Shown: positions 1 to 64,000 of the stretch, piece after piece | How the letters are laid out: the number at the start of each line of letters is the position of its first letter | Position numbering within the stretch: the first letter of the stretch is position 1 | Assembly (NCBI GenBank): GCA_965153455.1 | Contig: OZ234493.1 | Coordinates: 30,494,213 to 30,558,212, forward strand | Origin: Sphagnum compactum | Lineage: Eukaryota | Reading direction: 5' to 3' | DNA length: 64,000 bases | Program-made: the position numbers and the translations under genes | Notes under the pieces: generated by a model | The model's database searches: none | The model's input: the letters and a program-made list of their open reading frames with translations, nothing else | What the model was told of the DNA's origin: nothing

Positions 1-2776
1 TGTATTGTTGTTATTATATGTAAAATTCTAAAATACAACTAATGTACCCATTATATAAGAATTAATTTTACATATTGATAACAAGTTAGTACATTGTAAA
101 TTCATTCCTTTAAAATGTATACAAATATAGGGATAATGGATTTGTTACCCTTTTTTGTTTTTGATTTGTGACTGATTTTTTAATATAAAAAATATTTCAT
201 GTTTGAGATAAGCAAAACAAAAACTCAATTAATTAATTTTAAATACATAAAATTTAATTCTAATTCTAATTTGTGCCTTTTTTAAATTTCTAGATGTGCA
301 TCTTTGTGAATTCTAGTATTCAATATTTAATCATTTATGGTTAATAACTAACTTGCAAAAATTAGATCATGCTAAGTTGTTTGCACATTTTGCACATTCT
401 ACACTGTAAGTTAGTTACAATAATGGGTATGTTACCATATCTTTTATCGATGTTTGGCATTTCTTTGTCAAATTTTTATTTTAAAAATGAAGTTAGGTAG
501 TTTCAAATTTAAATTTTCAGAATTTTTATAAATAGTTGAGGAAGAAGTTTGCAAAGTACACCTTTTGCTTTGTATTTGCAATAGTAATAAAATGGTTGGG
601 ACAATAAATAGTTTTTCACAAGTTGGGAGTTCAATTCTCAACAATTTTGACAAATATCAATAAAAATTCCCCTTTTTTTCAACTAGACCTTTTGCAAATT
701 GTTTTGTGCTAAATATTAATCTTAGGTATGGTATTGTTTATCTTGTTTTGTAAATGTAATTGTCAATGAGGTGTTATATAACGTGATGTACAATGGTCAA
801 CTTTTGAGACAATCAATAAGAGAAAAAGGGCCTTTTCTTACCAACCAATTTTTTATTGCATGTTGTTTTCAACTTTGTTTCAATTACATAATTATATTTA
901 TTTTGAAAATTTCCATACAGATGTCTCAGTACTTTAAATAAATCAAATTGTTGACTGATTTAGTAAGTGTATGACATTGACCACCAATGGGAGTTTACAT
1001 TCAAAATATTTTATGAAATAGAAAAAAAAAACTCAATTGAACTTTAATAAAAAAAATTCTTGTTGTAATGATGAACCATGCCCCATCATGTTAATTACTT
1101 GAATTAATTCGATGGACCTTGTTTATGAATGAATGAAAAACAAAAAATTAATGGATGAAATATTACATATGTTTTCCACTTTATTTCAACTTTAATGTGA
1201 TTTTTTTTTGCAACTATATTAAGACCGTGTTATGTTTGATTTGTGATTAATTTCCAATTTTATAAGCAGTTTGTGACACCTCTATCAAAGTTTGTAACTT
1301 TCATTACATTGTTTTGTCACTAAAGATCCAAAATGGGCTCCAAATTATGTGACATGGTGTTAAAAGAATAGGACAACATTCACATCTTGGTCTAAGGTCA
1401 TGTGAAAGTTATTACAATGATAAAAAATGTTCAACACAAAGTTCAAATGCCCTTACTTTGCAAAGTATAAGTAAATAAAGTGTAAGGAATAATAGGTGGG
1501 AAGTAGTTAATAGGTTCATAGATAGGTTACATATCTACCTAATATGTAGGTAGGGTGCAAGTAAGGTAAATAATAGGTAACCCTTTTACCTATTGTTACA
1601 TATGACCTACCCATATACCTAGGAGGTGGCTTGAGAGATGGATGGATGCATATGAATGAATGAATGGTATAATATAGATGAATGAATGAATAAGTGATGT
1701 GGCATATAACATGAAGGAATGGATAATGTGACATATAATATGGATGAATGGATGATATGTCATATCATAGTAGTGACAATGCATTGGTTGGAAATTCAAA
1801 TTTTGAATTGCATTCATTGAAATTGAAAACTAATTGGAACAATGTCAACTTGTATAGTTGAAAATGAATCAACATCCCAATTATAACCATGCGCAATAGG
1901 ACTTCACATTATATTACGCTCCCATTCAAACTTTGAGTTTCCCTTTTGCTCTAGTTTGATTTTCTTTATTTTCAACTATTTTTCAAGCTCAACTTATGTT
2001 TAAATTTAAACCCAGGGATGGCTTGGGCACGAGCCTAGAACATGATGGCCTATATAATTCACTTACATTTGATAAATGTTCATTTGACATGGATGAATGT
2101 CATTCATCAATCTAGACAAAACAAACGGATGTATAAAAAAGTTTGGATGAAATATATTTAAATATTTCCATAATAATTTTGTAGATGGGCACAAATGCAA
2201 CAGATGAATGGAAACTTGGTTAAAAGATGGATGGATCATGATAAATGAAAGATGTACAAATGATTGACAAATAACAGGTGAATGATGAATATACACAATG
2301 AACATTCTTTGTTAGAAAATAGTTGTGGGAAGTTATGATATCCAATGATAAATTATGGCAAATTGAAGAGATGAAATTTCATTGAATGTTTGAGAATGTT
2401 GGCTAATGACATAGCCAAATTCGATGGCATACACATAAATGCATTTGACTCATCTTTGCTCCCAAAGCTTGACTTCATATTCTTGTTCATTAGACCCTTA
2501 ATTATTTGTGTAAGGTTTGTCTAAAATCATTATCCAATTCGACAACATTCTCATAACTTTGTTATTATCATCTATAGATTTGCCTTTCAAAATAATTTTA
2601 GCTCTTTTTGAAAAATTGTTAATTTTTTCTATTGGGTTCTAAAATGTAACAACAAATGTGAAGGATGCTTAAAACTATTTTACTCTCATATCATGTTTAA
2701 AGCCAAATTTGGGTTAATGGATTTACGGATGATCACAAATTTAGTTACATCATAAAAATGAAAAGAAAAGAAAAAA

Positions 2777-3778
2777 TGTCAGGAAGAGGACTTGTGACCA
2801 AACAGTGGGTCACTACACCAGTGTGAACACAATGAGTTTAGAGGCTTGATTTGTGTTTTATTAGCCGCCATGATGTTGGCGGCGGAAATCTCTTCAGTAC
2901 TCTTGCATGGGAGTGCATGGGGAGGTCTCTCTGGGTGTGAGTGATTGGAAGGACAGGAACAAGGCGGCTGGAAATAATGGAGAGGAGTGGAGCTGCATCA
3001 ATGAGCGAAAATGGAGGGACTGACGGCGGCGGATGAGGCGGTTAGGGAAAAAGCGGGAAAGGAGGACGGTGAGAGGAAGAGTAAAGCTGATCTGATGGAG
3101 AGAGGATAGACAGGAAGCGTTAGAGTTTTTGGAAGGTGGGGTGGTGGATTTGTGGTTGCGTTAGTAACCAGAGCACGGCCAGTTACATGATCTGGTGGAG
3201 ATAGCACCGATCAGGGGTCGAAGCTGTTGAAAGGAAAGTTGGAGATGGCGGTCTGAGCTATGGAAGTGTGCCCTATAGAAGAAGTAGCAGAGAAGAAAAG
3301 AGGAGGAGATGAAGAGTTTTATTTTGGTTTTGGTTTAGAGCAGTGCCGAGTGTGGCTCATCTATTCGAAATGCACAGATAAATAGATTTTGGATGATTGT
3401 TTTGGAGAACACTTGGCTAAACTGCTGATCCTTTCCACTGCACTCAGCAACTTGGCTGAGTAGTTGTTTGTTTTCTGATGAACACTGGAATGAGGAAACT
3501 TGTACTCGTTGTTTAGTCTGTAAATGAAGCTGTGAAGTTATGGTTTATGTGATCACATCTGTCGATTTCGTGTGAGTACCGGTGGTGTCTATGTGAAGAT
3601 CAGCGAGTGAGTGTGAGAACATTTTGAGTCGAAGAGTGAGAGGAAATCAAGCGTATGTGGTTAGATTTAGGATCCCAAATAACTCAACCCTGAGTAGATC
3701 CATCAGGTGCTTCAGGTTGGTTGTAGAGTCCAGCACTCTTTTTTTTTGGTTACAGACTCTCCTCCCCTTGCCTTGACA
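2777..3778. mobile_element. Putative LTR-like insertion (~1 kb, GC-richer island)
   Basis: Abrupt compositional island bounded by TGTCA(GG)...(CCT)TGACA and preceded by a purine run (AAAAGAAAAGAAAAAA). No matching TSD. Confidence 0.35.
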
Positions 3779-6129
3779 ATTGAAAGAAGAAGAATACCTT
3801 TGTCCTCCTTCTACAAAAGCCAAAGATGAAGAACAAATGAAACCAAAAAAAAAGGGACTTCCCACTTCTCCCCAAAACAAAAAAGAAGAAGGATTGTCAT
3901 TGACAACATTCCCTCACTCCCCTCACTCCATTGGGACTTTGATGAACAAACACCTTCGCTACTAGGTACCATAATAAAAAAATCCCAACTTTTTGGGACA
4001 TGTTTTAAACATTCTAAATGGGTCTTCAACTTCAAATTTAACACTCATGAAGGAAATATAGCCATAGGATGATTTACTCCACATGTTAAAGGTAACAATG
4101 TAGGTGTTGGTTCAACGCCTCCTCCCCTTATTCCATACTTTCAAAATGGTTTTTAAAATGTGTTCAAGTTTGGTTTTCTAGTTGTCAAATTTTGAAAATA
4201 ATTTGAATTATTTTGAAAGTTTGCCACTTTTAATATTTGATTTCTCCACGAAATAAATTTTGCAATGTAAATAATTGTTTGATGGAACAACTTGATTTTG
4301 TCTCGTGTGTTAATTTATGACATATCATGGATAGTTGAAGATCATTGTTTTAAAGGATGAAGGTTTCCAAATTCATCTAGATTTATATTTAAAGGAATAG
4401 CTCTTTATAAATGTGAAATTTTGTTCTAAAACCTAGTTTTGAATTCATGAAAAATTGTGAGGGTTTATTTTTATTTTTCAATTTTGTGATATTGATCAAC
4501 TGGAAATTGTCCACAAGTATATTTAGCCAAATATGGAAATATTCAAAATATTAATTAAAAATCATAATCATCCTTCCATACTATAGGCAATTGTGGCAAT
4601 TTTTGGAAATTATTCTGGATTTTTTTTGTTTTTTGAAAAAAAATCAAAAAGAAAGGAATTTGTGATAGAATATTATTTTTTCAATCACAAAATGAAGAAA
4701 ATTCACCATTAAAACCATTGGGTGATACTAATGTATTTTTAAAATAATTAATTTATTGGCTTTCATACATGTGAAAAAATAAATTATAAGTTCTACATTA
4801 ATGATCCATAAAAAGGGTATCATTTTGTGTTTTGAACACAATCTTAGATTGTAGTAATTCATTCTAGACACCATTTGTTATTTCATTTTTGAAGATATAA
4901 GTCTTCAGATACATAATGTTGATAATTGCTACAATGGATTTTATATTGTATCATTCAAGAAATATAAAATCATGTATATTTATAGTATGTTTAATTGTGT
5001 ATTACAATATTCACAAATAAATTCTTTTTTCATCCATAAACATGATGGATATATTAATACATTCACCATGATTTTGATGAATGCACATATTCATCCCTAT
5101 ACTTGCCTTTTGGTTTACCCCTATAATTATTGATTTTTAGTCCTAATTTATAGATCTTACTTGCATGGTTATAGAAGAAATATTACATCCAATTATGCAA
5201 GCTCCAAGTTTTAACTCTAGGCACGATGCTAAAGCTCCAAGCTCATTTAACAACTTGCTTCTTATCTTTCATTTCCTTTTTCCACCATGTTTTCCACCAC
5301 GTTGTTTTTAGTATTTATTTCTTTCAATTAATTTTTTCTTTGAACTTTCATTAGTTTAATTTCTTTTTGCCATTTCAAAAGAAAGAATTTGAGTAATTAT
5401 GGAGCATTTCAACCATCAATGCATGTTAATAACATTCAAAAAATAAGTAAGAATTTCTGGTTATTCTTCAATCTTTTCACAATGTTTCTTTTCTTTCCTT
5501 TTTCTTTTTTCAAGTAGTTAATGTGATGTTGGAACCATTACATTAGAATTTGAACACTACAAAATATTATTTTTAAATGCATGGAATGAGAAATTATATT
5601 TTATTTGAGCTTGAGTTTTTGGTTTTAATAAAGTTTTGACTAGATTTTAACTATATTTTGATTGGCTTCATCTAAAATTTTATTGGGTTTCAATTATGTG
5701 TCAACTATATGTAAGGTAAACTAAGACATGTGCCATTTTTGTTTGTTAATTATTTTAAAACTATGCAAGGAAACATTTGGGATGTAAATGGTAGCAATGT
5801 TTCATTACATAGTTTTCAAATTGGGCAATTGAAGGTTGTCTTTAGTGCATTGTGAGGTTTTTGAAATATGTGTGAACCTATAATTACCATTCATCACATG
5901 GACATTATAGGATTTGCATTCTTAGTTGACAATGTATATGCATACTATGCTTCTATTGTGGTTTGATTTTCTTTAGTTTAATTTCAATTGGGTACATTAT
6001 CCCACACTTTAATTTTGCAGTTTTATAATTATGATTGTAATCCACTAAAATTTGATTATAATCCAATTTTTTGTTAAATAAATTTTTAAGTATAAACTGT
6101 TTTTGGTCAAGTAAATTGTAGCTAATTAC

Positions 6130-7250
6130 GAATGACACAATCGGCATATCCCTAAACATTATATGGCAACAATCTATGACATGGTCTTGAATATGTTGTA
6201 CACATGGCATTCATAATATTAGTCCACCCAAAGTTTTCAACATATATATTTTAAAAATTCCCTACCATACACATAACACACATTGATTATTTCATTTTTA
6301 TGGAGTCCCACCAATGCCCATGTGACTTGTGTCAATGCAATAATGTTTAGTTACATGGTCCAACCTAGTTTAGTCCATGGCACCCAATGAAGGTAGATGA
6401 AGTTCATCCATAAGTTGAAAATGTTTCATCAACCCAAATGGTGCATCACTTTCAACTAAAATATTTACACCTCACCATTGGCCTAGAAAGTGATGCATGT
6501 TTGTCATTTTTTTACTACATGTTAAAGTTGACTCAACACTGTTGATTCTTTCAGTAAACAATTGAAAAAAATAGTTTTGAGTTGAAAAACACATTTGTAG
6601 TTGAAATTGTCGTGCTCACCTAAAATAATAGTTGCAAAGTAGTTGAAAGCATAATAATAAAAAAAGGGGTTTTCTCCTAGTGGATATCAATTTATATAAT
6701 TTAATTGCTAATGAGGAAATAATGATAGGAAAAGGCATTGGATGAAAAAAATTACTTACATCCCCAAGCCTAACTCAATTTTCAACTAGGAAGTGGTATG
6801 TCACCATAGATGGTTATACACCAACCCTATGCATCATTACCTTCATCTAAAATGTATTTATTGCACAAGAATTATTCATTTCATAGATGTGCAAACAATT
6901 TCCTCTCCCTCTATCCATCCATTCCAAATCAATGTCCATAAGGGGGTGATGCTAATAAATTATTTGAAAGGCCCAAACCAATCACCTTTATTAAGGTCCA
7001 CTTATAGGGTGTGCCTTTGTGAAGGCCATAACCAATTTCGTATTGCATTTTGTCTTTCTACTAATTGACCCTCTTAGTTTTCTTCATTCTTTATTGTTAC
7101 AACCAAGATGGGTACATGACCTATGCCCACAAGAATACAATAGCAAAGGTTTATGAATAATACATGGGTTTGCTTCTACATCAAGAGGTCAGTGAGTTGG
7201 TTGAGATGATAAAAGGTTTACAACATTCTTTAAAACTCCTTGGCCCATTC
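6130..7250 (-). pseudogene. Possible eroded Mutator-like (MULE/FAR1-type) transposase
   Basis: Minus-strand frames with scattered stops give YSCGHRSCTH...RKLRGSISRKTKCNTKLV...VWAFQIIY*HHPL (FAR1-like DNA-binding pattern), then VESDAPFG (cf. DATFG) and NVLCVW* (cf. LCxWH). The sequence is highly degraded and the family call is by eye. Confidence 0.4.
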
Positions 7251-10200
7251 CATATATGGAACAATTATTAGGTTTGTGGAATTAGGGCTTAGTTCATATA
7301 TTGCCTGCATGCAAGCAAAATTTTCAAACACTGAAATCACATATATTAAACATGTTAACATATTTGGTTAAGATTCCAAAAATATGTGTTGACTTGAATG
7401 ACAAAAATAACTTTTTATGCCCACCTTATCTACAAAAAAATCTACATAACAAAATAACATTCAAATGAGGGTCTAAACCTAAATTTTACAACCCCAAATT
7501 TTAGGAACATAACTTGTATTCACCAAATTAGTTAATATTAAACTTCCATCCTTAGGATTTAACAAGGTTGTATAGGACAGATGTTGTTTACACTTTGATC
7601 ACATGTATGGATGTATGACTAATTTTCATGAAGCCATAAAATACATGAAGTGATCAACTATTGATGATAAATGAATATGCTCATTATATTTTTCTAGGAA
7701 TTAGAATGACATTATTTGAATAGGAAAAATCTTGGGGTTTCGCATGGGTACTTTGCGGATGTATTTAATGTTAACTTAGGGGTAACAACAAAAGAGAAAA
7801 AGTATTCATGAAGCACTAGTAAGGGACATATTGCCCTAATTCCATACAAAATATTTTCATTATTATCAAGTTGATGACCATACTATTGGACCCTATATTT
7901 GTTTCACCTATACTAGCTTTGAATATCATTGTCATTGGATTTCTTATTTTATATTGTAGGTGTGTATTGTTGTTGGATATCTAGATTGACGATATTGTAA
8001 AATATCATGCATACATAATCATTTTGCACTTAAAGTGTGAAGTAATCCCCATTTTAATTGGTATATCTTACATTTGACAGTCGTGTCCAACATGTGTGAA
8101 TTATCTTTCATTTTGATGTCTCAAATGTGTATTGATTACAGAGTGTGACACATGAGACAATTATTCCAAACTATGTGAATTTTTCACATTTGTTAATTTT
8201 ACATTTTGATTTTTACAAAGTGGTTATGTGTTAAGTATAATATGTGGAGCATGTGGATTGTAAGGTTGCAAGATGCAATAACTAGTAATGCAAGTAACTA
8301 GACTAGATTATGTGGATAGGTATGATTCAAACCAAGTCATGTTCATTTGTAATACATGTTTTAGAAGTTGGCATATGGATCATTTTACACTACTCGTCAA
8401 GGAGGTATTAGCACAAAATAATATGCCCACATGATAACTTATATACAAACATTTTTATGTCTTACATGAATCATATTTTCTCTTTCCTTTTCCTTTTTGT
8501 GATATCAAAATTTGGCAACTTTGTTTCAAAAAATAGAGAAATTAATCAAATTTACAATATGAAACAAAAATTTCTCATTTTTTTGTCAAAAAATGATAGA
8601 AAATTGTTAGGAAAAAATCAATCGAACTTACATGTTAAACATCATTGTTGAGATACAAATAAATTGGTGTGGATTTATTTTTATGTGTAGAAGGTTGATG
8701 TTTGGTTAAACATTGATCATTATAAACACACACATTCACTCAAGAATCTTGCTTCTCATGTTACCCAAATCTAGAAGATTAAAAGCCATTATAGTCATGA
8801 CCCAAAACAAAATCACATTTAAATTGCTTATGAAATTGCAACACAAAAATGGTCGTAATCATAAAATTGCAATCCTAACCATGATGTGATGTTTCACATT
8901 GTTATTTAAAAAAAACCATATATCCAACTTGAATTGTATGAGGTAATTTTGTTACAAAAAAATTAAGGATATATTCCAATTATTTTTAAATTGAAAGCTT
9001 TAGCAAAATGTGGCTTGAATAAAATTATAAAATTATAATTTAAGTTCCACACGAAGTGTATCAAACCTAATACTATATTTTGAAACACAACTCTATGAGA
9101 ATGAATTTCACTATGTGATGCAAGTCATATTTACATGTACAAAAAATATATTTATAATGTTATTACCCCTCATTCAATGATTTTCTTTTATGAAAGTACA
9201 ATAAAACTTCCTTCAAATAATAATGAAGGTCACCTTTACATGTACAAATATAAAAAAGTGCCTATATTGTTGATACAAACTTGTCATTGGATAGGTTTGT
9301 TTTGTGAGGTTATGAGTTACACCCAAATTTCTTTCGCCACCAAACCTATGTTTTTTGGAAATTCATGTATTAATTAATGACATTCCATCCTTCACAAAAA
9401 GGCACATTATTTTTATAATAAATAATAATAATAATAATTTGGGATAAGGGGCAAAAAATCAAGTTATGTCCAATGATTTTTTTGGTGAAGATCGCCAAAA
9501 TGTGACACAATTTCTAAAAAGGAATATTCTATCACAATTTCCCCTTTTTTATTGCCAAATTACAATAGAAAATTGGTTTTTTGGGGAGGGTGTTACGACA
9601 TTCATATCCACATACACACATTTATGAATTCTCTAGAAAATAGTCATTAATTAATTCAAAATGAAATTAAACTTAGGAATGCTGGCCACTTTGGCTCCCT
9701 TAGGGAATTGAAAAAAGAACATTGATTAGGTGTTAATGAATTATGATTTTACAAGTGATATAGTGTAAATGTAAGGTGATGATTGGGTAGATTTGGGTAG
9801 TTTAAAAAATCTTACAATTATTTGCAATTCACAAGATTACAATGTGTTACTTAATATGTTTATGATAAGTATCAACATCATTTTTCAACCATACTATGGT
9901 TCATCCTTAAATTCAAATCATGCTTGTAAGGTTTAATTTGGTTAAAGATAACATTTCAATGTCATCATCTTTAATCCAAATCAATTCCAATTCAACTTTC
10001 AAATCAAAATCAATAATTTTAAACTTGGTTTTTCTTTTGAAAAAGGAAGTACTTGGTTTTTAGGTCACATAAAGTGTCTAAGGTTGTGGATGGTTCCCTT
10101 CCACAATTGTTAAGGTTACAATCAAACCCAAAGAGGGAATTGATTAGTGAATTACCAAAAGTAACTTGATTGGGCAAAATTTGGCATAAGGTTTGGATCA

Positions 10201-11236
10201 AACACCATTAACATAAAGGCTTTTAATGTGAATGTAAGGTTGGTGCAAGGTGGTGTTAAAAACTTGGGGAGTTGAGTAATAAACACCACTTTCTTTACAA
10301 ACATTTTTGAATATATCAATGATCATTGTGTTTCAAAAATCAAGTTAAGTTGAAAAATGGATTTGTATGAAATTTGCTTTTGACCTTAGTTTATACCTTG
10401 TTGCAAAATCTTTGATAAATCAATTGTTTGACCTTACTTTTCTTTGTGTGGATCAATAGTGTCATCAAATAGTTAAATCTTTAAAAAGTTAAATGTAATA
10501 AAAAGATTTTGTCTATACATTAAGATAATAATTATTTGTTTGTTTAATTTGGATGTGACCATGTTGTAACACTCCTAGACAATTAAGCCTCTCACTATAC
10601 ATTTGGTACCATTGGAAATCATTTAATGAAATTGTGTGCAGACTTGGGTCACTTTGTAGTTTTAGACCAATGGAGCAACAATTATTGAATTATAGTGAAT
10701 TTTTTTCTTGAAAATTAATTCAACATTTTAAATTAATTTTTCACAATTGCATTTTTTGAAAAGTTGTATCTCTTAAAGCCTTCAATATGTTTTTCTTGGA
10801 ATCTCTTATTATGAATGGTGCCACCTTCTATAGTATGATGAAAAGACATATAAACACAACTATTTTTTCTTTCTTTCATGACATAGTTATGGTGCTTTCA
10901 CACAAATTTTGAATTAAAACCCACTTCAACTAGTCCAATGTTGGCATGGATGACTTTATAGGAAATTTAATATATTTGGGCTAACAACACATGGGCCCAC
11001 TAGTAAAAATGAAGCTTGTTTCATTTTATGAAAGTTTCAATCAACATTTTCATTTTCATTTAAAATTATCCTAAGTTCCTAAGATAATCATGACTCGTGT
11101 TGCAATGTCATAATAAATGATTTTAGCATTAAAAGAAAAATTGTTGTCTTTAAAAAATTGCAAATGCTATTTTTTAGTTGCAAAAATTGATTACAAATGA
11201 CAATTTTTTTTCTAATATAACAAGTCACATTAACAT

Positions 11237-11389
11237 CATGTTGATAGATCACAATCAACCATGAAATCAATGAGTGATGCATTTGATCATGTGGATAGAC
11301 CACAATCAACCATGAAATCGATGAGTGATACATTTGATCATGTTGATAGACCACAATCGACCATGAAATCAATGAGTGATACATTTGAT
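11237..11389. repeat. Tandem repeat, 3 x 51 bp
   Basis: CATGTTGATAGA(T/C)CACAATC(A/G)ACCATGAAATC(A/G)ATGAGTGAT(G/A)CATTTGAT repeated three times head-to-tail with few substitutions. Confidence 0.95.
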
Positions 11390-14300
11390 TGGTAAATTTA
11401 AAACTTCAAGAGGTGCAAAAGTTGCAAACATCACCAACCCAATCCATACCTTGAATACCATCTCATTTTTAGTGTGATTACCACGCAACCTTAAAAGGAA
11501 CCTACCCCAAGCATGAGACCTAAAAATAGTAATGTAAAGCACATATCAACAATTTATTGCCATCATGAAATAGAAAATTTCATGCATGGCCAAATGATTT
11601 GATGTCAAGGTTTTGTAAGTTAGATTAAGCCATTCGTAAAGTGCAAAATACATTAAAGTTCCATTCCTCACAAAAGGTTTGTGAAAGCCGACATATAACC
11701 ATAATCTTTCATCCCAAACATATTTCATTTGTAAAAATAGAATGTACACCAAACAATCGTGCAACTATACACAAAACATGTCCTTCATCTATGTAGACAT
11801 TTGACCATGAAGAGAAAGAAACACATTGTCAAAATCATACTAGTGCACATCCACAACTTATTCATGATCAAGTTGCATTCAATAGGGTGGTTCTCACATT
11901 CTCATAGTTCCCCAACAAGGACACGTTTACGTCATCCCACACCATAACATTAAGGTCATTGGCATTCTAGTACATTGCATTGGCAAAGAATTGGCCCAAT
12001 GAGGCCAAACCCGTATAATGCAAAACTTGCATAAATGCCACACCATTAGCCCAACCTAATCACCATTATTGTTCATTGTTATGTTTTACATCACAACAAA
12101 AAGTAGTCCAATTTTATGATTGTTTCATTTTATATTTTGAATTCATGGTTTTTATTTTTGTGAGGCCTTCACACCTACCTTTCTTCCCCAAGGCACTTAT
12201 TTAGATTTGAAAAGGAATAGGGTATGATTTGTCTTTTTATATTTAGGTTATATATGTTTTAAATTGAAATAAATGGGGAAACATTATGGAATGAATAATG
12301 GCATTATTTGAAGCTAGTTGTGAGCATGAAATAACATTGTCAAAGGCCACTTTTGTGATGTAGAAGCAAGAAAAGTTGGGGAGGAATAAAAGGAAGAAGA
12401 CAAGTAAGGTCATGAAAATTGTTGGTTGAATTTAGGTACTTAGCCCAATGGTTCTAGTTGGGGGCATACTAGCCATAGGACTTGCCCATAGGAAGTTCAC
12501 TTACATTTTTACAAAAATACGTTTGTTCAAAATAAGGTATTTATAGAATTATTTTAGAAGAAAATTTCATTTTAAAATTAGAAAATGGATTTACCTATTA
12601 ATTTTTTACAAAAATATTTATTAGATAAGCAATGCATTTGACAATATAGTTAAATATAGTTTGTTTCATTTATAAATAAGTTAAGTATTTATCAATTGCC
12701 AAAACTACTTTTTTTTAATTAAAAAAAGGATATTTATTAATATCCATTTCATTTAGAATTAGGTAGGAAAATAATACCCTACAAATGCAAGTGGTACATT
12801 GAAAATACAAAGAGTGGACCCCCCCTTTCCCCTCCTCTCACTTGCTTCTAGGGTGGGTATTGAAAACCCCATGCAAGGGTTAGGTTTCAGATGTAGGTAA
12901 ATAGGTAGGGTTTAGGTTTAAATTTAAAACCACAATATTAGTTATGTCAACTCACATATGGCCACTTTGTGCTCCATCCACAACAAATAAGTATTCCGTG
13001 CCTCAAACATCATGGACTTATTCATTCATTCATTCATTCATGTTTTTAAACCTTTTTATGATTTCTACGATTTCTTCTTGTGCAAAGTTGGATATTGGTT
13101 TTGACATCAACTTGTTGATTCAATCAAGATTCATTGTGGCAATAACTAGATACCACAAGTGGGCCAAAAAAATGTTGGTAGGAAGTAGGTAGGCACTCAT
13201 AACTTACTTAATCATCCACAACTTAAATTCGATATTTTATTTTCAAGACAATTTATACTTGTCAAACAAAATATATGTATTATGTCAATTGAAAATTTAT
13301 TATTATTATTTTTTCCTTGTTCAACATTTCAATATTGACATCGTTTGCTTGATGACATTGTTTTGCGTTATTTTTGAAAAAAATCCTTTTGGGGAAAGGA
13401 GGGAAGAGAGAGAGGGTGGGAGAGGGAGGGAGGGAGGGACGGGGTGTGTGTGAAGAGCTTTCATTTTGAAGGTTGCCAAATGCCAATTTTTTTTAAAAAA
13501 TTGGCCCCGCCTTCAACCCAAACTAATGGGCTTCATAAAATTTATAGTTGTCCACTTGGGAATCATTAGTTTAAAAATTTGAACCTAGCCTTAGAGCCAA
13601 TGGGTTTTGGTTTTGAAAATATTTTTAAAACCTAGAACGGATGAGTCATCCATTTTCTAAGGATCATGAGGTTCAACCTTGATGATCCTTTCAAACAAAA
13701 ACCTTGACATCACCATCATTAGGGCAAGAACGAGGAGGTAGGGAGGAAAAAGGAAGGAAAGAAAAGGAAGCATTAGAAGGAAGAAAAAAGGCGGTTGATA
13801 TTATTTAAACAATATTTACAACAGAAGACTTCAAATAAATGTCAAAAACAAGCTACACCAAATGCACAATATTAGATTGTTGATGGATGACATTGATCAT
13901 AAAGATATATAAAATTGTCTACATATGGATGAAAATGAAAAAAACATCAATGAAACCATTTTCTTTTAAGGGAACTTTCAATGCAAATGAAATGAACTAT
14001 GCATGAATAAAATTAAGTTCATGGATAAAGTTTGCTACACATGTGATTTGCCACATGGATGACGAAGTTTGATGATGGATGAATTTTATTCATGGAGCAT
14101 ATTGGCAATGCAAATGGAAATTGGCCATACTAATGAATTAATGAATTGTATGGATGAACTTTGACAACATGGATTAAATTAAACTTCAAAAATGAAATTG
14201 ACCATAAGGTCAATAAATGAAATAACATTTTGGATGAACATGAATATCATCCATATATGGGTCCAAAGTCTTTAAGATGTATCAAAATTTTGTCACATTA

Positions 14301-17300
14301 TCATCATTTTTTATATTTTTTAGTTAGTCTTGTTTTATCAGATCCATGACACAAAATGGATCATATTGATGGAATCTAAAATTGTGATCAAGATATTATA
14401 TTGTGGAATATTTGATATGTTTTGATTCATTAATATTGATGGGGATCAAAATATAGGGGAAAAAAAGGCTTCACGCTCCTTAGTTTGTTTTTTGTTTTCT
14501 TTTGCAACAATGAAATGAAAGGTTTGAGATGCCACAAAGCTTCATGCTCTTCAAACTTGCTTGTTTGTTTTTATTGTTTTTATATTTGGTTTTTTGTGTT
14601 AGCATAAGGGGTAGGGAGGTTTGAGCTTTTTACTCATTTTTGGTTTTCCGTTTGTGACAATACATGATGTGGGGCAATGGGGAGCTTTGATCATGCTCCT
14701 TGTTTTTTTGACTTTTTATTCTTTGTGTTAATGCAAGGGGTGAGGAGTTCAAGGTACAAATGATCCATGTTTAGTTGATGCACATTCAATTTTACATGTT
14801 CTAACATGCATCAAAGCTAGCTCGATTCACAATTGTCTATTGTTTTGCACATGACATAGTAAGTAAGATTTAATGTTAAATTGGAATCCCCCTTTGAGGC
14901 AAAAATAACATGTATAAAAATTCTTGACCTCCATACATTTTTGTAACATGCTAGATTTCTATACATTTTGCAAGTCATCTTTTGGTGCCAACTTTGACTA
15001 TTTACATAATATGTATATCTAGATTATGCAAGAAAAACAATGAATGAAAAAATTGTTAACATATCAAAAAATGATGATATGAAAACATAATTGCAAGTAA
15101 TGTGGTGTTTGTAGGAAAAACTTAGCAACTTGATAAGGAAGGATATTTATAGTAAAATATTTGTGTTTGATAAAATAACTTGACATTATTCTTAAATGTT
15201 CTCAAATTAATGTAAAACAATTAAATTCATTTTTTCCAATCAATACAATAGAAACCTTTTGAATGTTCAAATTGCCGAATAGCGATTTTCTTGGTAGTAA
15301 AATATAACCTTCTAACATATACTTGTTATTTAGTTTCCAAGATAATATACACATTATAACATTTTTATCCCATTTTACACAAATTGAAATTCAAGGATAG
15401 CTTTAAGGATGTTTCCCAACCATTAAACATTTGGGAAATGTGTTTTGATGCAATTTATGTAGCAATGCCAATTTTTAAATCTAAAATCAAATTAGAAATC
15501 AAAACAAACATACCTTCAAGCATATATTGATATATGTTTTCACCATTACACCACATACCAAGAGTGGGTGCGCTAGGTTAATTGTTAAAGATGTGAGGAA
15601 TGTCCAATAGAAATCAATTTCTGAGGTTGGGAAAATGTCAAAATAGTGCATACAAAACCCCATGAAATACATCGATAGCTAATTCAAGGTGTTGAGATAT
15701 ATACATTTAGTTGTGTAAAAAGTAATTTACTTGATTCTTGATGCAAGCAACTTTTTCTTAATGTGCACAATGATATTATCAAATATTTTTGACATGCATC
15801 ATAATTTTTTTTCCTAATAGCTTGAAATTTGAATATAATTATTGTCATAGGCATGAAACTACCACAAGCACTAGATTTCCAATGTACACAAAGACTATGA
15901 CAAACTTTTATAAATCAAGCCTAAACATAATGCAAACATATTTAAAAACTTGAATGTGAACAAGGACACAAATATATGCAAAGATGTATCAAAATGGCAT
16001 TTTATGGGATGAATCACAAAAGTAATGACTTTTGGATGAAAAATGTATGTTATGGATGGACTTCATCCATGAAGGACAAACTAAATGTGAGATCTAAACA
16101 ATGGGATTATTTGATGTCATTATCATAATTTTCGTAAACTTGAAAAAGGATATAGTGCAAACTTGGATGTAAACTTGATTAGGGTTCAAATTTTGTGTGA
16201 TGAACTCTGAAAAGGAAATGTTTTATATGGTCAAGAAGATTCCCATTTAAACACTTCAAACAATTTGAATATGGATGATTCGAAACTTACATCCCAATGA
16301 TTTTTTTTTGGGTGGCCAATTTTCGTCAAACAATTACCGCTTTTGTGAAGTTATTTTACTCCGAGAAACGTGTTTTTTTTTCCATCAAACATTCACCACT
16401 TTTGTAAAATTATGAAATTGAGATGTTTTTTTCAACCTAGCTACCCCCAACAATTGTTGGTTTATAATTTCACAAGCATTTCCCAAATGGATTAAAATTT
16501 TTATAATCCACAAATAACATTTAATGGTAGCATTTGGAGGCGTAAACGGAACTTTTTGAAGGAGATAAACTAGAAACACTATAGCTTCTCCATGACATCC
16601 CGCAACCCCAACATAGATTTTGGAACATGTAATAGGAATTTATACATAAATAAAATATTTTCATTTGATAGTTCATGTGGTTATGCTTGTCCTAAATAGA
16701 TGAATTTTGGTCATGAGTGTCACTTTTCATGTGTAATTGATTTCACCATAATCATCCATGGACATCCATTTTCAATCACAATGGATGGAATTCATCCATC
16801 ACCATCTTTTTCATCCAAAAGAATATTTAGGGAGATGATATTCAAGAAGATTTCTTGGCTTTTGAAATTTATGGGTTTTTTATGTTTATATAGAAGCTTC
16901 ATTTGAATCGATTCCTAAAAAAGGACAAGTAGGTATATAGTGTATATATATCTTAGTAGTTTTCCATTCATTATTTGTAGTCTATTGAAAATTAATATTA
17001 TACATGACCTACATCATAGTTTTTTTCTTTTTTTTTTCTCCCAAAGGTTTTCAAGTCATGAATATATATTCAGTTTGGGTACATCTTTACATACAACCTC
17101 ATGCATGTTCATGTTTTTTTTCTTGGTAAAAGTTATATTTAAAAAATATATTTTGTTATAACTTGTCATCGCCACGTGCCCATTAGAAAGACTTTTGGTC
17201 GCAATAGTTTCATGCGGGCCATACCATCATATGATTGTGAATGCAATGCAATAACACATATGTGACTTGTTTTAATCAAACATATTGTGAACTCATTGCC

Positions 17301-19509
17301 ATGAACAAATTTCAAAGTTTTAAACATTTATGTGGTTGGGCCATTTTGCCACTTATGGGATAATGGGGGTAAAAACTAACATGAAAATGTTGAAGGTAAT
17401 TTCTTTTGAAGGTTTGTTTGTAGGTGAGGAAATAGGTTTGTAGAGAGGAAGGAGGGAAGTATGTAGCCCGACCTAGTAGGAAAGGAAGGAGGTTTGTAGG
17501 GGGAAGGAAATGGGCTTGTAGGCTTCAACAACAAGAACAATTATATGTGTCGATGATGGCAATCTTCATACATGAATGCGATTTCATCATATTGTGATTT
17601 TCATTCGTCTAGTAAATATATTGGACATAAATTTATCCATGTGAACCATTTCACCCATATGGATGAGCACATGAGTTTGGTCAATTAGAACCATGAACAT
17701 AATTTCATTAACTATCAAGTTTTATCCATAAAAATAATTACATGCGTGAAATTTCATTCATGACATACTTTTTTATTCTGCAAAATACAATTCATTTATA
17801 CAAAAAAATCCATCCAAAATTTAATTTCATTGATGTGATCACATTCAATTGCAAACAATTGTCATCTGTACTCAACTTCATCCATGAACAATATTTCACA
17901 CATAATTGGGCGTATTTCATTGCTTGATATGGGGTCTTTGTTTTCTACCCGATAATATTTTCACCCTCTCACTTTCCCCTTGCCCTTATCATTTGCCCCT
18001 TGTCCCACCTTCCCCATCTCCCTTCTACATGTGCCTACTTCCCCATCCCAAAATTGTCCCTTGCATGTCCATTTATGTTCACATGTCTTTGCAATATCAT
18101 CATTGTCAAATCCCATGTTATTTGCCCAAATCCCATGATATTCATGTTGAAAGAGTGCAGGCCCATACATTAAATATGACGGTTTAAAGAAAATATAATC
18201 TAGTTCATTATTTGTTGATTCCAAATGAGAATGGGTGTCAATTTAACTAAAAATAAATGCAAGGAACCATTAACAAATGACATGAACTTCCACCAACCAA
18301 TATAATGCCCCCAACAAAATTTTGTGGTTTGAATCCCAACGTGTATGCATATGTTTATAGTGATGTATGTGTTATTTAACAACCATTAACGTATGCTAGT
18401 TATGAAAACTTGTAAATATGAATATGAGCATTTTCACCATTAAATATTTCATATTGGTGCTTGAATTCACCTTTTTTGAGCGAATGAAGCTTGGTTTTGA
18501 TCCTCATGTTTGGTCAATGGTGTTTCTTCACTAAATTCAATTTGTTTTTTTTATTGGCTTCACATGTGTTAAATTTGGATTTGTAGATGATATATTCTTG
18601 CTTGTCCAAATCATATGTCTTTGTTGTTTGAAGCATTGCTTAAGACATCCCATAAACTTACTTTCTTTAAATCTTGTGATATTTTTACATTTTATGTACT
18701 TGAAAACCCAATTGCATTGTCTAGTGAGTTACTTTTTCAAGGATTGAATTTTTTCAAAACTTAATTGATTGTTATGTACATGTGGCCATAATATGTTTCC
18801 AATGAATGTGCAAAGTAGAGAAAGATTGCTCTTATGTGCCTACATTTTAAAACCATGCAATGCATACCATGGTCATTCACCTCAAATTTTTGGTCCATTT
18901 TGAAAGTTTCATGTAGTGTTTGATTGCAAAAATCCTAATCAATTTGCTATCATTATTTTGCATTAAAAAAATAAAATTCAATGCTTTTATACTAGGTAGC
19001 TCCTTGGAATCCACCCATTGTCATTTTGAACACAATAATTGAAAATGTAAAGCAATGGCAAAAACATTTCAGTATACCCAAAGGGAAAGGTTCTAAAGTG
19101 AGCAAAATCCATCTCCCTCTCCCCTTAATTTTTTCTCTTATGATCTCATATAGTTCCCAATACTTATTTATGTTAATATCAAATTTGATTTTAATATAGA
19201 TAACATGGACATCAAAAGACACATGTTAATTTGCCTTTTCATCATACCCATGTAAGTGGGTAGGGAAAAGTAGTGAAGCATGCATGTAAAGAGATAGATA
19301 TGAATAATACATACAAACGTTTGTATATAGAACCCCATGGTCGAGAAAAAACTCTAGATTTATGAAATGCATTTTAATATGGGACTAGGTGGTAGTGAAG
19401 TCTAGTTTTGCAATTTGAGAATGTCCCAAAGCGTGAGCTCTAACCATCATAAAACACAAAATGAATATTTTCATAAACATAAACATATGTAAATCATGAG
19501 GCATACGAT

Positions 19510-19815
19510 GAGAAGCATGCTTATGCCTACTACTCAAAGAATGGGATGGATGCCTAGTACAACTAATTGAAGGGTTATGTGAGAAGGATGTTAGGTCTAC
19601 TATTAGGCGAGAAGGATGTTATGCCTACTAAGTGTAGTCATTTAAAGATGTTATGTCTACTAGGCCCTTACACATAGTAGGTGTAACATGCTTGCCATGT
19701 AACATCCTTCAATAGTTACACCTAGTAAGCATAACATCCCTCCCATTCTTTAAAGGGTATTGTAAAAGCTTAACATCATTAAGGAGTTACAACTAGCGAG
19801 GGTAACATCTTTCTC
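19510..19815. mobile_element. Foldback/MITE-like element built from inverted GATGTTATGCCTACT units
   Basis: The left half has several GGATGTTATGCCTACT-like units and the right half their complements (AGTAAGCATAACATCC etc.). Mirrored blocks: AAAGAATGGGA / TCCCATTCTTT and TTGAAGG / CCTTCAA. Confidence 0.6.
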
Positions 19816-21140
19816 TCTTGACCTTTAAACATCATGGCAAGTTTGCACGCCCAAACTTTTGTTTGATTCTTATGGTCATGCCAAAGAAAGGATGATATTG
19901 TTACATATATTTTCACTGCTCCTACCTGAACAGTCATTGTAATTAGTCTTGAACCTTGTGCATTAAATGCTGAGTTTTCAGCATTTCATATTGAGATATA
20001 ATAAAATTTGAGCTCTGTGTTATTGTTGCGCACTGCCAGTGACGATCAACTATTTTATTGTTTCCTAACATTTTCATATGGTTTTTCAATAATTCATCAT
20101 TATTTATGTCAATATGAAACTTAATTTGAATTAATACATATAATTTCATGGACATGAAAAGACACAACTGTTTTTTCATATCCATGTTGGTGGGACAGGG
20201 GAAAAGAGTGAGATAGTTCTAAAATGGAAATAATTATTAGGAAAAGTGAGAGATAGTTATTCAGAAAGTTAGTAGGAAAAGGAAGCACTTATTAAAAAAA
20301 AGAAAAGAAATAGTCAGGCTTGAAAATGAGGTTAGTTATTTTTGAAATTCTCATTGGAACGGTCCTTGACAACCATTCGAAGGACGGATTCCCAAAAAAA
20401 ATTCACATCATACATACGAGTTCTGATTACTCGTCGGTGAAATTTCCTTACTTTGCAGATATCACTGAAAGAGCGAACAGGATTTTAATAGGGGTGAAAT
20501 CCAGCCCAAAGACAGGGTGAATTTTTAGGGATAACTCTGATAAACAGAATAAAAAAAGTATGAAAATTCTCCTGAAACAAAATTACTGAAACAGAGAGAA
20601 TTCAGGGGGCCATGAGGAGACCTGAACAAGTTGATGGATGGATGGATGAATGAATGAATGAATGATAACTTATTGATAAGCCAAAATTGGATCCTGTCAG
20701 AGACCATTCCACGAGACTACCCATTTGTTCGGCTGACCATGTCAAACAAACGGGTATGTCGTGTACGTAACTTATGTGCATCATGTCGTCACGACATCCA
20801 CAAAGTTTCAATGAGGGGGTGTATAAATAAGGTTGTGCTTTGTTTCAGACACTTTGCTGGCTTCCGGACAGGTGAAATGATTAGGTACATCGTAATTTAA
20901 GAGATGCCCGGGGCAGAAGAAGGGGTGGGAGTAAGTTAACCTTTTTTTAAATTTTTTTTTTATAAAGACCCTAGTCTCTAGCCAGCCAAATGGATGATAT
21001 TTGGATGAAGTCAATAGTGTAGTATTTTTTGCCCTAAAAAAAAAAAGCCCATAAATAGTGTGTTTTGTGTGTGTGTTTTTTTGGGCGAATTTTCGCAACC
21101 TGGCGACAAAATTAAAAAAAAAAGGGCTGGCGAAAAGGTG

Positions 21141-21240
21141 GGTGATCATCCATAAGATATTTTAGCCAAATCTGGCTATTTAAAAAAATTAAAGTAAAAT
21201 ATTAGTGTATCTTTGTATATATTTTTGGCTACCTTACTAA
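21141..21240. repeat. Dispersed repeat family with core GATCATCCA(T/C)A(A/G)G-N-TTTAGCCAAAT(T/C)TGGCTA
   Basis: The core recurs near 4508, 21141, 23353, 47542 and 54061-54130, and in reverse near 2700-2750. Ends are not defined. Confidence 0.7.
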
Positions 21241-21469
21241 AATTAAACATAAAAATCTGGCATTTGTGGGTGGGGAAATTGGGCAACTGGGAAACCCAAT
21301 AAACACTAATTTTGTTTGTGGGGACCATTTTAAAAAAATTGCCAACATTTTGAGTGTTTATCCACATTCAAGATGGTGTAAAGTTTATTCTTAATTCCCA
21401 GCCATAAACATGAAAAATGGAATAATATGAAATTTTTATATATCCAAATATGAGGGAGAATTTTTTAAA

Positions 21470-22480
21470 TTAAAAATTAGCTTAATTTTAAAAAAAAAAC
21501 ATGTTAATTTCTTGAAATAATTTTAACATATTCAAAATCAAATAACGCATATTTATATTTGTATGAAATTACATGTAAACATGTGTGTATGAAATTGAAA
21601 AGACACAAAGATTCAATTTGTTTTGAAAGGACACAATGATTTCAAAAAAAAAATGGAAAAAAATTAAAGAGATTTGGTTTTTTTTTTTTTTTTTTTTTTC
21701 CAATATTTTAAGATCCATAAGGACATTTTAAAACATTACAACTTGTAAAATGTTTATAATTTAAAAATTCCGGTTTGAAATCAACCTATAATAAATTTGT
21801 AGTTTAGAATTTGTCTTTTCTAACAACCTATGACTATAGCCCATCCCACCTAAATTAACTCCGATGAAATCATTTATTTCATCACTTTGTGAATAACAAT
21901 GTTTAGAAATTGAAAGAGGGGTTGAGGGATAAATAAATAAATGACAAAAAATGACCAAAAATTAAATAAGACTTTACATTTGAAAACTTTGTTGTTTTCA
22001 GATATACATAGGGGATTCAAATTGTACAAAATATTGTCCAATTATCATCCAAGGGAAGATTTAATTCGTCATCCATGTTTGTAATTCATTGAAATTTTGG
22101 AAGCAATTATTAGGGTGGATAAGCATCAAATCAACTAAGCAATTGGGGATTAAATCCTTGAAATAGGTATTTAAAAAAGAAATTTTTTATTAAAAACTAG
22201 CTTATTAATCTCAAAGAAAAAAAAAAGACATGTTAATCTCTAAAAATAATTTTCAACATATTCAAATGAAATAACACATATTCACATTTGTATGAAATTA
22301 CATGAAAAAAAAACATGTGTATGAAATTGAAAAGACACAAAGATTCAAATTTTCTTTTGAAAGAATGCAAAAAGACTTCAAAAAAACATTGAAAAAATTA
22401 AAGAGATTTTAATTTTTCTTTTAATATCTTAGGATCCATAAGGACATTTTAAAACATTACAACTCATAAAATGTTTATTT
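21470..22480. repeat. Two diverged direct repeats of ~290 bp (about 21470-21760 and 22190-22480)
   Basis: Shared colinear blocks: ACATGTTAAT, TTTGTATGAAATTACATG, TGTGTATGAAATTGAAAAGACACAAAGATTCAA, AAAAAATTAAAGAGATTT, GATCCATAAGGACATTTTAAAACATTACAACT. Confidence 0.9.
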
Positions 22481-24056
22481 TAAGAAAATTAATTTGGGTT
22501 TTGTCAACTCAACTCAACTCAACTCGTAAGTTTCACAATGTAGGCAACATCCATCCACCAAATGCAAAAAACTTTGTTGAACAATGCATGCAATTTGTTC
22601 ACAAAGTACATAGATTCGGGGGTTATTGAGGATATAGAAAATCTCTCCGCCCCTTTTGCGAGTACGTTGTGAATAATAATGGAGCTAACAAAGACAACTC
22701 GTTTGAAGCATGGTCTGGCAACAAATGTGTGAATTCTCAAACTAAACTAAAAGTCATTGTGGTTTGCCTACAAATTCCACCCAATCTCTCCAAATCGACG
22801 GGTCAATTGATGCCAAAATCCTAAGAAACAAAAAGAAACATACGTAATAAAACTCTCTTTCTCAAGTGTGTACGTTAGTACCTTAAATGGGGGGGGGGGG
22901 GCCTTTTGCAAGTTCCTTTGTCAAGTTTGAAACAATTCGAAAGCTCAAAGAAGAAGTACTTTAAAAAGCGGCTATTGCAAATCAAATGGTGTCGAAAATG
23001 TTTTGGCTATTGGTTTTGTCCATTGCCGACGAGGACTTTTTTCATAACCCGATCTTTGAACGGACGTCTCATCAACTACTGGCTAGCACACCGGGGGAGT
23101 GTGTTGAACGCGTGGCTCGGAAATACCATAAAATATTTTATGATATTATATATTATATATTTTATATCATAAAATATCATAAAATATTTTATGCTCCAAC
23201 AAAATACCATAAAATATTTTATCATAAAATATTTGTGCACAATTTTGTTGATGGGAAGCTGTTTTTAAAAAATAAAATAAAATAAAAAAACCTCTTCAGA
23301 ATAAGAATCAAATATGTTTTTTTGGGTAATTTTTCTGTGATATAACCTAGTTGGTGATCATCCATAGGAAGAGATAGCCAAATTTGGCTATACATTAAAT
23401 GTGTATTTAAAAAAAGAAATAATCCTTTCTCCTTTCTGTAATTTTTAGCCACTTACTTGAACCAAATATGGAAATCTGGGATCTGAAAATCTCAAAAAAC
23501 ACATAATTTTAGCACATTTAATTTTTAATATAAATTTTTGGATATATATATATATATATATATCGCCATATATATATAGAGCCAACCAGAAAAAAGGGCT
23601 GGAAAGAAACAAATAATAAAACCCTTATTGGAGAAAAATAAATACGGTACCCTAGCGAAGAAGGCCTCAAAATAAAACCAAAAGGAAAAAAAAAGAAAAA
23701 TCCTTAGAGAGAATTTATTAACCCCCCCCCCCCTCGAGTGCCAACGGACGGTCCACGGTTCGACCCCCTCGGTCCCTGTCTGCAGCTGGCTGAGCTCCAA
23801 TCAAAAGGGGAGGGGGGGGGGGTCAGGCAGGTCCAGACAGTAATAATAATGAAGGCCAAATAGGGTGGGATGGGGGCGGGGGAGACCCATTGTCTCTCGT
23901 ACAATTTCATCATTGTCTTCCTGGGCCTGTGTCTTCTGTGTGTTTTTTTTTTGTTGCAGGGCGCTGTTGCGAGGGAGACACCAGCTGCTGCTTCTTCTTC
24001 CGCCGCGAGAGAGAAGCAGACGCAGAGAAACACAGAAATACAAGTGAGACAGAGAC

Positions 24057-24058
<2 letters not shown>

Positions 24059-24098
<40 letters not shown>
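24059..24098 (+). repeat. (AG)20 microsatellite in the putative MCTP 5' leader
   Basis: Perfect AG run ending 70 bp upstream of the MCTP ATG. Confidence 0.95.
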
Positions 24099-24103
<5 letters not shown>

Positions 24104-24168
24104 ATAGAGAAAATCGTTTTGCAGTGAGAAGAGAAGGTGAGTGAACAAGATTTGGGGACTTTACAGAT

Positions 24169-27100
24169 ATGGCTTCGGGAGAACGGAAGCTTATTGTGGA
24201 GATTACGTCTGCAAGAGCTTTAATGCCGAAAGATGGAGAAGGCTCGTCCAATGCTTATTGCGTGGTACGTAGTAGTTTCTTTGTTTCTGTTGTTGCTCAC
24301 GTGTTTTTTTGGTTTGTCTGTTTGTTTGTTTGTTTGTTTGTTTGCGATTGGCATCGTGTTATTTTCCTTATGATGAATATGGAACTGGTTTTGCGAAACT
24401 GGATATCTACTTGAGCTTCCTGTTGAATCTGTCTGCAGCGGGCAATTTGGAGACGTACTTTGGTTACGATTGTTGTTGTTGTTGTTGTTGTTTTGTTATT
24501 GTGTTTTTGTTTTGCTCTTGTGCGGGGGGTGACGGAATATTAAGCATTGGAAAGCTCTGCCGTAGTCGTCGTCGCCGACGCTAGGATTAAGAAGCTCTGT
24601 GACGACGTTGTATTGTTCAGCAATGACTAGTCTACAATAGACAAATAGGAAGAAGTATTATCGTGTCTTTGTATCAGGACTATATCGTCTTCCGCATCGT
24701 CGCCAAGTAATACTAGAATTGTCTTTCTTCTGCAACGATAGAACTGTCAATAGAACCGTCTTTCTTCTGCAATAGTAGAACTGTCTTTCTTTCTCTACAA
24801 TGCCTTGTTTAGTGGTTCTAATAGAGGAAAAAAACAATGACCGGAGGTTGCAAACTCCTCGCTACGCTGAAGTTATAGCTTCCAAACAGCGTAATAACAA
24901 CTTCGAGTTTTTTGCTTTTTTCTGCCTGCTGCTGCAGCTGGACTATGATAACAACCGGAAGAGGACCAGAGTGATACCTAAAAGCCTGGATCCAACATGG
25001 AATGAAAAGGTTGGAAGCTCCTGCTCTTCTGATACCTCATGCATCAGTCTTCTTCTTCCCCTTTCTCGTGTGTCTGAATGACTAGGTATAGCAATCAAGA
25101 ATTTGGTTGAGGTATATTATAGGATATGAATGGATGGATAGATTGATTGATTGTGTAGTAGTCTTCTTCTGCTGCTGAAATTGTGCAGTTTGAGTTTCCC
25201 ATACCGGATCCGTCAATGCCTGGAGATTTGGAGATCAATGTTCAGAATGAGCGAAGAAGTGGTACCGGAAGGCGGAGCAGTTTCTTAGGAAAGGTTGTCA
25301 TTCCTGTCATCCTGGCTTCCAATGTTCCAAGTGATGTGAGATGGTATCCATTGCAGAAACGAGGTCTCTTCTCTAACATCAAAGGTGACTTAGGGTGAGT
25401 GTTTCTCTCTCTTCTTCCACACACCCATCGTTCCAGTTCTGCTCATAAGATGCAAAATTGGGCAAAGTATATATTCTAGTCTTCTTTGTACCATATTTCT
25501 CCCCGCACCACAGCCATCTGTCAAGATGGCTTGGCTGGCTGCCATCACCACATCAAATCTTTCTATGGGTAGCTGCTATAATTCTGAGAGGGGTTTTTCA
25601 GGCAGCGAACTCTCTACTTATTTGCACAAAGAACTTTTAGTTATTGCTGTTTTCCAAGTATTGCCAGTTCGAGTCTGTTTTGTGTTGTTGGTTGCTATGA
25701 AACCAGTGCTGCTCTTGGAATGCTTGTAATTTGCAGGATAGTGCAAACACTAGAACCGTAAGATTTTGATTACTTTGCATTGTGTTCTTGGGACAACAAC
25801 TGGCTTTTGGTTGTAATAGGAATGTGGGTGTAAATACTGAAGATGTAGCCACTACTGTACATCACAATTGTTTTGCACATGATGTGCGTTCTACCACTTG
25901 CAGTCACCTGTTTGCAATTGTTGTGAATTCCACCACTCTGCAAATTGGTCCTGTATCTGTGCATTCTGTTTAAGCATGGGTGGGTTTTTGGTATCCAAAC
26001 CCTGTAAGTCATATTCAAAAGGACTTAACAAATCACTGCCTTTGTTGAGAGCACTGACTTGACTTGTGATTGAACCATGGCTGCATTGTAGGTTAAGGAT
26101 CTGGTATATAATGGAGTTACCGCCTCTGCCACCCAAAGAGGGAAAAAAGGAGGAGAAGAAGGAGGAGAAGGAGGAGAAGAGGGAGGAAAAGGAGGAGAAG
26201 AAGGAGGAGAAGGAGGAAACAAAAATAGAACAGAAAAAATTAGTACAAGAAGTAGCAAAGGAAGTAACAAAGCAAGCCCCAAAAGAGGCACCAAACGAAG
26301 GACGAAAAGAGGCATCCAAAGAGGGAGCAAAAGGAGGTGGAGGTGGGGGGGGAGAAGAAAGAGGAGTAGCCAGGGAGCATCCTGGAGTTGTGGGTGGGGG
26401 TGGTGGACGAGGGGAAATGCCCAGGGACTTCAGAAGGATAGCAAGGGCAGACCAGCAGCCAGAACTCCTTAGGCCAATCCCTAGAACTCTTCCTGAGGCA
26501 GATTTCACAGTCAAGGAAACAAATCCAGAGTTGGGAAAAGCAGTGGATTACAAAACGCACTATGACCTTGTGGAGCAGATGTCCTATCTCTTTGTTCGGG
26601 TGGTGAAGGCTCGTGATCTCCTGCCAAGAGATGCTAATTTAAAGAGCGATCCAGTATGTACCATTCAAATTAAGTATTCTTTTGGCTAAGTCTTCTGGAT
26701 ATATGGACACCATGCTGGCCTCTTCTGTGAATGCATCCTGAACCGGAACCGTTCTTGACCATCTATAGCTGTAAAACAACATATAATATCGTGCAAGTAC
26801 ATTGTGTATTTAACCTAAAACATTCTCAACTAATCCTTTCCTTGAATTTTTTGCTGTGTGAGTCAGTATGTGAGATTGACAGTCGGAGCAGTCAAAACAC
26901 AGAGCAGGATCATCCCACAGGAGCTCAATCCAGAATGGAACCAGGTCTTTGCAGTGGGGAGAGATAAAATTCACGGGGGAACGCTTGAACTTTCAGTTTG
27001 GGATGCGGTAATACTCTACTCCTCTTTTTGCAATTATGGAAAACAACAGATGTTGGTCAATTCCATAAGGAAGAAGAAAACAGGTTCTCTGCCTGCAGAC

Positions 27101-30100
27101 AAGTGTGAATCATTGTCAATTCACCCTCAGGGCAATCACATCCTTTCCCAGTTTCTGACCACCATAAGTGGTGCCTGAATACAAAGGACTGAGGAGCTCC
27201 AGGATTTTCATACTTTCGATGACTCATTGACCTGGTGCTTGCCCAGTGTCTTCAGCACTGTTGGTGACATCTAGCAGTATACTTAATGGTGGTCTGACTC
27301 ACAATTTGCAAGGTGCTCCTGAGTCTTAACAAATGCATGATGCTCTCTTCTTGAAAACAAGTAAAGCATGAGTGGTCTGATCAGCAAATGCTGATTCCAC
27401 TATATGGAGCCTGAGCTGAGCTTTGATGGATCCTGTGCTGCTCTCTTTCAGCAATTCTTTTTTTGACGGATGGTTCACTGATGTTGTCTCTCCAGGATAA
27501 GGCTTCAGCAGATGATTTTCTTGGAGGGCTCATGTTTGACTTATCTGAAGTTCCACAACGGAAGCCTCCTGAGAGCCCACTGCCCCCACAGTGGTATAAG
27601 CTGGAGGCAAAAAATGGAAAGGGAAGAGTTAGAGGTACTCCCTGAGAACTCTAATGCTCATCAAGCACATCAAGCATGATTTTGCTTGATGGGCATTGTT
27701 ATGAAATAGAAGTGAACTAGTTGTACACATAGGAGGGAATTTCTGATCGAGAATCCTCAACTGTAAAGCTGCTGCTAGAAAGATCTGCTGAGGCTTGCTG
27801 AATCCTACTATGAGTTTGTTGAAGAGCCATTTGAGTCAACATTAAGGTCTTTATCTGCCTCAGGGCAACAATTTTAGGAATTTACTAAAACAGAAACCAG
27901 GGTCTGGTCAATTTGCCAGCCATACATATTTTCTCCTGTATACAATCACCAATTCTCTCCTGCTCCTTGAAGTGAACTTTTCCCATCTTTCTAAACTTTC
28001 CTTTGCTTTCTCTGGGCATTTCAGGGCAGATTTTGGTTGCAATCTGGTGGGGCACACAGGCAGATGAAGCATTTCCTGAGGCCTGGCAGTCTGACACTGG
28101 TGGCCATGCGCAGTTTCGTTCAAAGGTGTACCTGTCACCAAAGCTCTGGTACTTGCGAGTGACTATCATTGAAGCTCAAGATCTAGTCCCATTTGACAAA
28201 GGGCGGTTGCCTGAACCTGTACGTGTTCAACCTTATGCTACAATATTTTAGGGATAAAGACTAGTTTGCAACAAGATTTCATGGATTGAGAGAATTTAGT
28301 CCACCTCTATGATGTCAGGTCTTATCATGTCTTCACTAACTGAAGAGAAACATGATGACAAACTGGACACATCTTTAGAGGATTGACCATATCTTCTGGG
28401 TTTGATTGTTCACTTGTAGTTTGAGGTGCAAATGTTGCTATAGACTATGTTCAGGGAAGGCAAGCAAGTTTTCTGGATTGGGACACTGCTTTAAGTCAAT
28501 GTCTGGATGGTGGTTTTGTGTCCAGTATGTGAAGGTACATGTGCCTCCCTACCAAACCTTGAGATCACGATTTGCTACTGTGAGGAGTGCCAGCCCTTTC
28601 TGGAATGAAGACTTAATGTTTGTTGTTTCAGAGCCTTTTGACGACCTACTGCACATTCTTGTGGAAGACAGAATTGGTGGCAAAGTAAGTGTGGATAGAC
28701 AAGAATTTTGGTTTTGCATCAAGCTTGTGCATTCCGCCCTGATAATGTGCTGTGCCTCATCATTGCACGGTGTGAAATGGATTTCATCAACTTGTACTGG
28801 AATGGTTGGTTGTTCCCCCTATAATTTCAAGTCACTTAATAATATTTTGAGTTAAGATCAATTCTTTCTGCAGGAGGATATCTTGGGTCATGTGCGGATC
28901 CCTCTTGGCAGTATTGAGAGTCGTGTTGATGGCCGTCCTGTTGCTTCAAGGTGATCCTTTTACTCTTTCATACTAATACCATTCACATTTTGTTCGAGTC
29001 ACCTTTTCCCTCTGAGTGTGAGATGTGCTTTTGCATGGAAGATTGAATCACCATGTCTGTCACTTTATTCCAAGCAATTCTCCACTTCACAGTGACTATA
29101 GGAGAGAATCAAGAACATACTCAACATCATTTTTTTACCAACCAGGTGGTATATACTGGAAAAGGAGCCTGGAAAAGGTGGGGGATTTCTAGGGCGAATC
29201 CACCTGCGACTTTGCTTTGACGGAGGGTACCATGTCATGGACGAGTCTTCTAACTACCTTAGCAGCACACGTCCAAGTGCTAAGCGACTCTGGAAACCTT
29301 CGTTGGGTGTATTGGAGTTGGGCATCCATGGGGCCAATAACCTACTCCCAATGAAGAGCACCAAGGACAGTCGTGGGAGTACTGATGCTTACTGTGTTGC
29401 AAAATATGGGCCAAAGTGGATTAGAACACGCACCATTTTTGACAGCTTTAATCCTCGCTGGAATGAACAGTATACATGGGAGGTTGATGATCCTTGTACT
29501 GTTCTGACTGTTGGTGTATTTGACAATCGGTATGTCCATGGCTTAGACTTGGGGTTCCAAAATCAAGTCTCAGACACTTTCTCTCCTGCTTACCTTCTCT
29601 CAACATATTGATACTGACTATGCATGTCTATTTCTCCATGGCCAATTTTATGCTGTTGATCTAGCTCATATGCAAGCAGGCTTCCAAAAGGCATAATAGA
29701 ATGATATTCCTCAAATCACTTATAGTACCCTACAAGTAGAAATTTCTTTGTGGCCTTGCAAACTCAGGCCTTTAAGTGAAACCAAGAGCAGGCATGTCAG
29801 GAGACTTTTGGGCATAGTCTTTGATCTTGAGGAATGGAAAATCCCTATAGCAGTGTGCAGCATAACCTGACCTTATTGCAATTGATTCTGCAGCCATACA
29901 TATAATCTCCTGGCACCTGATCAAAAGCCATCTGGTGCTAAGGATCTTCCTGTTGGCAAAGTACGGATTCGTCTGTCAACACTGGAGAGTGACCGTGTTT
30001 ATACCAATGCATACCCATTGCTGGTGGTCACACCCCAGGGTGTGAAGAAAATGGGGGAGGTGGAGCTGGCTGTACGGCTATCATGTGCCTCTACATTGAA

Positions 30101-31411
30101 TCTTATGTCTGCTTACCTGCAGCCACAGTTGCCACGAATGCATTACTTCTACCCTCTTGATGCAAAGCAGTTGGAAAGCTTGCGAGTTGCTGCTATGAAC
30201 ATAGTGGCTTTGAGACTAATGAGATCTGAGCCTCCATTAAGGCAAGAGGTTGTTCAATTTATGCTTGACACAGAAGCAGAGCGGTGGAGTATGCGAAGGA
30301 GCAAAGCAAACTATTTTCGTATCATGGTGTGATTTTGTGGACTTGTGAGCTAATATTTGTATTTTTACCTGTAGAGAATGATCTTGGTGCTTTCAGACAT
30401 TTCCACTAAATTGGGTGCTAATGCTAGAAAGTTCCTTCCTAGAGGCTACAGTATAATTGACTTCAATTCATTGGATACACTAAAATGCAGAGAGGGTTTC
30501 TCCTTTTTCCTGTGGGTGCAGGGTGTGCTCAATGGTGTTATGGCTGTGATGAACTGGTTTTCAGACATTTGCAGTTGGAAAAGCCCAGTCACAACAGTGC
30601 TTGTTCATATCCTTCTGTTAATACTTGTGTGGTACCCTGAGCTCTTGCTCCCGACAGTTTTTCTTTACATGTTCCTGATTGGGGCCTGGAACTATCGCTT
30701 CCGTTCCCGAGCACCTCCCTTCATGGATGCCAAGCTTTCACAGGGTGAGCACATTGGTGATCTCGATGAACTGGAGGAAGAATTCAATGTTGTCCCAGCC
30801 AGCAGGGCTCAAGAGGTCAGTAACTCCACACTATTGCCAGACAATTTTTAAGGTGTAATCAGTTTTATATCCTTGGCCAAGCAACAGATCCTTCTCGCTA
30901 ATGAACTTCAGTTCTTTTAATCCAATCTTTGAGATTATATCCAAATCAATGTTCTGCACACCTTCCTGAAGACAACTTTTGAGAAAATGTACAGGTGCTG
31001 AGAAGAAGGTATGAAAGGCTACGGGGTGTTGCTGGTCGAATCCAGAATGCACTTGGTGAACTTGCCACAATGGGAGAGCGTCTACATGCTCTTCTCAGTT
31101 GGCGAGACCCGAGGTACAACAACTATCATTCTCCTCTCACTCTCATCTGTGTTTGATTTACATTGCAACATTGGACCAACGTCTGATTGGAAAAACTGTG
31201 TGTGCTTGTTGCTGGTATGCACAGGGCGACTGCAATATTCATAACCTTTTGTTTGATTACAGCAATTATCCTCTATGTGACACCCTTCCAAGTGGTTGCA
31301 GTGCTGTTGGGTGTGTATGTGTTGCGACATCCAAGGTTTCGTGACCCCTTGCCTGCTGTACCCACGAACTTTTTCAAAAGGTTACCCTCACAATCAGACC
31401 GCATTCTATAA
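24169..31411 (+). CDS. MCTP: Multiple C2 domain and transmembrane region protein (MCTP; FT-interacting protein/QUIRKY family), 14 exons, 1020 aa
   Basis: Manually spliced exons, all with GT-AG boundaries and consistent phases: 24169-24264, 24938-25009, 25189-25394, 26092-26653, 26867-27007, 27496-27634, 28025-28218, 28526-28684, 28874-28950, 29146-29529, 29894-30326, 30522-30815, 30995-31113, 31225-31411 (3063 nt). Diagnostic motifs: KLIVEITSARALMPKDGEGSSNAY (C2A), YDLVEQMSYLFVRVVKAR (C2B), WWGTQADEAF...RSKVYLSPKLWYLRV (C2C), DGGYHVMDES...TDAYCVAKYGPKWIRTRTI...PRWNEQYTWEV (C2D), WSMRRSKAN, hydrophobic VLVHILLLILVWYPEL, and C-terminal ERLHALLSWRDPRAT...RHPRFR...NFFKRLP. Confidence 0.96.
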
Positions 31412-33189
31412 GACAACAGTTTTGCATCACTCTTCAACAGATCTCGGTACGCCTTCAATACTCCCCACCACCACCATGTTGATTTTGTAAACTTTGTGTT
31501 CAGGGGTAGTTCACACCATGGTAGAGGATTCTGAGATTAGAAAGTGATGATAAACAATAGGTCACAAATTAACATGCCTTTGTTGGCACCTTCCATTGAT
31601 TCTTATTTATTGGCCCGGCAGGACCAGGATCCGTAACAGCATATTTGCACTAAATGGAAAATGTCTTGAATTTGGAATTCCAGTTTGTACTGCGTTTAGC
31701 TATGTGCAGTTCGGAGTAAGCTCGATTTCATTCCTGATGGTAAAAAATATAGGAATCTCCATTGTGAGCCTTTGGTGGAAATCTCATGAAGCTAGGTGGC
31801 CCTTTGCTGCTCAATAGACATGTTAGCAATTCCTATTTTTGATCCAGTGAGGGCACACTTGGGAATATCCTGTGAGCCTGTTCTTTAGTGCGGAACCAGC
31901 TTTTAGGGGCCGTCTGGATGATGTGTGTCTTCCACATTTGGACATTCACACCATAGTTATATTCCATATCTGACTACCTACTCTCAGTGAACCAACAGCC
32001 CACCAGCAGCCCATGAGGGATGATGGATGGTGGGTGGACAAGAAACTTGTTTTTGTTGTGTTCCAGTTCCTTAGCTAACCATGCTGGTTAGATGAGCATT
32101 TGCTTTTACTACCTACCTACTAACAGCCCACTGCCTTTACAGATGTATGAACTGCAAACCATCTATATGCATTTACTTACCTAGTAGTCACCTATTATCC
32201 TACCTACCTACCTACCTATGCACCTACAGGACATATCCTTCACAGGATAGGTTACTAAGGTGAAACCCAATATCAAGCCAGCATGAGAAACAGGCCTAAT
32301 AGTTAGCACCTTAAAATATCTATAATAGTCATCCCAGGTGAATAGTGAATATACAGGTGTTGTGCGGGTATCCAAGACGGCATGAAACCCCTGGCTGGTT
32401 ATCAGGGTGGTGGTTCTTTGATCTCATAACCGCTGTTCTTAGAAAATCAGAGAACCAGTTTTGATATATAGAAGAGCAGCTCCATCCATCCACCCACCCT
32501 AGTCAAAAACAGGCCAGTATGTGACATTCTGGGTGATGTTTGCACCAGTGGCATGAAATCAACCTCCCCGTCAAAATATGGGTTGCACGGTATGATCTCA
32601 ATCAATCTCCTCTGCCCATGTGTGGCTTTTAGCTACAAACTCAGAATACTTAGTGTTGTGATGTTTGTTGTTAGTAACAAAAAATCAAGTACCCTGCACA
32701 ACACTGGAATGGGCTGGAATCTCACCTCATGAGACAACAGTTTCCATGCATTATTAAATAATGCTCAAGCGGAGGTGTACCTTGTCCCTCTTCTTCTTCT
32801 TCGAGTATGCTGTTTAGATTGAACTCTCCCATGCATCCTGAATTCTTCTTAATGCTGCCCGTTGCATGGAGTTTTGAGTTTTGCTCTCATCTTTCAGAAA
32901 AATAAGTTACAGAGTATTCACGTTACAATCTCAGCCATAGTACTTTGAATAGAGTGACAGAGTGTTGGAGACTTGCTTTTGAATAATCCTTTTGAATACG
33001 ATTTTCATGTTTATGGGTGGGAATTGAGAAAACTTTGTACACCAATGTTGAATGTCATTATACATTACTAATAGGCCCAAATAGAGGATATGGGTGGTGG
33101 AGCTAGCGACTCTTACAAGTAGAGCCAACAACCACAATAGAATAGAAGAAAGTCTTCAACACCTTTTGTGATTCTCCACACTCACAATG

Positions 33190-33808
33190 CATTAGACTGG
33201 CCCATCATCGAACACTAGCCTATCACCAAACATTTTGGCAGATCTTTCTCAATTCTTCTCCTCCATTTTGAGTTATTTAAAAGGTTATAGGAGCGCCTTC
33301 TCAAGCTTTTACAAATCATCTTTGAAATGCAAAGCCAAAGGAGCAGCCAAAAAAGAATAGTAAAAAAAAAAAAAACATTTTTTCTAATTGTAAAACCCAT
33401 TTTTCTTCATTTTGACCCCTCCTACTTCATCGGTGCATAACTTTGTTATTTTTTTGGGTTCAAATTGAGTGATTTAAACTGCTCTGAAATCGCCATCTTA
33501 AGCTTTACAAATTATCTTGTAACTTTAAAGGCAACAGAGTAATATTTAAGGATTTTTTGAGGGGTTCGAAAATAGGCTATAAGTTATTTGATCGAAAATT
33601 TTCTGTAAAAATGACCCCCCTCCCCCCCCCCCAAATTCAGAGGGCCATAACTTTCTCTCCTTTAATCCATTTTTGCCGATTTTTAATGCCATAGATGCGC
33701 AAAGAGGAGGGCTCTATCTACTCTTTGGACACCATAACAATGGGGCCCTCCTGCAAAAATGGCGAGAAACCCTATCTTAAGTGTACTATGACCAGCCTCT
33801 CTATCACA
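33190..33808. mobile_element. Putative MITE (~620 bp) with imperfect TIRs
   Basis: The left end TAGACTGGCCCATCATCGAACA versus the reverse complement of the right end TAGAGAGGCTGGTCATAGTACA is 15/22 identical. An internal TGACCCC(C)TCC...CATAACTTT block occurs twice. No TSD identified. Confidence 0.4.
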
Positions 33809-34522
33809 GTTCTCAAAAATGTGAAAAAGTCAAATAACTAACCATAAAACTACCAATTCTTTCACGAAACTTGGCAGTTTTATGACTTTATGAAATAACC
33901 ATCCCCACCCAACACTTGTAAACATGGAGTTGGCCATTGAAGTCCTGGAAAGAATGGCAAAAATTGGGGCAGGATGATCATGATGTTGGGTATAACTAAG
34001 AGAAGAAACACCCAGTTGAAATATTAGAACTGGCCTATTCTATACTTACATGAACATGCTCATGCACAATAATTTTTAGACTGATGGTAGGACTCAAAAC
34101 TAAACATCTCAACCCTTTGAAGTCATGAGTACGAAACTGCAGGTCTGATTATGATCAAAGGCTTGCTTGCTTGTGCCCCTGCCGTGTTGGTTTAAGTTGT
34201 TCCTCGATCAAGAATTTAGTGATTTGGTACTCTGAATTCGGATACCCAATTTGCATTCAGACACAGAGAAGGAAGGTAACACACAGCTAATGTGGCAATT
34301 TGTGTATGATCTTGAGAAAAAGGAAAAGAAGGTTATATAAAACCATTCCTCCTGATATAAGAGCAGAGAGTTTAGGAGTGATTATTCTAGTTGCAAGGCT
34401 ATGTAAATGCTGAAGAAAATCATCTAGAAGTCAACATATGCGAAAAGCTTTAGATGTAAAAACATGTGAGCACTCACCAGAAAAAAGCGTTAGCATGAAA
34501 CAAACAGGTGGGTGTATATATA

Positions 34523-34681
34523 TATTGCAACCAAAAGTGTTTTTATTACATCAAATGATTTCATTAGATTTTGAGTGAATTCATTGATCTTAGTAAAGAG
34601 AGATTAATTGAAAAATAATGAATTCACTCATCTAATTAATGAATGGGAACTAGTGAATTACACCCACATTTTGTAATCGTA
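34523..34681. mobile_element. Diverged miniature CACTA-type element, opposite orientation
   Basis: TATTGCAACCAAAAGTGT...GATTTTGAGTGAATTCA...ACTAGTGAATTACACCCACATTTTGTAATCGTA aligns to the reverse complement of 53477-53630. The TSD is ambiguous because the element sits in TA repeats. Confidence 0.65.
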
Positions 34682-37600
34682 TATAGAGAGCTGCTGAATC
34701 ACGACAAATCTGCACTCTTCTTCCCAGTATCTGCTTATTTAAGCAGAGCTGACATTTTGTCATTCAGGCAGCGTCATTTAGTTGGAAAAATGATGAGTGG
34801 GTTGCAAACAGCTGACGCCCCACCTGGTCCCATCTCACCTGGTCTGATCCTCAAATACCTTGTCAGATTTTGCTTTTGAGTGTATATATTAAGGACAAGC
34901 TTTGTGGTGTAAGGTCCCCACCAGGTTGTACAGAGCCTTGGATCTTTTTGTAAGGTCCCAGGCAGTCTGTCATCAAAATCAGACTTGGCAGATTCGAAAA
35001 GAGGAGAAGGGTGTGTGTGTATCTATAAGCTCTGTACACCCTTCCACAATTTCAGTTCCTGACTCTTGCCCACAGCAGCAGCTCAGGCAGCTCATAAATC
35101 CATAGCTGGAGCTGCCTGGGAAGGGTCTAAAAGATTAAACCATTTTTGTCAATATTGTAGTAGTACAATGGCAACTTCGACACTAATTATATTATTTTTT
35201 CAAAAATGAGAAAATTTTCAAAAAAGAATTTCTTTTCAAAGAACATAAATAGAGAATCTTTTCAAATGCTTCGATTTTATTTTATTTTTGTGCATGGAAT
35301 CTTCAAAATAGATAAAAATAATTATAGGATCACTTGAAATGTTGAACTTTGGCCATGTTACTACCATATCAAAAGAACTATGAACAAGGGCAGTATTCGG
35401 AGAAGGGGGAATACCAGGTTTGTACAGTGTAGCTCACATGTTAGACGAGAAGTCGTCCAGTATCCCTTTGATGAGGTTATCTCATCATGCCTTGGCAGAA
35501 AGTCACAAGTTCTTCAGCTCTTCTGGGCTCTTCTAGTGCATAAAGAAGGGCCCTTCCAGTACATAAGGAAACTGGCAAAGATTTTCTTCAAAACTTGAAA
35601 TGACCTTACTAATCTTCCTCAAACCTTTGATCACCTCTAGGCAACATAAGGTAACTCTTGGTGTGAGCAGGACATTATGTCAGATAAGGGTGGTCCAAGT
35701 ATACTATGAAAATCTTTGTGCCCTTCACTTATCCATTATAAAATTGGCAAAGATTTTCCTCGAACCTTGGAGTGACCTTAGGAAACATAAGATAACTCTT
35801 GGTATGGTTTAGTGTTTTTTTTTTTTTTCTGGCAAAAAATGGCCAAATTTCTATTTTATAAAAAGTGCAGCTACTTGTACAAAGGAAAAAAGGGGGAGAA
35901 CTCATGAAAGTTCACCGGAAAACATCTGGCACTAGATGTGATGGGCTAGATTGCACTACATCAACAGTTTCGATTCGCCAATCTAAACCCTAAACCTTTA
36001 TAGGGTGTTGCCAAGTAGTGATGACAGCAGTCGTTGATCTCGCCAACAGGGAAGATCTCGAAGGTGCAAAGAGCTGGGTTGTGAGGAAGTCATCTTCTTC
36101 CTTGTCGGCTTGTTTTGCACAAGAGTTGCAACAATTTGCCAAGAGGAGCTTTCATTGGTTTTTGGTTCTTGTCAAGTCTTTCCTTTAGTGTATGCATTGT
36201 TGCCAGAGTCTTGTTTGTGCTCGCCAAAAGGGCGGGTCTTCATGTGGTGGATGAAATGTTTCTTCAATGTGCATGAAGACAATAGAGCTTCGCTTGTGTT
36301 GTTTGGAGTTGGCATTGATGTTTGTCTCGAAGCTCTTACCAATAGAGGGAGTATTTCTTCCTCCAAAGCCATTGTATTTATTTGTTGAAGTCCTTTTGTG
36401 CATTTTGTATTGAATCGTCGAAGCACTTTCGTGCTTCATTGCAATGTGTAGGATAGAGGTCCATTGTAAGCATGATGTGTGTCATTAGTTTCAAACTAGT
36501 CTGATGTGCTTGTGTTCTTCAATGAGACTTGCTTGAGATTTCTCGTGCATCACAATCCTACAAAATCCCAAGAGCATCCATGAGACTGTCGTCAAAATTT
36601 GGATCGAATCTCCATGGGAGGTGTGAGGTGAGTAGGATTTTGTGTTCCAAATTTTGTAGAATTGTTCATGTGTGTTTTTGTGATTTTCAATCGATCAGTG
36701 GTCTAGAGTGCATGTTTGCGTGTTCACCATTGTAGGGGATTATGAGCCCATGAGCTTTGAAGGGATTTGGTAGGGAATTAAGATGTGCCAAATTAACCAT
36801 GTTTGCACTTCTTTCAGTTTGGATAAATAGTTTAGCCCCCCCCTCACCCCTTTTTCATATCTTGTTAGTGTTGGTTGTTTGTCAGCTCTAGCTTTTTTTG
36901 GATGAAATCATGGTCAAAAGAACTAGGGGCACCAAGGTAAAAGTCTTTTCCAAGGACTACGCATGACCTATGTCATTTTTGTGTTGATTTATAACTTAAA
37001 ATTTTATATTTCAGATACCCCATTCAACAATACATTTTAGATATAAATACATTTTGATTACAAATTGATTTTATATCATGTATATTATGCATTCACGCCC
37101 TCTATCACATATATATGAACAAATTTTGTTAAAGTTGCATTTTCAAAATCCATAATTTTCAAGGTCAAAAGCACTTTTGAACTAAATGTGTTCAAATGGG
37201 TTATAAAAATAATTTTCATCAGTTCAAGTCTTTTTGCCCTTCTAATCATCAATGTCAAAATCCTCTTCAATTTTCAAAAAGAATGGTCCACATTTGGTAG
37301 AAAAAAGTATGTTTGAAAAAAACAAGGATTGTTCATTTTCAAGGTTTGAATGCTTTGAACATGTAAAAACATTTTTGATCTGTGTCAAGCTTTGGGCATG
37401 TAAACTTTGCAATTGATGGAAAATATTCCAAATTTTTTTATGAAAAGATTTAAATTATTATTCTTCCTTTGTGATCTTTCAAATCAAACATACAAAAATG
37501 TAGTTTTAAGGAGTGTCCACTCACTTAGCTGGCTCCTTTGATTATGATTTGATCCTTTTGGTTTGTGTTAATGCAATTTGCATAGTGCATTCTCAACTTC

Positions 37601-37781
37601 TTTCAAATCGATTCTTGAACTATTCTGTTAAGTTTTCTAGAGTATAAAGGTTTAGACTCCAAAGGTGCAATTTAGGGTTCCACAAAAAGTCCAAAACCTA
37701 GTTTAAGGTTTGACAATGCCTCCTTAATAGCCATAGTCTTATAAGTTCAAGTTTTTTTATTCTAGTAAAAACCCAGCTACC

Positions 37782-38930
37782 ATGGATGTACCTTTTCTAA
37801 TTGGTGATCAGAATGGTGCTTCTTCTTCTCATGGTCCTCTTACATCATCCCCTCCACTATTTTCTCCTAAGACTTCTGATTCGTCAAACCTAGACGATGA
37901 TGATGTTATGTTCTTTATACAGTCTATCACCCCCCTAAAGAAGGTCTACTTAATGTCCACCCTCTTGAAGAAGGTCAACATACTTTTAAGTTTAAACCAG
38001 GAGTCAAAAAACGAAACTATGACATAACCAAAAAATTCAAGACTCTTGGGTTGTTAAACATCCTTGGGCAGAACTATGTGTAAGGTCAGATGGCAGTCTA
38101 CACATTGTCAAGTGCAAAATTTGTAGTGAGGTGGAAGGGAAAGATAAGGTGTTTTCTGCTAATGAATGGGATTCTTTGGCTAAGCATGCAGGTCATAGAA
38201 AGGTTGCAAAGGATATTGAGACTGATGTGAAAAAAAGGGATTGGTATTATTCTAAGGTTTGCAGGCATGCCAAGAACTACAAGTTGTTTGCTTTCTCGTG
38301 GCTATGAATCTATTTCTTATCAAGTTGCACATGGTGTGGTTGGAGAGAATGCAAGGAAAGTGGTCCAATTTGCCACTATGGCATTTGTTGCAACAAGGAT
38401 GTCCTATGTTGGAATATGAAGCATTGAAGCTTTTAATTAAGTTCTTGCAAGTGTTGAAAAATAGCAAAAAACATTGGAGTGATAACTCTGGTTGGACAAC
38501 GGTAGAGTTCATGCATCAAGAGGTTTTGAAGGTAACCATGGTAACTCATTATGTGGCTCTCAATTGTGATGAAGTTTCTATAGTGGATAACCAATATTGG
38601 TTATTTATGCATGCTGCTATGTAATGTAGAATTGGGTAAGGATTTTGATTTTGATTTTTTTGGGACCGAGTTGTTGAGGGATCGGGAGTGATAATTTGAC
38701 CAAGGTGATTATGGAGGCTTTGATGATAGGTGGTGATGTGCCAAGAGACCAAATTGCCTAGAAGTTGATTTGCTTTGGGGCAGATGGTGTTAATGTATTT
38801 CAAGGCACCAAGAGTGGTGTTACAAAGCAAATCAAGGACAACTATGCTCCTCATTCTATTGGGGTCCATTGTATGGCCCATTGCACCAATTTGGTAGTGT
38901 AAACTTTATCAAGATTGCCTCTGGTGATTC
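37782..38930 (+). pseudogene. Degraded hAT-like (ZNF862-type) DNA transposase
   Basis: Broken frames give DSWVVKHPWAELCV...KCKICSEVEGKDK...WDSLAKHAGHRK (CxxC...H zinc-finger-like), KKHWSDNSGW, VALNCDEVSIVDNQYWL (first catalytic D), KLICFGADGVNVFQGTKSGVTKQIKDNYAPHSIGVHCMAHCTNL (second D and CxxH motif). Frameshifts and premature stops are present (TAG 38759-38761, TAA 38900-38902). Confidence 0.75.
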
Positions 38931-40449
38931 AATTATCCATTTATAAACATTATGTAATGAATTTAAGTTATATATCATAAATTTAAATTACACTTTGTTC
39001 CTACAATTATGATATATTATAAGCAAAATTGTATAATAATTTTTTAAATCAAATATAAGTTTGAGATGCAAAAATATATAATTTATTTTTACATACAATT
39101 TTTATCGTAAGTTAGGTGCTTACTAGGTGGACTTAAGTAGGCATAATAAGTGGCCTACATAGCAACCTAAATTAGTTTGTAAAAGTTTAACCTAGGTAAT
39201 GACACATGTCAACATGGTATAAGTTGAAATTAATGAAATTACCAAAATTATATAAATATAAAATAGATAATTTTAAATATTTAAATATAAATATAAATAT
39301 AAATAATGCAATGACATTGTTTAATTGTAAAAGTAGTTGCAAAATGATGATGCCATGTAAGTTGGTTTGGATGGATGAAAAATTCATGTAAGTCGCATCT
39401 TCATATGGGAATCCCATTGTGACTTAATGCCATGTATTGTCTTTTGCAATTAGAATTTTATTTAACTTATTTAATGCAACTAGGTCCTATTGTAGTTACA
39501 TGTGGTAATTATAATGAAAAATTAGTTGTTAATCTAGTCATTGATTTATAAATTCCTTGTAGTGAAAATCCACAATTGGAGTTTCAAATGTCAATAGAAC
39601 TTCACAAGTTTGTTCATGGTTCTATCCATGGTTACAACTTTGTGAAAAAAGAAGCATGATCTAGAAGAATAAATGGAAAAATACAAGCCCAAGTTTTAGA
39701 TCTTCAATCCACAATTTCAAATATAAGCACTAGAAGTGAATGTTCCTAAAGTTTTATTCTCATTCTAGATTTAAGATCTAATTGACTAGGACAATAACCA
39801 TGTGATCCTTAAAAAGACACAAGAATTATAATGTAATGCAAATTATGTATAAGGACTTAAAAAATTTAATTGCTAGACCTAACTTTTAGTGATATAAAAA
39901 AAATCTTCAAGTTGAAAGACCTTGTTAGAAAGAAATGATATTTATCGAATATTGGAATGATTTGTAATTATAGATTTAATGTCTTTGATATAAATAAAAG
40001 GTATGTGTTTTATATCAATTTGAAATACATGTGCATCATCTTCTCACCATGGTTTGACATATAGTTCATTTCAATTCAACCTATTTGGAGTTGTGATTCT
40101 TTTCCATTTTGTTTGGTTGCATTTGTTTACTGACCTTTCCTATGAAAATAACATATATTAATTGTAATCTTTCATATCTTAAATATTTTTTTTCTAGTCC
40201 ATATATGAAGGCACACAACTCACATTGACTAATTTTTTGAAATTGTCAACACTGTTTTGAAATTTCATCCACAATTTTAATCATCTTAAATGAAATTATC
40301 AAAATGTTCAACATCTAAACATCTTCAAAAGCTTCATCTTAAGGTCTTATGGGTTATTTAATGTCAAATATGAAACTAGGCTATGGTACTCTCCCTAAAA
40401 TAAATTTTCTATAGCTCCTCATGGGACTTGCATTGACTTGACTTAATTT

Positions 40450-41270
40450 GGAGATGTTTGACCCCCATTTATGGCATTATAAACTCATTATCATCATATG
40501 TTTCATTTCAATGGAACATGAAAAATTTGTTCAAACCTTGCAGCTCTCAAATTCTATTTTCAAATTATGTGAATCTTGCACTTTTGGAAAAGTCTCATCA
40601 CCCACCATATCATGTTCAAGCTTGTCGAACATTGTCATGTAAATAGACTTAGTGTTTCTATTCATACAAATGTTTATATGGTCTTACATGGTCATTCTTT
40701 TTATGAACTTTTTTTTTTCTTTTGCAAATTATCAATATGCCTTATACCTTATCTTCTACATTGAGGACAAGTTTTAATTATTTTGCTACTTTCACATTAA
40801 GTGTGTTGTCTTGTTCAAATTATTCACAATAATCATGGCATTGCAAAAACATTGGCACTAAATCTCAATTTAATCTATTCACCAAAGGTATTAAACATAA
40901 TCTATTTGCACCTTATATACACATGAGAAAAATGTTGTTAATGAATGTCATATATTTGTACTTGATAATGTGCATATTGTAATATTTTCCACATTATTGA
41001 TCTTAACTTCACATTTTGGGTTGAAACTATTCAAGTCTCATACTAGAATGTTATGGTTTAATTGAACCGTTCTCATATTCAATTTTTTAATGGTCTTACC
41101 TTCTACAAGATTGGTATTAACATCACACCTTTCTTAGTCTTTTTTTAATCTTTGGTTATGTTGTTTACTTTCATATATCAAGGATCTTTGTACAAAGCTT
41201 GATGCAAATAGATGTAAATTTTCATTTCTTGGCTATTATGATGCTTTAGAAAAGCTTATCCTCTTTGAAA
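40450..41270 (+). pseudogene. Eroded Ty1/Copia GAG-pre-integrase and integrase remnant
   Basis: Motifs occur in Copia order across broken frames: HLWHYKL (cf. LWHxRLGH), LCESCTFGK (CxxC), IHTNV, GIKH..., FWVETIQ (cf. FWAEA), LNRS, IFGYVVYFHI (cf. FGCxAYxHI), KLDAN, FLGY, KAY. Confidence 0.7.
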
Positions 41271-41900
41271 TATTCCCATTGTTGGCCTTCATGCTTAATA
41301 CATTCTTAACATTGTAGGATCACATACTGAAAACATAAATGATCTTTTAACTTTGTTAGAATTCTCACAAAATTTACATAAGTATTAATATTAATCAAAT
41401 AATTTTGAAATGAACAAATAAATTTTTATCTTGAATTTGGATTTTATGCTAACATATAAAGGAGGAATTTAGTCTATGAAAGATAAAATGGAAAATTTTA
41501 TTGCCTCATTTTCTTACTTGAATTTAAATAACATGAAGTAATGACAAAACCCATCATAAAAAAATGTACATTGAATGTTTTTACTTGAATGATGAAAGAT
41601 TAGATAATTTTTCATTATTGTGTATAATTTTAGATTTCACATTACATAAAAATAGGTTCTAGTAAATAGAAAGTACAATTTTTTATATAGTCTTGTTTTG
41701 AGTTCATACAATTTGATCTTTATATCCTAAATTTGTATAAGTATATTTCATTAAATAAAGTTGAATGTGCAAGTATGAATTTTGCATCCAATAAATGAGA
41801 ATATTTTTTGTCTACCTGCAAAACTTATTTGGTTCTAATTTTTTGAAAGTAGATGTTTATAATGTAATAGACAAGAAAAAATGGGTTTTCTATTGTATTT

Positions 41901-42720
41901 TGTCGCAACCCCACTTTGTCCAAGTGTGGGGGTGAAGCCCAACACTTGGAAAAGTTGGAGGTTTGGAGTCCTCCGGGACTCCCGAATGTTCAGAGCTCGA
42001 CAGCAAGGCCCAAAACACCTCGCATTGGGGTGTTCTTAGTGTCATTGGAAAGGTCTTGAAACGTAGATATCGAAAATGGCCTTGCATTGGTCATTTGGGC
42101 TCCTGCAGCCCAAGTTATGGGCAAAAGAAGGGCCGGGAGTCAAACTGGCAATTTGACTCCCGACCACTAAAAGTCGGGAATCGACCTCTTCCCGACATCC
42201 GATTTGAGAGTGCGACATGGCGTTGGAAAGATCTCGACGAAGGCTACAACTTCGGTTCAGACCTCATGGCGATCGGACTCTGCAGTCGGGAGTTATGGCC
42301 GTTCAAAGTTCCGGGAGTCCAGCCGGGACAATTTCGGGACTCCATTTCGGGAGTCCCAACAAAATGTGCCATTTGGATGTAGCCTCCACGGCGAGCTGCA
42401 GAGATAACTATAAGGGGGAAGGTGGTGGTTTCCCCCGAGTCCGGGCCGTGGTGAGTCTTGTGTGTCCAAGTGCCCGTGGCAAGTCCCAACACCAAAAGGT
42501 GTCCCGAATGCTAAACTAACCTCCCGTGATTGGTTTTTGGATGCATATTCAAGCTTGATCATCTAGTCCCTCTTCCTAGTCTAATCCCGGGGCTTCCAAC
42601 TCGACCCTTTACCCCTTTCTAGAGTTGGAAGTCGGGAGCGTGCCTTTTGGTCCCAACTTTCCGCAACTTCACATTGGTGAACCCTCAAGTGGGTTCACCC
42701 CGGGACCAAGGAGCGCGTCA
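41901..42720. mobile_element. Solo LTR (820 bp) of an LTR retrotransposon
   Basis: Starts TGTCGC and ends GCGTCA (TG...CA, imperfect inverted ends). Flanked by a perfect 5-bp direct repeat TATTT (41896-41900 and 42721-42725). GC- and CpG-rich, with sharp boundaries against AT-rich flanks. Confidence 0.9.
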
Positions 42721-45700
42721 TATTTTCACCCATTTCAATGCTACTTTATTATTTTCATATGGAAAATAGATATATATTTGTATTAATATTTTTTTGGTTT
42801 GCTTTACCATGGTTGCTCTCAATTAGAAAAGAAGAGTTTAAGTATTCCTTTGAATGAAAAGTAATTTATGATGTAGTGAATAATTTCATTTATGAAGTTA
42901 CAAATTATTCTTATGGTTTCTTATCACATATAAATAGTTCCATGGGAAAACTATATGCCCATAGTAATGACCATATTAGATCAATGTGTATCATTTACTG
43001 TGAAATTTTTTCACCTCCATTGTTTGTGATGTCAATTTCATATGTTTTGCAAAAAATTGCAAACATTTTTTTCATCCACCTTTTAAACCTCCCAATGGTA
43101 CACCAAGATCCTCTTTTCCAAACATGAAATTTTTATCTTTGTGGATGTTCTATTACTTCAACCAAAATGGAACTTATTGACCTTTCAACCTCCATATGAG
43201 TTTTTGCAAATTTAGAATTTGAAGCAAAGGAAAAAGTTACAACTATTTCAGCAATTTTTTCGATTAAAAACAATATTGTTTGTTAGTTTACCAAAAAAAC
43301 ACTTTTTTTTGAATGTTTGTGTTAACAAAACCTAAGATGCCAAAGGTCCCAAGGGTCTCCCTTTTTGAATTGTGATCACATTCTTTTGACAATGAATTTC
43401 TACAAGTTTCAAAAGATCCAAACTTGTCATTAATTTTAACTCAAATTGTCATAGTGGGGTTGGCCTATTACCATAGGACCTTTTCATGTACTTAGCTACT
43501 AAATGATAATTATTTTATTTTCAAAATCCATTATGGTGGCGAAAAAATCATTTATGAAAGTTTGGCAATAAATATAGGTAACTTCTTTGGATTTTAAACC
43601 TATATAACAAAATGAGGCCTTTTGGAACAACTTTTTTTTTTTTTTTTTGCAAATGTGAGGAAAAATGATGCTCCATCAAATTATAGGATAGAGAAAACTT
43701 GTCAATTATTGGATATTTGCATTACAATGGTGGATTGTTTGAAGCAAGAAACTTTTAATTGGTTTCCACCTTTTGTATTTGCCCTCCCTTGATGTTGTTG
43801 CATGTGCATGGCATTGTTGTTCTTCTTTTCGTTCTTCCTTCAATGTTGTCAATTCCTCCTCAAGGTTAACTATTTTTTTCACCTTTAGGTTTTAACAATG
43901 GATTTAATTACCTTCACTTGTGAAACTTGCATTTTCAACTCTTGTTTTTTTGTTTTGACTTCCATAACTCTCTTTTCAAGTTCTACATCTATAACATTCT
44001 TTTTCTTTCTGACCCCCCTTCAAAGATTTTCTTCTTCAACTTTACCCACACCTACCTATGTAAAACATTACATTTACAACCCTCGAACCCTAATCATTAT
44101 GAAGAAGGATGTCAAGTGTGTGAGCTTAACTCTATGGTTAAGTCCCAATTAGTTAGGGATAAATTAAGTTAACTTAGTTAAATGGGTTTTATTAGAAATT
44201 AGTTCAGATATGAATGAGATTTGAAACATTTTTTTGATGGCATATAATCCTAAGTTATGTGATTCCAAATCACTTTTGATGATTTTTATTCATTCTATTA
44301 TTGTATGCAAATTTTTATGTGTTTTCTGCACAATGTTAATTTTTGCATTTTTGGTGATTCAAAATGGTCATTCACTTACATTGAAAACAAGAAACCAAGC
44401 CCAACACTTGAATTGGTTGGATTTTGTGTACCATTCATGGTATTTATATGTTATGTGTTATATGTGTGGTGATAGTGATGGTTGTAGGTGCTAACATAGG
44501 AACGCACAACAACAATAATGTTAGGTTGTGGGCAAACTTATCTTTGGGTGGACCCACTAAGAGCATCACACCCCAAATTTTTGAGACCCATTCAAATTTA
44601 GGACAACATCGGAATCACATAAAGAAAGTTTTTCATTCCAAATTATTTATCAAAAGATTACCCAAGTCATGTAGAATTCAAAACCATAATTAAATTTTTA
44701 AAAAATAGTGTTTTGATGTGAAAAATGAATGCATAAGAAAAAAGTTTGAAGAATGTAACACAAGGGATTTCTTTTGGTTAAAAACACAAAAATAATATAT
44801 TTATTTGGGAATTTATTTGGATATTAATTTTTAATAATACTGCAAATGCCAACCTACTTGATGTTTTTTTATAGATAATTGATTGAATCAATTTTCATTT
44901 AGTTATGAATTTTTGAAGTCAAGATCGTGAAGTACTAAAGGGCCATTGATGTCAAGAACACAAATGATAACTATTTTCACCTTTTGTTATTTTAATGATA
45001 GTTTGGGTCATTCCCTTGTGCATGTATTAAATAAGCAAGAAAAAATATCTAATGTGTAAATGTAAAAACATTTAAAAGAAAGGAGTCAGGTATGGTTCAA
45101 GAATCAAAATATCAATGCATATTATAGGTTTTTAATTGGGTGTTCATTTTTTTTCACGAGTGTGTGCATAGGTGAGGAAAACATAACCCACTTAGTCCAA
45201 TCAAATAAATCAATGTACAGTAGATGAAATTTTATTTATTAAATTGGGTCCAACTTTCTTACGATTTTTGGCAAGGTGGTTCCTAGTGGGTCCACCCAAG
45301 GATATTTCGTTCTTGTGTGATAAATTTAACCACCATAAAAAATTGGCCCAATTCCAATTTTTTTGGCATTCAAAGGTAATAACTTTTTAAAATTTTAGCA
45401 TTTCAATAAACAACATTTTTTTGACATTTTCAAAAATAATTTAATTATTGTTAAACTTGAAAAGGTATTACAATAATAACTTTCACCAACCGATGTGCAT
45501 CTTGTGGAGGGCCTCTCCCATCCTTAAGACAAATAAAAGCATGAAAACACAAACCACTAAAGAACATAACGATCAAGAGGCCAATAATACGCAAATAAAA
45601 TAATCAAAATGTCTCCCCCTCTCAAGCACAAATACCTTCTTTTTACAAGAAATCTCAATGATTATTCAAAAGATAACAACATGGTCAATCCTATGTCAAA

Positions 45701-47757
45701 CAATTGTAACGAGATTGGCCACCTCTCAACATTAACACTTGTGAACCATCCTCCCATTTCAAATTGTAATCTCTTCCTTTTGACATATATGGTCAAACAT
45801 CTCTTTCCTATTTAAAGTAGGCAATGGTTTTAGCACCTTCTTGGACAACATGACGCTAGGGTTTTTGTCCTTCCACTTTCCCCCTTTACTTCTTCCCCTT
45901 GTTTTGCTGTTTTTATTGCAATAAAGTTTGGCAAGTCTTCATCAACATCATTGTCACAAATGTGACAATTTTTTTAATAACTTATGTCAACACTTTCTTT
46001 GTCAACATGTGATACTATTCTTATCAAGATGCCAACAACACCTATTCTTTAGACCTCTCCACAATCCCAAGTATTATATTATACACAAGTCAAATGCTAG
46101 TGAATACCATTCTCTCGAGAGTTCGTGATTCTAACACCTATTTTAGTCATTGACCTCATACAAGTATGTTTTACTTGTGATAATAAAGCAACTTGCTAAA
46201 CAATTGATTTCCAACAAACCCAACATAAAACATGAGCCCCAAAACCATCCAACATAACAAGCCCTCAAAATTGGTAGATTGGGGTAGTTACTTAGATAGA
46301 GAGGATTTTATTTTGATTGAACAAATGATCTCTAAATTGTCAATGGACGTCGTTTATCACTTATGACCTTTACTATCATTACTTAGACATGAATTTCCAA
46401 GAAGATCCATTATCAAATGAAAAATTAACTTGATTAATTATATTTATTTTAATTAATTAATTAGTTAGAGACCTTGCCTGCGAAACTAAGCTAGGTCCTA
46501 TGGTAAGTAGGAAGTACAGAAAGATTTTCCTCCATCTCCAACACATCACCCCAAAAGCAATAGAGATATACGGAAAAGTCACCCTCTGTTTCACCCCTTT
46601 CTCTCCTCTGCTTTCGGCCCCTATCCCCTCTTTCAGTTGTATCCACAAAGTAAGGAAATTTTATTAAATCTGGGTATAAAATGCTGAAACTCAGCATTTA
46701 ATGCACAAGGTTCGAAAGTAATTATAGTAGTTGTATAGGTAGGAGCAATGAAAATATATGTAGCAACAAGCAAGCAGTGGAGACACTCATGAAAAAGGAA
46801 ACACAGGATGAAACTCAATTTACCACCAAAAACTAGTTTGGGTCCCAGTTATTTTTTGCTTTTGTAAGTTTTTTTAAAAATTCCCAGTTGCGTGTTTGAT
46901 GCCCTATTAATGCGGTAACTGGCCGTTCCCGTCTCCTAATCGCCTGACTTTACAGATAACTCTATTACATATCTAGTGTGCAGTGGAGTAGACGCAGGGA
47001 CTCTTAAAAAAGTATGTGACAAGCAGCAGCTCTGGTGGGCATTTGGCAGCTTTAAAATTTTGCCAACTCCAATGTCGTCGTCGTCATCTGGTGAGGCAAA
47101 ATTCAACACCTAAATTTATCTCCCAAGTCAAGTCTCCTCGTCTGCACGCATTGATGTGTTGTTGGATTTGCTGCTCAATCACACCCCAACAAACAACATA
47201 TTGACTACTGGTAAATAGCCTAGCCTAGTAGTGATTTTGCTCACCAAAAGTTTCGCCAAAAAACTGAATTTTCATACTGAAAAAATCGCCCAAAATCACC
47301 TCAAAATTTTGCCTACAATATGAATGAGAAAGGGTGCTTAAGGTTTTCTACTTTCGTCTTTTGAATATTTCCAAATTAGGCTAAATATACATACACATCA
47401 TGATGGATGGCCACTTGTGTAACATCACAAAATTTTAAATTTTAGAAAATAAAATAAAATTGGGTAAATACCATACATGCCAACAACCTGTACTTACTAG
47501 TGTTTCTTGTTTTCAATTTTGTAGTGATGTCATCACACTGCTGATCATCCATCCACAAGGAGATTTAGTCAATTTTGGCTAATAGAACAGATATGAAAGT
47601 ACAGCATATAAAGTCCAGAAAGTATATTTAGCCAAATTTCGTAGCCACACTTCATTTCATTTTGGTCCTACATTGTGGGTCGCCAAATTATTATTATTTT
47701 TCTTTTTTTTATCCCAAATCCAAAACAACACTCCAGAGCCCAGAGTCCCACCACTGT

Positions 47758-47822
47758 GCTCTCTCTCTCTCTCTCTCTGTGAGTGTGTGTGTGTGTCTCT
47801 CTCTCCCTGTCTCTGTGTCTCT
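47758..47822. repeat. Compound (CT)n/(GT)n microsatellite upstream of the PQQ-fold gene
   Basis: CTCTCT... followed by GTGTGT... and further CT repeats, about 280 bp before the predicted ATG. Confidence 0.85.
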
Positions 47823-48098
47823 GTGCAGCGATGGTACATTGACGGAGAATTTACGTTGCAATGGGTTTTTTCTCACTGATTTGCGACAAATGGTTTCAAC
47901 CGTGGAGCAGTAAATTGTAAGCTTTTCTAGCTGTTGTGGAGAATGATTCTCTAGTGAGAGTTTAGAGACCTCTGTGATCGTATGTAAGCGGAAGGCATCG
48001 GACCCTGCAGTCAGTTAGAACTCCTCTTTGGCACTCGGCACTCTAGCTGCTGCTGCTGCTGCTGGGGCATTCATCAGACTCCATCGAAACATCAAGTG

Positions 48099-50926
48099 AT
48101 GAGGAGGAGACGTCTGCCACTGGATTCTACATATGATGTGAGGCGCTGCACGGAAATTCTAGCTTTTGTGCTGATTTCATCAGCTGCGACTGCGCTCAAT
48201 TCAGCACAGGTACTCACCAGATCATGCTCTTGAACTATTCTCGAGATCCCACCTAGCTCTACTATTACTACTGCTACTACCCATCTGGAGGTTTTGTGTT
48301 TTGGGTCTTGATCCGGCTTCTGAACAAAAAAGAAAAAAATTCTGGTCGGATCTCACGGTTCTTAGGTGATGAACTCGTGCCGATTGGAACTGAGATGTTT
48401 GGATTTGTGTATCTGACTCGCACGACCAGGGAATCCCCATCATTGCTCCATGGCCGAACCATGGGGGCGGTCTCGCGAATCGAAGGGAAGCTCCTATTAG
48501 CAGCATAATCAGCAAGGAGACAATCTCATCGCTTGCCGTGAAGTGGAGCTTCAACGTCAGCAACCAGATTACAGCAACCCCAGCAATTGCAGACGGGACA
48601 ATCTACTTCCCGACTTGGACCGATGGAAACGTCTATGCCGTGAATGCGGCTACGGGATACATTGTCTGGACTACCAATGTGTCGGAGGCGACGGGTCGGA
48701 GTGGGATTTTCTCCCGATCAACCCCAACAGTCGCTGATGAATATCTTATCATTGGAGTGTATGCACCCGGCCTCATCATTGCGCTTTTCCGTGGGAATGG
48801 TTCTGTGGCATGGACGCAGATTGTGGAAGAAAGCCCTTATGCCCAGATCACCATGTCCGGAACCGCATACAACGGGTGCGTGAACTCCCACCCAGAATCC
48901 GATCGGTTCTTGTCAGTGCCCAGATATATGCCGCTAGCGAAAGAAGAAGAATTCGCTAAAGCAAGGGACTTTGTGCTGCAAACCTCAAGAATTAATCATC
49001 ATGTGTTTTCTATGCGATTTGCAGATCGTTTTTTGTTGGTGTTTCATCGAATGAGGAGCAGCAGTATGCAAACAAATGCTGCACATTTCGGGGGAGTTTT
49101 CTGAAGATGGAAGCTCACACCGGAACCATCTTGTGGAAACAATACATGGTTCCTGACAACCACGGAGAGGTCGGGTTCTACAGCGGGGCTGCAGTCTGGG
49201 GGAGCTCACCTGCCATTGACATAGCTCACAACACGATCTACATCGCCACTGGTAACGACTACTCCGTGCCGCCTGAGATCACAGCGTGCCAAGCCCAACA
49301 CAACAACTCAGTACTCCCTGACCCTTGCTTCAAACCCGGCGACTTGCAAGAATCCGTGGTGGCTTTAGATCTCGACACTGGGGAGATCCAGTGGTCGACT
49401 CATTTGGGAAGTTTCGATGTGTATGTGAACGATTGTCATCATACTCCGCATCCCTATTGTCCTCCGCTTGCCGGCAACGATTACGACTTCGGAGAATGCC
49501 CAATGTTGCTATCCATACCAGCTCTGACTGCAGATGGAGAAGAAACCATAAGAGAAGTCTTGGCGCTCGGTCAGAAGAGTGGTGTGGTGTGGATGCTTGA
49601 CCGACTCAATGGGTCCGTGATTTGGGCCACTGTACGTATTCTCTTTTCACTATACTCCTTTTCTCAATCTCCTCGTACTTAGGGTCTCTTCCCATTAGGT
49701 TGCTGGGATCGCAGTACGATACACACATTGTGCTGTACGTAGGATCTCTTTCCATAATTAGGATGCCTGTGATGTCAGTGGCTTGTCATTAGGCTGCTAT
49801 GATCACAGTTATACACAGTGTGTGGTACTTCGGGTCCCTTATCCCTTTGCTGCAGGATAGTCGCTTTCCACGGGAGACCTGCAATTTGCATTGAAAATAT
49901 GTAATTAATCATGTTAGGAACTCTGGGAACACATGTTTTCATGAAAAATTTGACAAAATGTCACCGTATGATGAATCACAATTTTACCCACAGATCTCAG
50001 AGCTCCTGCAATCGGTCAATTCTTAACCTGTGCTCACATCTCTCACAGCTCCTACAATTGGTCAATGCTTGATGACCAATAGAGAAGTGACTGTGAGCAC
50101 AGCTGGTTGGAAAAACATAAAGAAAAGCTGCTGTTGATAGAGCAGCCGAATGGCAAGATGTCCTAATTCACACTCATGTTTGGAGGAACATCACAAACTC
50201 CAGCAACTGGTAAAGGTTCAGGGTTTTAGGGTTTACCTCGCCCTCCAGTTCTAGCAACATCACAATTGATCACCCAAGTTTCAAAACACCGGAAGAAAGG
50301 CCAGTCTAGAAGAAGAAGATGATGCAAAGAATCATGCAATCGACAAAAGGTGTACAGTATTCTGTAATGCAGTAGTCTGTAATGCAGCTGCTCTTGCTTG
50401 CTTGCTTGCTTGCTTGCTTGCGGATTGATGGACTGATGAAATTGGGTGCCTTGTTTTTTTTGGGAAGGCGGCGGGACCAGGAGGGTCTGCGGGAGGAGCT
50501 ACGTGGGGATCAGCAACAGACGGGATCAGAATCTACACCAACATCGTGAACAGCAAGAACCTCAACTTCACGCTGCGGCCGTCGTCGGAGGTCACCAACG
50601 GAGGAGCTTGGGTAGCCATGAACGCTTCCACCGGCGACGTTCTTTGGTCTACAGCCGTGCCCGGTGGATATTACGCTCACGGACCGGTGAGTATTAGCAA
50701 CGGCGTGGTTCTGGTTGGGTCTGCCGGGCCACCCGGGGGAGTGTATGGGCTGGATGCCGACACCGGGTCCGTGTTGTGGTCTGCGCCCACCGTCGGATCC
50801 GTGTACAGCGGATTCTCCGTTGATGACTATTGTGGGTACATAGGATCAGGTGTGAACGCGAATGCCGTAGGCAAGAATACAACGGGTGGACAAACCATTT
50901 ACGCCTTTTGTCCCTCAATAAAATAA
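48099..50926 (+). CDS. Quinoprotein alcohol dehydrogenase-like (PQQ-repeat) beta-propeller protein, plant 'polyvinyl alcohol dehydrogenase-like', probably secreted; 4 exons, 540 aa
   Basis: Exons 48099-48209, 48430-48875, 49025-49631, 50468-50926 (1623 nt, GT-AG, phases consistent). Exon 1 encodes a hydrophobic signal-like stretch (ILAFVLISSAATALNSAQ). Family motifs WPNHGGGLANRR, ITATPAIADG, SRSTP, ITMSGT, VGVSSNEE...CCTFRGS, YSGAAVWGSSPAID, DYDFGECPML, GQKSGVVW, GPGGSAGGATWGSATDG, plus repeated Trp-docking motifs (AVNAATGYIVW, ALDLDTGEIQW, AMNASTGDVLW, GLDADTGSVLW). The start codon is the least certain part. Confidence 0.9.
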
Positions 50927-51679
50927 AATAATTTTTAACAAAATCCACCAATCCGGATCCATACACCCACCCTCCCTCCCTCCCCTCCCCTCCCTCCCTC
51001 CCTCAATGTTTTAATACCAAGCTTTTTTTTTAATTATTTAAAATTATTTTACCTTGCATTATGTTAATATGGATGTGTCACTAGTTCATTAGGAATTTCA
51101 ATAATCATTTAAATCACCACCTTTTTCTTTTTTTAATCGATTTAATTTTTCATTCCTTTCCTTAATTTTGATGTGTTCTAAATATGGATGGATGTTGATG
51201 AATCCTTTTCTCTCCAAAAGCTAACCGTTTTAGCTCAGTGTTTTTTTTGGGGTTTTTTTTTGTGTCAAAATTATTGCGAAATTTAACAATTAAAATTAGC
51301 AAAATTAGTCGAATTTACATTGGCATTTTTTTATTAAAAAATCCCAATTTCTTTGTAAAAAAATGGCAAATTTTTGTCAGAATGTTTTTTAAAAACTCTC
51401 TAAATTTAGCTTAGTTGAATCAGGAGCTTAATTACCCAAGTACAGGGGGCAGCTTCAAAGATGTCTGCCAAATTTATAAAAAATAAAAAAAAAGATTCTT
51501 CATTTTTCATTCAGAAAATTTGTTCTTTGAAAAATGTAAAAATATCACCTTTCAAAAATCCTAATATAAAAATAGACCTATTATTATTACCTAGTAGGGG
51601 CCAAAATCCTTATTAAGCTACTGAACTCTATAATGAATGTAAACACAACAATATCCTTGCCTTGGTAGGCAAGGCCAAT

Positions 51680-51685
<6 letters not shown>

Positions 51686-51716
<31 letters not shown>
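51686..51716. repeat. (TA)n microsatellite
   Basis: Uninterrupted TA run. Confidence 0.9.
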
Positions 51717-51717
<1 letters not shown>

Positions 51718-51871
51718 TATAAGTATATATCTAAATTGTGAGAAACTTTAAGAGAAAGGAACTCTTGAATTATTATTGAACCAAATCATAATCACTATAT
51801 TGAATCTTAACAATTGAGTTTTTGGCAGTAATGAAGTTCTTGAGGATATCAATCTTCCTTCTCTTTCCCTG

Positions 51872-52023
51872 CACTATTACAAAATGTGGGTGCAGTTCAC
51901 TAGTCCCTGTTCACTAGATCGATGAATTCACAACTTCTTCACTGGTCCCCATTCACTACAACCAGTGAATTCACTCAAAATCCACTGAAATCACTTGGCG
52001 TACAAGGATACATTTTGTTGTAG
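51872..52023. mobile_element. Miniature CACTA-type element, second copy (terminal TG missing)
   Basis: Near-identical to 53477-53630. Begins CACTATTACAAAATGT, ends ACATTTTGTTGTAG, and is flanked by CTG on both sides. Confidence 0.82.
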
Positions 52024-52470
52024 CTGTCATGTGACCATTTTTGTGGTTTGAAGTCAGTGGTTCCTGGTGGCAAATTAGTACCAATGCAACAAGTGTAGAT
52101 TTGTTAATAATTCCAGTGATGAGAGGATTTCTGATGAGCTAGCTGCATTGGCGCTGCTTCTTCTTCTTCTTCTTGGTCTCCTACACCATGTCCCATCTGC
52201 ACAGACCCACAACACCCAATGCAGCTTTCAGCTCCCGGCGGCTATGCTACACTTGTAGACAAAGCCTACATATTATGTTCTCTGCAAAATTAGTCTCTGG
52301 CAAGTTGCTGTCTGTCAAAAGCTATAACCTGTACTGATCTAAAACGTTGCCATTCAGTGTTAGCTAAAATCAACTCCTTGGCAATGAGTTTTTATTGTAT
52401 ATATAAATAGCAGTTTCAATCGGTCTCTCCTCTCATGTTTTGCTATAACATCAGTTAGCTGCAACAACAA

Positions 52471-53184
52471 TTAGGGATCCATGTTTGGGTTAGGAGCAAA
52501 TGTTTGTGTGTGGGCAACATCATTGGAGTTGCTGTTGTTGGCTGCTACTGCAGTCGCTGCATCCAGGAGCTCAAATTGGTCCTTGTTCATCCGCGACACT
52601 TCAGATGGTGACAAAATCTTGATTGACCGCACACAATCCACAAATTCCCTGTATACAACTCATCACAGGGCAACAATCAGGTATGAGTTCTTCCAATAGA
52701 ATAGAAAAACAAAAAGACAATTGTTTATACACTGCTGGACTGACAACCAAAAGCTCAAACAAACTAAAAAAAAACTATCAAACCAAGAACCAAAGCTCAA
52801 ACAACTGAAAAACTAGGCACCAAAAAGAAAGCAGGAAAACCAACCTAGAAGGTTGTGTTTCCAGGACAAGAACTAGTGAATCAACCAAGATTCTTCACCA
52901 CCCAGCATAGAAAAACTAGTGAAGACACTAGTAAAGAAAGGCAACATAGGAAGAACAGGACGAGGGTTTACTCCCATGGATCATCACTAACTAATAGTGT
53001 ATCATTCTCATGGATAACATACACAAGTTGCCAACCTGATTTTACTGGTCCATCCAGTATGCCTTCTAAGTCGAACATTTGTGCAAGCTTTACTGCGCAG
53101 CTCTGCAATACTGCACAGCTCTGCATAGTTGTGAAAGTTCCTGATGTCCAAAGATCTTCCTAATTATATTCCAAACTTATGTAC
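52471..53184 (-). pseudogene. ARF: 5'-truncated, disabled auxin response factor fragment: last two exons encoding the PB1 (domain III/IV) region
   Basis: Minus-strand exon 53184-52972 (after an AG acceptor) reads [30 protein letters not shown], then a +1 shift, then [44 protein letters not shown] intron follows (52971-52649). Exon 52648-52471 reads (E)EFVDCVRSIKILSPSEVSRMNKDQFELLD...MDP*. This matches the class-A ARF PB1 consensus (GRSLDI..F..Y.EL..ELA.MF..EG.L..P..SGWQLV.VD.END.LL.GDDPWEEFV..V..IKILSP.EV). It carries an in-frame TAA, an 18-bp tandem duplication plus frameshift near 53090-53125, and no recognisable upstream exons. Confidence 0.9.
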
Positions 53185-53476
53185 CTAGGAAGGATATTCC
53201 ACACAGACTATTGATCAAAAAAACAAATCAAATAGGCGACAGAAATGAGTTCTTGACATAACTTTGAACTTTTGCGGTCTCTCATAATTAAGAGCATAGA
53301 AGAACAATTCATAAGATTTGACATCTTGATACTCATGCAATGTGTTTTTTCAGCTTTAAAATGATTATGTGAGATCCGTTGAAGTTCTTATATGTACGAA
53401 AAAGGCATTGAAAAAAGTTTTGCTACCTTAGAAAAATGTTGGTGATGTTTTTCAAATGGAGCTCACTAATTCTATC

Positions 53477-53630
53477 CACTACTACAAAATGTGGGTGCAG
53501 TTCACTAGTCCCCGTTCACTAGATTAATGAATTCACTATTTCTTCACTGTTACCTGTTCACTACAACCAGTGAATTCACTCAAAATCCACTGAAATCACT
53601 TGGCGTACAAGGATACATTTTGTTGTAGTG
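53477..53630. mobile_element. Miniature CACTA (En/Spm)-type non-autonomous element, 154 bp
   Basis: TIRs CACTACTACAAAATGT / ACATTTTGTTGTAGTG, 3-bp TSD ATC on both sides, and internal TTCACT/AGTGAA subterminal repeats. Confidence 0.88.
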
Positions 53631-54419
53631 ATCACATTTACTAATAGGTGATGCCACTCTCACAATATTAAAGAGCATTTACACACGCACCCTTCAAGTG
53701 GGCCTCTACAAGCGTTTACCACATCCAATATAGAATGTTAATTATTTCCCCATTTCCACCCCACAAACATGAAAAAATTTGAACATGATAAAGTGAGAGA
53801 CTATTTTGTAATTTATGCACCTATGCCAATAATTGTAACAAGCTAATCAAAAGTAATTTCTTTTTTCTTTTACTAGACCTTTTGTAGAGCATTATATATC
53901 ATGTGCCTATTTACAATTCCAAACCCAATTTCACACTTGTACTTCACCCAAAGTAACTTGTACAAGGCCATTTTCCAACTTTTAGGGCAGATGGGTGAGG
54001 TGCAACATTGCAATAAAATATGGTTATCATACGTGTTTTTTTATAGGAATTTTTGTTTGTGGCAATCATCCATAGGAAGATGTACAACAAGTTATCATCA
54101 TCCCTAGAAAGATTTAGCCAATTTGACTGTGTAACAAATTTTTCAGAAGTACCAATCTTAATCATCATCCTATATTTTTGGCTACACATTAAAAGTCAAA
54201 TATAGAAATATGCTTTTTTTTCCTTTTTTTTCCTTCAATGCAGATGATTAAACTTCCAAAATCTTCTCATTTTTTAATTTTGAATTTTGAATTTTACTTT
54301 TGGTGAAATCTCATCGATAAAACTACAATAGTTATCATACAATAGGAGCATTTGGCTCATGACATGGGTGAAACCTTGAAACTGGGGATCAAACCTAAAA
54401 ATAGGAGGTGAAATGAGAT

Positions 54420-55380
54420 TTGAACCTGTTTTTTGGCACTTTTTTTTTTGTTTCGGCACACTTGAAGGACTTTGAAACTTTTTTTTGTTTGGGGACACTT
54501 GAGGAACTTGTTTGATGTTTTTTTTGGCCAATTTTTTTTGTTTGGGCACATTTGAGAGACTCTTTTGAAACTTGTTTTACCCCTTCTTCTTTTTTGGGCA
54601 CACTTGAGTGACTTCTTTGAAACTTGTTTTGACATTTTTTTGTTTGGACACACTTGAAGAACCTCTTTGATCTTCCTTCAAAACCACCTTCTTTCACAAG
54701 GCACATTTGAAAGACTTCTTAGACCTTGTACTTTCAAACATTTTTAAACAATTTTCATTACAAAGCAATTTTAGGATTATGAATTGGATAGGATGATTTT
54801 TAGAGTTTGTTCTACATGGAATTATATAGTTGAAATCTTCCAATTTCCACATCTTTCTCATTTTCATTTGTGAGAGCTTCATCATTTTTTACCCTCATTT
54901 GAGACTCTTCCAACTTAGTTCTTTCTCAAGCTTACTCATATGTTGTCATTTTTGTTTTTATTTTCACTCATTGCTTAACTTTTTTCTTGTCTTTTATGTT
55001 TTCTTGTTTTCTTAAGGTTTTTAAATGTTTTCATGTAGATTTTAGAGTTTTTTTAGGCTTGTTGGATGAACTTTTATAGGGCATCTTTTTTAGAGGACTT
55101 TTAGGGGTTTTTTTAGGGTTTTTTTTAGGGTTGTTGGGTGAACATTTTTAAGGGGTGTTTTTTTTGAAGACTTCTAAGGTTTCTTTTATGGTTGTTGCAT
55201 GAACTTTTTAACAGTTTTTTTGGGGAGGATTTTTAGGGTTTTTTTAGGCTTGTTGGTGGGCTTTTTTAAAGTTTTTTTTGAAGATTTTTAGGTTTATTTA
55301 AAAACTTGTTTTTAGGTTTTTCTGGGGAGCTTTTTTGAGTTTTTCTTTTAGGGTTTTTTGGTGGTGTTTTTTAACACTTC
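54420..55380. repeat. Two degenerate tandem arrays: GGGCACACTTGA-T-rich units (~54420-54720) and TTTTAGGG/GGTTGTTGG-rich units (~55040-55380)
   Basis: Repeated G(G/A)CACA(C/T)TTGA followed by T-runs, then repeated TTTTAGGG...GGCTTGTTGGATGAACTTTT units. Confidence 0.75.
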
Positions 55381-58300
55381 TTTTACAACATGGTTTTTTT
55401 AATGGTGAAGTTCTTTCTTAGACATGGTTGATTTTGATAGTTCCTTATCAAATAGTAATGAAATGATGTTTTAAAAAACATGTAGGCAACATCAAATTGT
55501 GTTCACAGTTGTAGTTGTCAACATAACACATTAAAGTTTTTCAACATTAATGAGTTGGAAGTGTTGGACAATTAATCAATCAAAATGTGGTGTTTGAAAT
55601 GTGCTTACCATAATGTAAACAACTCTGAGGTTGTTAAAGACTTTAACAAACTTCAATTTGTTAAAATTTGATGAACTAGCAGCATTAGTGGTCCCCACCA
55701 TCAAAGCCAATGTGAAAACTATTGGTGGGGCTTGACTGTGACAAGGCACAAGAAAAAATTTGGGGATATGCAACCATCCTATTTTGTGACTATGTATTGT
55801 TTGCGACTACTAATAAGGTTGAATGCACAATTGAGTGTTTCAATATCGACAAAAATTACATTCCTTATAAGTCCATACAAGATCCTTTAAAATGATTCAA
55901 ATGGAAATGAGTTTTTTTTGAAAGATGTTATTATTATAATCTTTAGATAATACATGTTCAATCACTTATAAACCTTCCCAAATCTATGTGAGAACTTGTA
56001 TTTAATGTCGCTGATGTTATTTTTTAATTTAGAAGTCCTAAAAGGAAAACCCACAAAGTTTTTAAGAATAATGCACCATTTAAAACTTTCAAAATCATAT
56101 GGTTTTGGAACAAATAAATTGAAAAAACAAACAAAAATTGCAACTCATATGGACTTATGAAAATATGATCAAATTTTAACCATTCAAAAGTTTTTAACTA
56201 TCAAACGGTTAAGGTTTTCAAATAAAAGATTCCTCATATGAATTTATCATCTTTTATTACATCATATATTGAGTTGCAATAACAAATTTGGAATGTGAAT
56301 CAATATAATTTTTTTCATTTTGTGATGGTCCAATCAAACAATCAGTCCATATTTTTCAACTTCAAAAGTCCATTACTACTAACAAATGAATTTTTTTATC
56401 AATAAATAACCACATAATTCTTTTCATAATGAAGTTATTAGTTTTGATCCAAGTCCCATTTAGTAAATCTAAGGATATATTAATCAACGTATGCATTTGA
56501 ATAAAGGGTACCTAAGAAAAAAATATCGTTTCGTCACAATAGTGAAACATTCAATTATGCATCTACCCATAAGCATATGTATTTAGGGATGTACAATTAA
56601 AAAATCTACTTAGATTATAATAAACATTTATTATGAATATTATAAACATATTTGTAAGGTTTAATGTAAAGTTTTTGTGAAAAGGACATTCAGGGTATAG
56701 TAAAGGTGTAAAAAAATGATTTAAGTTTTTTTTTCTCATCAATAATTATAATATAATTATTTATTATTGAATAATTATTTAATTAATAGTAACTAGTTAC
56801 TAATAGTTGATAACTAAATAATTATCAATAGTTAATTTCTACAAATATTTGGAATTAAATATTAATAGAAAATTTTAAATTTTCATAATTAATTAATTAT
56901 TTTTCTAATATAATAAATTAATAAATAGTTGAATTTTACTATTAAATTTATTTTACTTATTTTTATTTTTATTTTTCATCATTGAAATAATATACGAGTT
57001 AATAAATTAGACCTAATGATTACTCAATTGATATTTTAATATCTAATCATCAATAAATTATAATTAATTTTTAATTAATTTCATTAATAAATTTTATTAC
57101 TTATTTAGTCAATAAGATTAAGTACTACCTAATAAACTAAAACTAGTTATTAATTAATTAATTGCTAATTAACTAAAACTAGTTAATTAATCAATTAGTT
57201 ACTTATTATTGAATTTTTAATATGAACTAATTATTCATTTCATGTTAGTATTTTATTAATTATCAAATAACTATTAATTAATACTTGATCCTTCATGTTT
57301 ATTTATTTATTTATATGATTTATTGATGGATGTTTATTATTGATTAATTAATTAGTTAATAGTAACTTTAATTAATATTTGATGCCACTAAAAACCATAA
57401 AAAGACGAATTAATTAGAATTATAATTAATATAATAAATTTTTATAAACTTTATATTCAATAAAGATATGTTTAAAATGAAGGGAGATATAATATATTAT
57501 ATCATCATCATCAACAATCAAATATTTTCTGATAGAAAATAAATTTTAACAATAGGTTTATTCAGAAATTATGTTATTTGAAAGATTTTTTCCCCTTAAA
57601 ACATATTGTTGAAATGTATGAAATTAAAAAAATCAAATGCATTTTCAATCAAATTATTAATTATTCTTTTATTAAGAAATTATACGTGTGAAAAGCTTGG
57701 GAAAAAAAATATAGAATGATTATTTTTTTCATTTCAACAAAATATGAGAAAGATGATAGTGGTTAAAGAAAGAAAAAAGTTTCAAATTTTGATTGTTGAA
57801 ATGTATTAAATTACAATATTCAAATGCATTTTCAGTCAAATTAAATTTTTTCTTTCTTTCAAATATTAAAAATGTGGACATCTTGGAAATAATCTCCTAT
57901 AATGAAGTTTAATTATTTTTCTTTTGAATAGTATGAAAAATATAAAATAATGAAAATTGGTTTTTGACAAAATATATATTTTTTCAAATCCAATCATCAC
58001 CTTATTCATTTCATATTAAATAGGTGGTTGGATGGCAATGGTAATGGGTTATTACCTTAAAGTTCAAGGTTGAAACCTTGATAAAACTTCCCATGTGGTC
58101 AATGGTGTTTGTTGATTGTAAAATCAACAATGTAGGTACATACAATGATAAATGGGCATATATGCACATAAATAATTTTTTTATTAATAATAGAAAAATA
58201 ATTAATATTTTATATTTTAAATTAATAATCAATGCCATGTGACAATTTCTTGATTTGATTATTTCCTAGTGAATTTGCGTGAGTGTGTCAATTCATTTTC

Positions 58301-58429
58301 AATCACTAAAAGATGTGTTAAAATCACATGATTTTTAATATAATGAATTAATGGTGATTTGATTTAAATGATTATTGAAATTCCTAATGAACTAGGGACA
58401 CATCCATATTAACATAGTGCAAGGTAAAA

Positions 58430-59030
58430 TAATTTAAAATAATTTGAAAGTATAACTTATAATAACTCATAATAGGATAACGGTTAATATCCTAGGGTAG
58501 AAGAATTGATAATAGCTTATAGTATAATATGTTGAAATAATTTAAGGTGAAATAATCTAGAAGAATAAAATATAATTTAAAATATAATAATTTATAATAA
58601 CCTAAGTTGAAATATTTAAAATATTTGATGTAATATTTGGGTAGAACAACTTTAAATAACATAAGGTGTAATTTTTTTGAATAACCAAAAATAATTTAGG
58701 GTGGAATGGCTTAAAATAATTGAGAATAACCTATAATAATTTAAAATAACCTATAATAACTTAAGGTGGAACAACTTAAAATAACCAAGAAAAGCCTAGG
58801 GTAGATAGCCTAAAATAACATAAATTGGAACATGTTAAAATAAAATATAATGAATTAGTCTAAAATAACTAAAAATATCTTAAGTTGGAATAGCTTAAAA
58901 TAACCAAGAATATTTTAAGGTACAATAGCTTGATGAGAAATAACCAAAAATAATCAAGAATAAGGTAAGGTAAAATAATTGAAAATAACCTAGGGAAAAA
59001 TAATCTATATTAGTTTAAGGTATTTAAAAT
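58430..59030 (+). repeat. Degenerate AAATAACC(T/A)AA minisatellite array
   Basis: Recurrent AAAATAACCTA / TAAGGTG(A/G)AATAA units. Confidence 0.75.
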
Positions 59031-59401
59031 AGCAATATCAAAGAAAACTTATTTACTATTATGAATTATTTCAATTAGTAATGTATTATGTCAAGTGGTA
59101 TGAAATATGATGATCATTACATAGTGACCCCATAGTGATATAACTTGAACAAGGTGAAATGATTAAAGTGGGGTGGATTTTTTTTTTTTTAAGGTCCTAT
59201 AGTGAGATAAATTAATGAACTACACCCCACTTTTATATAATGAATGTCCTAGTGGAAGTAAAAGACTTTTCTTACTGTTGCCATAATTCTATTCATAATT
59301 AACATGGTGTTTATAAATTTAAGTCACATAGTAGAACTTGAAAGATAATGACATTATAACCTTGTTAAGTTTTCAATATTCATTGTGATTTGCAATCCTA
59401 A

Positions 59402-59535
59402 CAGTACAACAAAATGTGTCCATGTTCATCGAGTGATTTCACTAGTCCCACTAAACAAGGCCTAATGGGGATCCAATGGATTCAGTAGTCCATTGAGCCC
59501 AGACTAATGAACTACACCCACATTTTGTAAAAATG
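59402..59535. mobile_element. Diverged miniature CACTA-type element, opposite orientation
   Basis: CAGTACAACAAAATGT ... GAACTACACCCACATTTTGTAAAAATG matches the reverse complement of the 53477 element ends; flanked by TAA on both sides. Confidence 0.7.
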
Positions 59536-62500
59536 TAAGCACAATAATTTGGAAGATGATGATGAAGATGATGCCTATCTTTTGGCTTTTAACTTTATTG
59601 GGCCTTACCCCCATAGGGACAAGGACTATCACATTGGATCCAACTTTTACCTTATTAAAACCGATTTCTTTGGTGAAAGTGTTTAGATTGTTTAGATTGG
59701 AATGAATTTTTTTGGTGTTTAAAGTGTGGACACAGTAGGTAGATGTACAACATCTTATTTATTAGTAAGGCCAACATGTTTATGATGCCATGTTATTGGA
59801 CATAATTTTCTTATGCTTGCAAAACTAAACAATCTTAAGTGTGTGGACTTCTTTTTATTTCAATGTGTTAAATGCATGGAAATTGTTCAAGAGGACAATG
59901 GCCTAGATGATTATGGATTTTTTGTTGAACTGGATAGGGATGAAATAGAAGGAGGATTGTACTACCAATAATCAAGACAAAATGAAGATTATTATGTGTT
60001 ATTGAAAGATGAAGGCACAAGCTTATCTCCTTCCATCTTGTTATAGGTTCAAAATTTGTTATGATTCAACCTAGTCATAGCTAGAAAGGTGGTGCAAGGG
60101 TTCATAAGCTTCTCCTTGGTGCCTCATAATATATCAAAACTATTGTAGCAAATTACTTGTAAGATGATGAAGATGATGAATAATTTCTTTGATTATGTAA
60201 ATTTGGTGGATTGCATCTTTTTATAGGTTGCAACTTCACACATTTGATGAAAAATTGGGTCCTTTTGATTCTACTACTAGGTGTGAAGTTTTTTGATAAC
60301 TGAATATATGAATATTTGTGTTATGGGAGTGCATTTTTATACTTGGATGGTGTTGTACCATTGTGGTGTTGAATTTGTTCAAAGTATGTGATGTTTTGGA
60401 TAGTACCTAAATAATATAGGCGTGGGTTTGGGTTTTAGATGGAACCTACATGATGTATTTATATTCAAGGCCATTTTAGATTACCAAGGCCAATATAAAC
60501 CACTACCTAGCTCTTTTGTTTTCTAAATGAAACATTTCGTAGGATCCATTCTAAAGTGTAGGCAATTTGAGTTACACAAGGGCAACAACCTATTTGTTGT
60601 ATTATACAATCCTTATGCAAATTTTAATGTAAGATTAAGTTCACAAAATTGAACCTAATTTGGATTTAATGGTACACAATAATATGTTTTAAAATAAATA
60701 TTACATAAACTTCTACAACATAGAATTTTCGTGAAGCTTGCTATTATGTTCTTGTTAAAAAAATTTCTTTCTTTCAATATTGTGGTTTTGAAACTTTGTT
60801 AAAATTTCCCATATTTTGAGAATTTTCCACCTAATTTACACATAAAAATGAAAATGTTGAACTTGTTCTAATTTTATTTGAACCACATTGTGAATATTCA
60901 TTAAAAAACATTCATGTTGGGACTTTTTCTCAAAGGTTTATTTTGATGAATATCTTCCTTGAACTTTTTGACACTAAGTAATGATATATAGTCCTATTAA
61001 TTATATCCAAAGGATTTGAAGAGAAATCCACATACTCCAAAATGGCATTTTTTTGCAAGTCTCCATATAATGGGTAGCCAAGAGTATAGAATTTGATTTA
61101 AAGTTATTAATTGATTAAAACATTTATATATATTACTTTGTCAAAATATTTGGTCATACAACTTGGGAAAATGTTATAATTTATATTAAATCACATTTAA
61201 TGAACTGAAAAGACCCTTCAAAAATAAAATGGAAATTTATTATTCATAATAATATTTGATAAAATTATGAAATTAAAAAAAATTAAATCAATAATTAGGA
61301 AATTTACATAATTTCAATACTTTATATAAAAATTAAAGATGTTGTACATAATATTATATCTTTAATAAATTACAGATTTTATTTTAAATTATGTTCAAAT
61401 ATTTAAATAAATATAAAAACGTTTATACACCATTTATTGATTCATTATATGTTTAAAAGGTGGAGAAATCTAACTTTTAATTTTACATTATTTTTGAAAT
61501 TCCAAAATAAATTCCATGTTGATTTTAAATATGTTTATTTACAAATCTTTTTATAAAAAGAAAAAGAATTTTTTTTCAAGACATCATTGTTGTTTAAGTG
61601 AATGAAATAGTGAAGATATAAATGCATTTTTAGTCAAATAACTTTATAGTTTGTTCTTAAGAAATTATAGATGTGTACATCTTGGAAAAATAATTAAAAG
61701 TTCAGTTTAATTTTTTTCATGTGGACAAACTATGAAAAAAATAATAATGGTTAAAGTTGGTTATCTTTCATTACAACAAAATGCGTCTTAGTTCACTCTG
61801 GGTTTGACTAAATTTTGAGTGAATTTGGACATTTTTATTTGGTGAAATTGTTTAACCCCCTAGTGAACGGGGACCAATTGCTACGGACAATGAATTGTTT
61901 CACTAGTACCTAGTGAAACAAGGTTACTATCAAGTGAAAAAGAAATTTATTAAGCCATTCACTTGCTAGTTAACTAAATAGTCGGCACGAAATCAATTAA
62001 AATTAATTATTTAATATACAATATTATTGATAATTTCATAAATTTTTAACCTATGATTTATTGACACTTGTCACTACCTAGGTTAGGTTGAAAACCTAAC
62101 CTATATAGGTAGGTCACGTAATCAACCTAGGCACCTATTCTAGGGAACTAGATAAAGAATATTCGATTAACTTACCATTGTTGACCACACACAACACCAC
62201 TCATGAGGTTTGATCCCTTAACCTTTAGAATAGAAACAAACACCATTACCATCAAGCAAACTCATTTGTTGTGATAATATGTTACATTACATTTTATTTA
62301 TCAAATGTTTCATTTTAAACATTACAAAACATAAACTTTGAAAATTCATATCTTATTGAGATTTTGTTCAAATGAAATGATTCGAGTTTACTTTTTTTTT
62401 AAATTCAATAATGTACAAATTACATTCATTTCCTTTTGAAAGTGTAAAATCGTTTAAACAAAAAAAAAGTTGAATATCATTATTCAATAACATTTCAATG

Positions 62501-62619
62501 ACCATTCTTTTGAAAAAAAGTTTAATAATTGGATAAAATTTGTGTTAATATAGTAATACTACCTATGCTAAGCTACTTTCAATTATTATATGACTAGTTT
62601 TTCATTAATTTAAATTATT

Positions 62620-63010
62620 TCACTCTACATTATTTACGGCTATTTATGGTTATTCTCAAATTTTTGGCTATTTCACTTTATGCTACTTGTGATTATTTTA
62701 AGTTACTTTTAGTTATTTTAGCTTATTTCACCTTAAGCTATTTTCGGTTATTGTAAGTTTTTTGGGTTATTCTATGTTATTTTTGGCTATTGTAAATTAT
62801 TTCACTTTAAGTTATTTGTAGCTATTATAAGTTACTTTTGGATATTCTAAGTTATTTCATCTTAAGTTATTTTTTATTATGTGAGGTTATTATTGGTTAC
62901 TTTTGGCTATTGAAGGCTATTTCACCTTATGTTATTATTGATAATTTTAGGTTATTGTAGGTTATTTCACCTTAAGTTACTTTTGTCTATTATAGATTAT
63001 TTCACATTAC
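62620..63010 (-). repeat. Same AAATAACC minisatellite array in inverted orientation
   Basis: Recurrent TTATTTCACCTTAAG(T/C)TATT units, the complement of the 58430-59030 array. Confidence 0.75.
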
Positions 63011-63049
63011 ATTATTATTGGCAATCCTAAACAACTTTACTATATGGCT

Positions 63050-64000
63050 ATTACTTGTTCTTTTATTGGGGCTATTGGTAGTTATTAATGGCTATTGGTA
63101 CCTATTCTACTGGTGGCTATTAATGGTTATTTTATTAATAGTTATTGGTGGTTATTCTATTGATGACTATTAGTAGTTATTCTGTTGGTGTCTATTGATG
63201 GCTATTCTATTAATGGCTATTGGTGGCTATTATATTGGTGATTATTTTATTAATGGCTATTGGTTGTTATTATATTAATGGCTATTGTTTGTTATTTTAT
63301 TAATGACTATTGGTTGTTATTATATTAATGATTATTAATAGTTATTCTATTAATGGCTATTGGTTGTTATTATATTAATGATTATTAATAGTTATTCTAT
63401 TAATGGCTATTGGTTGTTATTATATTAATGATTATTAATAGTTATTCTATTAATGGCTATTGGTTGTTATTATATTAATGGCTATTGGTAGCTATTCTAT
63501 TAATGGCTATTGGTGGCTATTATATTGGTGGTTATTGGTTGTTATTCTATTAACGGCTATTGGTGGTTATTCTATTGATGGCTATTGGTTGTTATTATAT
63601 TAATGGTTATTGTTTGTTATTATATTAATGACTATTGGTTGTTATTATATTAATGATTTTTAATAGTTATTCTATTAGTGGCTATTGGTTGTTATTATAT
63701 TAATGGCTATTGGTAGCTATTCTATTAATGGTTACTAATGGATATTCTATTAATGGTTATTGATGGATATTCTATTGGTGGATATTGGTGCTTATTAATG
63801 GCTATTATATAAGTGGTTATTATATTGGTGGATATTTTGTTAATAGATATTAGTGATTATTAATGGTTATTATATAATGGCTATTGGTGGCTATTCTATT
63901 AATGGCTATTACTGGATATTTAATTAATGGAGATTGGTGGTTATTAATAGTTATTGTATTAGTGGCTATTGGTGGCTATTCTATTTATGACTATTGGTAG
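63050..64000. repeat. ~25-bp minisatellite (TATTAATGGCTATTGGT(G/T)GTTATT) with a 50-bp higher-order repeat; runs off the window end
   Basis: The 50-mer TAATGGCTATTGGTTGTTATTATATTAATGATTATTAATAGTTATTCTAT repeats almost perfectly across 63301-63480 inside a longer degenerate 25-bp array. Confidence 0.92.

Follow-up and report, generated by a model that had tools for sequence, protein, structure and literature searches.

An intron-keeping, disabled fragment of a class A auxin response factor gene in Sphagnum, joined out of order from pieces of one gene

The locus studied here raises the question of how the 3' end of an auxin response factor (ARF) gene came to lie on its own in a stretch of peat-moss DNA rich in transposon-like repeats, and whether such a copy ever had a function. 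An earlier note on the window, by which we mean the whole stretch of 64,000 nucleotides that was analysed, had described a disabled ARF PB1 fragment with its intron retained, and had proposed a transposon-captured or partially duplicated piece that may once have encoded a PB1-only decoy. Our analysis confirmed that the fragment is real and revealed that it is more extensive than had been stated. A disabled, DNA-level partial duplicate of a class A ARF, which kept its introns and has an intact parent elsewhere, was supported throughout. Permuted and inverted pieces of the same gene, which had been overlooked, are present at both ends of the copy, and they are the best clue to the mechanism.

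In a tblastn search of the window with the Sphagnum ARF P0018, two minus-strand exons were recovered with E values of 5e-23 and 6e-21. Exon A (52972..53184) runs from the V-H-K-x-G motif of the PB1 domain to DDPW, and exon B (52471..52648) is the coding part down to the natural stop, which is present at its end as described before; together they encode the C-terminal part of PB1 and the tail. With X placed at both breaks, exon A matched the PB1 sequences of ARF5 (PDB 4CHK and 6L5K) and ARF7 (4NJ6), with E values of 2e-15 to 1e-14. Pfam gave AUX_IAA for exon A alone at E 0.0036 and 17.6 bits, under the cut-off of 22.7, and returned no family for the three unjoined pieces of the fragment. Among named proteins, those closest to the fragment are auxin response factors of Sphagnum. 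In a protein tree, which was built without class B or class C rows, the fragment fell within a Sphagnum clade of class A-type ARFs (support 97/95), on a long end branch of 0.19; the tree does not tell the paralogues apart, and it is the DNA comparison that resolves the paralogue of origin.

The splice sites proposed for the fragment agree with RNA of the parent and its relatives, which skips exactly 52649-52971 (119 reads). As had been claimed, the window holds no exon of the B3 or middle region, the best tblastn E value outside the fragment being 0.2, and the fragment is invisible to the track of open reading frames, with no minus-strand frame of at least 100 amino acids covering it. Rfam gave no matches in 50900-56000.

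The extent of the copy is larger than the two exons. The main tract occupies 53429-52247 on the minus strand and equals positions 6194-7320 (1,127 nt) of L001, a locus that carries a complete ARF gene of the P0018 type, and further pieces of the same gene reach 52162 and 53474. At the left breakpoint the tract begins with the last 3 nt of the upstream exon (53427..53429, minus strand), where the alignment to L001 starts at 6194, and no anchored extension further into that exon was found. These 3 nt are the lysine codon of RTFTK, where we presume the invariant PB1 lysine to be placed. This lysine had been assigned to a missing exon; its codon is in fact kept just before the donor site, and it is the remainder of the exon that is gone. 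In the passages of PMC7051960 that concern PB1, the residue is given as the 'lysine in beta 1'.

The tract continues, all on the minus strand, with the whole intron before exon A (53185..53426), whose GT..AG ends are intact and which shows 23 differences from L001 over 227 aligned nt. Exon A follows, with a length of 213 nt compared with 191 in the parent, and then the last intron (52649..52971), which is retained and has a 40-nt insertion relative to L001. After exon B, delimited by tblastn and by alignment to L001, come the first 224 nt of the parent 3' UTR (52247..52470), which is cut off and bears no poly(A) tail; parent RNA reads run on in L001 sequence past this cut-off point (116 loose ends). 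The claim of intron retention was therefore right in kind, with two whole introns kept and not one. A retrocopy was rejected because the introns are kept and no poly(A) tail is present. We also rejected an ordinary ARF with its upstream exons beyond the window, since the parent's previous exon abuts the intron and homology here ends 3 nt into that exon. The features found at the locus point to a non-processed (duplicated) pseudogene fragment of a class A ARF.

With regard to the parent, a metagenome scan returned at least four loci (L001 to L004). Among four Sphagnum paralogues compared by tblastn, P0018 gave the best fit in both exons. It is a protein of S. troendelagicum that shares a cluster with S. 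magellanicum CY35_15G023400, and the Sphagnum parent is represented by CAK9205694.1 / CY35_15G023400. L001 serves as a stand-in for the true parent, which is known only from reads and short contigs. That an intact and expressed parent exists elsewhere follows from spliced parent-type RNA and from parent contigs, about 90% alike, of the same organism. The copy differs from L001 by 10.1% in the intron before exon A, 8.9% in exon A, 12.5% in the last intron, 12.4% in exon B and 11.9% in the 3' UTR, and its two introns match L001 at 90% and 87%, at the parent's positions.

The same comparison places the copy in time. The last intron has an alignment score of 289 against L001, compared with 30 and 21 against the paralogues L003 and L004, with which it does not align. 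Between L001 and L003 the dS is 0.46 and the intron cannot be aligned; this dS is near the younger of the two whole-genome duplication peaks that the Sphagnum results in PMC9946827 place at Ks 0.41 (0.406) and 0.64. As the last intron is alignable to L001 but not to L003 or L004, and as the dS between L001 and L003 lies near a duplication peak, the copy must be much younger than the genome duplications. A remnant of a paralogue from those duplications was rejected as well, given that the non-coding distance between the copy and L001, 0.126 (about 12%), is off the peaks and no neighbours are shared. Scaling this non-coding distance by the published duplication date gave an age of 32-38 million years, which is a rough figure, as a synonymous rate was applied to introns and the faster mutation of methylated DNA was ignored; the crown radiation of Sphagnum has been published as 7-20 million years. 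The terminal residue is proline in the copy, in S. troendelagicum and in S. balticum, and leucine in L001, S. magellanicum, S. compactum and this organism's RNA; the copy's proline would be in line with an old origin. The downstream neighbour of the parent ARF (L001 10359-11500, minus strand), named from its translation, looks like an expansin-like gene. None of the six neighbour-gene frames of the window matched L001 to L004, which, like this expansin-like neighbour, counts in favour of the templated insertion proposed below.

The copy is disabled. The in-frame TAA (53164..53166, minus strand, with a 3-nt insertion relative to the parent), the D-to-I change (VDHEND to VIHEND) and the G-to-S change (GDDPW to SDDPW) were all found as reported. 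The 18-bp duplication and the frameshift are also both there; they are, however, one 19-nt insertion (18-nt tandem duplication plus 1 nt; 53090..53108, minus strand, by alignment to L001) and not two events, and the 3-nt insertion at the TAA is separate. The 3 nt at 53162 are absent from 38 of 74 RNA reads and present in contigs of a second sample and of another organism, B. The altered residue, now isoleucine, is the first aspartate of the OPCA motif D-x-E-x-D and one of the two positions at which the 4NJ6 chain has alanine. The exon encoding beta-strand 1 is absent from the copy. By the frameshift, an ATG at 53126 is put in frame, which opens a spliced frame of 110 codons to the natural stop that contains neither beta-strand 1 nor beta-strand 2 of the PB1 fold.

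Sequencing data from 4 of 23 runs were compared, their sources including a second sample of the same organism and organisms B and C; seven moss-metagenome and three metagenome RNA rows, with shares of at most 0.22 (X11-X16, X18-X20 and X23), were left out as evidence. In the second sample, contigs over 52024-52624 and 52787-53500 carry 3 other letters each. These contigs run over the junctions and the lesions, so both are real. An assembly error was accordingly rejected for the lesions, which lie within the contigs spanning 52787-53500 with 3 other letters and 1 gap. Contigs of the second sample and of organism B also show the 19-nt insertion, with 1 and 6 gap letters, respectively. The contigs of organism B correspond to those of the second sample at about 98%, lesions included. 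In organism C, a contig of 52157-52498 spans both right-hand junctions with 13 other letters, and a second contig joins the intron to the upstream flank. The lesions are thus shared by the second sample and organism B, and the odd junctions recur in organisms B and C. All three organisms examined carry the insert, so that none of them offers an empty site. The depth of the junction contigs was 18 compared with 12-15 for parent contigs in X4, and 37 compared with 36-43 in X9; as the two are about equal, the fragment is single-copy and was never amplified. The flanks 52024-52102 and 53841-53998 are likewise at single-copy depth.

A side observation concerns exchange between copy and parent. At 53273, parent-type and copy-type contigs of organism C share a letter that is absent from the window, organism B and L001, and the copy of organism C shows 30 differences over 354 nt at 53118-53471 compared with 28 over 845 further 3'. 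Gene conversion between copy and parent in organism C is possible, at one site only.

The ends of the main tract carry three further pieces of the parent gene. After the 3' UTR, in permuted order, comes a 57-nt direct piece (52162..52218, minus strand) of the parent's transcribed 5' leader region (L001 1412 to 1468), with 89% identity and an E value of 2e-16, a match reached by none of 100 shuffles. Its source lies upstream of the parent start codon, and sense reads of parent RNA extend over it, 14 of 14 at two sites having the letters of the parent. Between this piece and the 3' UTR lies an inverted piece of about 30 nt (52216..52248, plus strand) from the parent 5' region (L001 1746 to 1717). 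Its score of 38 was reached by 0 of 300 and 0 of 100 shuffles and by 0 of 565 real 37-mers of the window, and it overlaps the 3' UTR tract by 2 nt and the 57-nt piece by 3 nt; the chance of such overlaps is about 0.16 and 0.05 under equal base use, which is weak alone.

The third piece, 24 nt of the parent intron in inverted orientation (53451..53474, plus strand; L001 6259 to 6236), lies just outside the left breakpoint. Its score of 31 was reached by 1 of 300 shuffles against L001 1-8000, by 3 of 100 against all of L001 and by 2 of 2000 against the 600 nt around the breakpoint, as well as by 4 of 1333 real 47-mers of the window. The score against the parent intron is higher than that against the copy's own intron (18). 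These scores give moderate support to an origin of the left piece in the parent intron.

Four pieces of one gene are therefore joined out of order and on both strands, with L001 6194-7320 followed by 1412-1468 on the same strand. L001 does not account for about 20 nt at the left end and about 135 nt at the right, and comparison of 52156-52024, 53631-54000 and 51735-51870 with L001 gave no source over shuffle level. An 11-nt inverted repeat (52216-52226 and about 52142-52152) brackets the 57-nt piece, and its outer arm, judged by eye, resembles L001 1717-1727 in direct orientation, so that a further short templated piece may form part of the right end.

We consider that there is about an even chance that the fragment is a templated insertion with template switches, that is, a scar of DNA-break repair that was dead on arrival. 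This origin is favoured because the pieces come from one donor on mixed strands, the overlaps are short, the fragment is single-copy and no element ends are contemporaneous with it. A broken DNA end at the locus would have primed on an ARF gene of the P0018/L001 lineage (S. magellanicum CY35_15G023400 type). Four tracts would then have been copied from a 6-kb stretch of this one gene, with template and strand switched between tracts, in the series 24 nt inverted, 1,127 nt direct, 30 nt inverted and 57 nt direct, after which synthesis would have rejoined the other end of the break. Because no promoter or upstream exon came along, the copy would never have worked as a gene and would have decayed neutrally, and two mini-CACTA insertions would have flanked it later. 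Points that count against a templated insertion are the lack of an empty site among the organisms examined, the shortness of the overlaps, the moderate standing of the left piece, the unsourced ends, the long range of the copying, the use of L001 in place of the true parent and an 85-nt inverted pair with possibly eroded element ends.

The four tracts with their order, strand and overlaps, the single-copy state, the lesions, the neutral pattern and the later arrival of element 1 are observed; it is the break and the template switching that we infer, and polymerase theta-type joining, synthesis-dependent annealing and fork stalling are indistinguishable here. Both the 1.1-kb length of the main tract and the distance of 4-5 kb to the source of the fillers exceed what is typical of polymerase theta fillers. 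For Arabidopsis, the junction data in PMC10923293 give a mean of 2.4-3 nt for polymerase theta, with forward or reverse templated fillers, and a median overlap of 2 nt is given for gap-filling duplications in the corresponding part of PMC8277862. The present locus resembles the Arabidopsis system, as it is described in those sections, in its 2-3-nt overlaps and its short forward and reverse fillers near the incoming DNA ends, and donors in that system can be other molecules. In contrast, this locus is natural, old and fixed, its main tract measures 1.1 kb, its pieces come from opposite ends of the gene, and the enzyme would be known only by inference.

A reintegrated DNA circle is a rather unlikely alternative. 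In this case L001 1412-7320 would have been excised or copied and closed end to end with the 30-nt inverted filler, and the circle would have reopened near 6194 and integrated here, about 4.7 kb being lost at integration or later; the same trace would be expected if the junction of a head-to-tail tandem duplication had been captured. The 3' end followed by the 5' end on one strand is indeed the signature of circle-mediated duplication in the examples from human, cattle and yeast that PMC7188851 includes, in which the donor end precedes the donor start on the same strand at an unlinked site. Moreover, the source of the junction filler lies 300 nt in from the 5' end, and that of the left filler about 40-65 nt in from the left end, which is expected when free molecules are end-joined. 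However, the outer ends (1468 and 6194) are 4.7 kb apart in the donor and would adjoin in a clean circle, and the extra inverted fillers are unlike that system. No remnant of the missing part was detected either, since the 133 nt beyond the 5' piece are at shuffle level (72/200) and the window gave no further ARF exon in tblastn. With the same low probability, the locus would be the fossil, in a plant, of a gene-sized circle or gene loop, in which the ARF 3' end was joined to its own 5' leader; it would have been reintegrated elsewhere tens of millions of years ago, and several peat-moss lineages would have kept it since. If this were true and such 3'-to-5' junctions were common among Sphagnum gene fragments, mosses would regularly move gene fragments by way of circles or promoter-terminator loops, apart from transposon capture.

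Capture by transposons, as the earlier note had proposed, found no support in the flanking elements. Repeat comparison identified a mini-CACTA element on each side. Element 1 (53477..53630) has 154 bp, 16-nt terminal inverted repeats with 1 mismatch and the target duplication GAT. Element 2 (51872..52023), in the same orientation and 92% like element 1, has the target duplication CAG and has lost the first 2 nt of its inner end. In contigs of organisms B and C, 53473 or 53471 is joined directly to 53631. The upstream element 1 is thus missing from both of the other fragment-bearing organisms and was inserted after the fragment, and the composite CACTA transposition was rejected for this reason and because of the unlike target duplications. 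A screen for Helitron ends (hairpin plus CTRR) gave two sites in the 64 kb (3475 and 50163), neither of them at the fragment; the screen is a simple one that an eroded end would escape. No 8-12-mer is shared between the flanks of the fragment.

We regard it as improbable, to the same degree as the circle, that the fragment was captured in a Helitron or Pack-type DNA transposon that has since lost its ends to erosion, with the scrambling arising during capture. In favour of this, transposon-like repeats abound around the fragment, 7.4 kb of the region lie between the arms of an 85-nt inverted pair, and capture is thought, in the relevant section of PMC8277862, to involve gap filling with template switches. 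Against this stand the differing target duplications and the absence of element 1 elsewhere, the outcome of the Helitron screen and of the flank comparison, the single-copy state of the fragment and the resemblance of the 85-nt pair to pieces of a dispersed repeat. The likeness to Pack-CACTA and Pack-MULE elements, as parts of PMC6379663, PMC8277862 and PMC13317346 present them, lies in the intron-keeping gene fragment, and the two direct-orientation CACTAs on either side, one with its inner end clipped, recall the Pack-CACTA precursor proposed in the corresponding part of PMC6379663. In contrast to Pack-CACTA, element 1 is later than the fragment, the outer target duplications differ and there is no sign of movement or multiplication.

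The 85-nt inverted pair (51032-51116 and 58360-58444) is 96% alike, and no target duplication was seen at it. The motif at its outer end also occurs at 58960 and 62598, next to 20-mer arrays, and the pair looks like pieces of a dispersed repeat. Collinear short repeat matches had also raised the idea of long decayed terminal repeats at about 51200-51560 and 55915-56230; it was rejected, as the best inverted alignment scored 112 and shuffles gave a mean of 103 and a maximum of 144. Relatives of the 154-bp CACTA-ended family are present at 34528-34687 and 59402-59535, and the summed contig depth of the mini-CACTA family is about 3,000 times the single-copy level across the three organisms. Tandem arrays with periods of about 52, 12-72, 20 and 25 nt occur at 54479-54723, 55040-55380, 58480-59020 and 62693-63980, and are probably internal or subterminal parts of non-autonomous transposons.

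It is very improbable that cDNA of an unspliced or half-spliced ARF transcript, such as the splicing intermediate of intron plus 3' exons, was patched into a break: the main tract does begin 3 nt before a splice donor, one 5' piece is transcribed in the parent and both kept introns occur in polyA RNA (mean depths 3-17 compared with 76-206 in exon bins), but two pieces are antisense, no poly(A) tail is present, the 3 letters of exon sequence ahead of the donor agree with the parent and both introns are kept.

Expression was assessed in one stranded polyA run from one sample with the same species label, of which about 12% was read. A total of 1,050 RNA reads were aligned; 1 was at least 99% alike and 15 were 95-99% alike. 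Among the 40 of 321 difference rows that were examined, those in exon B and the 3' UTR showed the other letter in all sense reads at 30 of 31 sites, and in 158 of 159 at the last site. RNA letters equalled L001 at 33 of 38 compared sites, and reads with the copy's letters numbered 0 of 141 at 52292 and 0 of 21 at 53238. Two intron rows were mixed (4 of 16 at 53206 and 4 of 12 at 53273); as their neighbouring rows gave 21 of 21 and 20 of 21, we read them as parent alleles or alignment effects and not as copy transcripts. No transcript with the copy's letters was seen in the 12% or so of this one polyA run that was read. Nor did these reads show any read-through from the PQQ-fold gene that converges on the fragment (stop at 50926), the RNA depth being zero at 52024-52102.

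The substitution pattern fits a copy that was neutral, or dead, from birth. The pN/pS was 0.47 with transition-weighted sites and 0.34 unweighted; the weighted value agrees with the 0.5 that a single neutral branch would give (p=1.0), and a ratio of 0.15 on both branches was rejected (p=0.0002). The fragment was not significantly better kept than its flanks, with 23 differences over 1487 nt compared with 18 over 750 in organism B (p=0.18), and 58 over 1199 compared with 30 over 484 in organism C (p=0.28).

The suggestion of a PB1-only decoy thus found no support, as neither a promoter nor an upstream exon came with the copy, beta-strand 1 is lacking, the substitutions fit neutrality from birth and no copy transcript was seen in one polyA run. 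More broadly, we see scarcely any likelihood that the copy serves, or once served, as a PB1-only decoy or as a source of siRNAs that tunes the parent ARF. The frameshift-opened frame of 110 codons, the two intact splice sites of the last intron and the persistence of the fragment in three organisms could be taken in its favour. One-faced PB1 domains are still able to dimerise, as noted in part of PMC12041631, and maize captured fragments produce siRNAs, according to a part of PMC13317346. On the other hand, the run, from a polyA library blind to 24-nt siRNAs, gave no copy transcript (one sample, about 12% read), the frame is without beta-strands 1-2, the first acidic OPCA residue is altered, and the substitution pattern and flank comparison are as described above. 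In addition, the divergence of about 12% would leave few windows of 21-24 nt that match the parent perfectly.

Apart from the copy, parent-type RNA covers the last two introns at about one tenth of exon depth in polyA RNA, and several database proteins of a paralogue cross the upstream splice and end at DDPWE. These observations suggest that retention of the last intron is frequent in Sphagnum ARFs.

In sequence, intron positions and tail, the fragment is like the PB1 of class A ARFs (ARF5 4CHK and 6L5K; ARF7 4NJ6; CAK9205694.1 / CY35_15G023400). It differs from them in having no DNA-binding and middle region and no beta-strand 1, in its stop and frameshift and in the changed first OPCA aspartate, and it was not seen expressed. 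As an element of auxin signalling it is probably unimportant, since it is broken and no expression of it was seen. Both pseudogene fragments that keep introns and templated insertions are already known, and the locus is a new and well-resolved example; no description of the present Sphagnum fragment appeared among the matches listed from open-access text. Its value lies in being a clean and datable record of gene-fragment movement without a transposon carrier. It also cautions that transposons beside a gene fragment can be later arrivals, and the shared junctions and lesions are a potential presence/absence marker across Sphagnum.

Two other genes of the window were observed. An intron-containing gene for a PQQ-type beta-propeller protein (about 48190-50926, plus strand; Pfam PQQ_2, E 8e-10 and 3e-8) is convergent with the fragment and likely includes a signal peptide exon. 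Further upstream, a gene at about 24800-30850 (plus strand) encodes PRT_C together with several C2 domains and is presumably of the MCTP type; its low-complexity stretch at 26063-26689 is rich in Lys and Glu.
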